A stretch of DNA of 64,000 nt, taken from a bacterium. Lineage in GTDB: Bacteria > Electryoneota > Electryoneia > Electryoneales > Electryoneaceae. The stretch spans positions 256,001-320,000 of the forward strand of contig OY769902.1 of the NCBI GenBank assembly GCA_963669175.1, in the 5' to 3' direction. Under the pieces are notes generated by a model. It saw only the letters and a program-made list of their open reading frames with translations. It did not search any database and had not been told where the DNA came from. This document shows, in pieces, positions 1 through 64,000 of this stretch; the first letter of the stretch is position 1, and every line of letters begins with the position of its first letter. The position numbers and the translations under genes were made by a program.

Positions 1-1317
1 GGAACGGTGTACATAGCCGCGACGTTTCTGCGTTACCGACCCCCTGAGTATGATCTCGCCACGTTCATCCTGGTTTCCCGGGTGTTCCCCCAGCGGATCG
101 CACCACCTGTACTCATCCCAGGTATCATTCTGATGTTCGAAGGTAAACGATTCACCCAGGGCAACAATGGCTGCGGTGATCATAATATGTGATCCGTCAT
201 GATTCCCCTGGGATGCGTGCAACCCATTCCCCTGCCCATTGGCTGGAGTATCCTTGATGATAATTTGCCCCTCGCTGACCAACCCGAGCATGTACAGGCT
301 GGAAAGGGTCTCGTTCGGTTCATCCAGGGGAACATCCGCCAGCTTGATATTGTCGATCAGTTCCATGCTTCCGCTACACCCGACAGTTGTCACCCCACTA
401 ACCTGCTCGCCATATATTTCCAGGTCACCATCGACAAATACAATGTTGTGGTAAGGAATGAGATTCTCGAAAACGATCATGGCAGAATCATAAGGTTCAC
501 CACGAATATACTGTTGCAGCATCCACCCGGCTTCTATTCCCTTCATCCGGGTCATCCGCGTACCCACATAATCATGATAATAGTGGCCCATGGAAATTGC
601 GCAGTTTCGAACATTTTCAGCGTATGACGGGAAATGCACTTCGGGCGCGTTGAAGATTGGTTCATAGGTGAAATGCGGACTGTACCCCGCGCCCTGAATA
701 AAGGCTTCCGCACACGTACTGACCGGACCGTTAAAGGTCGGCGCGTATTTTATGCCTATCCTGTCATTGGAGTGGGTGCGCCCCGTCAATACATCAGGCG
801 TCCAGAACCAGATAATCTCATTGTATTCTGTGAGTTCCCGGTCGGTCAGGTACAGGTAGTTGGCGTAGGTGCGAAGGTGTGCGCGCATGGTGACCTGGCG
901 GGTAACCTCATTGACTCCACCGAGGGGTTCTTTGACTTCCACTTTGCCACGCGCACTCAAGTCATACGACCAGCTTGTATAAAAAACATTGCTCTCCTGG
1001 GAAGCATCAATAACACGCGACACTTTCACATGATCATACTCCCCGATGATATCACCATTCGTGTTCCGCATGACCCCGGGATGCAGGTATTCCACTCCCG
1101 GCGGCAACTGGCATTCGGGACGGCTTCTCAATTCTCCCAGCGCTTCATTCAACACTCCATACTGCGCCACATACAACGCCTGCGAATGCGCCAGAGAAAC
1201 CTGCCCCTGGTATTTCTCCGCAACCGCCCAGGACATGAACGCAATACTGGTCGCCAAAAGGAAAAGAACCATCAGGATAGCATGAAGAAACAAGGAACCA
1301 CGTCTCATGCGCAACAT
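1..1317 (-). CDS. PilX-like / DUF4900-type pilus assembly or competence protein (3' end runs off the window)
   Basis: Manual translation of the minus strand from ATG 1317 (purine-rich RBS GAGCAGGGGG) stays open to position 1: MLRMRRGSLFLHAILMVLFLL...ALYVAQYG (PilX-like N-terminus), YLYLTDRE...WFWTPDVLTGRTHSND, GSVTQKRRGYVHRS. It is missing from the ORF track because no stop lies inside the window. Confidence 0.7.
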   Translation of the reverse strand, partial: MLRMRRGSLFLHAILMVLFLLATSIAFMSWAVAEKYQGQVSLAHSQALYVAQYGVLNEALGELRSRPECQLPPGVEYLHPGVMRNTNGDIIGEYDHVKVSRVIDASQESNVFYTSWSYDLSARGKVEVKEPLGGVNEVTRQVTMRAHLRTYANYLYLTDRELTEYNEIIWFWTPDVLTGRTHSNDRIGIKYAPTFNGPVSTCAEAFIQGAGYSPHFTYEPIFNAPEVHFPSYAENVRNCAISMGHYYHDYVGTRMTRMKGIEAGWMLQQYIRGEPYDSAMIVFENLIPYHNIVFVDGDLEIYGEQVSGVTTVGCSGSMELIDNIKLADVPLDEPNETLSSLYMLGLVSEGQIIIKDTPANGQGNGLHASQGNHDGSHIMITAAIVALGESFTFEHQNDTWDEYRWCDPLGEHPGNQDERGEIILRGSVTQKRRGYVHRS

Positions 1318-1536
1318 ACATCCCCCTGCTCAGTAATATGACTTATCGGGCACACCTTACGGCCTGAGTCCGAATATGAATCCGTATCAACTGGGGATGC
1401 GTTATGAATGTTTATGTGCGGGGGTGTGCTGTCGCTGCTTCCCCCTCCAGGAATGCGCGACAGTGTTTATTAAACTAGCAATCTGATAACGCAAAATGCA
1501 ATGCTGTGAGAGCGAAAAGAGTTCTATCTACATAAC

Positions 1537-1571
1537 AATCCGGGACTGATCAATGAGATCAGTCCCGGGTT
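1537..1571 (-). terminator. Hairpin downstream of the HEAT-repeat gene (probable terminator)
   Basis: CCGGGACTGATC-aatga-GATCAGTCCCGG inverted repeat about 20 nt after the stop; U-tract is weak. Confidence 0.5.
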
Positions 1572-1592
1572 CCATGGTAAACATGATCTATT

Positions 1593-2144
1593 TTAATGAT
1601 CCTGCTGGTCTGTGTGGTTTTCTGTCAGTTTCTGCCGAACATGGGCTGCCAGGATCGTTATTTCTTCCTGGTTCAGGCTGTTGTCCAACGCATGCAGCAA
1701 CGGCGACAGGTTCAAATAAGAATGCTCATCGTTCAGCGCAGTTAAGACATGATGGGCACCACGACGCAAGCGAACCGATTCCGGGTAGTTGATCAGTGCT
1801 GTCAACAGGGGCACAAGCGTCTCACTACCGATACTGATCAGTCCTTTGGCAGCCATCCAGGCGATATCCGAATCATCATCCCAAAGCAGGTTGACAAGGT
1901 TCGGAATTGATTCCCCATCTCCGATCTCGCTGATCGTCCTCACAACTTCCCACCGGGTTATGGTGTCTTTCGTTTCCAACATGGGCAGGAGAATATGAGT
2001 TACCTGTGACCCCTTGGCTACCAGTGCTTCACGTGCCATCTGACGAACCTTGCCATCACGGCTGCTCAGCAGGCCAATGACATCGTTAATAGATTTCTTA
2101 CTCCTGGACCGGGAAGTTTCTGTTGCTGTCTGTAGGTTTTCCAT
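1593..2144 (-). CDS. HEAT/PBS-lyase repeat protein
   Basis: Repeats of the type VRQMAREAL, TRWEVVRTISEIGD, IAWMAAKGLISIG. Start moved to ATG 2144 after the RBS AAGGAGAAGG. Confidence 0.8.
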   Translation of the reverse strand: MENLQTATETSRSRSKKSINDVIGLLSSRDGKVRQMAREALVAKGSQVTHILLPMLETKDTITRWEVVRTISEIGDGESIPNLVNLLWDDDSDIAWMAAKGLISIGSETLVPLLTALINYPESVRLRRGAHHVLTALNDEHSYLNLSPLLHALDNSLNQEEITILAAHVRQKLTENHTDQQDH

Positions 2145-2178
2145 GATCCTTCTCCTTTCTTCGGGACAAGTCCCGTCT

Positions 2179-4608
2179 CTATCGTGCGAAAAGAATATCT
2201 TCGTGATCAAGCAATTTGTAAGCAGCCACCTTCACACCATCAGTGATCAGGAAAGCCGCAATGGCATACCCCCATACCAGCATGGCATTCTCCCAACCGA
2301 TAGGCGTGACATACCAGCCATAAACGGCGACAAGCGTTGCCAATACCTTGGTGGCAATGGCGGACCAAAGCAGGGTATTGCTGGGGCGTATGGACCAGAA
2401 CGGCCCACGGGTACGCGTGATGAACAGCGTCAAATGTCCGGCCACAGCCAGTTTCAGGAAGATGAACGACTGGATGGCGTCATGGTTCAGGCCCAGCACA
2501 CGCAAGCCGATGTAGAAAATCCCGAAGCTCGAAATGACGCCGATTACACCAAGCAGGGTGGACATACTCAGGATCACCCGCATGTTCCACTTCTCCGGGA
2601 ACTGGGACTGCTTTACACGGTCGTTGGCGATTGCCATGATCGGAGCATCATTGAATAATGCCAGCAGCACAATCATGATGGCGCTGACCGGGTAGAAGTG
2701 GAATACGATGATGGACAACGTGATAAACAGCAACACACGTATCGTCTCAGCGATACGGTAAATAGCGTAACTGTTCATCCGTTGGAATGTGTTCCGGCTT
2801 TCCTTGATAGCATCAATAATGACCGAAAGCCCCGGACTGGTCAGCACAATATCCGCCGCATTCTGAGCGACTTCCGTTGCGCCGGAAACTGCTATACCGA
2901 TATCAGCACGTTTCAAAGCCGGGGCGTCATTCACGCCATCCCCGGTCATGCCTGTGATATGGTTATTCTGCTGAAGCGACTCGACGATATCATACTTCTG
3001 CTGGGGGAATACTTCGGCAAAACCATCCGCCTCTTCAACACTGCGCAACTGCTTCCTGTCCTTCTGATCATCCAGGCTGGATGCGCTGACAATGTCGGTC
3101 CCCAAACCGATATCTTCAGCGGTCTGACGAGCGATTGCCGTATGGTCACCGGTGATCATCTTTACCTGGATGCCCATCTCGGAAGCAGTTTTTAATGTCT
3201 GCTTCGTATCCTCCCGTGGCGGATCAAACAACGCCAGCACACCGTCAATCTGCCAGTCCCGATCAGGCGTCTTCGATGCGACAGCCAGCGCACGGTAGCC
3301 CTTCTTGCTATAGGTCTCAACCTGCGCATTCAAGGTTTCCACATCTTGACGACGAACCCCTTCCAAAGCGGCGATGACCTGCGCAGCGCCCTTGGAAACA
3401 GTGATTCTCTGCCCCTCGACTGTCACATCCGCCTCGGTGCGTTTCTGAACCGGGTCAAACGGCGTGAAGTGGAGAAGGTGTGCTTTGTCCAGTTTTCCGG
3501 ACATAGCATCATACTTCTTCGCAGCTTCGAAGATGGCGGAATCGATGGGATCATCATTTTCTTCCCGTGACGCCAGCGATGCCAGGAACAGGAGGTCTTC
3601 ATCCGTATTGCTGCCCAGTGGTGTAGCATCTACCAGGGACAGCTCGTTTTTCGTCAATGTGCCTGTTTTATCGGAACAGAGGACATCCATCCCGGCCAGT
3701 TCCTCGATTGCCACCAACCTGCGGACAACAGCCTGACGTTTGGCCAGGTTATATGCGCCAATCGCCATCGTTACCGACATCACAGCCGGTAAAGCCACCG
3801 GGATGGCGGCCACGGTCAAGACGAGGGCAAATTGTATCGTGTCCAGCATGTTTTCCGAACGGAACAGGGCGATGATCACAATCAGGGCAACCAACGCCAC
3901 CGCAAGCACAATCAGGTAATCGCCAATCTTGTATACAGCCTTCTGGAAATGACTTCGGGGTTGTTCATCGCTGACCAGTTGCGCCGTCTTTCCGAAAAAC
4001 GTGTTCTCGCCAGTTTTAGTGACGATCGCTTCCATTTCGCCCTGTCGCACCAGTGATCCTGAATAGGCGGAATCATCGTTGTGCTTTTCAACAGGAAGCG
4101 CTTCCCCGGTCAGGGCGGACTCATCTACCAGCAGGTAATCGCCGTTCATCAGGTTCACATCCGCCGGGATAATATCGCCGGGACGAATGCGCACCAGATC
4201 ACCGGGAACCAGATTCGCTGCGGATTGGGTTGACCATGCACCATCTCGCTTGACACGAGCGTGAAGAGCCATCCGATCCTTCAGCATGGCAATGGTCTTT
4301 TCCGCTTTGAACTCCTGCCAGAATCCTACGATAGCATTCAGCAGCAAGAGTGCTACAATAATCGCAAGGTCTTCCCAGTGATGAATAACAGCGGAAAGGA
4401 TTGCAGCCGTTTCTATCATCCAGGGGATAGGCCCCCAGAAATAAGCCAGCAGTTTTCGAAGCGGGCTCTTTTTATCTTCACGCAGGGTATTGGGGCCGTA
4501 TTGGGCCAACCGTTGCTCGGCCTCTTGCCGGGTTAATCCCTGCTGTGAAGGATGATTAAGGTCCGGTAGTTCCGGCTCCTTTTCGGTATCGGGTTTTTGC
4601 GTTTTCAT
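2179..4608 (-). CDS. Plasma-membrane proton-efflux P-type ATPase (type IIIA)
   Basis: DKTGTLT phosphorylation site, TGEA actuator motif, GDGVNDAPALK, FWGPIPWMIE, IPVALPAV and ALFND (conserved proton-acceptor Asp of P3A pumps). Start at ATG 4608 after GGGAGAA. Confidence 0.93.
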   Translation of the reverse strand: MKTQKPDTEKEPELPDLNHPSQQGLTRQEAEQRLAQYGPNTLREDKKSPLRKLLAYFWGPIPWMIETAAILSAVIHHWEDLAIIVALLLLNAIVGFWQEFKAEKTIAMLKDRMALHARVKRDGAWSTQSAANLVPGDLVRIRPGDIIPADVNLMNGDYLLVDESALTGEALPVEKHNDDSAYSGSLVRQGEMEAIVTKTGENTFFGKTAQLVSDEQPRSHFQKAVYKIGDYLIVLAVALVALIVIIALFRSENMLDTIQFALVLTVAAIPVALPAVMSVTMAIGAYNLAKRQAVVRRLVAIEELAGMDVLCSDKTGTLTKNELSLVDATPLGSNTDEDLLFLASLASREENDDPIDSAIFEAAKKYDAMSGKLDKAHLLHFTPFDPVQKRTEADVTVEGQRITVSKGAAQVIAALEGVRRQDVETLNAQVETYSKKGYRALAVASKTPDRDWQIDGVLALFDPPREDTKQTLKTASEMGIQVKMITGDHTAIARQTAEDIGLGTDIVSASSLDDQKDRKQLRSVEEADGFAEVFPQQKYDIVESLQQNNHITGMTGDGVNDAPALKRADIGIAVSGATEVAQNAADIVLTSPGLSVIIDAIKESRNTFQRMNSYAIYRIAETIRVLLFITLSIIVFHFYPVSAIMIVLLALFNDAPIMAIANDRVKQSQFPEKWNMRVILSMSTLLGVIGVISSFGIFYIGLRVLGLNHDAIQSFIFLKLAVAGHLTLFITRTRGPFWSIRPSNTLLWSAIATKVLATLVAVYGWYVTPIGWENAMLVWGYAIAAFLITDGVKVAAYKLLDHEDILFAR

Positions 4609-5379
4609 CAGACTTCTCCCTGGGATGTTTTCCCTAAAGGGAACAGACATCCTATCCTTGTTTATGTACTAGTGGACCATTACATCAGCAATAGACCACC
4701 AGATAGGTCATGGATAAGCAGGAAATGAGGTACACGTGATGTGGTGACCTGATGGTCGGGGTGCAGCGTCCAGGCAATGAAAACTGTCTGGGCGTTGGCG
4801 AATTGGATCCGAATTCGTAACTCGGCCACCCCGCCAACCATGCCCTTCTTGTTCTAACCGTTTTACGGATCGGCAAAATGGTCGTTCCGTACGTTTGAAA
4901 ACAATTTCCCAGATCCGAGCAAACGCTTGTCGGGATTAGTATTTAGCAGCTTCATACTGATTGACGGATTGGTAGAATCGGGTACGCTGGGCGCTGATAT
5001 ACGAAAATCGCCGTTCTGAAGAGAGAACACATACCAAGGTTGATTTTTTAGACCAGGGTAGAGACACAAAAAAACTATGACTGACGAGTACAATTATTCT
5101 TGTGTTTGAAGAAATAGTCCTAGGATTCCTGTCAATACTACCGTATTATAGAGTAGTTGTGCGTTTGTCGTGGAACGTATTCCGCATTTGGCGATAACCG
5201 GTTGCATGTTTGCCAGTTTGCTGCTTGAACTCGCATTTCATCCTCATCCTTCCCATTTGCTTTTCACGAGAACAATCCTTGCCATTGATAGAATTAGTAA
5301 TTGCATCAGATGCTAACGGCATCCAAACATTGCGGCTTATTTATTATGCCTCAATCCACACTTACAATGCGAGAACCCA

Positions 5380-6864
5380 TTGAACGTCCTTCTGATTTAC
5401 CCGGCTTTTCCGGATACGTTTTGGAGTTTCAAACACGCCCTGAAGTTTGTATCCCGTAAAGCGACAGCACCTCCCTTGGGACTTCTTACGATTGCGGCGA
5501 TGCTTCCTCGAGAGTGGAACCTCCGTGTTGTCGATATGGCAGTCGAAAAACTGAAGGAATCTCACCTCGTCTGGGCGGATATGGCCATGATCAGCGCGAT
5601 GCTGGTTCAGCGTGAATCAACCGAACAGGTGGTTGGCCGGTGTAAAGATCATAACCTGACTGTAGTCGCTGGCGGACCGTTATTCACAGCTTATTCTGAT
5701 GAATTCAGCGAATCAGGCATTGATCATTTTATTCTGAATGACGGTGAAGCCACATTGCCACGTTTTCTGGAAGACTGGCAGAATGGCTGTCCGGAAGCTG
5801 TCTATTCTGAAGCAACCATGCCGTCGATGCAAACCACACCAGCGCCACGCTGGGATCTGGTAAATCTGCGGAAGTACGCAGAAGTCAACATTCAATACTC
5901 TCGTGGTTGTCCATTTGACTGTGATTTCTGTGATATTGGAGTGTTGTTTGGCCGGAAAATTCGAACAAAAACTAAGGAACAGATCCTGGCAGAACTGGAT
6001 GCGCTACATGCCCTGAAATGGAAAGGCAATATTTTCTTTGTTGATGACAACTTTATCGGCAACAAACCCAAACTGAAAAAAGAGCTGCTTCCTGCAATTC
6101 ATACCTGGCAGAAGAAGCATGGTTTTCCGTTTACCTTCAGCACAGAAGCCTCCATTGATCTTGCTGATGACGCCGAGCTGCGATCCCTGATGATTGTGTG
6201 CGGTTTTACATCTGTTTTCATCGGAATCGAAACCGTCAACGAGGCATCCCTGCAGGAATGCAATAAACTGCACAACCAGAACCGTGACACCATGGAATGT
6301 ATCCGTACCATTCATGACAGCGGTATGATGGTTAAAGGCGGCTTTATTGTCGGTTTTGATAATGACGAGACTAACATTTTCGATGCGCTGGTAAATTTCA
6401 TTCAGAACAGCGGTATTGTCACCGCCATGGTCGGCTTGTTGAATGCGCCAAAAGGGACACAATTATATAACCGGTTGCTGAACGAAAACAGAATTATCGG
6501 AAACATGTCCGGTAATAATACCGACGCCAGCATAAACTTCATTCCAAAAATGGATGTTGCTGAACTGATCAACGGGTACAAGAAAGTTATCGAAGAACTG
6601 TACACCCCGAAAGAATACTACAAACGAGTAAGGCAATTCCTGAAAGACTATCATCCGATCAAGCTTAAAATCAGACCAAATATCGGCCCAAAAGAAGTAT
6701 CCGCCTTCTTAAAATCAATTTTTGTTCTGGGTATGATTGAAAAAGAGCGATTCCATTATTGGCGTCTGCTGTTCTGGACTATCCGCAAACGTCCGGCTCT
6801 GTTCGCGCAGGCAGTAACTTTAACGATTTACGGTTTTCACTTCAGGAAGGTTTTTGAGCTCTAG
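5380..6864 (+). CDS. B12-binding radical SAM protein (class B, DUF4070/HpnP-like)
   Basis: N-terminal cobalamin-binding domain (PPLGLLTIAA, VVAGGP), SRGCPFDCDFC (CxxxCxxC), FFVDDNFIGN, GFIVGFDND. Confidence 0.9.
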   Translation: MNVLLIYPAFPDTFWSFKHALKFVSRKATAPPLGLLTIAAMLPREWNLRVVDMAVEKLKESHLVWADMAMISAMLVQRESTEQVVGRCKDHNLTVVAGGPLFTAYSDEFSESGIDHFILNDGEATLPRFLEDWQNGCPEAVYSEATMPSMQTTPAPRWDLVNLRKYAEVNIQYSRGCPFDCDFCDIGVLFGRKIRTKTKEQILAELDALHALKWKGNIFFVDDNFIGNKPKLKKELLPAIHTWQKKHGFPFTFSTEASIDLADDAELRSLMIVCGFTSVFIGIETVNEASLQECNKLHNQNRDTMECIRTIHDSGMMVKGGFIVGFDNDETNIFDALVNFIQNSGIVTAMVGLLNAPKGTQLYNRLLNENRIIGNMSGNNTDASINFIPKMDVAELINGYKKVIEELYTPKEYYKRVRQFLKDYHPIKLKIRPNIGPKEVSAFLKSIFVLGMIEKERFHYWRLLFWTIRKRPALFAQAVTLTIYGFHFRKVFEL

Positions 6865-6906
6865 TGAACCAGTTTATTCGCCTGATATTGATTGCGATAG
6901 ACATAG

Positions 6907-6932
6907 CAAAGCCCCGCAAATGCGGGGCTTTG
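6907..6932. terminator. Bidirectional intrinsic terminator
   Basis: CAAAGCCCCGCA-aa-TGCGGGGCTTTG between convergent genes. Confidence 0.8.
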
Positions 6933-6963
6933 ACGTGAATGAATGATCAAATTGAGCAACTGG

Positions 6964-7650
6964 CTACTTCTTGATCGGACTGTCCTTCATACACAGGAAC
7001 CAGTCCAGGCACTCATAGTCATCACCGGCGCCATCGACACGGTCTTTCGCGGTGCCGCAGGAACCCGGAGGCGGGATGATAACCTTGTCTTCCGGGGTCC
7101 AGTTGGCCGGGGTGGCGACACCGTACTCATCGGAAGTCTGCATCGCGATCAGGAGACGCTTGATCTCCTGCATGTTGCGACCATTGGACAGCGGGTAGTA
7201 CAGGATCGCACGCACGATGCCGTTGGGATCAATGATAAATACCGCGCGTACCGCCTGGGTTGTACTTGCAGCCGGTTGCAGCATGCCGAACGCCTTGGAT
7301 ACATCCATCTTCAGGTCACTGATGACCGGGAATTTGACTTCCACGCCCTTCATGCCTTTGAACTCGATCTTTTCCTGGATCGTACGCAACCACGCGATAT
7401 GGCTGTACGTACTGTCGATCGAAAGGCCCAGCAGTTCGGCGTTCAGTTCCTTGAACTCATCCGCCATGCTGGCAAAGGTCATGAATTCGGTGGTGCATAC
7501 CGGGGTAAAATCGGCCGGATGCGAGAAAAAGATGACCCACTTGCCCTTATAGTCCTGCGGAAAATGAATCTCACCCTGTGTGGTTTCAGCGACAAACTCA
7601 GGCGCCGGTTCGCCAATCAACGGCATCCGTACTCTTTCTTCTTCACCCAT
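6964..7650 (-). CDS. Peroxiredoxin (Prx6 / archaeal TPx-like)
   Basis: FSHPADFTPVCTTE peroxidatic motif, YYPLSNGRN, TPANW and C-terminal CLDWFLC. Confidence 0.93.
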   Translation of the reverse strand: MGEEERVRMPLIGEPAPEFVAETTQGEIHFPQDYKGKWVIFFSHPADFTPVCTTEFMTFASMADEFKELNAELLGLSIDSTYSHIAWLRTIQEKIEFKGMKGVEVKFPVISDLKMDVSKAFGMLQPAASTTQAVRAVFIIDPNGIVRAILYYPLSNGRNMQEIKRLLIAMQTSDEYGVATPANWTPEDKVIIPPPGSCGTAKDRVDGAGDDYECLDWFLCMKDSPIKK

Positions 7651-7811
7651 CTTTACTTCCTCCTCACTTGCGTGTAATGGTCCACTTCATTGTGGATTAT
7701 TTTTTGCCCCCACATTCAACGATGTGTACAACACTTATATTGGGCTAATGTATCTGACTGTCAGGTCACACTCATGAAAAACATGTATTCAAAACCAGAC
7801 GGAACTTGTAC

Positions 7812-9290
7812 TTACTCCTGAGGTGCAGTACCATCCAGGTCTACACTGCTCATATCAATACCCAGCGCTTTGGCAATCCCTTCACCATACGCAGGGTCTG
7901 CTTTGTAACAATGGCGAATATGACGATGCTTGATTACGTCCGGTGCATCACCCATCGCACGAGCGGTGTTGCCGAACAACTGCTCCTGCTGTTCAGAGCT
8001 CATCATGCGGAACAGGTTACCAGGCTGGGTGAAGTAATCTTCATCATCGTTCCGGAAATTCCAATGATCCGCATCGCCGTTGATCTTGAGCGGCGGTTCA
8101 CGGTATTCCGGCTGTTCCGCCCACTGCCCTTCCATATTAGGCTCATAGGCGACTGTAGCGCCGTAATTACCATCAACACGCATCATACCGTCACGATGGT
8201 TACTATACACGGGCACCTTGGCGCGATTGACCGGAATCTGGTTGTGATTTACGCCCAGACGGTACCGATGGGCATCACCGTAGGAGAACAAACGCCCCTG
8301 CAGCATTTTGTCCGGGGAAAATCCTATGCCAGGAACGATATTGGCAGGATTAAAGGCTGATTGTTCAACTTCAGCGAAGTAGTTTTCCGGGTTGCGATTC
8401 AACTCAAGCACACCCACATCAATCAACGGGTAATCCTTGTGCGGCCAAACCTTGGTCAGATCAAAAGGATTAAACGGGAAGTGCTCCGCTTCCTCTTCCG
8501 GGATCACCTGGATCTTCATCTTCCAGCGTGGGAAATCACCTTTTTCAATGCTGCCAAACAGGTCACGCTGGTGACTTTCACGGCACTTGCCTACGACCGC
8601 TTCCGCTTCGGCGTCGGTCATGTTCTTGATGCCCTGATCAGTCTTCAGATGGAACTTGACCCAATACCTCTTGTTGTCGGCGCTGATCAGGCTGAACGTG
8701 TGGCTGCCGTAGCCGTTCATATGACGATAAGACAACGGGATACCACGATCGCTCATGGTAATCGTGATCTGATGCAACGCTTCCGGCAACGAAGTCCAGA
8801 AATCCCAGTTGTTTTTTGCACTGCGGAGATTGGTCTTCGGATCACGTTTGACTGCACGGTTCAGATCCGGGAACTTCAGAGGATCACGCAGGAAAAAGAC
8901 CGGCGTGTTGTTGCCCACCAGGTCCCAGTTCCCCTGGTCCGTGTAGAACTTGATGGCAAAGCCACGGATATCGCGTTCAGCGTCCGCAGCGCCACGTTCT
9001 CCGGCAACTGTTGAAAAGCGGACAAAGACGTCCGTTTTTTTGCCAACCTGTGAAAATACACTGGCTCGCGTGTATTTGGTGATGTCATGTGTGATGGTGA
9101 AAGTGCCGTATGCACCAGAGCCCTTCGCGTGCATGCGACGTTCCGGGATCACTTCCCGGTCAAAATGCGCCAACTTCTCCAGGTACCACACATCCTGCAG
9201 TAACATCGGACCACGCGGCCCCGCCGAAAGCACATTCTGGTTGTCGGCGACAGGCGCGCCAACACTGTTGGTCTGCTTCTTTTTACTCAT
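7812..9290 (-). CDS. katA: Monofunctional heme catalase (small subunit)
   Basis: [18 protein letters not shown] distal-His motif, RLFSYGDAH proximal heme-Tyr motif, VGNNTPVFF. Confidence 0.96.
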
Positions 9291-9305
9291 CCCTCTACTC
9301 CCCTG

Positions 9306-9785
9306 CTACTTGGTGATGTTGCTCTTTTTAGTTCCCGCTTTTTTCGCACATTTATGACAAACTCCACGGACTTCAACGAGAGTTGACTCGATCTTGCCCA
9401 ACTCATCAACTGAATCCGGAAGATGCAGATTGTTCAATGTTTCACTGATAAAATCGTAGGTATGGCCACATTGAGTGCAGACAAAATGATGATGCTGATC
9501 CAGGTTGGCATCGAAACGCGAACGCTCACGTGACGCGCCGAGGGTCTTGATCAATCCCAGGTCATTCAGAGTCCACAGGGTGCGATACACGGTATCCAGC
9601 GAGATGGTCGGAATACGTTTGCGAACCCCGTGAAATACCGTCTCGGCATCCGGATGATCCTCAGTACCAGCAACCTCACGAAACACTTCCATCCGCTGGT
9701 ATGTGAGCTTAACCCCGGACTCACGACAAACCTCCTCAAATCGCTTCATCCGCTGATCTACAATCTTTTTTCTGAGCTGCACCAT
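9306..9785 (-). CDS. perR: Fur-family transcriptional repressor (PerR-like)
   Basis: HPDAE, ISLDTVYRTL, HHHFVCTQCG and CHKC Zn motifs; first gene of an operon with catalase and peroxiredoxin. Start likely ATG 9785. The symbol is inferred from context. Confidence 0.85.
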   Translation of the reverse strand: MVQLRKKIVDQRMKRFEEVCRESGVKLTYQRMEVFREVAGTEDHPDAETVFHGVRKRIPTISLDTVYRTLWTLNDLGLIKTLGASRERSRFDANLDQHHHFVCTQCGHTYDFISETLNNLHLPDSVDELGKIESTLVEVRGVCHKCAKKAGTKKSNITK

Positions 9786-9797
9786 TTGCCCCCCGAA

Positions 9798-9812
9798 TAA
9801 GAATAATTCTTG
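9798..9812. promoter_or_regulatory. Per/Fur-box-like operator
   Basis: tAAGAAT-A-ATTCTTg palindrome 13 nt upstream of the perR start; resembles the 7-1-7 Per box TTATAATnATTATAA. Confidence 0.55.
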
Positions 9813-10365
9813 AATAGGAATCAATAGTATTAAACTCTATTTGTCAAGCTTAACTTTTCCTTGCTATCCTCCTCCGGAGTCATGGATCGAGCCCGATCCA
9901 TCGTGATATAGTTACCGGATAGCACATATCTTCAATAAGGCTATCGTTCCTGTTGGCATGTTGGGCCCGTTGAAAAACAGTTTCGACATATGCAAATTGA
10001 CTGGGGAAATTCTGTCTTTTTTGGGTGGCAATCCTCGCTTTATGCAAGGGCTACGATCTATCCATGGAAAACAAGAATCAATCACAGGTACACGACAGAA
10101 ACGCCGATGGAAATTCTTACCACGACAACTTCGGCCCATTTTAGAAAAGATTGCTTAACAAATATTATCAACAACTCTTCATATATGCACAAAGAGCAAC
10201 TCTATTTTTGAAATTCGCTTTTTTTTGTTCTTGATTTCATATATATTGAATACGTTTTCAGAAGGCATGTTCTCACTATACACTCCAAGCACCCGTAACC
10301 ATGCGATATTTACAGGATAAACCATCGGATTTTGGATATCCATCTTTTCAGGGAAAGGGAAATAC

Positions 10366-11604
10366 ATGAAAAGAGCGTTCCTGTTGTTGTTTGCGTTGGT
10401 AGTTCTTCCTGGTATTCTTCTAGCCGAGATTCCTTTAACAGACCAGGTTTCGATTGATGGAACCATACGCTACCGTTCGGAAATTGACGGTAAGGATTTC
10501 AATGCTGACACAGGCATGAACGAGTTCGGCACCCTGCGCACCCAGATTGGTATCCGTATTGTTCCCAACGACATGCTTTTCCTCTATGCAAAGTTCAAGG
10601 AAGCCAGATCATGGGGCAACCAGGGCGTAAACAAGGCGGCCACGACAAATTTTTACGCTGAGCAGGCCTACCTTGAGACGAATGGACTGGCTGGTTCTGA
10701 CCTGCATTTACGTGTTGGACGCTATCCCCTGGCGTTTGGCCGCAGCAGAATCATCGGTTCAGCGAACTTTAATGTTTACGGGCCTCGCACCTATGACGCC
10801 ATCGGTATCCTGTCCGGTGGTGAAGGGCTCAAGTGGGAATTCCACTATTCGAAATCTTCTCCAAACACAGATCCGGGCGAGAACGGCGATCGCGACCTGC
10901 ACCTGTTCCTTTCACGTGTGCAATTGATGGACGGCATGCTGGAACCCTTGTTCTGGGTGTATTATGATCCTCGTGTACTTGATCCTGGATATGTTGGTGG
11001 CACATATGAAAAGGCTGATCTGTGGTTGACTCCGGGCGTATACTTCAACAAGAAATTTGGCGCCATTGCCCTTAAAGCCGACCTGGCTGGACAATTTGGT
11101 ACGTACCATGACCGCGACCTGTCCGGTTATTTATTGGCCGCCGATGCGTTCTATTCCATTGATCATTCAATTCGTCCGACTATTGGTGTTGGTCTTGATT
11201 ACACAACCGGAACCTCTGCGGATGACATTGCAGAAAAAAAGGATCACACGATCCGTATCCCCTACATGTCACGCCATACCTATCGTGGCTTCATGGACTT
11301 CTTCAAGGACGTCGATGAGGGGATGATGTCGCTGTTGCTGCACTTTGAGTGCTACCCGATGGCGAAGCTTCGTATGAATGTGGATGTCCACAACTTTGCC
11401 TATGTTGTGGAGCAAACGTCCGTCAAGGATGCGACCAAGGATTACACTCAGATGGGTCAGGAAGTGGATATCCGTTTCCGCTTCCCTGTTGTTGATGGAC
11501 TTGGTATTGATGCGGCGCACTGCATTTTCATGCCCTCGGAAGATTACAAACTGGATGCGGACATGGCGCATTATACCTATATCGCACTGACAGCAAAGTT
11601 CTGA
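10366..11604 (+). CDS. Alginate export (AlgE)-family outer-membrane beta-barrel
   Basis: Signal peptide, IRYRSE start of barrel, LRVGR..LAFG...IIG, DYTTG, H.Y.GFMDFF, MGQEVD and C-terminal Phe (TAKF). Confidence 0.72.
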   Translation: MKRAFLLLFALVVLPGILLAEIPLTDQVSIDGTIRYRSEIDGKDFNADTGMNEFGTLRTQIGIRIVPNDMLFLYAKFKEARSWGNQGVNKAATTNFYAEQAYLETNGLAGSDLHLRVGRYPLAFGRSRIIGSANFNVYGPRTYDAIGILSGGEGLKWEFHYSKSSPNTDPGENGDRDLHLFLSRVQLMDGMLEPLFWVYYDPRVLDPGYVGGTYEKADLWLTPGVYFNKKFGAIALKADLAGQFGTYHDRDLSGYLLAADAFYSIDHSIRPTIGVGLDYTTGTSADDIAEKKDHTIRIPYMSRHTYRGFMDFFKDVDEGMMSLLLHFECYPMAKLRMNVDVHNFAYVVEQTSVKDATKDYTQMGQEVDIRFRFPVVDGLGIDAAHCIFMPSEDYKLDADMAHYTYIALTAKF

Positions 11605-11628
11605 TCCGAAGATTGGTTGGATTATTCT

Positions 11629-11661
11629 ACCCCCTGTGTCTTTGTGATGCAGGGGGTTTTT
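11629..11661 (+). terminator. Intrinsic terminator
   Basis: ACCCCCTGTGTC...GATGCAGGGGGT followed by TTTT, 25 nt after the stop. Confidence 0.7.
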
Positions 11662-11749
11662 ACGGATGTTCAGTTTTCAAGGTTACACATGACAAGTGAA
11701 TGGGTAATTGCTACCAGTCGTAATGACAGGAAAAGGTGCCTGGTTGTTG

Positions 11750-11841
11750 TGCGATCCCTTCAGGATCGAAAGGGGTGGTGGAATCTTGTGTTCCCGGCGC
11801 TGACGAGCCGCGCTATTCAAGTGTCACCTCTTCGAGGTGGC
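11750..11841. repeat. REP-like palindrome cluster
   Basis: CGATCC-cttca-GGATCG and CACCTC-ttc-GAGGTG hairpins flanking a GC-rich core. Confidence 0.45.
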
Positions 11842-11943
11842 TTGCTCCAAAACGTGAGTCGATACCGAATACAAAACCATCTACTTCACAACGGAATGTT
11901 TCACAATGGACTACTTCATAACGGACTGCTTCACATTAGACTA

Positions 11944-12263
11944 TAGCTGTTCTCGATTTTATTCCGACATAATAAAGATTGCCGGGAAAAGGGGACGGGA
12001 TCCTTTTCCTCGCGCGCATATGAAACACTCTCGCCGAACTTGTGGAAAAGGAAACTGTACCCTTTTCCGTGTACGTCCTGCCTGCTCTCAAGAAAAAGGG
12101 TACAGCCACCTTTCCCGGTCCTTGCTCATAGCGGGAAGGCTTTGCCCCAGGGAAAGGAAACTGTCCCCTTTTTCCATATCCTTATCCTTTATTCCAACCA
12201 TATGGTTGACCTTTCACTGATCTGGCACATGACCACATGACGGAATAATAATGGGAATCGCTA
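11944..12263. mobile_element. MITE family A, copy 1 (TA target duplication, IS630/Tc1-like)
   Basis: Imperfect TIRs TAGCTGTTCTCGATTTTATTCCGACAT / ATGACGGAATAATAATGGGAATCGCTA flanked by TA on both sides; second copy at 16526. Confidence 0.75.
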
Positions 12264-12275
12264 TACTTCACATTA

Positions 12276-12760
12276 GCCCGGACTTTCATATGTAATCCTT
12301 GATGGAAATGCCAAAACAAGAATTCTTGATGGGAAGGGTAGGAGAAGAACCACGGCAGTGGTTCTCTGTATTAGCCCACCGTCCAGCGCCGTCTGTTTGG
12401 CGCTCACGGTGGGAATAGGATGAACACTACTTGCCAACCCCGGCAGCGGGTTGCCTAAATATTACCACTGTATACTTATGATATATATTAGGTTACTCCT
12501 TCCGGAGTAAATATATGGTGCGCATTATCTCCCCGGGTAGCCGCCACACTGACGGCGGCAACCCGGGGCTAATACAGGTTGCCCCTGCCGGGGCGGTTGC
12601 CGATACTCACCCTCATTTTACCAGCGAAACAGGGAATAGACAAGAAAAGGGATACCGGCGCAAACTGTACCCTGAAAAATGCTGTATGAATCAGTTGTAA
12701 TGTGTTGATATGAACTGTGTTAAGATGATCATCCATGTTTCATTCATGAAATATTCGGGT
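12276..12760. mobile_element. MITE family B, copy 1
   Basis: TIRs GCCCGGACTTTCA / TGAAATATTCGGGT, TA-flanked; highly similar inverted copy at 35714-36184. Confidence 0.78.
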
Positions 12761-12867
12761 TAGACTGCCCCACATTAGACTGCTCCTGTTTGCTTGCCAA
12801 ACAGGGGTAAATAGTAAACAACAAATGGTGTTGTATTGTTATTCGGACACTTACGAACCACACCACC

Positions 12868-12905
12868 AAAAAACTGTCCCTTTACCAAGCTGGTAAAGGG
12901 ACAGC
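12868..12905 (-). terminator. Intrinsic terminator of the MCP gene
   Basis: CTGTCCCTTTACCA-agc-TGGTAAAGGGACAG with an adjacent A-run (U-tract on the minus strand). Confidence 0.8.
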
Positions 12906-12962
12906 AGATAATGTTGGATTAACAATCACCATGGTGACCTGTAGGATCACCACAATCATTCT

Positions 12963-15350
12963 TTAGAAGGAAGCGAAATCATCATCGTCCAGATTGATGA
13001 CATCTTCCGGTTTTACCTGAACATTGGCATTGGGCGCTGATTCCAACTGCCTTCGCGCCGGTGCAGCCTTCTTCTGTTTTGGCGCTTCCAGCCTGCGTTG
13101 TCCTCCACCAGCTCTGTCGTTCGTGAGCTTAAACTGCCGAATAACTTCGTTCAGGTGCTGTGCCTGGCTGGAAAGCTCTTCCGAAGCAGCGGCAGATTCC
13201 TCAGCGTTTGAGGTGTTCGCCTGGGTAACCTGTTCGATCTGGGTCAGGGACTGGTTAATCTGACCGACGCCTTGAGCCTGGTCACGGCTGGCATCTGCGA
13301 TCTCCTTGGCCAGGTCGGATACCTTGGCGATGCCATCAACGATTTCGGACAGGGCAGTATCTGTCTGACTGGCGATCTCGCTACCCGTATTGACACTCGA
13401 CAGGTTGCTTTCGATCATGACAGTGGTCTCTTTGGCGGCAACAGCAGAGCGTTGTGCCAGGTTCCGTACTTCCTCGGCGACCACGGCAAAGCCCTTGCCA
13501 TGCACACCGGCACGAGCCGCTTCTACCGCAGCATTCAGGGCCAGCAGGTTGGTCTGGAAAGCGATCTCGTCGATCACCTTGATAATCTTTTTGACTTCGT
13601 TGGACTTGGACGTAATCTCATCCATGGCGGAAAGCATTTCTTTCATGCGTTCCGTACCAACCTTGGCGGCATCGCGAGCATTCGATGTAATGTTAAATGC
13701 TTCCGTGGCGCTATCCGCATTATGATCCGACTGGCTGGCTACTTCTGTCATGGCGGAGCTGATTTCTTCCAGGCTGGAGGCCTGTTCGGTAGCGCCCTGG
13801 CTCAAAGACTGGCTTGCTCCGGCAACCTGTTCGGCGCCACTGTGAACCTGTTCAACCGAATTACGAACCTGTACCAGGGTATAATTCAGTGATTCTACAG
13901 TACTGTTAAGGGACTTTTTGATTTTCGCATGATCGCCTTTGAAGTCACCCTCCATCTTCTTGCGAAGATCACCCTCTGCCATCGAACTGAGCACTTCCGC
14001 CGCTTCGTTAACCGGTTTGATCACGGCATCCAGTATTGAGTTGATTCCACTGATAATTTCAGCAAATTCACCATGATGACGCTCTGCTTCGGCACGCTTG
14101 TTCAATTCACCGTTCAACGCCGACTGAATCAATCCCTTGATATCCTCTGTCACCCTGAGCAGATTGTCACGAAGCTTGTCCATGATCTCGTTGGCAATAA
14201 TCTGCTTGCCGGGCATCTTCTTCAGTTTTTCAGAGAAATCACCGTCGGCGTATTTTCCAACCAAACCCAGGAATAATAAGATGCTGTCAATATGCAACTT
14301 GACCGCCATATTATACCCATCTGTGACCTGTGCAAAAGCGCCTTCAAACTTATTTGTATCAATGAAGTACTCAATGTCACCGGCCTTTTGATTCTCGTAC
14401 ATCTTCTGCATGGCGTTGATCACATCGTCCAATGTTTCCTTCATGGACGCCATGCTCTTGCCAAGTGAATCCTGTTGTGACGCCAGTGACACATCCACAC
14501 TCAGGTTCCCTTTGGCAATCTCGTTTGCAATCTGGGTCTTCTTCGCAAGGTACTCTACCATGTTACTGAATGCGGCAACGGTCTCACCCAATTCGTCCGA
14601 TCTTCGCTTCATGGATTCAAACTTGGCGTATTTGTCGGCATCAACATCTATTTCACCAACGGAGAAGAGCTTAGCTCCCTCGGTAATGAGACGAATCGGT
14701 CCAACTATGTTGTTCGTGAGCAAAAGGGAAGCGATGATTGTACCAAGGACACCAATAATGATCAGAACAATGATCAATGCGCTCGATTTACCATAAGCGG
14801 AGTTTGCTTCTTTTTGTGCTTCATGAGCATAATTCAGGCTGATTTCTGTCAGGCCATCGAGCACATCACGCATCTGTTCGAAAGCAGCCTTCCCCTGGTT
14901 CATGGAAAGGGCCAGCAATTCCGCACGTTTGGCGTCATCAGCAGTAGCAAGCTCAGTTGTGATCTTTCTCGTAATAGGTAACCAGGTTTGCCGTGCGCGG
15001 TCATAATCATCGAAGAAGGCTTCTTCTTCAGGAGTGTCTGCCAGTTTCTTGTAGCTTTGCCAACGTGTCTCAGATTGTTCCAGGTTTTCCTGGTGTTCAG
15101 ACAGGAAATCTCTGAAAGCCTGTGTGTTGGGTTCCATCAGGAGTAGCGATCGTTCTGCGACCAGGAGTTGCTGTAAATCTCGATCCGCTTCAATCAGGAA
15201 ATCCATCGCAGGCAAACGAACTTCGCCTACTTCTTCCAGTCGGTTGTGGAATATCCTCATCCCCGAATATCCCGACACTCCCACCAGAACCAGAAGCAGA
15301 AGCAGAACACCGAAGACCATCATCAGCTTGGAACGAATACTCAATCGCAT
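12963..15350 (-). CDS. Methyl-accepting chemotaxis protein (4-helix-bundle sensor, multiple HAMP domains)
   Basis: Two TM helices, HAMP motifs (DELG), signalling hairpin [35 protein letters not shown], and C-terminal CheR-tether-like pentapeptide DFASF. Confidence 0.95.
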
Positions 15351-15765
15351 AAGCTTGCCCCACCTTTCTACGTGTTATCAGAACTTTGCCTCTGTGTCCA
15401 CAGCAAAACCACCTTGATTCGCATGGCGTCTACCGATTCAGAAAACAGCGCCTGGTTATTACAAAGGGGAGTGTATTGATGTATTTATAAGGGAAATCAG
15501 AAGCTGATACAGGTGTAATATCTATCAGCACTGGCAGGATATTCCAGCATACTTCGAGGTGGTATCTAAGAATTTGGTATTTCAACCAAAACAATATATA
15601 AAATATTACAAGAAAGGTACACCCTGTCAGTATAATTTCTTCGCAGTGGAGACAATCATTCTCATCATATATCAACGGCTACATAAAACCGACATAAAAT
15701 CTGATTTGCAAATTTATAGGTGTCCCCGAAGGTTTTCTGCTGAATCGATAGTTATCAGCCTGCTT

Positions 15766-16365
15766 CAGCAGGCTCTTTTTAGCACCTGGCTTCAGCCGGG
15801 GTGTTCGTGGTGTTAAAGAAGTGGTGAGCGCCCTTCAGGGTGCTTTCCGGAATCAGGATTTATACCCGACAAGCACGCTAAAGCGCGCTCAGGATGTTTA
15901 TTGGCATCTTTTCACCCCGGCTTCAGCCCTGTCTCTTACTAACATCTTCGTGTTTCTGCCACCCCGTGGGGGTGGGATATTTTAGCGTAGGGTAGGCGCT
16001 GTCTGTTTAGCGCCTACCCTACGAAAAAGATCAAACCTCATATCAACCCTGAAAGGGTTGCATAAAGTATAATTGATACCCAATTGATTTATAAAGGATA
16101 TAAATTACATTATTACCTGCAATAATTGAATAAACTAATATTGACTGCTCATTATGCAACCCTTCCAGGGTTGATTGTTCGTTAGAAATCCTGACATAGT
16201 GTACAGGCCAAACAGACGGCCTGTACACTATGCTAAAATAGGGAATCCCGCCGGGATTCTAAAAATGCGATGTCCACAATCCTTTTGCTGATAAAGCTTT
16301 CAGAGGATGTGGGTAAGAGACAGGGCTGAAGCCGGGTGCTAAGAAGAGCAGGCTAAAGCCTGCTA
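15766..16365. repeat. REP/BIME-like palindromic element disrupted by MITE C
   Basis: Left arm GGCTCTTTTTAGCACCTGGCTTCAGCCGGGGTG is mirrored by the right arm CACCCCGGCT...AGCCGGGTGCTAAGAAGAGC. Confidence 0.6.
15929..16323. mobile_element. MITE family C with IS50/Tn5-like ends
   Basis: TIRs CTGTCTCTTACTAACATC / GATGTGGGTAAGAGACAG resemble IS50 ends (Tn5 mosaic end CTGTCTCTTATACACATCT); 10-bp flanks GGCTTCAGCC / GGCTGAAGCC. Confidence 0.72.
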
Positions 16366-16525
16366 AAACAACTCGGGCTTGTTTTTTATTGCAAAATTTT
16401 CCACTTCTATATCGATGAAGCGCCTTTTCAAGACTGGTTGTGTCGATGCCAGGTTTGTGATGCGGCTTGTTGTCCGTTTTTTTAGAGTCAAGGGTGTACT
16501 GCTGTACCGCTGGTGTGCCGTTTTA

Positions 16526-16732
16526 TAGCTGTTCGCGATTTTATTCCGTCATAACAGAGATTGCCGGGAAAAGGGGACGGGATCCTTTTCCTCGCATTAT
16601 AAACTGAACTCTATCGCTTCGCTTTTGGAAAAGGAAACTGTCCCCTTTTCCCATCTCTTTTTCCAACTATATAGTTGATCTTTCGCCGATATAGAACCTG
16701 ACCATGTGACGGATTAGTAATGGGAATCGCTA
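16526..16732. mobile_element. MITE family A, copy 2 (internally shortened)
   Basis: Same ends as 11944-12263 (TAGCTGTTCGCGATTTTATTCCGTCAT ... GGGAATCGCTA), TA-flanked, with only two internal palindromes. Confidence 0.75.
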
Positions 16733-16836
16733 TATTATTTACCACAACTTTCACTCGCCATTCATCCCCAGCGATCACCTCAGTATTTCTCCTGCTTGGA
16801 TGCGACAATACTTTCGATACTCATTATATTTGAACC

Positions 16837-16885
16837 AAAAGGCAGCCCCCAGGTCGTGGTTGGTGGCGGCTGGACCTGGGGGCTG
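16837..16885 (-). terminator. Terminator-like hairpin of the TBDR gene
   Basis: CAGCCCCCAGGTC ... GACCTGGGGGCTG 13-bp stem with adjacent AAAA. Confidence 0.6.
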
Positions 16886-16930
16886 ACGCGGCTTGTGGGA
16901 GATCCACAAGGAGGTTTGTACTATGAGATG

Positions 16931-19369
16931 CTAGAACTCGACACGTACTCCTCCGTAGAGGATGCGTCCATACACGGGGGCATAAAAGAAGGCCGCATCA
17001 TCCACATGTTTTTCCGGTTGTACGTAATCGCCGAGGTTGCGCGCGCCTACATACAAACGGTAGTGTTCTGCGTATCTGTAGGATATCTGGGTGTTCAACA
17101 GAACGTAGGAATCAGTCTCGAAAACTTTACTTCCCGCATTAGCATTGTCACCATCGGCGTAATAGTCGATGAACATCGCCCCGGTATACCGCGCATCCAG
17201 TGTGGTTTCCCAGTTCCCCGGATTCCAGTCAAAGCGGATACCCCCGGCCAGGTTCGGATAACGGCTGATGTTCTTGCTGTCATCCTCATAAATTGTGCCT
17301 GCCCAGTCATCACGGATATCATCGTATTCCCCCTGGAACACGGATACATCGGCTGAGACCTGGAAACGCCTGGTAATCGGAACGCGAGCATTTATATCGA
17401 CGCCAAGAACTGTGGCCGCATCGATATTCTCATATTCGTAGTCATATCCCTTGGAACGTGCTTCATCACTGGCGCCGGCAATACCGACTGCGTTTTCCAG
17501 GCGGGTATAATAGGCGCTGACACCGGCGGAAAGCAGTGAACCTGTGTAGTCTGCGCTGACGTTCACACTTTGTGACGTTTCCGGTTCAAGATCCGCGCTC
17601 TTCCAGACACGCGGTGAACCGGAGCAGAGATGCAAATCTTCAGAAAAACCGTACGGCACCTTGAAACCTGTACCGTAGGTGGCACGGAATACCCAGTCAA
17701 ACCGTGGCGCCCATTTCAACGCCACGCGTGGACTGAAACTGGTTTCATCATATTTTGACGCCTCAAACACTTCTGCAAAGGCAGCGTCTTCAGCACTGAA
17801 CTCATCCTCGGAGCTGTGCATATCCGAACGTACCCCTGCGACCAGTTCCCACTGGGAGGACATGCGCCATTCGTCCTGCAGGTAAACGCCAAAATCGTTC
17901 GCATGCTTTTTCGACACCGAAGTATAATCCTGCCCGTACAACTCGTCATCTTCATCCACGATCACATACCGTCCCGATTCTTCCAACTTGTCATAGGAAT
18001 ACTGAGCGCCCAGGGTAAGATTGTGGGCCTTGATCTGTCGGGTATAGTTCAGGCTGGTCAGGAACATGTTCTCATCTGCCATGTAAGGCCGTAATGCGGA
18101 CACTTCAGGCATATCACCTTCGTGGGTGTCCATGTAATCACCCAGGTAAGTGTCGTTTGTGGCATTACGTTTATGCTGAACCGCGGTAAACTGAATATCA
18201 AAACCGTCAACATCCGTGAATTGCGTACGATAACCGAGGGTTCCGGAAATACGGTCAGTCGTGATGTGTTCCGTGCCTTCCGTATAGGGATTCAGATAAG
18301 AATCACCCGTCATCTCGCCGCCTTTGCGGACTTCATTCAAGTAGCGGAACCGGACGAATACTTCATCGTTCACCTTGAACAGATTGCTGTGGAAGGCGTT
18401 AATACCAATGTTTCGCGCATCGGATTCCACACGGTCCGTGACACCGTCGCCTTCATAAACCTCATCACGATCAAAGCCGTCACGAGTCTTATCGATAGCA
18501 TCTTCCTTATTCAACTGGGCAAAGACATGCAAGGCGGAGTTTTCGCGCACCATTTCCGCGGAAGCGTCGTACTGCTTGGTGCCAAACGATCCCATTTCGA
18601 CTCCGGCCTTGATGCGGTTACGAGTGGGACGTGCGGTGATGATGTTGACCGCACCGGCAATGGCGTTGGACCCGTACAAAGCAGACCCGGCGCCCTTGAC
18701 TACTTCAATACGATCCACTTCAGCCGTCGAGAATTGCTGCAAACCATACACGGAAGCGAGCCCGGAATACACCGGTTGGCCATCCATCAGGATCTGCGTA
18801 TGATCCGAACCGAGCCCGTTGACACGAATCTGGGTGAAGTTACAGGCCTGGCATTGCTGCTCAACCCTTACCCCAGCAGTCGTTTCAAGCGCTTCATACA
18901 GGTTGGAAGCAGACCGCATTTCCAAGTCACGCGAGGTGATAACATCCGTACGAACCGGGGCGTCCTTGGTGAATCGATGGGTACGTGTTCCGGTAACAAC
19001 CACCGGACTCAATTCAAATGGGGATGCGACAAGCTTAATATCTAATGTCTGGGTTGGTGAAGAAGCCAGGTCAACCTCTACCACTTCGCTGCGATAGCCC
19101 ATAAAGCTGACAATCACACGCTTCTTTTCACTCGGCAACTGAACCAGGCTGAACTGACCGTCCAGATCAGTCGAGGTCCCCAGTTGAGTTCCTTCCACAA
19201 GAATGTTCACACCGGGAATCGGCTCCCCGGTCTCATCATCCACTACCTGCCCTTCGATCATGCAGTTGCTTGCGCCAAAGACTGTCGCGCAAAGGAATAA
19301 ATTCACAAACAGCAATAGCAAAACATGCTTGCCAACTTCACCTCTCCCCCTGAAAGAAAGGTATCGCAT
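16931..19369 (-). CDS. TonB-dependent receptor with N-terminal carboxypeptidase-regulatory-like domain
   Basis: GQVVD.ETGEPIPGVNI, VVVTGTRT, plug motif RIEVVKGAGSALYGSNAIAGAVNIIT, CQAC in the plug, C-terminal GVRVEF. Start ATG 19369 after AAGGAGG. Confidence 0.92.
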   Translation of the reverse strand: MRYLSFRGRGEVGKHVLLLLFVNLFLCATVFGASNCMIEGQVVDDETGEPIPGVNILVEGTQLGTSTDLDGQFSLVQLPSEKKRVIVSFMGYRSEVVEVDLASSPTQTLDIKLVASPFELSPVVVTGTRTHRFTKDAPVRTDVITSRDLEMRSASNLYEALETTAGVRVEQQCQACNFTQIRVNGLGSDHTQILMDGQPVYSGLASVYGLQQFSTAEVDRIEVVKGAGSALYGSNAIAGAVNIITARPTRNRIKAGVEMGSFGTKQYDASAEMVRENSALHVFAQLNKEDAIDKTRDGFDRDEVYEGDGVTDRVESDARNIGINAFHSNLFKVNDEVFVRFRYLNEVRKGGEMTGDSYLNPYTEGTEHITTDRISGTLGYRTQFTDVDGFDIQFTAVQHKRNATNDTYLGDYMDTHEGDMPEVSALRPYMADENMFLTSLNYTRQIKAHNLTLGAQYSYDKLEESGRYVIVDEDDELYGQDYTSVSKKHANDFGVYLQDEWRMSSQWELVAGVRSDMHSSEDEFSAEDAAFAEVFEASKYDETSFSPRVALKWAPRFDWVFRATYGTGFKVPYGFSEDLHLCSGSPRVWKSADLEPETSQSVNVSADYTGSLLSAGVSAYYTRLENAVGIAGASDEARSKGYDYEYENIDAATVLGVDINARVPITRRFQVSADVSVFQGEYDDIRDDWAGTIYEDDSKNISRYPNLAGGIRFDWNPGNWETTLDARYTGAMFIDYYADGDNANAGSKVFETDSYVLLNTQISYRYAEHYRLYVGARNLGDYVQPEKHVDDAAFFYAPVYGRILYGGVRVEF

Positions 19370-19763
19370 CGTCAACCTCCTTGGAATATCGCTTGTCTGG
19401 TATCGTTCTTCAAGTCGGAAGCAAATGTAGACAAGACTACCAAGATTAAGCAACCCTAACGAGAGTACTCTTTCAGCTTCAACCTCTCGTGGACCACAAT
19501 ACTGATACCCATTACTTATGTCAGTAAACTCAACGATCATCAATTGCAGGCAAACATGTTGCGAAACAGGTAGCTGTCCAGGGATTTCCCGGATACTCTC
19601 GAACAGGAGCGGGCGAAAACACGGGGGTATAGAAACCCGGAACTCACGCTGGGATTGTATTATTTGTTACGCTGGTCGCTGGATATTTTCACGAATATTC
19701 GATACTATACTTCAACCTTTACATATCCACTTAACCCGCACACCGGCAACAAGGGAAAACAGA

Positions 19764-20621
19764 ATGGCGAAAGACACAAAGCATATCTCGTATTTCGGTA
19801 CAATACGGACGTTTATGAAGGTGGGCACATGTTCTGAAGCGTTAATGAATGTACTGGATCGTGAGTATATGCAGCCGCTTGAAGAAGAAGAACATGCGGT
19901 TATGCCGATGGCCGGCGGTATCCTGCAACAGGGGTATCAATGCGGTCAATTGTGGGGCGCTTCACTTGCGGCTGGCGCGGAAGCTTTCAGAAAGTATGGT
20001 CCGGGCCCAAAATCCGAAACGGCAGCGGTGAATGCATCATTTCACCTGGTAAACGTGTTTAAATCGCGTTTCAAGGAAATCGATTGTCTTGAATTGACGG
20101 CTACAGACTGGAAACAATCTTCGGCAATTGTTCGCTATATGTTGAAAGGTGGAACCATCAAGTGTTTCAACATGGCGGCCAAATTCGCCCCTCTTGCTTA
20201 TCGTGCAATAGAAGAATCCCTGGCGGAAGACATCACCGATGTGCCGGACGGACCGGTCAGTTGCGCTGCTATTGTTGCACGTAAACTTGGCGCAACTGAT
20301 CACCAGGCAGCCCTGGTCGCAGGTTTCGCGGGTGGCATTGGCTTGAGTGGAGGTGGATGCGGTGCGCTTGGGGCTACCATCTGGTTGCGTGCTTTGCAAT
20401 TGAGCCAGAATGACGAAAAGAAGCTGGATTACAAAAATCCGGCGCTCCTTGAAACAGTTGACCGTTTCAATAAATGCTCCGATTGCGAGTTCGAATGCTC
20501 TACTATAGCAGGGAAGAAATTCAAGGATGTTCATGATCATATTGCACATGTGAAAAATGGCGGCTGCCGTAAAATCATTGACGTCTTGAGTGAAGATATG
20601 CCTGAGCCTGAATCCAGCTAG
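19764..20621 (+). CDS. C_GCAxxG_C_C family putative redox protein (two tandem domains)
   Basis: Domain 1: CSEA, MAGGI, CGQLWGA, IDC, KC. Domain 2: CAA, FAGGIG, CGALGA, FEC, GC. Start ATG 19764. Confidence 0.8.
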   Translation: MAKDTKHISYFGTIRTFMKVGTCSEALMNVLDREYMQPLEEEEHAVMPMAGGILQQGYQCGQLWGASLAAGAEAFRKYGPGPKSETAAVNASFHLVNVFKSRFKEIDCLELTATDWKQSSAIVRYMLKGGTIKCFNMAAKFAPLAYRAIEESLAEDITDVPDGPVSCAAIVARKLGATDHQAALVAGFAGGIGLSGGGCGALGATIWLRALQLSQNDEKKLDYKNPALLETVDRFNKCSDCEFECSTIAGKKFKDVHDHIAHVKNGGCRKIIDVLSEDMPEPESS

Positions 20622-20732
20622 ATCGGATGTTGCATGCACGAAACAGATCATGAACTCCGAAAAGTATGATAATGTAGCCCAGAACATCTTTTGACGCTTT
20701 ATTCTTTGCCGGAAAATAGCCAAACGAATGAT

Positions 20733-20836
20733 ACTCCGAAGGAGTACGATAAGTGAGCCCAGGGTACGCGTCGTCCGTTTGGCGCGCACCCTGGGTGAGA
20801 AAACAAAACAATCTCAACCCCGAAGCGGGTTGTATA
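20733..20836. repeat. REP-like element
   Basis: ACTCC-gaa-GGAGT, CCCAGGGT..GCGTC-gtccgttt-GGCGC..ACCCTGGG and CAACCC-cgaagc-GGGTTG; same loop type as the hairpins inside MITEs B and C. Confidence 0.6.
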
Positions 20837-20861
20837 AAAAGGCAATCCGAGACAACGATCC

Positions 20862-21443
20862 TTACTTTTCCACATCCCCCACAGGCTTGAAGCACAAGGA
20901 ATTGAACAGGGCTTGAAATGCAGGATTTTCCAGATCAGCCACCGTCTGGTCAGTTGCGGTTACGCTGAAGTAACCATCCCCGGAATCAATGAAGACACAA
21001 CGGTGGGGGTTCAAATCCGAATCCTTATTCTCGGAAAAAATCATGACACTCATGAAGGAGATCTCTTCCGGGTTCAGACGCTCCGGTTGCCAACGTGTCA
21101 ATTGCGCATCAGGGTACCGTCCCAGCGTATTCATCATATCAACTTTGAAGAAATTTTCCAGGGTTGCCAAACCGGCGTTATCCGCATCCTTCAGTTGAAA
21201 TGCGATTGTAATGACACGTTTTGCAGTTTCAATCGTACACCCATCCTGCACCAGTACATCCCAAAGGCCATACTTCTTACTCGCCGCCTCATCCGAATGC
21301 CAACCTTCGGGAATCGTGTATTGAATCGGGTTGGAACTGACCTGATTCTTCTGATAGCCATCCCCCATCACCACCTGGTTGTCTTCCGCAACGGCAAAAC
21401 ATGATAGCATCATCAACATGGCAACCAACAGTACTTTTCTCAT
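20862..21443 (-). CDS. Hypothetical exported protein (possibly PsbP/DcrB-like fold)
   Basis: Signal peptide MRKVLLVAMLMMLSCFAVA, YTIPEGW motif, C-terminal 'F..LFNSL.F'. The fold guess is weak. Confidence 0.6.
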   Translation of the reverse strand: MRKVLLVAMLMMLSCFAVAEDNQVVMGDGYQKNQVSSNPIQYTIPEGWHSDEAASKKYGLWDVLVQDGCTIETAKRVITIAFQLKDADNAGLATLENFFKVDMMNTLGRYPDAQLTRWQPERLNPEEISFMSVMIFSENKDSDLNPHRCVFIDSGDGYFSVTATDQTVADLENPAFQALFNSLCFKPVGDVEK

Positions 21444-21690
21444 CCCCCCCCCCTTTTTTATCCTCGTATAAGCCCGTGATACTTCAATAATAAGGTAGAC
21501 AAAAGCATCAATCGTAACAACAATGGAACATGATGTCGCACGCTGAGCCTCATGGTTTCTGCTCATCATTGCTGTTTTATTGTCTCCTTTCGCCCTGTAG
21601 ACATGTAACCAGAATTGGATTTCTCCTTTCTAAGGGTTAGGTTATCCAAACATCAAAGCCAACATCATTGCATTTAACACAGGATTTGTC

Positions 21691-22422
21691 ATGACTACGC
21701 AGAAAGCATTGCCAGCAACACCCGTGTACTATGCGCGACTTACAGGTATGTTTTACTTGTTGATTATTATCCTGGCGGGATTCAGTACAGGGTATGTTCG
21801 TGCCAGTTTGATCATACCTGGCGATCCGGCCGCTACAGCGAGTAGCCTTTTGGGTTCCGTTTTCCTGTTTCGCGTAGGTTTTGCCGCAGATTTAATGGCG
21901 TTTATGTTCGATTTGGCGGTATCAGTACTGTTATACGTGTTACTGAAACCTGTCAACAAAACGCTTGCCCTGACTGCCGCCGCTTTCCGTGCTATCGCGC
22001 ACCCGGCCATCGCCAGCTTGAACCTGTTAAATCATTTCGCTGCTATCCAACTTCTGGATGGGAACAGTTTCTTAGGCTCTTTTTCTACTGAACAGCTTCA
22101 TGCTCTGGTGTCGTTCTTCTTGAATCTGCACACAACCGGATACCTGGTTGCCGGTGTGCCGTTTGGTGTACACCTGATCTTACTGGGAATCCTGATTGTC
22201 AAAGCGGATTATCTCCCGTCAATCATGGGTCTTGTACTGGCTGTTGCTGGAGGTGGGTACCTTGTGGAAAGCTTCGGCAATTTCCTGTGGCCCGGTCATG
22301 AGGGTATGTTGATCTGGTTTGTAGCCATTCCAGCCGGAATCGGTGAATTGGCTATCGCGCTCTGGTTGTTGATAAAGGGTGTGAACCTGGAAAAGTGGAA
22401 CAGGCAAGTTGCAGGTGTATGA
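21691..22422 (+). CDS. DUF4386-family membrane protein
   Basis: ARLTGMFYL, LYVLLKPVNK, GELAIALWLLIKGV; multiple TM helices. Confidence 0.8.
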   Translation: MTTQKALPATPVYYARLTGMFYLLIIILAGFSTGYVRASLIIPGDPAATASSLLGSVFLFRVGFAADLMAFMFDLAVSVLLYVLLKPVNKTLALTAAAFRAIAHPAIASLNLLNHFAAIQLLDGNSFLGSFSTEQLHALVSFFLNLHTTGYLVAGVPFGVHLILLGILIVKADYLPSIMGLVLAVAGGGYLVESFGNFLWPGHEGMLIWFVAIPAGIGELAIALWLLIKGVNLEKWNRQVAGV

Positions 22423-22443
22423 TTCTCCTGGTTTCCAAAAGTG

Positions 22444-22474
22444 AAAAGGGCTGACCTTTTCGGGTCAGCCCTTT
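22444..22474. terminator. Bidirectional terminator
   Basis: AAAAGGGCTGACC-ttttcg-GGTCAGCCCTTT between convergent genes. Confidence 0.8.
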
Positions 22475-22497
22475 GGAAATCGAAGCAAAACCTGCTG

Positions 22498-23643
22498 TTA
22501 CTGCCCCAGGAAATAGGAAAGCAGCACACCGGCGGCAGTCGCGGAACCGATAACACCGGCCACGTTCGGGCCCATGGCGTGCATCAGCAGGTAGTTGTCG
22601 GGGTCGTACTGACGTCCCACTTGCTGCGCCACACGAGCGCTGTCCGGCACAGCGCTGACGCCTGCTGCACCGATCAACGGGTTGATCTTGGCATCCTTCT
22701 TGAGGAACAGGTTCATCAACTTCGCACCGAGGATACCGCACGCTGTCGCAACCGCAAAACTCGCAGCGCCGAGAATGAAAATGTAGATCGATTGCGGTGT
22801 CAGGAAGTATTGCGCCTGCGTGGAAGCTCCAACGGAAAAACCAAGCAGGATAGTAATGATGTCGATCAGGGCGTTACCGGCGGTTTTTGCCAGACGATCC
22901 GTAACCCCACTCTCCTTCAGCAGGTTGCCGAAGAACAGCATTCCCAGCAGCGGTAACGCCGGCGGGGCGATGAAACAAGTCGCCAGCAAACCGATCAACG
23001 GGAAAATCACTTTTTCCGATTTCGGTACCGCGCGGGATGGTCGCATCCGGATACGGCGTTCTTTATCCGTGGTCAGCAGCTTCATGATTGGCGGCTGAAT
23101 CACAGGCACCAGCGCCATATACGAATACGCGGCGATGGCGATAGCTCCCATCAGGTGCGGAGCCAACTTGGACGAAATGAAGATGGCTGTCGGGCCGTCA
23201 GCGCCACCGATAATCCCAATAGCGCCAGCTTCTGTTGGCACAAATCCGAGTGCCAGCGCTCCTATCAGCGTGAGGAAAATCCCCATCTGGGCCGCGGCGC
23301 CAAGGAGCATCAACTTGGGATTGGACAGCAAAGCCGAGAAATCGGTCATCGCCCCAATGCCAAGGAAAATCAAAGGTGGGTAAATCCCCTTTACCACGCC
23401 AAAATACAGGTAATTCATGACCGAGCCTTTTTCATAGATACCAAGTTGCAAGTTGGCATCCAGGGCAAAAGGAATATTTCCGGCCAGAATTCCGAACCCG
23501 ATCGGGATGAGCAACAAAGGCTCATAGTCCTTTTTCACCGCAAGGTAGATGAAAAACAACCCTACGGCGATCATGATCAGGTTTTTCCAAACCCCGGGCT
23601 GTACGAAGCCCGTATAACTGATAAACTCTAAAAACAGGTCCAT
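22498..23643 (-). CDS. mmdB: Na+-translocating decarboxylase beta subunit (OadB/MmdB)
   Basis: EPLLLIPIGFG, GIGAMTDF, IGIIGGADGPTAI, HAMGPNVAGVIGSA. Confidence 0.93.
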   Translation of the reverse strand: MDLFLEFISYTGFVQPGVWKNLIMIAVGLFFIYLAVKKDYEPLLLIPIGFGILAGNIPFALDANLQLGIYEKGSVMNYLYFGVVKGIYPPLIFLGIGAMTDFSALLSNPKLMLLGAAAQMGIFLTLIGALALGFVPTEAGAIGIIGGADGPTAIFISSKLAPHLMGAIAIAAYSYMALVPVIQPPIMKLLTTDKERRIRMRPSRAVPKSEKVIFPLIGLLATCFIAPPALPLLGMLFFGNLLKESGVTDRLAKTAGNALIDIITILLGFSVGASTQAQYFLTPQSIYIFILGAASFAVATACGILGAKLMNLFLKKDAKINPLIGAAGVSAVPDSARVAQQVGRQYDPDNYLLMHAMGPNVAGVIGSATAAGVLLSYFLGQ

Positions 23644-23747
23644 GTCTTTTCACCTGGTTGCTACAATGTCGACCATTGTGCACGACTCCATGGGAGAGGG
23701 CACATCTTTTGACCCTGTTCGTGATACGAGCAGGAGGTCACCTGACC

Positions 23748-24185
23748 CTACCCAATCTTGATCAGGTCCTGGCCTTCCAGTACGGAGTCGCCTTCTTTAA
23801 CCAGGATCTGCTGCACGGTACCGGGTGTCGGAGCAGTGATCGCGTTCTGCATCTTCATGGCTTCCATGAGAATCACGGTATCACCGGCTTTGACCTCATC
23901 CCCTTCCTTCACAGATACCTTTATGATCTGACCCGGTAAGGGAGCCTTGACACACCCGACCGACCGTACTTCACTCGGGCTGGATGTCATCTTGGTGCCT
24001 TCTCCGTGGACGGCTTTAGGACGTTCCAACTTGGGAGTAGGCCGTGCCTTCAGGGTGCGTTTCTTAGGTTCCAGGTAAGCCTTGTAATCCTGACCGTTCA
24101 CATTGATCACGATTTCTTCTTCTTCACGGCGGACTACTTTGGCTTCGTACTCATGGCCGTAAATTTTGAACCTGTATGTCTTCAT
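23748..24185 (-). CDS. mmdC: Biotin carboxyl carrier subunit of Na+-translocating decarboxylase
   Basis: EAMKM biotinylation motif, VKAPLPG; start ATG 24185 after GGAG. Confidence 0.88.
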   Translation of the reverse strand: MKTYRFKIYGHEYEAKVVRREEEEIVINVNGQDYKAYLEPKKRTLKARPTPKLERPKAVHGEGTKMTSSPSEVRSVGCVKAPLPGQIIKVSVKEGDEVKAGDTVILMEAMKMQNAITAPTPGTVQQILVKEGDSVLEGQDLIKIG

Positions 24186-24226
24186 CTTTATCTCCACCCG
24201 TCACATGACGGTTCTTTCTTGTACAC

Positions 24227-24757
24227 CTACACCCGTTGCCCTTCAATCGGATCAACGGTTCTGATGATGGTCTGAGTCTGCGGTTGACGCTTCGCAAACT
24301 GTGAATCAACCAGGTGTCTCATCCACCAGTTGCTGTAGGGCTTCGGCAATGCCTGCAGCGTCAGAACCATCGACTCTTCATCGTGTATCGATTCCTCTTC
24401 CAGAATGATCGATAATGCGACGGCTGCAATCACAACGCCCGGAATTCCTTCTTCACCTTCCTTGCTCTCCTCTTCCGAAGCGCCATGCCGCGTCATCCAA
24501 CGTGAATGCCGGACTGTCTGGAACCATTTCAGAGCCTTCATCAGGAAAACAAGTATCACCAATGCACTGAAAACCACAACCACACCAACGACCATCAAAA
24601 GCAAACCATTGCCTTCAACAACGGCATCCCAGCCATAAACCCGATCGGCATGATCCGGCGCCGTGGCATGTTGCGCATGAGCCAACCCTGTGAGCAGGAA
24701 AGACAGGATGCCTGCCCAAAACCAGGGTTTGCCATGTTGTCGTACTTCTCTATCCAT
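24227..24757 (-). CDS. OadG/MmdD-family anchor subunit
   Basis: GVVVVFSALVIL TM helix and VIAAVAL motif; position between the alpha and biotin-carrier genes. Confidence 0.8.
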   Translation of the reverse strand: MDREVRQHGKPWFWAGILSFLLTGLAHAQHATAPDHADRVYGWDAVVEGNGLLLMVVGVVVVFSALVILVFLMKALKWFQTVRHSRWMTRHGASEEESKEGEEGIPGVVIAAVALSIILEEESIHDEESMVLTLQALPKPYSNWWMRHLVDSQFAKRQPQTQTIIRTVDPIEGQRV

Positions 24758-24826
24758 ACCGTCTCCTTTCGCCAGCCGCTCTCCGCTACCATGCAGAGTC
24801 TCACCTGGCGAATAGTCGGGTGTTTG

Positions 24827-26386
24827 TTACAACGGAATGCAACCGTGTTTTTTCGGCGGATTGAACTCACGCTTGCCGGCCAGGGAAGCCAGACCGCGAA
24901 TAATGCGGAAACGTGTGTTACGCGGTTCGATCACATCGTCAACATATCCCATACGCGCTGCATTGTACGGGTTCGCGTACTTCCTGATGTACTCCGCTTC
25001 CTTCTCCGCAATAAACTTGGCGCGCTCCTCGCCTTCAAGATCATTTAACTCTTTACCGTATAGCACCTCAACGGCTCCGGACGGTCCCATGACGGCAATT
25101 TCGGCTGTCGGCCAGGCGTAGTTCAGATCACCACGCAGATGCTTGGAACTCATGACGTCATACGCGCCACCGTAAGCCTTGCGGGTAATGATGGTGATCT
25201 TCGGAACCGTAGCTTCGGCATAAGCATACAGAATCTTGGCGCCATTCATGATAATGCCTTCATACTCCTGCTGGGTGCCAGGCATGAAACCGGGTACATC
25301 GACAAACGTGATCACAGGAATATTGAACGCATCGAGGAAACGAATAAACGCCGCCCCCTTCCGGCTGCACTTGTTATCAAGCACACCGGCAAGCTGCGAA
25401 GGCTGGTTGGCAATGATACCGACCGATTGACCGTTGAACCGTGCAAACCCGGTAATGATGTTCGGCGCCCAGCGACGGCGCACTTCCATGAAATCACCAT
25501 GGTCTACGACAGTCCGGATGACATCCTTCATGTCATAAGGCATGTTGGCATCATCCGGGATGATGTAATTCAAGTCGTCCTCGAGACGGTCAATCGGATC
25601 GTCACAGGATACAATCGGTGTCTCTTCCGTGTTGTTGTTCGGAAGGAATGTGACCAGCTTGCGAATCAGGTCAAAGACATCATCTTCCGAATCCGCGACA
25701 AAATGCGCCACACCACTCTTGGTCGCATGAATGTCAGGCCCACCCAACTGGTCCGGGGTGACATCTTCATGGGTAACCGTCTTGACCACTTTCGGCCCGG
25801 TTACGAACATGTAACTGATATCACGGACCATGATGTTGAAGTCCGTGAGCGCCGGGCTGTAAACCGCGCCACCGGCACACGGGCCAAGAATCGCGGAAAT
25901 CTGCGGCACTACACCGGATGCCATCACGTTACGCAGGAAAATGTCGGCATACCCCGCCAAACTGAGAACACCTTCCTGGATTCTGGCGCCTCCGGAATCG
26001 TTCAACCCAATGATAGGAACCCCTATCCGGGTCGCGTATTCCATGACCTTCACGATTTTCCTGGCAAACATCTCACCAAGTGAACCGCCCCGGACTGTGA
26101 AGTCCTGGGAGAAAACAACCACCTGCCGCCCGTAAATCGTGCCATGCCCCGTTACAACACCGTCGGATAAAATCTGTTCTTCTGTCAACAGACTGTCATC
26201 ATTACGGTGCGATACAAACATGTCGAATTCTTCAAAAGAACCCGGATCAACCAACCGCTCGATCCGTTCCCGTGCAGTGTACTTACCTTTTTTGTGCTGT
26301 GCCTCGATGCGCTTTTCACCGCCACCGAGACGCGCCTTTTCACGGAGCTCTTTCAGCTCCAGCAGTTTGCGCTCAATTTCTCGCAT
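24827..26386 (-). CDS. mmdA: Acyl-CoA carboxyltransferase (methylmalonyl-CoA decarboxylase alpha-like)
   Basis: [46 protein letters not shown]. Start ATG 26386. Substrate specificity is inferred. Confidence 0.9.
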
Positions 26387-26439
26387 AATGTGCACCTGTG
26401 TCTGGTACTTGAAACAACCCAACTCACAATAAAGCTGTG

Positions 26440-26468
26440 GGTTTATCCACTCAATCAAACCATGTCAA
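26440..26468 (-). promoter_or_regulatory. Putative sigma70 promoter of the decarboxylase operon
   Basis: TTGACA-17 nt-TAAACC on the minus strand about 55 nt upstream of the mmdA start. Confidence 0.4.
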
Positions 26469-26815
26469 GTTACCCCTGTCATTTCTGGTTGGCAATTCCT
26501 CGAGGGTTTTTTTTACAACAGTTAAAGACTCCTATCAATAAAATTCAACTATCTTATCTCGGAAGTATACATAAAGTTGCACACGTTTGTATAGTGGACT
26601 ACAGAGTATACTATAATAGATTTTTAATTCTTGCCGAGAATATCGACTCTCTCTTTTGTTCTTTTTTTCACAAACTAGGTTGAGCAGAACTATTACACTC
26701 GGAAAATACCAGCAACGAGAAGAAAAGAAGTAAGGCGGTTGTCTGGGGATTTTGGTCGGGTGGTTTCACAAGGGTTAGCCCGATTGATAGTAAGCTGGAT
26801 TTCTGATTTTGATCC

Positions 26816-27648
26816 CGCTTTCCGGCCAGGCATGGCAAGGCTACAGGTGGCTTGCACGAAAAGGGGACGGGATCCTTTTCCCCACGTCCTGTGCCGGACA
26901 CTCCCGCTGACCTTGCGGAAAAGGAAACTGTACCCTTTTCGCAGTGATAAAACCTGATCGCATTGGACAGAAAAGAGCGTTACACTTTGTCACAGGCAAA
27001 AGGGTACAGTCACCTTTTCGATTACCTGAATCACGAAGTATCTCACCTCCGCGCAACGAAAAGGAAACAGTCCCCTTTTGCTGCAGATGTGTAGCTTGGC
27101 CCCACCGCTTGAAGCGTGTGTCCGGTATTGGCCCCGCCGGCTTGAAGCGAGCCGTAGCGAAGCGAAGGCTGCTGTCCGGCGGGGTCTATTTTAATTTATT
27201 CAAGAAGTTAGTCCGCTTGTTTGTGTCGTTTCCCGATCCACTCCTGGCTTCCTCACCTATTCCAACATGAACAGAGTATTCATGAATCAGGCATAGCGGA
27301 AACAATCTCATCTGCGACTCGGGCCACACGACCACACGACAGCTTTTCCCGGCCAGGCATGGCCGGGCTACAGGTGGCTTGCACGAAAAGGGGACGGGAT
27401 CCTTTTCCCCACGTCCTGTGCCGGACACTCCAGCTGACCTTGCGGAAAAGGAAACAGTCCCCTTTTGCTGCAAGTTGGTCTCGTCCAGATGCGCTCCTGA
27501 ATTCAGCTTGTAGTGTGGTCTTCGTTGCGGATTCCGGGTTCAGATAGAATGGAAACATTGTCACTTGCGGATCTGGCCACCCGACCTTTTTTACGTTTTT
27601 TACATTCTTTACTTTTTTCACCTATTTCACTGCCCACTTTTTTCACTT
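26816..27648. repeat. Composite repeat block L (AAAAGG..CCTTTT palindromes, GCGAAGCG hairpin, 9-bp tandem tail)
   Basis: Near-identical segments recur at about 30690-31868 in the same orientation. Confidence 0.85.
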
Positions 27649-29919
27649 CAGAAGCAATACCTTCCTGACTTGTGACCAGTGGCCGCTTTGGGCGCGAACG
27701 AAATAGGTTCCGGAAGGCGCGTTGGCTTCCCAACCGATCCGATGCCAGCCGGGAGTCAGCTCCCCACGGTGCAATCTTGTTACCTGTCGTCCCAGCACAT
27801 CGAACACGTCAACATCCACAAGCCCACGTTCCGGCACACTCACAATCACCGCCATGCGCGCATTGAACGGGTTCGGGTACGGAGCGCTGAGATCCCACGT
27901 TTCCGGCAATCCTTCCTTCGCGGTTTCCGATACTCCGGTCAGGAAAAAGTCAAACATCTGACTGGAGAAACGTCGATGCCCGAAAATATCCTCAGCCACC
28001 ACACGCCAGCGATAGGTCTCTTCCCATTCAAACTGGGATTCATCCACGGTGAAGAAAGTATCCATCCCGACAGGGTAGGTAATGGGATCATCAAACTGGG
28101 CTATGGGCGCCAGTTCCAGCGTATAACTGACCGTATCCCCGATGGTAAAATCCAGGGCACGGCTCCAGGTAAACGTAACCGGCGTCTCAAGGATCAACTC
28201 ATCCTCTTGCGGCGATAGCAGGTTAAAGATACGTGGGGGCAAGCCTTCACTGGTGACACGAAGTTCACGGACTTCACTGGTATCCATCAGCCAGACATCA
28301 TCGTAGGCGATCACGCGCCAGTAATAGGTGTTCTCGTAGTCAAACCAGCTCACAATACGGCTTGGCTGGGGAATGAAATAGTATTGATCCGGGTCTGTGA
28401 ATGCCTCATCAAGCGACAATTCGAGGATGTAATGAATGGTATCATCCGGATTGGGGTCTGTGGCTTCTTCCCATGTGAAGCGTATCGGAAGGGTGTCATT
28501 AATTGCGCCATCATTCGGATGATTCAATGCCAGTCCAACAGGATTTCGAAAATTCGTAAAGGGAGTTGAAGAGAAAGGGATAACATCAAGAAGTGTACTG
28601 ACCGTGTCACCCTGACCATTGGGGTTCTGCTCTTCCTGGTAGGGACCGGAAGGATGGCCCCAGTAGTTGTTTGTTACATTCATCACGGTTTCCAGAGTAT
28701 CCTCAATATAGAAACCTGCTGCTCTAGGACGATTACTGTAAATATCATTATGATAAGCCATAAGTTGGGAACATCCTCGTGCATCTATAGCGCCAAAATA
28801 TTGATACTCTGGTTCTTCTTCTTCCCTTAGGTTACCTATTATCAGATTATTATATGATTCTACGTGTGGTTCATAATGATTTACTGGAATGACAAGATAT
28901 GCCCCAGCATTTCTTGCAACGTTACCTACTAGTATGTTGTCATGAATTTGCAAATTAGCAGATAGAATAGCAGCACCACCATCACCATATGCATAATTAT
29001 TAAATAATCTATTCTCGGATATTTCGCAAAACACAATGCTATCAATTATTTCTAAGCCTCCTCCAAAACCTGTATTAATCTCTTCACCTTGATCTGCAAG
29101 GTTAAATGCAATATAATTACTTTTTATCCATACAGAATCCATTCCTGATGCTAATATACCTCCTCCGTGAGTAGATCGATTATTTATTATTACATTATCT
29201 TCTATCTTTGCTTTCTGACTATCCCATCCAATATTGATTGCCCCACCAAAAATCAAACCTCTGTTATTTTTGAACACATTTTCACTGACAACACTTGTTG
29301 AATTTGACCCCGATATTCCACCAGCGATCCAACCCGATGTATTTTGAGTAAAGACACAATTCTTGATTTCATTATGGCCATATGAATGATGCATCGCCCC
29401 CCCACTGTAGCCTGCCATATTCTGTAAGAATTGACATTTATTCACTATAACAGCGCTACTGTCTGTATCAATAGCGCCACCGTATTCCGCATAATTATTT
29501 GTAAAAATACAGTTCTCCAGCAATAGCTCTGATTGATTTGCACGAATCGCCCCGCCAAACTCCTGTTCGTCTGCCAAGTAACCATTTCCAAAGAGTATAC
29601 CTTCTATACTTACCCGAATATCGGGGCCAACAATATCCAGAATGCGCGAATTCGCTAAGGCAATCAGTTGGGTCTCGTGAATCTCCGAGCTGTCATGTGT
29701 GAATACATAAGTACCGAAGAGGCTGAGATCATGATCAACGATTAAACTCTCATTGTATTCACCCGGGTATACCAATACGGTATCGCCTACTTGTGAAGAA
29801 TTAAAAGCATCTGCAATAGTATTATACTCACCGGGCACACGTAATATGGCAGCATTACCACATACGACAACTATTAAAACTAAAACTACCATTATGGATA
29901 AAATACATGCTTCCTTCAT
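27643..29919 (-). CDS. Secreted right-handed beta-helix (GGAI/FxxN repeat) protein with Fn3-like stalk and CTD sorting domain
   Basis: Signal peptide, VPGEYNTI..A....GDTVLVYPGEY, repeated FxxN/GGAI, NNYWGHPSGP, two 'TFTW...YxLEL...YxWRV' modules, PYPNPFN...SGTYFVR...KVLLLK. Start ATG 29919. Confidence 0.85.
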   Translation of the reverse strand: MKEACILSIMVVLVLIVVVCGNAAILRVPGEYNTIADAFNSSQVGDTVLVYPGEYNESLIVDHDLSLFGTYVFTHDSSEIHETQLIALANSRILDIVGPDIRVSIEGILFGNGYLADEQEFGGAIRANQSELLLENCIFTNNYAEYGGAIDTDSSAVIVNKCQFLQNMAGYSGGAMHHSYGHNEIKNCVFTQNTSGWIAGGISGSNSTSVVSENVFKNNRGLIFGGAINIGWDSQKAKIEDNVIINNRSTHGGGILASGMDSVWIKSNYIAFNLADQGEEINTGFGGGLEIIDSIVFCEISENRLFNNYAYGDGGAAILSANLQIHDNILVGNVARNAGAYLVIPVNHYEPHVESYNNLIIGNLREEEEPEYQYFGAIDARGCSQLMAYHNDIYSNRPRAAGFYIEDTLETVMNVTNNYWGHPSGPYQEEQNPNGQGDTVSTLLDVIPFSSTPFTNFRNPVGLALNHPNDGAINDTLPIRFTWEEATDPNPDDTIHYILELSLDEAFTDPDQYYFIPQPSRIVSWFDYENTYYWRVIAYDDVWLMDTSEVRELRVTSEGLPPRIFNLLSPQEDELILETPVTFTWSRALDFTIGDTVSYTLELAPIAQFDDPITYPVGMDTFFTVDESQFEWEETYRWRVVAEDIFGHRRFSSQMFDFFLTGVSETAKEGLPETWDLSAPYPNPFNARMAVIVSVPERGLVDVDVFDVLGRQVTRLHRGELTPGWHRIGWEANAPSGTYFVRAQSGHWSQVRKVLLLK

Positions 29920-30019
29920 AACAGGAACTCCTGTATAAATGAAAGAATGTGTTATCAAGTGAAGACTGACAACACATTCTTCTTTATCTACCTATAAATA
30001 AAGAATTTACCTGATCAGA

Positions 30020-30415
30020 TCAATCTGGATACACAACCGTCTTAAAAATACAGATACCATTGGATCCATCATCCACATGATGCGCTATTGTATTGTTATT
30101 GTCGCTCTGTGTATTCCATAGTAAATTTCCCCAATCCCGATACTCATATGTCGCTGTTCTAAGATAAATCCAACAATCATCAACTCCATTATGAGTAACC
30201 AAAACAGATGCGCTGATACTTCCGGTCAGGTTACGAGCATCCACATGGGATGTTGCCGGATCCCTTCCATCAGAAGCAGTACAAGTGTAATTGTAAGTCA
30301 CTGCATCTCCGGCAGTAAATTCATTATAATAAATAACTTCTGCAATGATATTTGTTACCATTGCCAAGGAAATAAGCAATACTAATGCAAGCAGTGGTTT
30401 CCTCATCCTTCTCAT
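30020..30415 (-). CDS. Small secreted hypothetical protein (low GC)
   Basis: RBS AAGGAGAG, signal peptide KPLLALVLLISLAMVTNIIA, beta-rich mature region with Cys residues. Confidence 0.72.
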   Translation of the reverse strand: MRRMRKPLLALVLLISLAMVTNIIAEVIYYNEFTAGDAVTYNYTCTASDGRDPATSHVDARNLTGSISASVLVTHNGVDDCWIYLRTATYEYRDWGNLLWNTQSDNNNTIAHHVDDGSNGICIFKTVVYPD

Positions 30416-30543
30416 GTCACTCTCCTTTATCCTTTATTGCATGCACCGTATCTCATTTTTTGAGATTGGAAGCGGCGCAAGCTTTCTATACAGTCCTTCA
30501 TCCTGAAATAGAAACAGGATGACATCGTTGTTTCATTATCAAA

Positions 30544-30573
30544 ATACTACCCCCCCCCCCCATGCAAAGTCAA
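30544..30573 (-). promoter_or_regulatory. Putative sigma70 promoter with a poly-G12 spacer
   Basis: Minus strand TTGACT-ttgcatGGGGGGGGGGGG-TAGTAT, spacer 18 nt. Confidence 0.55.
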
Positions 30574-30685
30574 GATCTCCGCACATATATTCGAAGAAAT
30601 GCTCAGGACTCTTCGAGTATCAGGTATCCTTTCCCTGCTCGATGTGTAGCTGTAGCGTTTTGAGGAAAGCCAAGTGTCGCACTGT

Positions 30686-31868
30686 TAGCCCCGCCGCTTG
30701 AAGTGTGTGTCCGTTATTGGCCCCGCCGGCTTGAAGCGAGCCGTAGCGAAGCGAAGGCGGCTGCCCGGCGGGGTCTATTCTAAATTCTATCAAGAAGTTA
30801 GTCCGCTTGTTTGTAGAATCCCGAGGCGCTCTTGTGCTGCGTCAAGCGTGGAAATGACTACGAATGTTGACGATTGTATCAGAGTGGAAGGAGCATCATC
30901 TGCGTCTCGGGCCACACGACAGCTTTTCCCGGCCAGGCATGGCCGGGCTACAGGTGGCTTGCACGAAAAGGGGACGGGATCCTTTTCCCCACGTCCTGTG
31001 CCGGACACTCCCGCTGACCTTGCGGAAAAGGAAACTGTACCCTTTTCGCAGTGATAAACCTGATCGCATGGGACAGAAAAGAGTGTTGTACTTCTTGACA
31101 GGCAAAAGGGTACAGTCACCTTTTCGATTACCTGAATCACGAAGTATCTCACCGCCGCGCAACGAAAAGGAAACAGTCCCCTTTTGCTGCAGATGTGTAG
31201 CTTGGCCCCGCCGGCTTGAAGCGAGCCGTAGCGAAGCGAAGGCGGCTGCCCGGCGGGGTCTATTTTAATTTATTCAAAAAGTTAGTCCGCTTATTTGCAG
31301 AATCCCGAGGCGCTCTTGTGCTGCGTCAAGCGTGGAAATGACTACGAATGTTGACGATTGTGCCAGAGGGGAAGGAGCATCATCTGCGTCTCGGGCCACA
31401 CGACCACACGACAGCTTTTCCCGGCCAGGCATGGCCGGGCTACAGGTGGCTTGCACGAAAAGGGGACGGGATCCTTTTCCCCACGTCCTGTGCCGGACAC
31501 TCCCGCTGACATTGCGGAAAAGGAAACTGTACCCTTTTCGCAGTGATAAACCTGATCGCATGGGACAGAAAAGAGTGTTGTACTTCTTCACAGGCAAAAG
31601 GGTACAGTCACCTTTTCGATTACCTGCATCACGAAGTATCTCACCTCCGCGCAACGAAAAGGAAACAGTCCCCTTTTGCTGCAAGTTGGTCTCGTCCAGA
31701 TGCGCTCCTGAATTCAGCTTGTAGTGTGGTCTTCGTTGCGGATTCCGGGTTCAGATAGAATGGAAACATTGTCACTTGCGGATCTGGCCACCCGACCTTC
31801 TTTACCTTCTTTACTTTTTTTACCTTCTTTACGTTTTTCACCTTTTTCACTGCTCACTTTTTTCACTT
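30686..31868. repeat. Composite repeat block R (~485-bp unit in tandem plus tail)
   Basis: Units starting at about 30719 and 31204 are nearly identical to each other and to block L; tail about 31666-31868 matches about 27449-27648. Confidence 0.88.
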
Positions 31869-32281
31869 TACCCCGCTACCGCCAAGTATCCCAGCCCAAC
31901 CGCCACCAGCAGGCAAAGCGGACTGATAAGCATGGTGTCCATTTTGCCAAAAGAGGTGCTCCATTCTTTTTTCATGAACCCTTTCAAATCCCTGTCGCCC
32001 AGCGCACGCATGGCGAAAAACGCTGTCACCAGCCATATGCCTATCCGGTAAGGGGCTTCAGGCAAGCCAAGCGTTATTACCTGCATCCGGCCCAGGACAA
32101 CCAGGATTCCCACCAGCAATCCCGCTGCGACCAGGAAGCTGCGCCACCCTTTTACCGTAGCGGTTTTCTTGCCTTTAAATTCCGGGACAACTGCATTTGC
32201 TCCCCATGTTCCCCCGATTCCCCAGTAGACATGCAGAATCATCAAAAGGAACATGATAGCCGATATGATCCACACAAGCAT
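31868..32281 (-). CDS. DUF3995-like membrane protein
   Basis: LHVYWGIGGTWG...VP, F.MRALGD, F.KMDT.LISPLCL. Confidence 0.78.
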   Translation of the reverse strand: MLVWIISAIMFLLMILHVYWGIGGTWGANAVVPEFKGKKTATVKGWRSFLVAAGLLVGILVVLGRMQVITLGLPEAPYRIGIWLVTAFFAMRALGDRDLKGFMKKEWSTSFGKMDTMLISPLCLLVAVGLGYLAVAG

Positions 32282-32442
32282 GGCATCCTCGCAATTACTG
32301 TTCTGTGAAGGAAATATATAGAATAGACGCTTCTGAACCCAACAATCTTTTTGTCACTTTGAAGGTGGAAACGTGAGCAGGTGCTTGCTTGTCTTGCCCA
32401 TGGAATGTACTTTCACAGGCAGACAACAACTTGGGAGGAAGT

Positions 32443-32661
32443 ATGTGGATCGTTGACCTGGACAAGAAAGTAGTGCACGATATGGGCCGTCCCCAGTATG
32501 AGTGTCAGATTACAAAGATCCCGAAGGATCGCCGCAAGAAAATACATACCAAGGACGGTATGGAGCGTTTCCTCGAGGACCGGTTGAACAAAGAATACCA
32601 TGCGTGTCAGTATTGCATGCCGGACTATTTCACCTTTGACATGAGCAGCATTTTTAAATGA
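32443..32661 (+). CDS. Small putative Zn-binding protein
   Basis: RBS GGAGG; H...C...CxxC pattern (VVHD, YEC, YHACQYCMP); ATGA overlap with the next gene. Confidence 0.7.
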   Translation: MWIVDLDKKVVHDMGRPQYECQITKIPKDRRKKIHTKDGMERFLEDRLNKEYHACQYCMPDYFTFDMSSIFK

Positions 32662-33635
32662 AAAAACCTGTCAGAAAAACCAGCAAGTGGCGTGACGCTT
32701 TCTACCATGCAGTGCATGACCGTGATCATGGCGCGACTATTGTTACGATCACGGCTGCTGATGCGTTGAGTCGCAGCCTGTTGGAAGAAACACCTTCACG
32801 TCAGCAGTTGCAGGAAGCGCTATTGGATCTGGCGGCAGGACAGGTTGCCATGGCCCCGGTACTGCGTTTTTGCAGCGAAGTCTGGTACACTCTGCAGGAA
32901 AAAGGTGTCGCACAGGCGATTAACCACGCCAAACTGTGGCGCAATGATATTGAAGCAGCACAAAAGCAGTTTCTGTTAAAATTGCAACAACAGGCTCCTG
33001 AGGTTGGTTCGGGCAAGTCCTGGGCATTTTTCTCGCGTAGCTCCAATGTCATGGAAGGCCTTGGCACACTGATGCGTAATGGGTATGTTATCGGTGACGC
33101 GATCGTAGGCATTTCCCATCCCGGCGGCGAGGGTCTCAAAACAGCCCTTACCCTGAAACAATGCCGATGGCCGGTGACGCTGGTTCCAGATGCCCACCTT
33201 GCAGACCTGATCCTTCAGGGCCATGTTGAACGTCTGATTCTTGGGTGTGACGCCCTGGATTCAACCCGGTTTGTGAACAAGATTGGATCCGGGGCGTTGG
33301 CCGCCCTGGCGCATCAGGTCGGCGCCGAAGTTGAATTATGGACTACCGGACATAAAATGTTGCCTGGACATGGCGTGAACTGGCTTGACCTTGGCAGACA
33401 CCATGCGAGGAACCTCGATCCTGAACTGGAAAAGGTTCACCTGGAACAACCCCTGTTCGGATATGGCTACCTGGAACACGTCACCTGGGTACGTACGGAA
33501 ATGGGCCTGCTGGGACCGGCCGCAGTACAGGACCAGATCAGAGATTTACCCACGCTTCCGGAAGAGCTTCTGGCCGCACGTGACCGTACCAGGCGTATCA
33601 AACTTGATGGAATGACTGCGTTTACAGGCGCATGA
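32658..33635 (+). CDS. eIF-2B / ribose-1,5-bisphosphate isomerase-like (IF-2B family) protein
   Basis: DRDHGA, SRSSNV, SHPGGEG, VTLVPDA, ILGCDA, VNKIGS, HK, VRTEMG. Confidence 0.75.
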   Translation: MKKPVRKTSKWRDAFYHAVHDRDHGATIVTITAADALSRSLLEETPSRQQLQEALLDLAAGQVAMAPVLRFCSEVWYTLQEKGVAQAINHAKLWRNDIEAAQKQFLLKLQQQAPEVGSGKSWAFFSRSSNVMEGLGTLMRNGYVIGDAIVGISHPGGEGLKTALTLKQCRWPVTLVPDAHLADLILQGHVERLILGCDALDSTRFVNKIGSGALAALAHQVGAEVELWTTGHKMLPGHGVNWLDLGRHHARNLDPELEKVHLEQPLFGYGYLEHVTWVRTEMGLLGPAAVQDQIRDLPTLPEELLAARDRTRRIKLDGMTAFTGA

Positions 33636-34771
33636 GGAAAAGGAACAACCCTGACATGCCCCAATCCAACCATAAACCCTTGAAGATTCTCTACATCTCT
33701 CCCCAGCATGTATCCGGCACATTGTCGCTCTGGCAACAGGAACACAGACGACGGGGGAATGAATGCAGGTATATCACGCTTTTTCCCAGTGCGCTCGGTT
33801 TCGAGGAAGATATTTCCCTTAATTTACCCCTCTATCCCGACAAGAAATGGGTAGTAAAGGTCCGAAAAAAGCTTCAGCGATTGTCTCGCGGCAAACTGGC
33901 CGATGATACTCCCATCCTGGAAAAACCTCCCTATCGACGGTATGACACTTTTGTTGAAAAGTTCTTCTTTCAGATGCGGGACAATCATACCGCGCCTATC
34001 GTAAGGCATGCTATCCGGCGATACGACCTGGATTCGTTTGACATTATCCATCTCGACCAGGGAGCCGGTTTCCTGCGTGATGCACGGTTTCTGAAACGCT
34101 GGAAATTGATGGGAAAACATATCGTAGCGTTCTACCACGGATCCGATATGAGAAACCGTGGTATTTTCAGCAAAGTGGATGAACTGTGCGATTTACGTCT
34201 CACATGTGAAGTTGATCTGCTTCATATGGACGACAGGCTGCAATACCTCTTCCTGCCATTTGATACATCACAGTGGCAACCGGTCCATCATCAGCCCGGA
34301 AAGAAACTCAAGATTGTCCATGCCGCCCGTGTCAGAGCTTTCAAGGGTACGGATCGTATTATCGAGATCGTCAAACGTCTGGAAACAAAATATCCTGTTG
34401 AGCTGGTTCTCCTGGAAAACGTGCCCCATGAACAAGCCTTGAAAATCAAAGCCGAATGCGACATCGCCGTTGATCAGATTGCGGACACCGGTGGGTGGGG
34501 ATACGGGATGAGTAGCGTAGAATACCTCAGCATGGGCATACCCACATGTACCAGCATGGTAAAAGAGATGGTCGAGTTTATGCCTGATCATCCCTTTATC
34601 GCTGTAACAGGCGAAACCCTTGAACGTGAATTAATTAAACTCATAGAGAATCCTGTATTACGCGAAAAAACAGGCCAGAAAGGTAGAGAATGGGTCGTTC
34701 AACATCATGATATCAAATCTGTCGCAGATGCTCTCTATGCCTATTATAGAAAAAATAACTTTATTGAATAA
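33632..34771 (+). CDS. Glycosyltransferase (GT-B, family 4-like)
   Basis: FDIIH, YHGSDMR, IVHA...FKGT, CDIAVDQI...GYGMSSVEYLSMGIP, GREWV..HHD. Confidence 0.85.
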   Translation: MRKRNNPDMPQSNHKPLKILYISPQHVSGTLSLWQQEHRRRGNECRYITLFPSALGFEEDISLNLPLYPDKKWVVKVRKKLQRLSRGKLADDTPILEKPPYRRYDTFVEKFFFQMRDNHTAPIVRHAIRRYDLDSFDIIHLDQGAGFLRDARFLKRWKLMGKHIVAFYHGSDMRNRGIFSKVDELCDLRLTCEVDLLHMDDRLQYLFLPFDTSQWQPVHHQPGKKLKIVHAARVRAFKGTDRIIEIVKRLETKYPVELVLLENVPHEQALKIKAECDIAVDQIADTGGWGYGMSSVEYLSMGIPTCTSMVKEMVEFMPDHPFIAVTGETLERELIKLIENPVLREKTGQKGREWVVQHHDIKSVADALYAYYRKNNFIE

Positions 34772-35266
34772 GCGCATCGCCCAGCACATGTACAAGTAGA
34801 GCAAAATCATATCGCGCAAGACCTGCTACAACACTATCTCTGTGTACAACTTCTTGTGAGGAACCATATATATGAAGATGATTCTTTCGTCTCACCGTAA
34901 CACAGCAAGTATTCACTCCTGATTGACTCCCACGTCGTGAAGTATTGAAGTTGCCATAGTCTCAGGGAAGAATCCTGGAGATATTTGTTTGATTTTCAAA
35001 TATTTTTCAATGAATTACGGTTTACTTTGCATAACCACATTTATACATTCAGGTTACAGTAACAGCGAAAGTGACGGAAGATTTCAGGGCTGGTCAGACA
35101 TTGCGAAAATGCGCAAGCCACTTTGACATGGCTCCTTTCATCTTTGGTCTGAACTGAACTATACCTTCCCCTGGTAGAAACAATTTAAACAGGACACAAA
35201 GAAGTGTTCACTATAAAAGGCGGCATAGCGGAGATGCCGTAACACCTGCAAAGAGGAGGACTGAAG

Positions 35267-35641
35267 ATGGCTACTTTCTATTTCATCCCGAAAGACCTTA
35301 GCGCCATGGAGGCCCTGGGAGGTGAGACGAGCGCTGATGAATGGTATGAATCACGCTCAGGAAATCCAAGCGTCATCCAGGGGTGTGGAAAAGGCAATGC
35401 CGTTACGATCAGCTTTGCGACAAGTGGCACCTTGACCGATCCAGTCTTTGGCGCAGATATTGGTCTTGGAGTCAACGCGACCAATTTTAGCGCATCCCTG
35501 TTACTGGCCGGCATTAATGCTGGTTTCATGAAGGACGACAATCATGTCATTCTTGTGAAGGTGACAGGATCTGGAACAGAGAATTTTTACGCATCTATTA
35601 ACAACAACAACCTGAATTTTTGGCCACCGGCTACCGTGTAA
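35267..35641 (+). CDS. Hypothetical protein (monocistronic)
   Basis: Strong RBS GAGGAGG and its own terminator; no motif recognised. Confidence 0.7.
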   Translation: MATFYFIPKDLSAMEALGGETSADEWYESRSGNPSVIQGCGKGNAVTISFATSGTLTDPVFGADIGLGVNATNFSASLLLAGINAGFMKDDNHVILVKVTGSGTENFYASINNNNLNFWPPATV

Positions 35642-35665
35642 GATTTTTCCTGGACAGGATTCAAC

Positions 35666-35694
35666 GCTCCACCAACATGGTGGAGCTTTTTTTT
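35666..35694 (+). terminator. Intrinsic terminator
   Basis: GCTCCACCA-aca-TGGTGGAGC followed by T8. Confidence 0.85.
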
Positions 35695-35713
35695 CCCGAG
35701 TCTTCAGCCTTTA

Positions 35714-36184
35714 ACCCGAATATTTCATGAACGAAACATGGATAATCATCTTAACACAGTTCATATCAGCACAATACAACTGATTCATACAGCATTTTCA
35801 GGGTACAGTTTGGTCCGGTAGTCCTTTGCGTGTTTATTCCCTGTTTCGCTGGCAAAATGAGGCTGAGTATCGGCAACCGCCCCGGCAGGGGCAACCTGTA
35901 TTAGCCCAGGGCTGCCGCCGTCAGTTTGGCGGCTACCCTGGGAGATAAGGCGCACCCTATATTTACTCCGGAAGGAGTAACCTGATAATAATCACAAGTA
36001 TACGGCGATAATATCTAGGCAACCCGCTGCCGGGGTTGGCAAGTAGCGTACATCCTATTCCCACCGTGAGCGCCAAACAGACGGCGCTGGACGGTGGGCT
36101 AATACAGAGAACCACTGCCGTGGTTCTTGTACTGGCCGTTCCATCAAGTATCACATTGAAATTGCATTGGTGAAATATTCGGGC
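35714..36184. mobile_element. MITE family B, copy 2
   Basis: TIRs ACCCGAATATTTCA / TGAAATATTCGGGC, TA-flanked; inverted relative to 12276-12760; inserted between two convergent terminators. Confidence 0.8.
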
Positions 36185-36185
36185 T

Positions 36186-36216
36186 AAAAAAACCGGCCCT
36201 GCAATGCAGGGCCGGT
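36186..36216 (-). terminator. Intrinsic terminator of the TBDR locus
   Basis: ACCGGCCCTGCA-a-TGCAGGGCCGGT with an adjacent A-run. Confidence 0.85.
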
Positions 36217-36248
36217 CTCGTTCGCGTCTTTTTCTCCGGCTGGCTCCG

Positions 36249-38306
36249 TTACTTCAGGAGAATCATCCGGTTCGTCTGGGTAAAGCTTCCGGCTTCCAGG
36301 CGATAGAAATACACACCACTCGCCAGATCGGTCGCATCAAAGGTCACTGCATGCTGACCCTGGGTATGTCCCTGGAACAGGGTGGCAACTTCACGGCCTT
36401 CAACATTGAAGACCTTCAGCGTGACCATCTCGTTGTTCGGAACAGTGAAGCTGATCTGGGTTGAGGGGTTGAACGGGTTCGGGAAGTTCTGGCTCAGGGA
36501 ATAGTCGGTCGGTGTTGCCACGGCGCCATCTTCCTGGACACCTGTGTCAAATCCGTACCATTCCATGAGATTGTCCATCAGGGTTTCGAACTGTTCGTTG
36601 CCCCTGTAGTAGGTATACCAGGTTGTGTCTTCAAGAACTGAATCCAGTTCCACGGCCCAGTAGAAGTCGAAGAGGAAGCAGGCGGTTTTGTTGTCACCAT
36701 CTTTGTAGACAGCGGCAACATCACCGATGTTTTCACCTTCGAAGAAGCCTGTCGCTCCACCGGCCGGTGTGGCAAAGTCGGTCCAGAGACCGTCCAGGTT
36801 GCCATCAATTTCTGTCGGGAGCATGGCATACGGTGTGTTTACGAAATCACCGGAAAGCGCATCGCCGTCAATGCCGTAGAACGCAGAGTCTGTCGGAGAC
36901 GGGTCGTTGACACCTTCAGAAATGCCGAAGATGTCATAAGCAAAGTCGCCAGCGGAGAAGGTTGGTGCATCTTCTTCACCGTTGGTGTAGAAGTAGTCCT
37001 GGTCGCAATACAGCAGGTTGTTTCCGGCAGTTTCCAGCCATGCTGAATACGGATCATCGCCATAATCGCGAGTCGGGACAGTGGTTGTGCCCCAGCCACC
37101 TACGATGACCAGATCCCAGCTACCACCCTCGACGGTATAGGAATCAAGACCCTTGTTGGCTGCAACATCCCACCACTCATAGCTGATCAGCCAGCGTTCT
37201 TCGAGGTAGGTGTAGAGTACATCCGGATCATCCAGACCATCATCAATCACGAGTACACCGGCATTGGGCATGCCAAGTTCAACGATTTCGAAGTTAAGTT
37301 GGTCATCAACATTGCTGTTGAAGCCAGCTTCGTCGTCTGTTGCTTCGATCCAATACTGAACGACATCACCAACGCCGACACCGAGGTCGCCCAGACTGAA
37401 GGACGCCTGGAAAATCTCATCGCCATTGTCATCTGTCATGGCGATAGTTGTCGGATCACCACCATTAACCGTAACCTTCAGGTCGGCAGTGTCAGTTGTC
37501 CAGCCATTGTCATCCACAATGTCGCACTCGACCATACAGGTCTTGTCGGTGCTGATGGTATTCGGCAACTGGTTCATGCTGCCGATGATTGGCGGGGCGC
37601 CGTTCGGATAGGAGACCTGCGCACGGATCATCAGGTCGACAATCGTACCACTGAAGTCACTGGAATAGGATCCCCAGTAATTGTCGTAGTCTTCCATCCA
37701 GGGACCGCCGAACCAAGTGTAGGTGAATCCACGGGCAGAGACATCGTCCGCCAGGGGCTGGGGCAAACCATCATCCTGAGTCTTTACCCAACCGATACCG
37801 AACATGGAGTTGTCTTCACGCCAGATACCGCCACCAGGCAGATCGTCGGGACCAAACAGGTTTTCCCAGTCGCCACTACCTTCAGCCGTGTTGTTGTACG
37901 GTCCAAAGATGACAGCGCCAAGCGGTGATTCTGTTGACGTACCACGTGGCACTGCGCGACCATTGGCGCTTACGTTTTCTTCACATGCGTCGTTGTATTC
38001 CCACATGAAAGCGCGGTAGGAACCGCCGCTGTACCACTGCTGCTGGCCGAAATACACGGAGCAGGCTGCCAGGGGTTGGAATACAACAAGCATTGTGTCA
38101 TCCTGGCTGCCGGAGCCCAGGTAATATTCCGCATCGCTGGTATACCGGCGAAGAACGAACAGGTCATCCAGTTCATTCAGCTCACCGATGACCGGACCAC
38201 GATGAGTCGGGACTTTTACCGGTTCCAGCGGAACCAGCTCTGAGGCGAAGCTCATCCCCACCATCAGGCTTAATGCGAAGAACACAATCACTGCTTTTCG
38301 GAACAT
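36249..38306 (-). CDS. Secreted acidic protein with CTD sorting domain
   Basis: Signal peptide; C-terminal LSQNFPNPFNPST...LASGVYFYRL...RMILLK; Ig-like middle domain (VQYWIEATD). Confidence 0.85.
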   Translation of the reverse strand: MFRKAVIVFFALSLMVGMSFASELVPLEPVKVPTHRGPVIGELNELDDLFVLRRYTSDAEYYLGSGSQDDTMLVVFQPLAACSVYFGQQQWYSGGSYRAFMWEYNDACEENVSANGRAVPRGTSTESPLGAVIFGPYNNTAEGSGDWENLFGPDDLPGGGIWREDNSMFGIGWVKTQDDGLPQPLADDVSARGFTYTWFGGPWMEDYDNYWGSYSSDFSGTIVDLMIRAQVSYPNGAPPIIGSMNQLPNTISTDKTCMVECDIVDDNGWTTDTADLKVTVNGGDPTTIAMTDDNGDEIFQASFSLGDLGVGVGDVVQYWIEATDDEAGFNSNVDDQLNFEIVELGMPNAGVLVIDDGLDDPDVLYTYLEERWLISYEWWDVAANKGLDSYTVEGGSWDLVIVGGWGTTTVPTRDYGDDPYSAWLETAGNNLLYCDQDYFYTNGEEDAPTFSAGDFAYDIFGISEGVNDPSPTDSAFYGIDGDALSGDFVNTPYAMLPTEIDGNLDGLWTDFATPAGGATGFFEGENIGDVAAVYKDGDNKTACFLFDFYWAVELDSVLEDTTWYTYYRGNEQFETLMDNLMEWYGFDTGVQEDGAVATPTDYSLSQNFPNPFNPSTQISFTVPNNEMVTLKVFNVEGREVATLFQGHTQGQHAVTFDATDLASGVYFYRLEAGSFTQTNRMILLK

Positions 38307-38602
38307 ACTTCCTCCTTTGTTGTTACCCTAACAGGGTTACGTACTGCACTACTTTGGAACTCCCACCCTTCTTCTAGTGAACCAAACTACATGAATCGAT
38401 GAGTACTGAGCACAGCATCATCGTTCAGGACAAGGCGCATTTCTAAAGTCATAGCGGGTTATTTCAAAGAAATGAACGAAGTCATGAATCATGAGGCGCG
38501 CTCCCTTCGGGCTTTTCACGTGACGGCTGTCTGCTGCGTTGATTTCATTTGCAGTAACCCGCTACACCTGCATGAAATCGTCTTGCAGCCAACTCGCCCT
38601 TG

Positions 38603-38637
38603 AAAAGCAGAACACCTCGATTCATGGAGTTCTGTTC
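38603..38637 (-). terminator. Possible internal terminator after the TPR lipoprotein gene
   Basis: AAAAGCAGAAC...GTTCTG imperfect hairpin just past the stop. Confidence 0.4.
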
Positions 38638-38643
38638 ACTATG

Positions 38644-39549
38644 TTATAATCCCTCTATTGCGTCTCTTAACTCGATCAGGAACGCGCCGAAATTGGTCGC
38701 GTACATGTACTCAATGGTAAACTGTTGTCCCTGGGTTGGAATGGGCGCACAACGGAAAGAGATCTCGTTGTCACCCGGGACGAAATCCATGATCTCACAC
38801 TCTTCACCGGTTGTTGTCGAAACAGAAACAGGATAGACGAGGTTGGTGTTGGTTGAATGAAGGGTGGCAACACCGGTTAACCAGGTTTCTTCCTCAAGCA
38901 CAACCTCAACTGTATCCAGGTCTGTCTGGAGTGTGGTAGATCCCGAGATAAAGGAACCGGTGATCTCATCTACGATGAACATGGCAGAAGAGAACAGGTC
39001 GTCTGCATAATACGCTTCCGCCATGACCACCTTGATCTGCATGGCGTTATAGGTGCCTACCCAGCGATGGTTAAACGAAGGATCGTATTCAAGGCAGGTT
39101 TGCGCGTACAGGACTGCGTTTTCGTAGTCACCGGTAGCCAGTTCAGTAGCCGCCATCCCGGCATAGGCTTCCGCACACAGCGTAACCGAATCGCTGGCCG
39201 TTATCAGCAGCTCTTCCACCATAACGGTGCTGAGATTGATCACGTTGCTCAGGTTGTTGTAGGCATTGACCAGTTCGTTCTGCTGTGTGAAGGCGTATCC
39301 CATACCGAGATAGGCTTCCAGGTTCTTCGCATCTGCGTTGGCAGCTTCCGAGAAAATGCTGATCGCATCTTCGAAATCACCCGAGTTATACGAAGACCAC
39401 CCTTCGGATATCAGCCCGTCTACGGTTACCGGCGGACCTTCAGGGATATCATCGCTCTCATTGTCACAGCCAGTGAATGCAAGCAGTAAAACCAGCATGA
39501 TTAATACTGCCATCACCCGAATTGTTGTGTCTGGAATATGTCGCATCAT
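38644..39549 (-). CDS. TPR-repeat lipoprotein
   Basis: Lipobox FTG-C, TPR motifs (GWSSYNSGDFEDAI, EAYLGMGYA, EAYAGMA). Confidence 0.82.
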   Translation of the reverse strand: MMRHIPDTTIRVMAVLIMLVLLLAFTGCDNESDDIPEGPPVTVDGLISEGWSSYNSGDFEDAISIFSEAANADAKNLEAYLGMGYAFTQQNELVNAYNNLSNVINLSTVMVEELLITASDSVTLCAEAYAGMAATELATGDYENAVLYAQTCLEYDPSFNHRWVGTYNAMQIKVVMAEAYYADDLFSSAMFIVDEITGSFISGSTTLQTDLDTVEVVLEEETWLTGVATLHSTNTNLVYPVSVSTTTGEECEIMDFVPGDNEISFRCAPIPTQGQQFTIEYMYATNFGAFLIELRDAIEGL

Positions 39550-39563
39550 CTCCTCCAGTCCGT

Positions 39564-42500
39564 TTACTTCACCAGAACCATTTTCTTGACATCCTGGAAG
39601 CTGCCGGCATTCATCCGAACGAAATAGACTCCGGAAGAAAGCGGCGCTCCCTGCTCACTACGGCCATCCCAGAACACCCGGTGTGAACCGAAGCGCATGG
39701 GTTGATCCACCAGTGTAGCTACCTGGCGACCGAGCACATCATAGATGGTCAGGTTTACCTGGCCGGTGTGCGGTACCTGGAAGCCAATGGTCGTGGTGGG
39801 GTTAAACGGGTTGGGATAGTTTTGTTGCAACGCGTACTCTGTCGGAACCAGAAGGTCAGCCGGTGTGTCGCCAGGCGAACCGGCCATCACCTTGAAGGTT
39901 CCCAGTTTGCTGACCGGGACCGAGATCGTACCATGATCCCTGTCGATAGCGCCACCGACATATACCCACTCGTCATGGTAGAGCATGTATACGCCGACAG
40001 GCTGGGTTCCTGCCGTTTCAACATCGTATTGAATGGTCAACCAGGCCGGATCATGAAGTTCTGCATCATCCGCATCAATACGGAAGGTTTTGCTGACTGT
40101 TGTCCGCTGTTCGTCAAGGGGAAGTGTGCCGATCTTGGCAACCAGTGGCTCCGGGACTTCATCATCAAGCGTGATCACACTTGCCCAGACATTATGGTCA
40201 AATGCGGCAGCCGTTGTTCCGAGCTGAAGATGATCGCCCAGTTCGAGCCGTCCCGGCGCTCCGGACGGGAGCAGGTTCATGCCAACTTCAACAACCGGGG
40301 TGGAAATTGCTTCTCCATTGGACAGGTAGCCATCCACATGCCAGTACATTGTACTCTGTTCTGACATCCAGCCACTGGTTTTGTAAACCACGAACTTCAC
40401 AGAATCCGTAGAGGTCAGGTAGCTGACGGATGTAAAATTCTCGGCTTCACTGAAGATGGCCAGCGTGTCGCCACCATCCTCTTCACTGGTGGCATAGACG
40501 AACGGCACTTCCACACCGTTGGCGTCATAGATACGACGACCGGATACGACGTAGAAATCAAGTTTCAGGTCTGCAACGGGATTCTGCGCAACAAACAACC
40601 GGGCATATGCAGTGTTCCCCGTTTCGTTCGTCACCATGAAATCGCCGCCGCCAGCCGCGATAAGAACCCATGTGGGGAAGTTGGTGCTGTCGGCATAATC
40701 AGGCCCGAAGATCCAACCATCACCCGGACTCATCGGCACAGCGCCGCACTTCTTTTCATCATCCCAGTTGTCGCCGCTGAAGTCCTGCACCTGGTACATG
40801 TCACCAAGCGAGGCGTCCAATGCTGAGGCATACAGGTTCACTTTGCGGAACCTGATCGTTCCTGCGTCCTCACCGGCAAAGACGGTAAGGTTGTCAGTAG
40901 CGCCATCAACCAGGATATTCGGATCGTATTCACCGTAGGCGCTGAAATAGTAGCTGAAGCCCCAGTCCGGGCAGTCAGCGCTGTATGGGGGACGATCCTT
41001 GGCGCTACTTGGCTTCCATTTGAATTGTGTACCAAGCACACCGCCGCCGGCATTGACGTTGGTCAAAGCGTAAATGCGATTATCATCACCATACGTGGTA
41101 TCCAGCAGGTTTGCAGTCGCATAGTCAAGGAAGATGTCAATCATTTCCTTGCCCTGCAGGTATGACGGCAAGCTGCTTTGATGATCTGCAATCACAGTGC
41201 CGATACCCTCCATGCCAATTCTGCGGGAGGTGGCAATAGCGCTGATCATGTCATCGCCGCCATACTTTTCCCACAGGTAGAGCATGAAGCTATAGCAGAA
41301 CATGGCGTCCGCACGGCTGTTCTGGTCCGAACCGATAAAGGTCAGAACATTGTTGCCCGCGAGACGCTTGGCTTCGCCCTGGCCATAGAAATTGGGCGGG
41401 CTGTCCACAATGAACTCTGAGACATAAGCAAGCCCGACCTGAATCCACTGCTCTTCAAACTGATCCACCTTGTAAATCAGGTAGTTGGTGAACAGGTTGG
41501 CTATAGCACGTAAACCCCGATTGGCCATCGTGGTGTCCGCCAACTGCCATTCGCTGTCGTTGTCATACCACTTATAAGCCATTTCGCCATGGATATAACT
41601 CTGCGGATAGCAGTCAAGGACAACCAGTTCAGCTTCGTTGCTATAATCGTCGTCACTCCCGGGCAAATCATCCGGACGGAAATACCCATGTTTCCAGAAC
41701 TGGGCTTTCGAGTCGTTCCGTCCATCCATGCCGAAGTCGTCGTATACGTCTGTCAACAGGAAGCTGACCTTTTCGGACAACACACTTTCGTTTCCGCCTG
41801 CCATGATGTTGATCAGCTTCTGGTAGGCGCCCATTGTGCTGTCTTTGGGGATTGCATCTTCAAAATAACTCACACAGGCTTCAACTTCAGCGACTTTCAA
41901 CGGCGCAGTGTCCATGCCGGACTGGTTATAAAGCCATGCCGTATTATCCTGCGAATCGAACCGTTCCACGTTGTTGAAGTAAGGAATGGCGCGCCACATG
42001 AAATTGTCAGCATACCAGTAGGCATGATCTGAAATGGCACGAATTGACGCTTGAATCTTCCTGGTATCGGTCGGGAAAGTTTCCCAGGCCTTTACCCAGA
42101 AATTGCGCCCGTATCCCAGCAGGATCTGAGCGGATACCGTATCAGCCGTCAGCGTATCGTTATCCAGAACATCGGAATAAGCCAGTGAACTGACTCCATC
42201 CCAGTTCATCAGGAAACCGGCTTCCATTTCAGCTTCAAACGGGAACTTCAGGTCGTCATCCAGGTTGTTCAGCGCTTCACGATCCGCGCTGGATACGTAA
42301 ACCCACAACCTGTCATCATCACCGGTTATCGCGCTATCCGGGGTTGACAACGTGATCCCGGCCAGGGTCAACTTGGCGAAATCGACCAGCTCTTCCTGGA
42401 GGGAAGTAGTCGCCTCAAGCACGAGCTTGCTGTCGTAAAAATCATACCAGACATAAAGCGGGATTGGAGGTGTTGGATCTGCTGTGTAAGTAATCGGTAG

Positions 42501-44177
42501 ACCGCTGATCTCACGGTTTCCGTTCAAACGGGTCTGTTGAAGGATACTGTAAGGATCAACATGAAGTGTTGCTGATGCGCGGTCATCGTGGCTTTCGATC
42601 AGGTTCCGGTCATGCTGATTCAACGTAACCTGCAATTCACGGTTCCCACCAACACGTGTCGCTTCTCCACCTGTCAGGGTAATAATATCATCACCCATGA
42701 CAAAACTGATGCCGGTAAGCTCTACTTCGATCTGCAAGCGAACATCAAATACGATAAGAAGCTGGTTGGAATAAGCATTATAACTTGCCGCAGATGCTTC
42801 CGGGGCTTTATTGCTGCTTGATTCCGGCTCAGTCATCAAATCGCTGATGGTGAGTACGTTCCCATTACCGTAATCACTGACAATCGCGTTCTTGTTGACC
42901 TTAACCCGCAGGAAATGGCTAGGGTTAGACACAAGGTTGTCAATCATGTCTTCCAGGGCATGGGCATCGGGAACCAGCAATTCTATCTGGGCGCCCAGGT
43001 TGCCATCCACCAGGGTGGGAGAACCACCGTTGAGGTAGAACGAGTCTGCCACAACCGTAGTAGTGCCGTCCGTCGAGTATTCCTCGATCCAGATTTTCGG
43101 AATAACGATGTTGTAGGCAATTTCCGTATCCAGTTCCTGGTTGAACCAGATGGTCAGCTTATTGCTGCCCAAGTCATAGGACGCAGAATCGGCTGAAAGA
43201 GGTTCATCATCCGGAACCACCTCAACCGCAAGATCCGTCACCGGCAACACTGAGTTGTAGTCTGTATCGACAAATGTGTACGTCGGGCAGGTTACTGTCA
43301 GCGTTGACAGATCCAGAAGTTCAATCTGGTAGCGGAACGGAATGGGAAGATTGAGTTCCAGTACGGTTGAATCCATCTTGGTAATGTCATCAGCCGAACT
43401 CAGTGAATACTCGTTCCCTTCAGCATCTTTAAACAGAATCTGTGTCATCTGGACATTCTGCTCCATGTCCAGCACACCATTACCGTTTCTGTCTTCTTTC
43501 TGCGCGAAGGTATTATCCAGGACACCATTCCCCGGACCGGGCCAACTGGGATTCAGCGGATGTGCTTCCGCGACATCTTCAGCGATCTGGTCAAACTGGA
43601 CAGTACGATCAAATTCAAAACGGATGGTGTTCGTAAGCGCATTGTACTGCACATCAACCAGTTCTGTCGGATCGTTGTCTGCATCGTAATCAAGATCAAC
43701 CCAACCGGGCTCTGCGAACTCGTTATCCGGATTAATGACCGAATAACGTGGCAGGTATACTCGCATCGCATCATGGCTTAACATGGATTCGATTGTCTTG
43801 GTATCGGTATAATCATTACCCCAGCAATCGAACGGATGCTCGGTGCCATCAGCATCTGTGAATGTCCAGTTATCAATCACGCCACCAAAAATCAGCTTGA
43901 TCAGCACCGTTGTGCTCTGATCGGTGGTGTTCATGACTTCACCGCCACGGATCGCGTAATCTTCGCTTCGCCCACCGTCATCGTCGTCTATCAGAATGCC
44001 TTCAAAGATCACATCGCCTGGGCGTGTCATAACTTCCTGGTCGAACGTGATGCTCAGAATATTGGTGCCCTCGTTGTAGGACGCGCTCTGAGCCACGGGC
44101 GCTGCTGCGTGCCCGCATGCAGCCATCGCGAAAAGGACCGCAAGGACCAACGCCCGGTTTTTCCATGTCAACGACAT
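39564..44177 (-). CDS. Giant secreted protein: Ig-like repeats, degenerate M30-like peptidase domain and FlgD-type CTD
   Basis: About 5 'ASYN..TN.L.I.FD' repeats, peptidase-like motifs (see findings), LQQNYPNPFNPTT...WDGRSEQG..LSSGVYFVRM...KKMVLVK. Confidence 0.85.
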   Translation of the reverse strand: MSLTWKNRALVLAVLFAMAACGHAAAPVAQSASYNEGTNILSITFDQEVMTRPGDVIFEGILIDDDDGGRSEDYAIRGGEVMNTTDQSTTVLIKLIFGGVIDNWTFTDADGTEHPFDCWGNDYTDTKTIESMLSHDAMRVYLPRYSVINPDNEFAEPGWVDLDYDADNDPTELVDVQYNALTNTIRFEFDRTVQFDQIAEDVAEAHPLNPSWPGPGNGVLDNTFAQKEDRNGNGVLDMEQNVQMTQILFKDAEGNEYSLSSADDITKMDSTVLELNLPIPFRYQIELLDLSTLTVTCPTYTFVDTDYNSVLPVTDLAVEVVPDDEPLSADSASYDLGSNKLTIWFNQELDTEIAYNIVIPKIWIEEYSTDGTTTVVADSFYLNGGSPTLVDGNLGAQIELLVPDAHALEDMIDNLVSNPSHFLRVKVNKNAIVSDYGNGNVLTISDLMTEPESSSNKAPEASAASYNAYSNQLLIVFDVRLQIEVELTGISFVMGDDIITLTGGEATRVGGNRELQVTLNQHDRNLIESHDDRASATLHVDPYSILQQTRLNGNREISGLPITYTADPTPPIPLYVWYDFYDSKLVLEATTSLQEELVDFAKLTLAGITLSTPDSAITGDDDRLWVYVSSADREALNNLDDDLKFPFEAEMEAGFLMNWDGVSSLAYSDVLDNDTLTADTVSAQILLGYGRNFWVKAWETFPTDTRKIQASIRAISDHAYWYADNFMWRAIPYFNNVERFDSQDNTAWLYNQSGMDTAPLKVAEVEACVSYFEDAIPKDSTMGAYQKLINIMAGGNESVLSEKVSFLLTDVYDDFGMDGRNDSKAQFWKHGYFRPDDLPGSDDDYSNEAELVVLDCYPQSYIHGEMAYKWYDNDSEWQLADTTMANRGLRAIANLFTNYLIYKVDQFEEQWIQVGLAYVSEFIVDSPPNFYGQGEAKRLAGNNVLTFIGSDQNSRADAMFCYSFMLYLWEKYGGDDMISAIATSRRIGMEGIGTVIADHQSSLPSYLQGKEMIDIFLDYATANLLDTTYGDDNRIYALTNVNAGGGVLGTQFKWKPSSAKDRPPYSADCPDWGFSYYFSAYGEYDPNILVDGATDNLTVFAGEDAGTIRFRKVNLYASALDASLGDMYQVQDFSGDNWDDEKKCGAVPMSPGDGWIFGPDYADSTNFPTWVLIAAGGGDFMVTNETGNTAYARLFVAQNPVADLKLDFYVVSGRRIYDANGVEVPFVYATSEEDGGDTLAIFSEAENFTSVSYLTSTDSVKFVVYKTSGWMSEQSTMYWHVDGYLSNGEAISTPVVEVGMNLLPSGAPGRLELGDHLQLGTTAAAFDHNVWASVITLDDEVPEPLVAKIGTLPLDEQRTTVSKTFRIDADDAELHDPAWLTIQYDVETAGTQPVGVYMLYHDEWVYVGGAIDRDHGTISVPVSKLGTFKVMAGSPGDTPADLLVPTEYALQQNYPNPFNPTTTIGFQVPHTGQVNLTIYDVLGRQVATLVDQPMRFGSHRVFWDGRSEQGAPLSSGVYFVRMNAGSFQDVKKMVLVK

Positions 44178-44232
44178 ATCGTTGCCTCCTTGTTCAGCGT
44201 CTCACGTTAGTGACGTTCACCGCGTCGATCCG

Positions 44233-45219
44233 TTAGAAACGGAAGTGGACGCTGAATCGGTGGACGTAATCCAGTATGTAGTAATCGCTTACGGCATAAT
44301 CGATACCGAAGCCCTTCCACTCGGCGCCCACACCGGCCGACAACCCGAGCGTGTCATGGTTGAACGTGTATCCACCGCGCAGGTAGAACATCTTGTTGAA
44401 GCCGTATTCAGCCCCAAGATTGATGCGTTCAAGGTTGTCGTTGGGATGTTCCAGGTCCGCAGCGATCTGCAATACATGCGGCCCCTGGTTGTAGGGTATG
44501 GCTGACAATCCCATTTTGAAGGTCATGGGATACTGGTAGGGCAGGTAATCAGTCTGTGATGCTGAACGCTGGCCGTTATCATAGTCGTAGTAACCGCCGC
44601 CAAGCTGAACTTCCGGTCCAAAGTTGCGGATGTTCATGCTCAACATGACCGTCTTCCACTTCGTATCGTACATCGTGCCAACATCGACAACCCAGTTGGT
44701 AGCCACGCTACCGTCCAGGTCTTCACTGACTACCTTGAGATTAGCGCCGAAACTGAATTTGTCTGTCAACCTGGTAGCTGCTGAAACACCGGCAAGAAAG
44801 TCGGTCACTTCGAAATACTGGCCTGTACCTTCCGGCTGCATAACGGTTGTGCGTTCTATCTCGCCTGAATTCAGGGACGCTGCGAAAGCGCCCAAGGCCC
44901 AGCTATCGTTAAAACTGTGGCTTCCGGCGACAATACTGTAGTTGATGTCTGCCAGCCACTGAATATGTTCCACCATCACCCTGCTGTTCGTAGCATATAC
45001 CAACCCGGCAGGGTTCCAGAACATGCTTGTTTCATCATTACTGATCGCACTGAACGCATTCCCGATGCCGACACCCCTTGCACCGATCGGGATGTTCAGA
45101 AACAGGGTTCCGGCAGTTCCGACTTTGGCAATGTCTCCGCTTTCTGCCAATGCCACGCCGCCGGATGCGAACAGGATCGCCAACCCGATGGCGACGGCAT
45201 GCTTCAAAAGTGTACGCAT
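44233..45219 (-). CDS. PorV/PorQ (UPF0164, FadL-like) family outer-membrane barrel
   Basis: FLNIPIGARGVGIGNA...FWNPAGL, LGAEY...LRGGY, IDYA...HRFSVHFRF. Confidence 0.87.
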   Translation of the reverse strand: MRTLLKHAVAIGLAILFASGGVALAESGDIAKVGTAGTLFLNIPIGARGVGIGNAFSAISNDETSMFWNPAGLVYATNSRVMVEHIQWLADINYSIVAGSHSFNDSWALGAFAASLNSGEIERTTVMQPEGTGQYFEVTDFLAGVSAATRLTDKFSFGANLKVVSEDLDGSVATNWVVDVGTMYDTKWKTVMLSMNIRNFGPEVQLGGGYYDYDNGQRSASQTDYLPYQYPMTFKMGLSAIPYNQGPHVLQIAADLEHPNDNLERINLGAEYGFNKMFYLRGGYTFNHDTLGLSAGVGAEWKGFGIDYAVSDYYILDYVHRFSVHFRF

Positions 45220-45242
45220 GGTGTTCTCTCCTTTTCCGGCGG

Positions 45243-47717
45243 TTATCGCTTAATGAGGAATTTGCCGATGTGCTTGTCTCCATCGGGCGTTTCCACGACG
45301 TAGATGTACAGACCGGATACAACTTTCTGGTTGTTCCGGCTGATCATATCCCAGTACTCCGCCCCGGAAGTAGCATCCTCATGCTCAATTTCCTTGACCA
45401 GGTCGCCAGTCAACGTGAAAATGCTGATCTTGCACAACGGTGGCAGGAAGAAGAACGCCAAACGGTCTTCGTAACGGGATTCGAACAGGGCTGTACCTTC
45501 GTACGGGTTCGGCACGACCCTGACATCACTTGCTTTGCGGGGAGTGCCGTCATAGCCGTCATCCATCGTACCGGTTCCGTCATCAGTTTTGACGATTGCA
45601 TCCGGACGCGGAATAACCGGGTCCGGTGCGCCGGCAAGCGTCTTGCGGTAGTTTGATTTGGCAGACTCAATGGAAGACAGCCCGAAAGTAGCGATTTTGT
45701 CCGGGTCGTAGGCGACTACCGTGTAGTAGTACTTCAACCCGTTAACCGGTTCCGGAATGTCATGGAAGAATGTGATCGGGTTGCCGGATTCATCAACACC
45801 CATGAAATCGCCACCACGATCCGTGTAGGTATTGCGGACATCCGGTAAATCAACCAGGACGGTATCGTAGCCACCAGCCGCGATCGCTTCCTGGTAACCA
45901 TCTTCGAAATACGTGATAAGTTCACCGTTCACCCGGATCGGATTCACCATGTTTCCGTCCGTATCCTTTAAAAGAACGGGTTCATCGCGATTGTCGAAGG
46001 CGGCGATAATCTGCATGTTCTGCGCGTTGTACAAAGACCGGTATACCTTATAGCCTTCAAAGTCCACCGCGCCCAGGAAATTATCGATCTCGTTCTCCGC
46101 CGACTTGTCCCAGACCATATCCACGGCACGATCGGCGCCTGAATAATGCAAATCAGGAATAGGCGGTGGAATCGGCAGCAGGAAATGTTTGTCGGAGGCA
46201 ATGGCCTCATTGCTTGCCCCGGTAAATCCGGCTTGCGCTTCCACCGGGGATATAACCGGATCGCCAATCAGTGAATCAGGGCCCTGGTAATACGCGATGA
46301 CCGCGTTATCCAGGATTTCACGCATCCCCCCAATTCCCTTGCCAATACCGGTCACCATGACGAACTTTTTCGTTTCGCCATCCGCCCAACTGGAGAAGGG
46401 ACCGCAGGAAAGCATATAGCGGTAGTCGAATACTGGCGCGCCCGCTCCGTAGCGGAAGGGGTGAGGCATGAACTTGATCCCGTTCGACAGCGAATGGGTT
46501 CCTGTCATGTATTCGTACTTTTCACGATCACTGCCCGGGTCTGATTCCCAGTTCCACCACTGGTGGGAATAGGGACGGGGCATGGTGTCGTCTTCAGTGA
46601 GATAGAAAGGATCCTGCGGGATGTAAATCATCCGGGTTCCGATGAAACCGTCAACCGGCGTGGCATATGTTCTTTCACCGGTATCGTTTTCACCACTCTG
46701 CGGATAGTCACCGTCATACATGTAGCTGGTATTACGGCTGATCAGGTATCCCTTGAGTGTATCTCCGGTCGAAGCCTTTATCAGAACCTGGCCGTCAAAA
46801 TCGGTTCCCGGCTGACCGTAAATGGCGGGACCGTCTTCCACTTCATAAATCTGGTATTCATCCCAGACACCATCCGGTTCCGGGTCAAAGGACTCGGGCA
46901 TGTCTGCGTCTTCATACCCGTTTACGTATGGATTGAAAGGATTGGCCCGTTCCCAGCCCCAGACATCGTAGCCGGTATCGCCATCGTTGTCGAGATCAAG
47001 CGGGTCTACCCAGTCCTGGGTGAACATGTTTTCTTCTGCACCGGTCGCGGAACGCGCCCAGCCATCGTAATCCACCAGGTCGTCAATGTTCGGCTGATCC
47101 GGGTCGCCGCCCTCGCCGGCGCCGCAGTCATTGTCAAAAACCCACGTGACAAAAGCGCCGTTGATCGTGCCACCACTGACATTTTTCACTTCCATCAGAA
47201 TGACGAAGAAGTCGTCGTATTCCGGGATAGACCAGGTCAGCGCACGCTGGCTCATCTCGAAGCCAATCGGCGTATGACCGGAATAGTCCGTCATGTCATC
47301 ATAACGAACCCAGCCATCAAGAATGGACTTCGGACCGGCGCCGAAGTAGTAATACGATCCTTCGGTCGGGTCCAGCTCGTAGTTGCCGTAGTCTGCATGG
47401 CTGCAAAGGGGCTCACCGCCCACCAGCGCCGCAATCCAGAAACGACCTTCCCAGATATAGTTGATCGATGACCCACCCGGCCATTCACCGGAAGGCAGGT
47501 TCTCGTTCGGTTCACCGTAGTTCCCGAAATTGGAGATCGCTGTCCACAGGTTGCCTACGTCATGGACCTTGTACGTAGGATTGGGACGTGCAGATGTCTC
47601 CCTCACCGGTCCCTTGGGTCCACCCGATCCGGGCAGGACCGCCGCGATCAGGGGGGCGCTCAGGAGAAGGAGCGCAACGGTCACGGCGACAAGCGTGCGT
47701 AAACGCAAAGAATTCAC
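45243..47717 (-). CDS. Secreted protein with variant CTD, typical TBDR-cluster partner
   Basis: GTG start after GGAGG; HDVGNL...SNFG...EWPGGS; DFEGYKVYRS; YYYTVVAYD; VRVVPNPY...ISIFTLTGDLV...WD.....VVSGLYIYVV...GKFLIKR. Confidence 0.83.
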   Translation of the reverse strand: MNSLRLRTLVAVTVALLLLSAPLIAAVLPGSGGPKGPVRETSARPNPTYKVHDVGNLWTAISNFGNYGEPNENLPSGEWPGGSSINYIWEGRFWIAALVGGEPLCSHADYGNYELDPTEGSYYYFGAGPKSILDGWVRYDDMTDYSGHTPIGFEMSQRALTWSIPEYDDFFVILMEVKNVSGGTINGAFVTWVFDNDCGAGEGGDPDQPNIDDLVDYDGWARSATGAEENMFTQDWVDPLDLDNDGDTGYDVWGWERANPFNPYVNGYEDADMPESFDPEPDGVWDEYQIYEVEDGPAIYGQPGTDFDGQVLIKASTGDTLKGYLISRNTSYMYDGDYPQSGENDTGERTYATPVDGFIGTRMIYIPQDPFYLTEDDTMPRPYSHQWWNWESDPGSDREKYEYMTGTHSLSNGIKFMPHPFRYGAGAPVFDYRYMLSCGPFSSWADGETKKFVMVTGIGKGIGGMREILDNAVIAYYQGPDSLIGDPVISPVEAQAGFTGASNEAIASDKHFLLPIPPPIPDLHYSGADRAVDMVWDKSAENEIDNFLGAVDFEGYKVYRSLYNAQNMQIIAAFDNRDEPVLLKDTDGNMVNPIRVNGELITYFEDGYQEAIAAGGYDTVLVDLPDVRNTYTDRGGDFMGVDESGNPITFFHDIPEPVNGLKYYYTVVAYDPDKIATFGLSSIESAKSNYRKTLAGAPDPVIPRPDAIVKTDDGTGTMDDGYDGTPRKASDVRVVPNPYEGTALFESRYEDRLAFFFLPPLCKISIFTLTGDLVKEIEHEDATSGAEYWDMISRNNQKVVSGLYIYVVETPDGDKHIGKFLIKR

Positions 47718-47739
47718 AATAAGTTCCTCCCCCACAAGT

Positions 47740-50700
47740 TTAGAAGTCAAACCCTATACCCATTTGGAACATGCGACCACGCTGGTAATACTGCGGGTCG
47801 TTGTACTTACCGTCCACATCGTAATCCGGGGTGCCATCGTTGTCGGCATCGTTCTGAGTGTACCACGCAGTATCCGCGTTCGTCTGGAAGTACCGTTCAT
47901 CTATGTTCTTCCGGTCAAACAGGTTGTAGACCTGCAGGTACACGTACATCCCGAAATACTGAGAGAAGTTGTGACGTTTCTGGATACGAGCGTCAAACGA
48001 CAGCGTGTAGGGAAGCCGTTGGTCGTTGATGGGTGGATCCTTATCCTTGGCAGGACTGGAGTAGGGTAACCCGCTGCCATAACGTCCAATCAGGGATAAG
48101 CTGACTTGCTCAAGTGGTTTGTCAAGATAAGAATACCCAGAAATGCGGGTATTCTTGGGAATCATGAACATGATGTTTCCGTACACGGTATGGCGCTGAT
48201 CCCAGTCGAGATAGCTTTCCGTGGTACGGATAACATTGCCGGCCCAGGCGTTTTCGTAATTCTGACGTGCGCTTGAAGCCTTACCCTTGGCAATCGAATA
48301 GCTGTAGCTGATGTTCGTAGAATAGAAGCTGCTGAACCGTTTTTCCAGGCTCAACTCGAAACCACGCACATTGCCGTAGTCAAGGTTGATGTACAGGCCA
48401 TACCAGTTGCGTTCGTTGTAGAACACCTGGCGTGTATCGGTCAAGCCGGTGATATCCTTGTAAAAACCGGTCGCTACGATAGCCGTGTTGGGATTGAACT
48501 GGTGACGCAGGGTCAGCTCGTAAGCTGTTGTGCGTTCCGGTTCAAGGTTCGGATTCCCGACAATCGGGAAGGCGCCGGAAAAGTCCCAGTTCACATTCGT
48601 AAACGCGAAGTTAAGAATCGGAATCTGGAAGTTCTTGCTGTAGTTGAACGACAGCAGGTCAAACTCGGTAATCGGGAAAGCCACACCCAAACGTGGTCCC
48701 CAGTAATACTTGGGATCAATACTGGTCGGATCTTTCACCTCACCGCCGATGCTGGCATCTACTACCGGGTCGGTAATGTCGGCCGGATAATCGCTCCAGT
48801 TGATGTCGAAGACATCCAGACGGACACCGGCATTAATAACCATGCCTTCAAATTCCATCTTGTCTTCAGCCCAGAAACCATATAACCGTGGCTTCGCCGA
48901 GAAGTTCTGACCATACACATTCCCGCCGGATGCCATATCGACATCATGGTCAAACAGTTCCATGAATTTCAATTCAAAACCGGCCTTCATCTGATGGTAC
49001 TTGTGCATCTGGCTGGTAATGGAACCGTTGAAGGTATTGATGATCTTGTAGTCGTTGTTCCAGCGGGCACGGTTGTAGGTCAAACCGCTGCCATAGGTGT
49101 AAAAATCATCGTTGTCCTTGGAATTGCCAAACGGCACGTCTTCCCAGGCCATCCATGTGCTCACAGCGCCCTTCTCTGAAGCATCGATGTAACCGTTGTC
49201 ATTGTCATCGGTAAAGAGATCATGCCTGGGGCCATATACATCCCAGTCCCAGATCTGGTTACCGTTCAGATCTTCATATTCATACACACCATTCTGGTTG
49301 AAGTCGAAGTAGTAGAAAGAAACCTTGTCATCCACTTCTTCGGCAGCGAGGTAGTTGCTGAACATGCCGAGTGAATCTGCGGGGATATCGTTGATGTCGG
49401 TATAACGAGGTTCAAGATCCAGCTCGCCGTTACCATTCGCATCCTCATTTATATATTCGTTGGTGTTATAGTGCATTTCGGTTTTATAACGAGAATAACC
49501 CAGTTCGTAGAAAGTTTTCTGGTTCAACGTGTGATTCCACTTTACCGCTAATTGCTCCGTATGATGAGTGAAGAACGGAACATGGTCCAGCATACGGAAA
49601 GCATCCAGGTTGTAATTGGAGTTCAAGTCTTCTGTATCCACCACCCCATCACCGTCGAGATCAACTTCATTGCCGTCAATGATCCCGTTGTGGTTCAGGT
49701 CTTCCGTGTCCACCTCGCCGTTGCCATACCATGGATCGCCGTTTGCATCCAGGTAAACATAGCCGGGGTCAAGGGTAGTACCGTCAGCCAGATAGGATGG
49801 CTGGTATTCCAGGAGGGCATCTTCGTTGGTGGTTTTGCTCCACATGTGGTTGTAATAACTGTACTGGGCGTTCGACACTGTACCACTGAAGGTCAGCTTC
49901 AGTTTTGGTGTGATCTTGTAGGTCAGCTTGGCGAAACCACTCGTAAGCGTGGAGTCGTCATTGTCGAAACGTCCACGTGTGTCGAAGTACTGACCGGACA
50001 TCAGGAAATACAGCTTGCCGGCATCCTTGAAGAAAGGAATCGGGCCACTGAGAGATCCCTGCCAGTCCTGTAGCCTGTCACGTTCGCCGATGAAGGTCTG
50101 GCCACCGCCCATGTCATTGGTACGAAGCGACATGTTGCCGTTAATACGATCGCTGCCTTCTTTGGTTACCTGGTGGACAACACCGGAAAGCGCATTGCCG
50201 TATTCTACAGACTGACCACCGGTGATCACACTGACTTCTTCGAACGCGACAGCAGGAACAAACCCTTCATAGGTTCCTGTCATCGGATCGATAAACGAAG
50301 CGCCGTCAATGATGTAGTTGACCTCTGTTGCACGACCACCGCGGAAATTGGCCCCGACAGCGCCAACGGTCAGCTTGACCACTTCTTTGATGTTCTCGAC
50401 CGGCAACATCGCCAGGTCTTCCGAGGTACGTGTGGTACGGCTGTCCGTAGCATCTTTGCGGATCATGGGACGTTTTGAAACGTAAACCACTTCTTCCGCT
50501 TCAATCACGGTTGCTTTTAGTTCGAAATCCACGCGTGTGGTTCGGTCCGTAGCCACATCAACATTGCTGTATGTGACCGCCCCATGTGTCACTTCGGAAG
50601 CTTTTACTTCGTAGATTCCCGGTGGAATATTCAGAATAAAGAACAACCCATCCAGGTCCGATGTAGCTCCCATAGTCGTGCCGAGAATCACCACATTGAC

Positions 50701-50832
50701 CATGGCCAGTGGTTCTCCCGTATCGGCATCAACTACCTTTCCAACGATTTTCCCTGTACCGGCCGCCAGGACGACTCCGCTCAGGCATAGAAGTACAAGG
50801 AGAACAGAAAACGAGTAGCGCAAACTTCTCAT
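47740..50832 (-). CDS. TonB-dependent receptor (N-terminal carboxypeptidase-regulatory-like domain; Ca-loop insertions)
   Basis: GKIVGKVVD.DTGEPL, FRGGR..EV.YIIDG, GG...EYGNALSGVV, PRLGVAFPIT, GNPNLEPERT..YE, GIGFDF. Start likely ATG 50832. Confidence 0.92.
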   Translation of the reverse strand: MRSLRYSFSVLLVLLCLSGVVLAAGTGKIVGKVVDADTGEPLAMVNVVILGTTMGATSDLDGLFFILNIPPGIYEVKASEVTHGAVTYSNVDVATDRTTRVDFELKATVIEAEEVVYVSKRPMIRKDATDSRTTRTSEDLAMLPVENIKEVVKLTVGAVGANFRGGRATEVNYIIDGASFIDPMTGTYEGFVPAVAFEEVSVITGGQSVEYGNALSGVVHQVTKEGSDRINGNMSLRTNDMGGGQTFIGERDRLQDWQGSLSGPIPFFKDAGKLYFLMSGQYFDTRGRFDNDDSTLTSGFAKLTYKITPKLKLTFSGTVSNAQYSYYNHMWSKTTNEDALLEYQPSYLADGTTLDPGYVYLDANGDPWYGNGEVDTEDLNHNGIIDGNEVDLDGDGVVDTEDLNSNYNLDAFRMLDHVPFFTHHTEQLAVKWNHTLNQKTFYELGYSRYKTEMHYNTNEYINEDANGNGELDLEPRYTDINDIPADSLGMFSNYLAAEEVDDKVSFYYFDFNQNGVYEYEDLNGNQIWDWDVYGPRHDLFTDDNDNGYIDASEKGAVSTWMAWEDVPFGNSKDNDDFYTYGSGLTYNRARWNNDYKIINTFNGSITSQMHKYHQMKAGFELKFMELFDHDVDMASGGNVYGQNFSAKPRLYGFWAEDKMEFEGMVINAGVRLDVFDINWSDYPADITDPVVDASIGGEVKDPTSIDPKYYWGPRLGVAFPITEFDLLSFNYSKNFQIPILNFAFTNVNWDFSGAFPIVGNPNLEPERTTAYELTLRHQFNPNTAIVATGFYKDITGLTDTRQVFYNERNWYGLYINLDYGNVRGFELSLEKRFSSFYSTNISYSYSIAKGKASSARQNYENAWAGNVIRTTESYLDWDQRHTVYGNIMFMIPKNTRISGYSYLDKPLEQVSLSLIGRYGSGLPYSSPAKDKDPPINDQRLPYTLSFDARIQKRHNFSQYFGMYVYLQVYNLFDRKNIDERYFQTNADTAWYTQNDADNDGTPDYDVDGKYNDPQYYQRGRMFQMGIGFDF

Positions 50833-51464
50833 GAGGCCACCTTTCCGTAACATGAAATGACCCTGTAAAGAAAAAAACTGGCTTAAATCACCTGGACTAA
50901 ACGGTGATCACCTGTAATGCAGGGAAAAGGGGGAGGCGTGTAGCGAAATAAAGCAAGTGTGCAGGAGGTGCATTAAAATAATACACCCCTGAAAACAGAG
51001 TGAAGCAGCAAATCAGGGCGCGTCTCGTCAAACTCTTAAAAAACAGGCGCACTTGTCCTAGCAGTCGCTTCCTCCAGTCGCCGGCAAAACTGGTATAAGC
51101 TTTGCTCAATAGTTTTTGGGTATGTCTGTCTTGTCAGCAAGCACCAACCATTAATACTTTACTAACGTGAATCCAGCAAATCAAGTGGTTTAATACAATA
51201 TTAACAGAAAGTAATTCCTGTGTCTGGTTTTTTCCCCAACCTTGTTTTTATTCTTCCCTGTTGCCACTTTATACCCTAAGTTATTGATAAATAATCAACT
51301 TTGGGGAAAGTATCATTTTGAGCACTTCGACACTGCCATTCTCTGTCTCACAAACAGGAACATACCTTTCATTTTTAACGTGGAGCTTTTGACAGAAAGT
51401 TTCTGTATATTGCTTACCACTTGAGTGTCAAAGAAACATCAGGATCATTTGCAAACATTGTCCG

Positions 51465-53324
51465 ATGACTGACTTCATCCTGGAAACAAATGCTGCTGTG
51501 CCAGATATTGAGTGGAAGCATGAACCTTTCACTGAGCAGCCCTGGTCCCTTGCCACAACTCTGAAGACGTACCGTTACCAGGGAAAGGGCTGGCGTTTTC
51601 ATGGTGTTATTCTTCCTGATGCCTTGCATACTCTTGCGGAGGACAGCAATTGGTTCATGATTGTATATGGCCATCCTTATGCCTCTGCCCACTGGCAACC
51701 TGACAGGATGGGGCCAACGCCATCCGGACGCTTGCAGGCTTCTCAACTCCTGGCCTTGTGGATTGATCACGGTGCAGCTTGTACACAAAGAATCGCCGGT
51801 GATTACGCCCTGATTATCCTGGAAAAAAATACACTTCAGATTCAATTGCTGGGTGGGATGCAGCTACTGAGATTTGTGTATTATCATGCAGCAGGCTATA
51901 CCGTACAAGTAACTACCTCCCTGTATGAAGCGGCACGACTGGCCGATACTGCCCCGAAACCTGATCCTGCAACCCTGATTGAAACAGCTATCTTTGGGCA
52001 TTCCCTCGGTGAAAAGACCTTGTGGAAGGGATACAGTTCCCTGTTACCCGGCGAGCATGTTCAGCTTTCCTATACAAATTTCTTCCGGAAATTCTGGATT
52101 AACATGTCCGACAATTTCCACAATATTAAATCTCTGAACCTTGACCAGTCCATCGAAGCGGGGGCGCTGGCCCTGTCCAACTGCGTTGCTTCGATGTCCA
52201 AAGATATACAGAAAATGAGAATCCCTCTTTTCCTTGGCTTCGATTCACGGTTGATTCTTTCCATGATGTCCCAGGGGAAAACGTCCTTGAATGGCATCAC
52301 CCTTGGCGGCGCGGATATTCTTGACCAGACACAAGTAGCCAAGATCGCCTCTTCCGTATCACTGCCGTTGACCGAAGTACCCCTGGACGATGAATTCGTC
52401 AATTATTTCCCGGACTTCGGCCTGCATGTTATTAAACTGGTTGATGGTTTCTACTCGTTTGAGCGCTCTTTCAATCCCTACATGATGTACAAGACCCGTG
52501 ATCTGTCCAACTTTGTCATCACCGGGTCTATTGGCGGCGATCTGTTACAGCCATTCCGTAAAATCGGGACCATGGTAACTGAACTGGGATTCAAGATTCT
52601 TACTGCACACAGTCCCGTGGATACCATGAACAGCCTGTTCTCGGAAATTGTAGCGGAGTGTCCGTGGATTCGTGAAGAGATTTTCAACAGCTATTTTGAT
52701 GAAGCGTTGTCTTCCTATTGGGATCTGCTGGGCGCGTTGAGCAATGTGTTTGAACCGCACGTTCGCTTTTACTATTTCATCCTGAAAGATTCTATCCGCA
52801 AGTGGTATGGCTCCCAGATCATGTCCGAACGCACGTTTGGCATCCACTTGACCCCGTTCTGGGATGATGAGTTTGTCCGTGTGGCGCTGCAATGCCCCTT
52901 TACCCCGATTACCAGTACCACCTCAGGGCCTTCGGTGGGCAATACCATGAAGGCGTTCCAGTTTTATTCCAAGTTGATCGAGAAATACAATTCTGCGTTG
53001 TTGGGTGAAACAACGAAATATGGTTTCGCGCCTGCAGACCTGCTGAGCCCGATGGGACGTCAAAAAGTCCGCATGCAGCATGTCTTTAAAAAATGGTCGG
53101 TTTCTTCACACAAACCCGGCCTGCCCTACGAAAAATGGGACCGTGAATTCCTGTGGAAAATGCTGCCACGCCTCGAGCTGAACGACGAGTTGTTCAACGT
53201 GAACATCGTTGATGATTTTGAGGAAGGTTCCTGGAAGGCGGATCGTCTGCACTACGCCCGTACCGTCTCACAAGCCATGACCCTGGCCCTCTGGAACAAC
53301 GGCCTGAAAGACCCCTGGTTGTAG
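51465..53324 (+). CDS. Asparagine synthase-related protein (degenerate motifs)
   Basis: GDYALII, LLPGE, IPLFLGFDSRLIL (cf. LSGGLDS), ITGSIGGDLL, TPFWD. Confidence 0.7.
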   Translation: MTDFILETNAAVPDIEWKHEPFTEQPWSLATTLKTYRYQGKGWRFHGVILPDALHTLAEDSNWFMIVYGHPYASAHWQPDRMGPTPSGRLQASQLLALWIDHGAACTQRIAGDYALIILEKNTLQIQLLGGMQLLRFVYYHAAGYTVQVTTSLYEAARLADTAPKPDPATLIETAIFGHSLGEKTLWKGYSSLLPGEHVQLSYTNFFRKFWINMSDNFHNIKSLNLDQSIEAGALALSNCVASMSKDIQKMRIPLFLGFDSRLILSMMSQGKTSLNGITLGGADILDQTQVAKIASSVSLPLTEVPLDDEFVNYFPDFGLHVIKLVDGFYSFERSFNPYMMYKTRDLSNFVITGSIGGDLLQPFRKIGTMVTELGFKILTAHSPVDTMNSLFSEIVAECPWIREEIFNSYFDEALSSYWDLLGALSNVFEPHVRFYYFILKDSIRKWYGSQIMSERTFGIHLTPFWDDEFVRVALQCPFTPITSTTSGPSVGNTMKAFQFYSKLIEKYNSALLGETTKYGFAPADLLSPMGRQKVRMQHVFKKWSVSSHKPGLPYEKWDREFLWKMLPRLELNDELFNVNIVDDFEEGSWKADRLHYARTVSQAMTLALWNNGLKDPWL

Positions 53325-53452
53325 TTCGCACGGTAAAACCGTGGTTGCATTATGATTTACCATACTCTTTCATAAATGGCATTCTGACGCTCATGAGGCC
53401 ATAAATACATTTAATATATTCTCTTATTTCTTATTCACTTACACAGTCATAT

Positions 53453-53516
53453 TGCAAGATTCCGACCTGCTCCACTGCAAATTTCCGACCCATTAGACTG
53501 CAAGATTCCCGACCTG
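53453..53516. repeat. Three 23-bp-period direct repeats
   Basis: TGCAA(G/A)(A/T)TTCCGACC at 53453, 53476 and 53499. Confidence 0.6.
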
Positions 53517-53579
53517 TAGTGAGCTGTGTAGAAAAGGAAGCGGGGCAGCGAGGTCGTCTGTCAGAGGGAGGCAGGTCCG

Positions 53580-56500
53580 CTACCGTTCTTTCACTTTCAC
53601 GATGATCTCAGTAATCACTGTTCCGGAATCCAGCCCGGTGCCGTCATCCACGGTCAGTTTTACCCGATAGACACCTGTTTTGGCGAAAGCATGACGCACA
53701 CGTGAACCTGTCCCTGTGGTGCCGTCACCGAAGTCCCAGGCATAGGTCAGCGGGTTGCCATCAGGGTCGTACGTGTCCCTGGCGTCGAACAGGATTTCTT
53801 CATCCGCGCCTCCGGCCCGGGCGATACGGTCCAGCGAGCCAACTTCAACAACCGGTGAGGTGTTCACTTCGACCATTACCGTATCGGATACGGTTGCACA
53901 GATGGTCCCGGAATTGTCAGTCACCGTCAATACAGCCGTGTACAGGCCGGTCTTTTCATATTCGTGGGTGACAACCATACCTTCCGCGCCGGTGCCGTCC
54001 CCGAAGTTCCATTGGTAGCTGGTGAACAGTCCGTCGGGATCATGGGAAATGCTGCCGTCAAAAGTCGCCTTTTCTTTCGGGCTGATGGCGAAGTCTTTAC
54101 CGGCATAAGGGATCGGCGGCGTATTCACCAGCACCACTTTTACCGTCTGCACCTTGCTGTTGCCAACCTGCTTGCCATCATCCACGATCAGGCTGACAAG
54201 GTACATTCCCGGACGTTTGAAACTGTGGGAAACTGCACGTCCCTCGGCTTTGGTGCCGTCCCCCATGTCCCATTTCCACGCTACCAGGTCTTCCGCGCCG
54301 GTCGCGTCGTGAAAGCTCAGCTCTTCCCCGGCGCAGGCGACTCGTGGACCGACAATGGTCGGTTCTGGTGTGGGGTTGACCGTCACAACAACTGTATCCA
54401 TATCCCAATTATTGGACACATCGGTATTGTCGGTCACATGCAGCAACACAATATACTCGCCGCTCTGCGCGTAGCTTTTCCGTAAACGAATATTGTTCGC
54501 CCTGGCGCCATCGCCGAAATCCCATTCGTAGCGGGTGATGGTGCCGTCGGTATCTTTCGAAGCGGTGGCGTCAAAGATGATTTCCTCACCGATGCCGACA
54601 AAATGATCCTCACCTGCCTGTGCATCGGGCCGAGCATTAACCGTAACCACCTGCTGCGCCACACTACGGTTGCAGCTCGCTTTCGAGCTGGTGGTCACGG
54701 TCAGTGAAGCGTAATACACACCCCACTTTTCGTAGGTATGCGATACAATGTCGCCTTCCCCACGAGTACCATCACCCAGGTTCCATTCATAGGAGATAAT
54801 CTCGGCGCCGCCACTGGTGGACTGACCGCCGTTAAACGTCACCGGTTCTTTATTGGCTAACAGTTCCGGCACTTCAATAATGGCCGCCGGGGCTTCGTAT
54901 ATGGTCACTGAAACTTCATCGGTTGACGTATTGTCGCATTCACCCATACGGTCGCCGGTAACATTCAGCAGGACACGATACTCCCCGGCGGATTTGTAGG
55001 TATGCGTAGGTGTCGGCCCCAGCATGGTGGAACCGTCCCCGAAATCCCAGTGATACTCGTTGACCAGGCCATCGGAATCGTAGGAACGGGTGCCGTCGAA
55101 TCGGATTTCCGTATTCGCGCAGGCCACAATATCCGGCCCGGCATCCGCTACCGGGGATTCACCCACGTCAACCGTAATCTGATCTGATGCACGGTTACAC
55201 TCCAGCCCTGACGCATCTTCAACAGTCAAAACCACCTGGTAGGTTCCGCCACGTTCGTAGCGTTTTGCCGGGTTCACGCCACGCGCCTGGGTGCCGTCTC
55301 CGAAATCCCAGAAATACTTGAGCGGCCCGCCTTCAGGGTCTATGGAATAGCTGCCGTCAAAGAATATCATTTCCCCGGCACAGGAGTTGATCGAACCTCC
55401 AGCATTGGCGACTGGCGGTTGATTGATCGTTGCAATCAATGAAGAAACAGCGACAGAGTTTTCCAGCTTTGCGCCGTCGTCAACGGTCAAAGTTACCGGG
55501 TATTTACCACCCCTTTTGAAGGTATGGGTGACCTTCACCCCACGTTCACTTGGGCTGTCATCCCCAAAATCCCAGGTATACAGCAGGTTCTGGCCATCAG
55601 GGTCCATTGACGCGCTACCGTCGAAGGTGAGTGTCATCTGGCAGGTTTCGATATCCGGCCCCGGCTTGGAGATCGGCGAAGAATTAATCAGAATCTCAAT
55701 ACGGTCCTGCGCAGTACTGTTCGCAACGCCGGCATTATCCACCACGGTAAGGGTTGCGGTATACAAACCGCCCCGTTCGAAGGAACGCTTGATCTTCGCG
55801 CCCTGTGCCGAACCTTCTCCATCGCTGAAATCCCAGTAGAATGCAACCAGTTCGCCATCGGGATCATAGGAACGACGCGCGTTAAACGTCATCTCCACAT
55901 CGGGTGAACTGCTGCGGTCGCCACCGGCATTGGCTATCGGGGCTTCGTTGACTACAACATAGGTCTCGTCAATTCCCCACGCTTCCTCGTGGCAGGTGTT
56001 GTCCCGCACTGTCAGCATCACCGTATAACTGCCCGGCTTGTCATAAACATGTACCGGTGTGGGTGTGCCTTTGATTTTGGAAGTCGATGAAACGGTTGCC
56101 AGGTTGGGTTCAGCCATCGGTTCGGGTTCTGCAGCCACACTGTCGGAAACACTGACTGTTGTATCAGTAATGCCCGCGACGGTATCCGGCACAACCACTT
56201 CGGACGAATCGGGAATTTTCTCTTCAGTTTCAGGTGGCGCGGCATCGGTCAGGGATGTCGTGCCATCACCATAATCCCACTCCCAGCAGATGATTTCACC
56301 ATCCGGATCAATAGAGGCTGTGCCATCAAAATGGACTTGCTGTCCCGGCGCGACTACCTGGTTGGCCCCGGCATCGGCAAGGGGCTGATGGTTCACCTCC
56401 ACATTCATCTGGGCGCTGGTCTTATTCGTGGACGTGCCAGAATTATCCGTAACTGTCAGCGTAATGGTGAATACACCCGGGTTGCGGTAGGTGTGTATCG

Positions 56501-58607
56501 GCGATGCTTCTTCAGAAGTCCGTCCATCACCGAAATCCCAGAGATACGCAACAATCTCGCCATCAGGATCGTAGGATCTGCTTCCATCAAAGTTCAACTG
56601 GCTGGATGTCACCAGGGTGTCATTGCCCGGAACCGCCACCGGGGGTTCATTAATGCGAACGACAATGCTGTCTATGGCTGTATCGGTTGACGTTTTTGAA
56701 TCATCCATGACCGACAATGCGACGCGGTATTCACCCGGTTTGGCATACACATGGGTCAGGCGTGGCCCGATTTTCACATACCCATCACCGAAATCCCACT
56801 GGTAGGAGACGATACGGCCATCACGGTCAAATGATGCCGTCCCGTCAAACTCCAGCTCTTCCCGTGCGCTGCCGACCTTATTGCTTCCTGCTACCGCGAC
56901 CGGTTGATTATTGACGTGCACTTCCATGGTATCGCGCGCAACGCTGTTGCCCGTGGCGGCGTCATCTTCCACGGTACAGATCACAAAATACTTGCCCGAT
57001 TTGTCATAGACATACTGGACTTGCTGTCCTTCCAGCACTGTGCCGTCACCCATATCCCAGCGATGTACGGAAATCACACCATCAAGATCCTGCGACAATT
57101 CCGGGGTGAAGATCAGCGTATCACCGGGCGATGCGGTGCGATCTGCTCCGATATTCAGGATCGGTGCAGCGTTTACTGTGACTGTCAACGTATCTGAATC
57201 ATTATTGCAGGGATGCCCGGAGGTATCTTCCACCTTGAGCACCACGGTATATTTGCCGGGATTTTCGTAGGAATGGACGGTTTTTTCGCCCTCGCCATAC
57301 TCCCCATCCCCGAAACTCCAGGTATAAATCAGGCTGTCCCTGTCTGCGTCTGACGAAGCGGAAGCGTTAAAACCAAGTGGCTGTCGTGGCGGGGTAAGCA
57401 GGTCAATGCCTGCATCGGCTACCGGGGGATAATTCACATGGACAAGAATCTCGTCACGAGAGCTGTTGCCCACATGACCCGATTCATCGCTGACAAGCAA
57501 CTCAACATAATAATCGCCTGGTCCGCCGAAATCGAAGGTTGTGCGCATCCCGGTTGCCGTTGCGCTGTCGCCGAAAAACCAGGTGAATTGCATCGGGTCA
57601 CGGTCTTTATCCACTGTGCGGGAAGCATCCAGCATCATTGAACGGCAATCCGCCATCGGCTCGATTTTGTAGGCAATCTCAGGACGATGATTGCGTACCC
57701 TGAGCCGAATCGGCAACTCGATGGGAAGCGTCTTGCCCTGGTTGGTGGTCACGTAAAATGTGGCGTCATTGGGCATCTCTTCGCCGCCCTCGAACGCCAA
57801 CGCTCCATAAACACCTTTTTCACGTTCAATCAGCTCAACCGTACTCTCTATCCATTCATCCTGCCCCGAGGGGGCCACCACCAGCGAGGAACGGTACTTC
57901 GTTTCCACCGTCATATCTGCGCCGGTCAGGTCAAAATTGTGTACGGTCACCGATTCAATGGAGTCCGGAATACGGAATTTCATTTCCGCGAACACACCAC
58001 GCCAGGGCAGGCGAATGGTGGGTGCATACGTGATCATGGAAACGCCGCTTACCGGTTCACTGCGCTTGGGTTTACGGCTGAGTTCCACGTTATAGATGTT
58101 CGCATCATCCCCGGCCACACCCTGCACAACAAGTTTGAACGCACGCTTGCCATCCACCTCTTCACCCTGCGAAGGGCTGAACTGTACTACCGGTTGCCAG
58201 GTTTTATCGATGAAAGGTTCATCTTTGAAGGTGTGATCGTACAATAACTTCCCGGATGTCAGAACACTTTCTGAAGGGTTGGGGCTGTCGCAACCAGGGC
58301 AGGTCGCTGCCGATTCACCTCCGTAGAAAGCGAATCGTGTCTGGGTATCGTAAAGCTTGTAATAGCGTGAATCATCATTGCCGCCACAATCAGGATCATA
58401 AATCCGCAACCACAGGCTGTCCGTCACATCGGCGGGTACATAGAAGTAAAATACCTGGGTAAAATCGTCATCACCCTCTTGCGTACCGGCTTGGGGTCCA
58501 TAGGTGACAAAGTTCGCAATTTCGTCGGCAAACGCAGGCATCCCAACTGTCAGCAGAATGCCGACAAGCAGGATAAGAATTGCGTTATGTGCCAACAGGC
58601 GTTGCAT
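53580..58607 (-). CDS. Large secreted PKD-domain protein (about 15 PKD repeats)
   Basis: Signal peptide; 15 W(D/N/S/F)(F/M/L/Y)(G/S)D motifs with 'PVADAG', 'S.DPDG' and 'GxYxVxLxV.D' patterns; about 300-aa N-terminal head. Confidence 0.92.
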   Translation of the reverse strand: MQRLLAHNAILILLVGILLTVGMPAFADEIANFVTYGPQAGTQEGDDDFTQVFYFYVPADVTDSLWLRIYDPDCGGNDDSRYYKLYDTQTRFAFYGGESAATCPGCDSPNPSESVLTSGKLLYDHTFKDEPFIDKTWQPVVQFSPSQGEEVDGKRAFKLVVQGVAGDDANIYNVELSRKPKRSEPVSGVSMITYAPTIRLPWRGVFAEMKFRIPDSIESVTVHNFDLTGADMTVETKYRSSLVVAPSGQDEWIESTVELIEREKGVYGALAFEGGEEMPNDATFYVTTNQGKTLPIELPIRLRVRNHRPEIAYKIEPMADCRSMMLDASRTVDKDRDPMQFTWFFGDSATATGMRTTFDFGGPGDYYVELLVSDESGHVGNSSRDEILVHVNYPPVADAGIDLLTPPRQPLGFNASASSDADRDSLIYTWSFGDGEYGEGEKTVHSYENPGKYTVVLKVEDTSGHPCNNDSDTLTVTVNAAPILNIGADRTASPGDTLIFTPELSQDLDGVISVHRWDMGDGTVLEGQQVQYVYDKSGKYFVICTVEDDAATGNSVARDTMEVHVNNQPVAVAGSNKVGSAREELEFDGTASFDRDGRIVSYQWDFGDGYVKIGPRLTHVYAKPGEYRVALSVMDDSKTSTDTAIDSIVVRINEPPVAVPGNDTLVTSSQLNFDGSRSYDPDGEIVAYLWDFGDGRTSEEASPIHTYRNPGVFTITLTVTDNSGTSTNKTSAQMNVEVNHQPLADAGANQVVAPGQQVHFDGTASIDPDGEIICWEWDYGDGTTSLTDAAPPETEEKIPDSSEVVVPDTVAGITDTTVSVSDSVAAEPEPMAEPNLATVSSTSKIKGTPTPVHVYDKPGSYTVMLTVRDNTCHEEAWGIDETYVVVNEAPIANAGGDRSSSPDVEMTFNARRSYDPDGELVAFYWDFSDGEGSAQGAKIKRSFERGGLYTATLTVVDNAGVANSTAQDRIEILINSSPISKPGPDIETCQMTLTFDGSASMDPDGQNLLYTWDFGDDSPSERGVKVTHTFKRGGKYPVTLTVDDGAKLENSVAVSSLIATINQPPVANAGGSINSCAGEMIFFDGSYSIDPEGGPLKYFWDFGDGTQARGVNPAKRYERGGTYQVVLTVEDASGLECNRASDQITVDVGESPVADAGPDIVACANTEIRFDGTRSYDSDGLVNEYHWDFGDGSTMLGPTPTHTYKSAGEYRVLLNVTGDRMGECDNTSTDEVSVTIYEAPAAIIEVPELLANKEPVTFNGGQSTSGGAEIISYEWNLGDGTRGEGDIVSHTYEKWGVYYASLTVTTSSKASCNRSVAQQVVTVNARPDAQAGEDHFVGIGEEIIFDATASKDTDGTITRYEWDFGDGARANNIRLRKSYAQSGEYIVLLHVTDNTDVSNNWDMDTVVVTVNPTPEPTIVGPRVACAGEELSFHDATGAEDLVAWKWDMGDGTKAEGRAVSHSFKRPGMYLVSLIVDDGKQVGNSKVQTVKVVLVNTPPIPYAGKDFAISPKEKATFDGSISHDPDGLFTSYQWNFGDGTGAEGMVVTHEYEKTGLYTAVLTVTDNSGTICATVSDTVMVEVNTSPVVEVGSLDRIARAGGADEEILFDARDTYDPDGNPLTYAWDFGDGTTGTGSRVRHAFAKTGVYRVKLTVDDGTGLDSGTVITEIIVKVKER

Positions 58608-58619
58608 GCCCGATCCTTG

Positions 58620-60950
58620 TTAGTACTTGTAATCTCGCCGGTTACCGTTATAATCTTCAATACGCACCAGCACCAGCCGCACATCCCCTTCCACACCGGC
58701 AGGAATACGGATACGTCCACGATAATCGTTATACTGTTTCGAGAGTTTCAGCGCCCCGGTGTAACGAAATTCATCAATTTGCAGGATGAATGGCGCGGCT
58801 TCGTGCATCCCGGTGGGATCTTCCACCTTTACCGTCACCCTCACCAGTTCTCCGCCGGTTACATGCAGCGGGTCCACCAGCGCCCTGATCATGGCAGGCG
58901 GTTCGGTGTCCAACTCGATATTCAAGTGACGCACCGCCGGGTTACGCGCTTCATCAAACGCTTCCAGGCTGATCACATTTGCGCCGGAATCCAGCTCCAC
59001 AGTTGCTGCAAAACGCCCCGCCTCATCCAGTGAAACACCCTCGCCGTTCACTCGAAGCGACACACCACCCTGTACAGTTCCGTTCAGGGTAAGCTCTTTG
59101 TTGTTGCGTGTCTGAAGAGGTTCTTCGTCCAGCGTGATCACTGGCGGCAAGGTGTCCACAGTGACCACAAAACTGTCGGCCAGGGTCAAGCCGGACAATG
59201 ATGTTACAAGGATATCGAATACTTCCGTGGGCTCTTTGGCAGTCACATTCAGGAGGAAACTGCCCTCGTCATTGGCCAGGGATCGTCCCTTGAAATCGGA
59301 TTGACGTGATGTCACTTCAATCGTGGCTGACGGGTTGGTTTCACCGTAAAGCGTAACCCTCGGACTCTGACTCAGGAACGTGTTCTGTCCGATCGCGTGA
59401 ATTCCGGCTTCCATGGTCAAAGACATGGTTTCGTTGGCGAAAAAGGTAACCGTAACCGTCTTTTCCGTCTCGTTACCGGCGGGATCGATCACCAGGACAC
59501 GGATATCATTGGCCCCGTCAAGAATGGAAACTTCCCCGGTAAACGCCCCCTCGGAATCTACCTCGGCAGGTTGTCCCTTGATGAACACCTGCATACCGGG
59601 TTCGGTCGCTCCGGTGAAAGTTATCGGGCTTTCATTGACAATGATCCCATCTTTCGGGCTGTGCAATGCAAGGAAAGGCGGTGTGTGATCGATCTGGACA
59701 ATCAGCAGGCGTGGCTGGCTGGAGATTCCCCGCAGGCCATCCATATCCACCCCGGAAACTCGCCAGTACAATTCGCAGTCACGAAGCTCTTCCAGCGTCA
59801 TTTCGGTCAATTGAAGTCCGCTGTATACCCCGGTCACATTGCGGAAGGCGGAATCAGATGCCGTTTCAACCAGATACTGCCCCGCCCCATCGGCTGCTTT
59901 CCAGCTCAGCGACTCTGTTTCCGTATAAGCCGTCGCGCCATCTGCAGGCTGATCCAACCCAGGTTGTACGGCCAGCGAACGAACCGGGTCCAACACACCA
60001 ATTCCACGCGCGACAACCCCTTTACCGGTATTCAATGCAACGCTTGCATCGCCAGATTGGACTTGTAGCGTTCCTTCCATACATGAGATCGCTGTCTTTT
60101 TCGGAGTATGGCTGACCAGGAAATGTGCAGCCGAAGCGGAAATCGTTGCTTCCTCTGTTTTGATAGTCGGACCGGCATGATCAATCGAGGTTGAGCCACC
60201 CGATACGGATATGCTTCCCTCATCCAGTTGTACGATAATCTGCCTGCTGGAATCTGTCTCGTCTTCTGCTTGTGTGATAAAAGTAATTTGTGAGTTCTGG
60301 CCCAGTTGCAGCAGGGTGCCGTCACGGAAACGCAGTTCCGCAAACGCGCCGTGGAACGTGCGAAGCTGATCGCCCGGTTTTAGTGCGCCATACTGCTGCG
60401 CTGTGTTCCAGACAATGTCCTCGGCAGTCTTGGATTCAACTCGTTCGATCCGGTACAGGATAGCCGCCAGCGAAGAGTCATCTTTCTTCTGCTGGCAAAC
60501 CTGTATCGCTGCCCCGGCGATGGTCTGTGCGGATGTTGCCTGCTCCAGCGCTACGGTGAGGGCTTCGTTGCTTCGCTGATCACGGGCCTCGTCAAGCAAA
60601 CCGGCGGCGCTGTCCACTTCCGCAGGCGCCAGTATCAACGCCCCAAGTTCAATGGCCTGCCGGATGAGAACATCAGCTTGATCTATGGCATGAACCGCTT
60701 TGGACAAGTCAGTGACAGGAACCTGAAGGAGCATGCCAGCCGTGACAGAATCAGTCTCTTTCAGGTCGTTGAGCTTGAGAATCTCTTCCCAACGGGACAC
60801 ATCGCCCAGGTAGGTTTCAGCGACCTCACGCACTCCCTGCCCTTCTTTGACTGTCACGGACAGAGCGCCACCTTCCGGCTCTTTGGCAAAAGCCGTCGAA
60901 AACAAAATCACCAACGTGAGTAAACAGCAAACACGTCCAAGCAGGCGCAT
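58620..60950 (-). CDS. LysM, helical, FecR, Fn3 and Ig-like domain protein
   Basis: LysM (VKEGQGVREVAETYLGD...ILKLNDL....VTAGMLLQVP), FecR (GDQLRT....AELRFRDGTLLQLGQNSQI), Ig repeats (G.TEPG, G.N.I....D.AGN). Confidence 0.85.
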   Translation of the reverse strand: MRLLGRVCCLLTLVILFSTAFAKEPEGGALSVTVKEGQGVREVAETYLGDVSRWEEILKLNDLKETDSVTAGMLLQVPVTDLSKAVHAIDQADVLIRQAIELGALILAPAEVDSAAGLLDEARDQRSNEALTVALEQATSAQTIAGAAIQVCQQKKDDSSLAAILYRIERVESKTAEDIVWNTAQQYGALKPGDQLRTFHGAFAELRFRDGTLLQLGQNSQITFITQAEDETDSSRQIIVQLDEGSISVSGGSTSIDHAGPTIKTEEATISASAAHFLVSHTPKKTAISCMEGTLQVQSGDASVALNTGKGVVARGIGVLDPVRSLAVQPGLDQPADGATAYTETESLSWKAADGAGQYLVETASDSAFRNVTGVYSGLQLTEMTLEELRDCELYWRVSGVDMDGLRGISSQPRLLIVQIDHTPPFLALHSPKDGIIVNESPITFTGATEPGMQVFIKGQPAEVDSEGAFTGEVSILDGANDIRVLVIDPAGNETEKTVTVTFFANETMSLTMEAGIHAIGQNTFLSQSPRVTLYGETNPSATIEVTSRQSDFKGRSLANDEGSFLLNVTAKEPTEVFDILVTSLSGLTLADSFVVTVDTLPPVITLDEEPLQTRNNKELTLNGTVQGGVSLRVNGEGVSLDEAGRFAATVELDSGANVISLEAFDEARNPAVRHLNIELDTEPPAMIRALVDPLHVTGGELVRVTVKVEDPTGMHEAAPFILQIDEFRYTGALKLSKQYNDYRGRIRIPAGVEGDVRLVLVRIEDYNGNRRDYKY

Positions 60951-61321
60951 GATTCAGTCCGCTTCAATGTCTGGGCTGAAAACAACCGTCATCAAACGAG
61001 CAAATTGTATTCCCACGAGGATACAATCGATTTCTCAACACGGATAATGTAACAAATCAAGACTCGCGAAACATATGGATTTCCCATTTATTCTGTGAAC
61101 ATGTTGAGATTGTGCCACTTAAACAAACCTGCGAAGTATCCCCCCTCATCTACTTGAAATTACTCTATCTAACCACACGATAGATCGAAAAACTGTTCTG
61201 TTTGGGCAGACTTTTCCTGCTCATTCTCTACGGACCACCCGGCGATGTCCCTGTTGGAGATGCAACTTCTTGAGCGCATGAAGAGGGAGGATGAGGTTCG
61301 ATTCGGACAAGAGCCCGAGTT

Positions 61322-61357
61322 GAATTAAGAATTAAAAATGAAGAATTAAAAATTGAA
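61322..61357. repeat. 7-bp AT-rich tandem repeat
   Basis: GAATTAA GAATTAA AAATGAA GAATTAA AAATTGA. Confidence 0.55.
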
Positions 61358-61478
61358 CTGCATTGCGATTTAACGATTCGCGGAGTGAATTGCGGACTTG
61401 GTCGGATAGCCTGCATGGCCCGAGTTGTCGTGGCGATTAATGACTTTCACAGGGGTCACTTCCTGTCGCACAAAATGC

Positions 61479-61724
61479 TGCATGGCCCGACTTACCGGGT
61501 GTGCTGTATGACATTCTCGTATTGCCGACAACATCAGTCAATCATTGTCCTGTGATGCGGGTGATGAGCAAGTCGGGAACTGCGGACGGGTGGCCCTGTA
61601 CGTTTCAAGCAGTTCTGCAGGGCGTGCATGGCCCGACTTACCGGGCGTGCTGTATGACATTCTCGTATTGCCGACAACATCAGTCAATCATTGTCCTGTG
61701 ATGCGGGTGATGAGCAAGTCGGGA
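61479..61724. repeat. Two 100-bp direct repeats (period 146)
   Basis: 61479-61578 and 61625-61724 are nearly identical; each is bracketed by the inverted repeat CCCGACTT...AAGTCGGG. Confidence 0.85.
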
Positions 61725-61918
61725 TTGAGGAGAGGTTCACTACTTTGCCAATTCATAGCTATCAGATCTGGTCACATTCCCGACTTTGCCCAAAACCATC
61801 TCATGAGCGAAGAAGCCCTGTTAGTCAATCAAGAACAATGGAGATCTCAACCCCATCACAAGGCAAAATCGGGCTACCAAACTGACCTTCTTTACCTTTT
61901 TTACCTTCTTTACTTTTT

Positions 61919-63910
61919 TTACTTGACCAGGTATAACTTCTGGACCAGCGCTTGTCCCTGGAACCCGATCCGCAGGAAATACACCCCCGCAGGCTCGCTT
62001 CCCATGTCCAGCGGGATGATGTTGCGACCGTCCTGCATGACATGGGCAGCCTGTTTCACGCATTGCCCCAACAGGTTGTACACGGCCAATTGAACCTCGC
62101 CCGGTTCCGGCAGGTTCAGCAAGGCGCGTGTTTCTCCGTTGAAGGGGTTGGGGTAGGCCGGATTCAACGTGAAGTCAGATGGAGTGTTATCCGCTGAAGA
62201 CTCAACCCCCAGGTCATCCACAATGAAGCTCCATGTCTCCCTGGCGGGTTGCGCCCCACCGTGCTCATCCCGTGCCACTACAGTCCAGAAATACAGCTCA
62301 TTGTTGGGCGGGACAAATGCCCACTGAGTATCTGTCAGTCCTATCGCGGCAGGATCATCCATGTAATATCTGTCCGTTGTCAGGTACACATCATAGCGAA
62401 TTTCAGACGACGGGTCGTTGGACGCTTCCCAGGATAGGGTTATCGTCGAATCCAAACCAAAAACGGTACTATCAAGCGGTTCCAGCAGAGAAAACGGCGC
62501 CGGAGGATGATTCGCCACGAAATGCCAGGTTTCGTCGGATAATCGTTCCAACCCATTGCTCTCATAGCGCGCACGTATACGCCAATAATAAGTCATCCCC
62601 TCAAAAAAACCGGATATGGTAAGGGTTGTATCTGCGCCAACCACATTGGCATGAAAGTTATCCTCATCCCCCTGCGAAAGCTCCAGGATATAGACAATGC
62701 TATCTCTGAGGTCCGTATCTGACGCGGCATGCCACTGGAAGGTAATCGGTTGAGTAGCATATTGCCCAATAGCAGGTCTGATCAGGTTGAATGCACCCGG
62801 CGGGGTACTTTGACGCCACCAGGACACACCATCCAGGTCCAACCCGGCACAGGCAAAGTCCATGTCCGTATCCCCATCAAGGTCGGCCATGGCGAGGCCT
62901 ATAGGACCATCATACTGCTCGGTGATGACTTCCTGCAAAAAAGCGCCATTATCGTTTTCCCACAGGAAAATGGTGTCCGTTACGTATCCCCCGGCGATCA
63001 CGTCCTCGTCGCCATCGCCATCAATATCCCCTGTCGCTACTGAATACGCATTGTCCAGGGGAGGGATCAGAATGTTCTGGTTAAAGTTGCCGTTCCCATG
63101 GCTTGCCCACCAGGCTACATAGTCGCCATCACTCATAGCGGCGATAACGTCCATGTGGTCATCACCATTAAGATTGCACAGTTTGAGTTTGCGTGGCGAA
63201 TTGATGCTGGCGCTGATCGAATGACTCTCGAACTCCCCCTGGCCATCGTTTTCCAGCCAATCGATACGGTCGGCATAGGTGGCGATAACATAAAGGTCTA
63301 CATCCCCATCGTTATCAATATCGTCCGCTTCAACCCCTGCTGCACCGTCGTAGTTGGTGAGAATCGTGTGGGTGGTAAAATTCATATCGCCATTGTTTTC
63401 AAACCAGGCCACCACATCTGCACCGGAAGCAGCTCCAATGACATCCAGGTCACCATCATTGTCCAGATCGGCAAAGGTCATAGCTAACGGACCGTCAAAT
63501 TCGCCACACAGCACATGCGTGGCGAATTCCATGGAACCGTTATTCTCCAGCCAGAGGAATTCATCCTGTCCGCCGGCAGTACAAACCAGGAGATCCAGAA
63601 ACCCATCTTCATCCTGGTTCAAGTTGACCGCGCGTACGAAGTTGGCGCCTTCACAATGATCTGCAAGGATGGATGCTGTAAAATTACCGTCACCATCATT
63701 TTCGCAGAAAACAACCTGGCCTGCAAACATGGCTGCAACAACCCCATCCACGTCCCCATCCTGATCCATATCCTCCAGGATCACGGTACGAGCGCCGTCA
63801 AGTGAACCGTCGGCAACCATCTCTTCCAGTACAAACAGCCTCTCTGCAAAGGCAGTCGAAGTTACAAACAGGACAGCGAAGCTTCCCCATATCACAAGTA
63901 ATCGAATCAT
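61919..63910 (-). CDS. FG-GAP/VCBS beta-propeller protein with Fn3-like stalk and CTD sorting domain
   Basis: Seven 'DxDxDGDxD...WxEN.G' repeats, 'P..F.L..P...W...Y.W' modules, PAYPNPFN...AGVYFLRI...KLYLVK. Confidence 0.9.
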   Translation of the reverse strand: MIRLLVIWGSFAVLFVTSTAFAERLFVLEEMVADGSLDGARTVILEDMDQDGDVDGVVAAMFAGQVVFCENDGDGNFTASILADHCEGANFVRAVNLNQDEDGFLDLLVCTAGGQDEFLWLENNGSMEFATHVLCGEFDGPLAMTFADLDNDGDLDVIGAASGADVVAWFENNGDMNFTTHTILTNYDGAAGVEADDIDNDGDVDLYVIATYADRIDWLENDGQGEFESHSISASINSPRKLKLCNLNGDDHMDVIAAMSDGDYVAWWASHGNGNFNQNILIPPLDNAYSVATGDIDGDGDEDVIAGGYVTDTIFLWENDNGAFLQEVITEQYDGPIGLAMADLDGDTDMDFACAGLDLDGVSWWRQSTPPGAFNLIRPAIGQYATQPITFQWHAASDTDLRDSIVYILELSQGDEDNFHANVVGADTTLTISGFFEGMTYYWRIRARYESNGLERLSDETWHFVANHPPAPFSLLEPLDSTVFGLDSTITLSWEASNDPSSEIRYDVYLTTDRYYMDDPAAIGLTDTQWAFVPPNNELYFWTVVARDEHGGAQPARETWSFIVDDLGVESSADNTPSDFTLNPAYPNPFNGETRALLNLPEPGEVQLAVYNLLGQCVKQAAHVMQDGRNIIPLDMGSEPAGVYFLRIGFQGQALVQKLYLVK

Positions 63911-64000
63911 GCTGTTGTTCCTTCCGACTATTTAATCAATACGATTTTCTCCATCGCTTTCATTGATCCGACAGTGGCTTCAACGAAGTAAATGCCTGAA

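What the first reader, a model, noticed from the sequence alone, without database searches (positions are those of the whole stretch)
41100..42070. Catalytically dead metalloprotease domain inside the giant surface protein
Seen: the motif series ASIRAISDHAYWYAD, FLLTDVYD, GYF..DD, SNEAELVVLD, AIANLFTNYLIY..D..EEQWIQVGLA..SE, YSFMLYLWEKYGG, IFLDYATANLLD. Known: this order matches M30/hyicolysin-like gluzincins, which have 'AHEFQHLI...E.W.NEGLS'. Here HExxH reads NLFTN and the third ligand NEG reads QVG (about 41413-41517), so all three Zn ligands and the catalytic Glu are gone while the frame is intact. Inference: a pseudoprotease repurposed as a peptide-binding receptor on an Ig-like stalk, feeding the TBDR.
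Basis: partly seen in the sequence, partly recalled or inferred. Interest (0 to 1): 0.75.

Follow-up and report, generated by a model that had tools for sequence, protein, structure and literature searches.

The report
Dead protease on bacterial surface stalk
A large secreted protein of uncultured bacteria carries a protease domain that has lost its whole cutting site yet stays strongly conserved next to an outer-membrane importer gene, which suggests it now grips proteins instead of cutting them.

Summary
Residues ~685-1052 of the 1537-aa ORF 39564-44177(-) have the lugdulysin (M30 gluzincin) fold (Z 25.2, rmsd 2.6 A, 311 aligned). HExxH reads N894-L-x-x-N898 and the third ligand is V914; the Tyr equivalent to lugdulysin Y315 is also lost (A958). 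This is a family trait: stalk-bearing relatives (named ones from Electryoneota, Marinimicrobia, KSB1) form one clade (100/99), none with the full site, whereas 28 active relatives keep all five residues. The domain is under purifying selection (dN/dS 0.05 and 0.09) and changes more slowly than the stalk. The substitutions are not fixed: the old catalytic columns drift, while new polar sites (a GRND insert, R955, D957, E921, Q859) became conserved. The six-gene order TBDR, 835-aa protein, PorV/PorQ, giant, TPR lipoprotein, 685-aa protein is intact in 10 of 10 spanning loci. Loss of catalysis is near certain. Peptide capture for the TBDR is plausible but untested; a scaffold role is a serious rival. 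Pseudo-zincins are known; nine paper searches found no description of this family or operon.

The parts
39564..44177 (-). 1537-aa secreted giant protein: signal peptide, five-repeat stalk, pseudo-M30 domain, PPC-like domain, Ig/ZU5-like region, T9SS type A sorting domain
   Evidence: 13 full-length relatives at 31-91% identity in the domain
42126..44105 (-). Stalk of five related ~115-155-aa repeats (residues 25-684), probably beta-sandwich/Ig-like; acidic (116 D/E vs 32 K/R)
   Evidence: cross-matching repeat HMMs; Atlas Big_5 lead at 0.89; composition; fold not predicted
41022..42125 (-). Pseudo-M30 (lugdulysin-like) gluzincin domain, residues 685-1052
   Evidence: Z 25.2, rmsd 2.6, 311 aligned to 7BB8; Foldseek E 1.1e-12; profile of site-less members E 1.3e-24
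41712..41723 (-). GRND insert (G819-D822) just before the HGYF strand; specific to the stalk-bearing dead clade
   Evidence: R820 in 45 and N821 in 51 of 67 site-less rows; gap in 28 of 28 active rows
41484..41498 (-). Former HExxH: N894 L895 F T N898
41436..41438 (-). Former third zinc ligand Glu, now V914
41304..41315 (-). R955-A-D957-A958: A958 replaces the Tyr kept in 28 of 28 active relatives (lugdulysin Y315); R955 and D957 are newly conserved in the dead clade
40623..40985 (-). Beta-sandwich after the pseudoprotease (residues ~1065-1185) resembling the PPC/collagen-binding domain of clostridial collagenases
   Evidence: Foldseek 1nqj prob 0.99, TM(target) 0.57, E 9e-3; 3jqw Z 5.7: a weak to moderate match
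39858..40220 (-). Probable ZU5-like domain (residues ~1320-1440)
   Evidence: no Pfam hit in this protein; PF00791 at E 0.001-0.002, below cut-off, in relatives P0057 and L022; inference
39576..39818 (-). T9SS type A C-terminal sorting domain
   Evidence: PF18962 31.5 bits (cut-off 27), TIGR04183 36.5 bits (cut-off 23)
47740..50853 (-). TonB-dependent transporter with N-terminal CarboxypepD_reg domain and Ca-binding-like loops; first gene of the cluster
   Evidence: PF00593, PF07715; 60-82% identical in 10 loci
45243..47750 (-). 835-aa conserved secreted protein of unknown fold with a weak type B/PorZ-like sorting domain
   Evidence: PF13585 E 0.006, NF052228 E 1.6e-4, both below cut-off; Atlas 0.98 to unnamed clusters; no PDB hit
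44233..45219 (-). PorV/PorQ-family outer-membrane barrel
   Evidence: NF033709 198 bits, cut-off 90
38644..39549 (-). TPR lipoprotein (lipobox GC invariant in 12 of 12 rows)
36249..38306 (-). 685-aa T9SS type A cargo of unknown function; last gene of the cluster
   Evidence: only its sorting domain matches a PDB chain

Best explanation
The domain is a metal-free pseudoprotease: an M30 gluzincin that lost catalysis early in an FCB-lineage clade and is kept as a binding module. The giant protein is exported by the type IX system and held at the cell surface as part of a six-gene module built around one TonB-dependent transporter. The five-repeat stalk holds the pseudo-M30 plus PPC-like head away from the membrane. 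The head grips polypeptide (whole protein, or fragments cut by the cell's other secreted proteases) through the old cleft relined by new polar residues, and concentrates it for the transporter. SHOWN: fold, loss of all five catalytic residues, family-wide loss, purifying selection, shift of constraint, gene order, sorting signal. INFERRED: secretion and surface display, absence of metal, polypeptide ligand, hand-over to the transporter. Loss of catalysis alone: about 0.95; the whole mechanism: as scored.
For: Fold. All 28 active relatives keep H, E, H, E and Y; the 67 other rows keep 0 (27 rows), 1 (25), 2 (7) or 3 (8) of the four canonical residues, and only 1 of 67 has H/D/E/C at all three ligand positions. 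With the catalytic columns and the insert removed, 60 stalk-bearing rows form one side of a 100/99 branch. 15 further rows found with full-length profiles also lack the site. dN/dS is 0.050 (CI 0.029-0.076) and 0.089, and dN is lower than in the stalk in both pairs. Site rates of the five catalytic columns are 0.12-0.13 in actives and 0.54-0.89 in the dead clade; R955, D957, E921, Q859, N821, D814 became slow. A PPC/collagen-binding-like domain follows. The six-gene order is intact in 10 of 10 spanning loci. Ca. Electryonea clarkiae, which has the module (L008), is described as directed toward proteinaceous matter, with very few glycan-degrading genes and many secreted proteases (PMC9324843, passages). 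None of the six genes matched a SusD or active-peptidase family, so the cluster lacks a conventional lid protein.
Against: The old catalytic positions evolve at near-median rates (23rd-50th percentile), so they are not a conserved ligand surface. The transporter's substrate is unknown (no PDB homologue). Gene order was verified only in the close clade, for which one named genome exists; loci for the Marinimicrobia and KSB1 members were not obtained. A second dead group has beta-propeller N-termini instead of the stalk.
Confidence: 0.45

Rival explanations
1. Structural scaffold. The dead domain binds another subunit of the same surface complex (TPR lipoprotein, 835-aa or 685-aa protein, transporter loops) or itself, much as TAF2 uses an aminopeptidase fold, and never touches the substrate.
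For: The old catalytic columns drift while new polar residues are fixed. Charges at 898 and 914 are opposite in 41 of 66 rows and alike in 1, as if a salt bridge replaced the zinc between the two helices. All six genes stay together. A TPR lipoprotein also follows a propeller-type dead member in Cloacimonadota (L022). TFIID chains appear among the fold hits.
Against: The PPC-like domain and the long stalk suit reaching outward more than packing. The L022 lipoprotein matches only in its N-terminal TPR part (profile positions 22-91 of 311). After correcting for kinship, only 1 of 3 codings of the charge pair is borderline significant, and the window's own pair is neutral (N/V).
Confidence: 0.3
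2. Adhesin or surface-coat protein. The head binds protein films, particles or other cells, or acts as a decoy for protease inhibitors or phages; it shares an operon with the transporter for export or regulation and does not feed it.
For: The architecture (acidic repeat stalk plus terminal binding head plus T9SS signal) is adhesin-like. Heads of the same kind occur on different N-termini. Inactive ADAM zincins act in cell-cell contact or as possible decoys (PMC3650047, passages).
Against: Its fixed position inside a transporter-led operon in 10 of 10 loci and its slower evolution than the stalk are not typical of a variable adhesin or decoy.
Confidence: 0.17
3. Still an enzyme or metal site, using alternative ligands such as H830 on the edge strand with E921, D822 or E908, or a non-metal chemistry.
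For: H830 is kept in 30 of 61 dead-clade rows. Eight rows keep H, E and the third Glu with Lys at the second His.
Against: The window has N, N, V at the ligand positions. H830 is replaced in half the clade. No His or Cys is invariant in the close clade. Lys or Arg fills the second-His position in 35 of 67 rows, and such residues are not expected to bind zinc (PMC3650047).
Confidence: 0.06
4. Neutral decay or a sequence error.
For: The former catalytic residues vary widely.
Against: Intact frames, dN/dS 0.05-0.09, the same loss across the clade, new conserved sites and a confident fold.
Confidence: 0.01

Closest known systems
Lugdulysin, M30 zinc metallopeptidase of Staphylococcus lugdunensis (PDB 7BB8, 7BB9)
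   Same: Same fold over 311 residues (Z 25.2, rmsd 2.6 A) and same motif order; profile match E 1.3e-24 from site-less members only.
   Different: Lacks both His, the catalytic Glu, the third-ligand Glu and the Tyr mutated in 7BB9. Has a GRND insert. Is embedded in a 1537-aa T9SS cargo rather than a ~410-aa enzyme.
Active M30-like peptidases of 520-1270 aa (P0061-P0077 except P0066; L012-L021, L023, L025)
   Same: Nearest sequence relatives with an intact site; share the W..EG, LYLxEKYGG and A(N)xLD motifs; several also carry T9SS sorting domains.
   Different: 28 of 28 keep H, E, H, E, Y. None of the 16 protein hits tested has the stalk; none of the 12 loci lies in the six-gene cluster.
NCBIfam NF052323, T9SS-dependent M6-like inactivated metalloprotease
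   Same: Same idea, taken from the family name only: a T9SS cargo with a dead metalloprotease domain.
   Different: Matches only through the sorting domain (25.7 bits vs cut-off 600); the domain alone gives no hit. A different peptidase family.
Substituted zincins in general (inactive ADAMs, CLCAs)
   Same: Motif breakdown is common in zincin families, with His often replaced by Lys or Arg, and its role is unknown (PMC3650047, passages).
   Different: Here a whole prokaryotic clade is dead, and it sits in a fixed transporter operon.
TBDT plus surface binding protein systems (SusCD utilisomes, RagAB, TbpAB, HmuYR; recalled)
   Same: A transporter gene is followed by genes for surface proteins that could capture substrate.
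   Different: No SusD; the transporter is far below the SusC cut-off (37 vs 368 bits); the candidate binder is T9SS cargo with a pseudoprotease head, and a PorV/PorQ barrel is part of the operon.

Membership tests
Peptidase M30 (hyicolysin/lugdulysin) | Lugdulysin-type gluzincin fold | tested here: met
   Z 25.2, rmsd 2.6, 311 aligned; next rows Z 11-12
Peptidase M30 (hyicolysin/lugdulysin) | Sequence homology to a characterised member | tested here: met
   profile of 58 site-less rows hits 7BB8 at E 1.3e-24; a 14-row profile and the single sequence did not
Peptidase M30 (hyicolysin/lugdulysin) | HExxH zinc motif | tested here: not met
   N894-L-F-T-N898
Peptidase M30 (hyicolysin/lugdulysin) | Downstream Glu as third zinc ligand | tested here: not met
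   V914; Glu is kept in 37 of 67 other site-less rows
Peptidase M30 (hyicolysin/lugdulysin) | Active-site Tyr (lugdulysin Y315; role inferred from the 7BB9 mutant title) | tested here: not met
   A958; Tyr in 28 of 28 actives and 15 of 67 others
Peptidase M30 (hyicolysin/lugdulysin) | Match to Pfam PF10460 | tested here: inconclusive
   no hit for the domain, but the intact relatives do not hit it either; an Atlas cluster with PF10460 scores only 0.77
Peptidase M30 (hyicolysin/lugdulysin) | Proteolytic activity and bound zinc | not testable with these tools
   needs protein
T9SS type A cargo | Type A C-terminal sorting domain | tested here: met
   PF18962 and TIGR04183 above cut-off
T9SS type A cargo | Core T9SS genes in the genome, and actual secretion | not tested
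   only the 64-kb window was available; a PorV/PorQ-family gene is adjacent
NF052323 T9SS-dependent M6-like inactivated metalloprotease | Full-length HMM score above 600 bits | tested here: not met
   25.7 bits, sorting domain only
SusCD-type utilisation locus | SusC/RagA-family transporter | tested here: not met
   TIGR04056 37.1 bits vs cut-off 368, N-terminal part only
SusCD-type utilisation locus | Adjacent SusD-family lipoprotein | tested here: not met
   no SusD family among the hits of the six genes; the lipoprotein has generic TPR hits only
SusCD-type utilisation locus | Surface protein binds the transported substrate | not testable with these tools
   needs binding and uptake assays

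The most novel reading that the evidence does not exclude
The six-gene cluster is a SusD-independent protein-utilisation machine of uncultured FCB phyla. A T9SS-exported, stalk-mounted pseudoprotease replaces the SusD lid as the polypeptide-capture unit of a TonB-dependent transporter, and its zinc has been replaced by an inter-helix salt bridge whose polarity has flipped in some lineages.
Probability: 0.25. Interest if true: 0.8.

Novelty: new variant of a known kind. Interest (0 to 1): 0.57.

Why it matters
How uncultured FCB phyla such as Electryoneota, Marinimicrobia and KSB1 capture proteinaceous matter is largely unknown, and the function of inactive zincins is described as poorly understood (PMC3650047). 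This family offers a clean, soluble, well-modelled case: a whole clade of dead M30 domains, a fixed operon context, and a short list of newly conserved residues to mutate. It also cautions genome-based ecology: fold- or profile-based annotation could count these proteins as secreted peptidases when they cannot cut.

Tried and rejected
Pfam, NCBIfam and PDB sequence searches with the domain alone gave nothing. A 14-row profile missed lugdulysin. The profile includes active members and is partly circular, so one search is the one relied on. The second model's alignment (75 rows) also included 16 active rows. Membership of NF052323 was rejected. A link to the Bacteroidota BAM complex paper (PMC12611786, passages) was looked for and not found. 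No Rfam family, so no cobalamin riboswitch, was found in the window. Promoter and terminator scans were at or below chance (12 vs 17.7; 11 vs 14.4). PDB searches for the transporter, the 835-aa and the 685-aa proteins gave no functional clue. Of 7 dN/dS pairs, only L005-L007 is clearly unsaturated; window-L001 is near saturation (dS 1.9) and the other five are saturated or nearly so. Charge covariation 898/914 was tested in three codings with kinship correction: median p 0.031, 0.22, 0.375, so it is suggestive only. Metagenome and viral contig collections stayed unchecked. Nine paper searches listed nothing describing this family or operon; the library lacks most subscription papers, and the lugdulysin structure paper was not found. 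Table S1 of PMC9324843 was not read and might list the Electryonea orthologue.

Full report
Observation. The finding lies in a 1537-aa ORF at 39564-44177 on the minus strand. The would-be zinc helix reads N894-L895-F-T-N898 (41484-41498) and the would-be third ligand is V914 (41436-41438). The only curated families that match the protein are the C-terminal T9SS type A sorting domain and FlgD-like domain. The domain alone has no Pfam, NCBIfam or PDB sequence hit.

Fold. phmmer against 1.84 billion representatives returned 67 proteins. Sixteen of the 17 weakest hits are 520-1050-aa proteins with AHE(F/L)xH...W.(N/D)EG exactly in register with the window's degenerate motifs. A profile built from 58 sequences that all lack the site finds lugdulysin, the solved M30 peptidase, at E 1.3e-24; a shallower 14-row profile did not. 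An AlphaFold2 model of residues 685-1195 (pLDDT 90.9, pTM 0.91) aligns to lugdulysin with Z 25.2, rmsd 2.6 A over 311 residues. It stands far above M1 aminopeptidases, collagenases and thermolysin (Z 12 or less) in both a Foldseek-seeded and an independent search of 48,161 chains. The beta domain that follows resembles the PPC/collagen-binding domain of clostridial collagenases, with moderate scores (Foldseek probability 0.94-0.99, E 0.004-0.009; Z 5.7). The alignment to the E242Q Y315F mutant places a further active-site Tyr at A958, so five catalytic residues are gone, not four.

Family. I aligned 95 domain rows: 75 proteins (the fragment P0034 was dropped) and 20 locus ORFs not identical to them. 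Twenty-eight have H, E, H, E, and all 28 also have the Tyr. The other 67 keep 0 (27 rows), 1 (25), 2 (7) or 3 (8) of the four canonical residues; the second His survives in 5; one row has H/D/E/C at all three ligand positions. One of the 67 (P0036) is a fragment lacking the first three positions. A maximum-likelihood tree without the catalytic columns and the insert (92 rows; one short and two long-branch rows left out) separates 60 stalk-type dead rows (100/99), 4 propeller-type dead rows (100/98) and the 28 actives (100/99). The tree is unrooted, so one or two losses of activity both remain possible. Two further searches with full-length profiles gave 19 more rows with long matches; 15 have the domain and none has the full site (two probably duplicate loci L009 and L011). 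Named members come from Ca. Electryonea clarkiae (P0008, L008), Ca. Marinimicrobia (P0030, P0050, P0084, P0086) and KSB1 (P0031); a propeller-type member is from Cloacimonadota (L022). Most rows have no taxon, and the window's organism was not identified.

Selection. In the one clearly unsaturated pair (L005-L007, dS 0.63) the domain has dN/dS 0.050 (bootstrap CI 0.029-0.076) against 0.109 for the stalk. Window versus L001 gives 0.089 against 0.114, at dS near saturation. dN is lower in the domain than in the stalk in both pairs. Mean identity among 12 close orthologues is 47% for the domain, 41% for the stalk and 36% for the region before the sorting domain. The substitutions themselves are not fixed. 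Relative rates of the five catalytic columns rise from 0.12-0.13 in actives to 0.54-0.89 in the 61-row dead clade (median 0.89). A new set became slow, among them R955, D957, E921, Q859, D814, G819, N821, R691, R713 and F701. G819-D822 is an insert absent from 28 of 28 actives. Positions 898 and 914, once bridged by zinc, carry opposite charges in 41 of 66 rows and like charges in 1 (shuffled: 22.8 and 13.6), as K/R-E in most rows and E-K or D-K in ten. After kinship correction only one of three codings is borderline (p 0.031; others 0.22 and 0.375), and the window's own pair is neutral. A salt bridge in place of the metal is therefore a suggestion, not a result. His-to-Lys/Arg replacement is a known but unexplained trend in substituted zincins (PMC3650047, passages).

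Context. The gene is fourth of six co-oriented genes: a TonB-dependent transporter, an 835-aa secreted protein with a weak type B/PorZ-like sorting domain, a PorV/PorQ barrel, the giant, a TPR lipoprotein, and a 685-aa T9SS cargo. A scan of GTDB genomes gave 25 loci: 11 close orthologues, 12 active M30-like genes in unrelated settings, and 2 propeller-type dead members. All six genes occur in the same order in 10 of 10 orthologous loci that span the region; the eleventh contig starts at the giant gene and has the last two. Dedicated PorV-like barrels are proposed to hold uncleaved T9SS cargo on the surface, and such genes are usually clustered with their cargo (PMC10202324, passages), which fits the 835-aa/PorV pair by inference. 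Ca. Electryonea clarkiae is described as directed toward proteinaceous matter, with very few glycan-degrading genes and many signal-peptide-bearing proteases (PMC9324843, passages). The N-terminal 660 residues of the giant are five related repeats; their Ig-like nature rests on an Atlas lead at 0.89 and on distant Big_5-bearing relatives. Neighbourhoods of the Marinimicrobia and KSB1 members were not obtained.

Mechanism. The best-supported reading is a metal-free pseudoprotease kept for binding (loss of catalysis about 0.95). The likeliest use is to grip polypeptide at the tip of a stalk and concentrate it for the operon's transporter (0.45 overall). This step is inferred from gene order, the PPC-like neighbour domain, the absence of SusD and the lifestyle of one named relative. 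A scaffold role within the same surface complex (0.3) explains the drifting catalytic columns and the possible salt bridge equally well, and an adhesin or decoy role (0.17) is not excluded. Residual catalysis (0.06) and decay (0.01) are unlikely.

Comparison and verdict. It is built like an M30 peptidase but fails every catalytic membership test, so it is a non-peptidase homologue of M30. It is not NF052323, the curated family of T9SS-dependent inactivated M6-like proteases, which it meets only through the sorting domain. It is not a SusCD locus. Dead zincins as such are known, which limits the surprise. What appears undescribed is a clade-wide dead M30 family on a repeat stalk in a fixed transporter/T9SS operon of uncultured FCB phyla; nine searches of open-access papers (listings only) showed no account of it. 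Comparisons with RagAB, TbpAB, HmuYR and TAF2 are recalled, not tested. Verdict: real, new variant of a known kind, interest 0.57.

Noticed in passing
P0055, P0057, P0066; L022:1-2679; L024:196-4434: A second group of dead M30-like domains with BNR/beta-propeller N-termini instead of the stalk and without the GRND insert. The Cloacimonadota member (L022) is also followed by a TPR lipoprotein; L024 joins the domain to a region homologous to the window's 835-aa protein (35% over 466 aa).
   Followed up: partly
P0033, P0042, P0045, P0048, P0053, P0054, P0058, P0060 (also P0084, P0120): Members that keep H, E and the third Glu but have Lys at the second His (HExxK); P0084 is named Marinimicrobia. 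Possibly the least decayed state and the best place to look for residual metal binding.
   Followed up: partly
window 45243-47750 (-) and 44233-45219 (-): An 835-aa protein, 57-84% identical across 10 loci, with no Pfam domain besides a weak type B/PorZ-like sorting signal, directly upstream of a PorV/PorQ barrel. Atlas hits at 0.97-0.98 are all unnamed clusters, commonest in Fidelibacterota. It is more conserved than the giant protein and may be the core partner of the transporter.
   Followed up: partly
window 47740-50853 (-): The transporter has seven Dx(D/N)x(D/N)G Ca-binding-like motifs, one of the form ED.NGNG.LD also found once in the giant's stalk (residue 229). It is unusually conserved (60-82%).
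   Followed up: no
window 53580-58607 (-) and 58620-60950 (-): A 1675-aa protein with 16 PKD repeats, preceded by a FecR plus Ig-domain protein.
   Followed up: no
window 51465-53324 (+): A 619-aa protein with a weak asparagine synthase (glutamine-hydrolysing) match, divergent from the transporter; the same arrangement occurs in L001.
   Followed up: no
L010:4183-4186 and L003:6184-6291: The transporter gene in L010 changes frame near its end, and the 835-aa homologue in L003 is interrupted; possibly assembly artefacts.
   Followed up: no
P0052 residue 906: An HExxH string occurs in this dead member on the helix that normally carries the catalytic Tyr, not on the zinc helix; its close relative P0047 lacks it, so it is probably chance.
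   Followed up: partly
window 22498-26458 (-): Na+-transporting decarboxylase beta subunit and carboxyltransferase genes, consistent with Na+-pumping fermentation of amino or organic acids.
   Followed up: no
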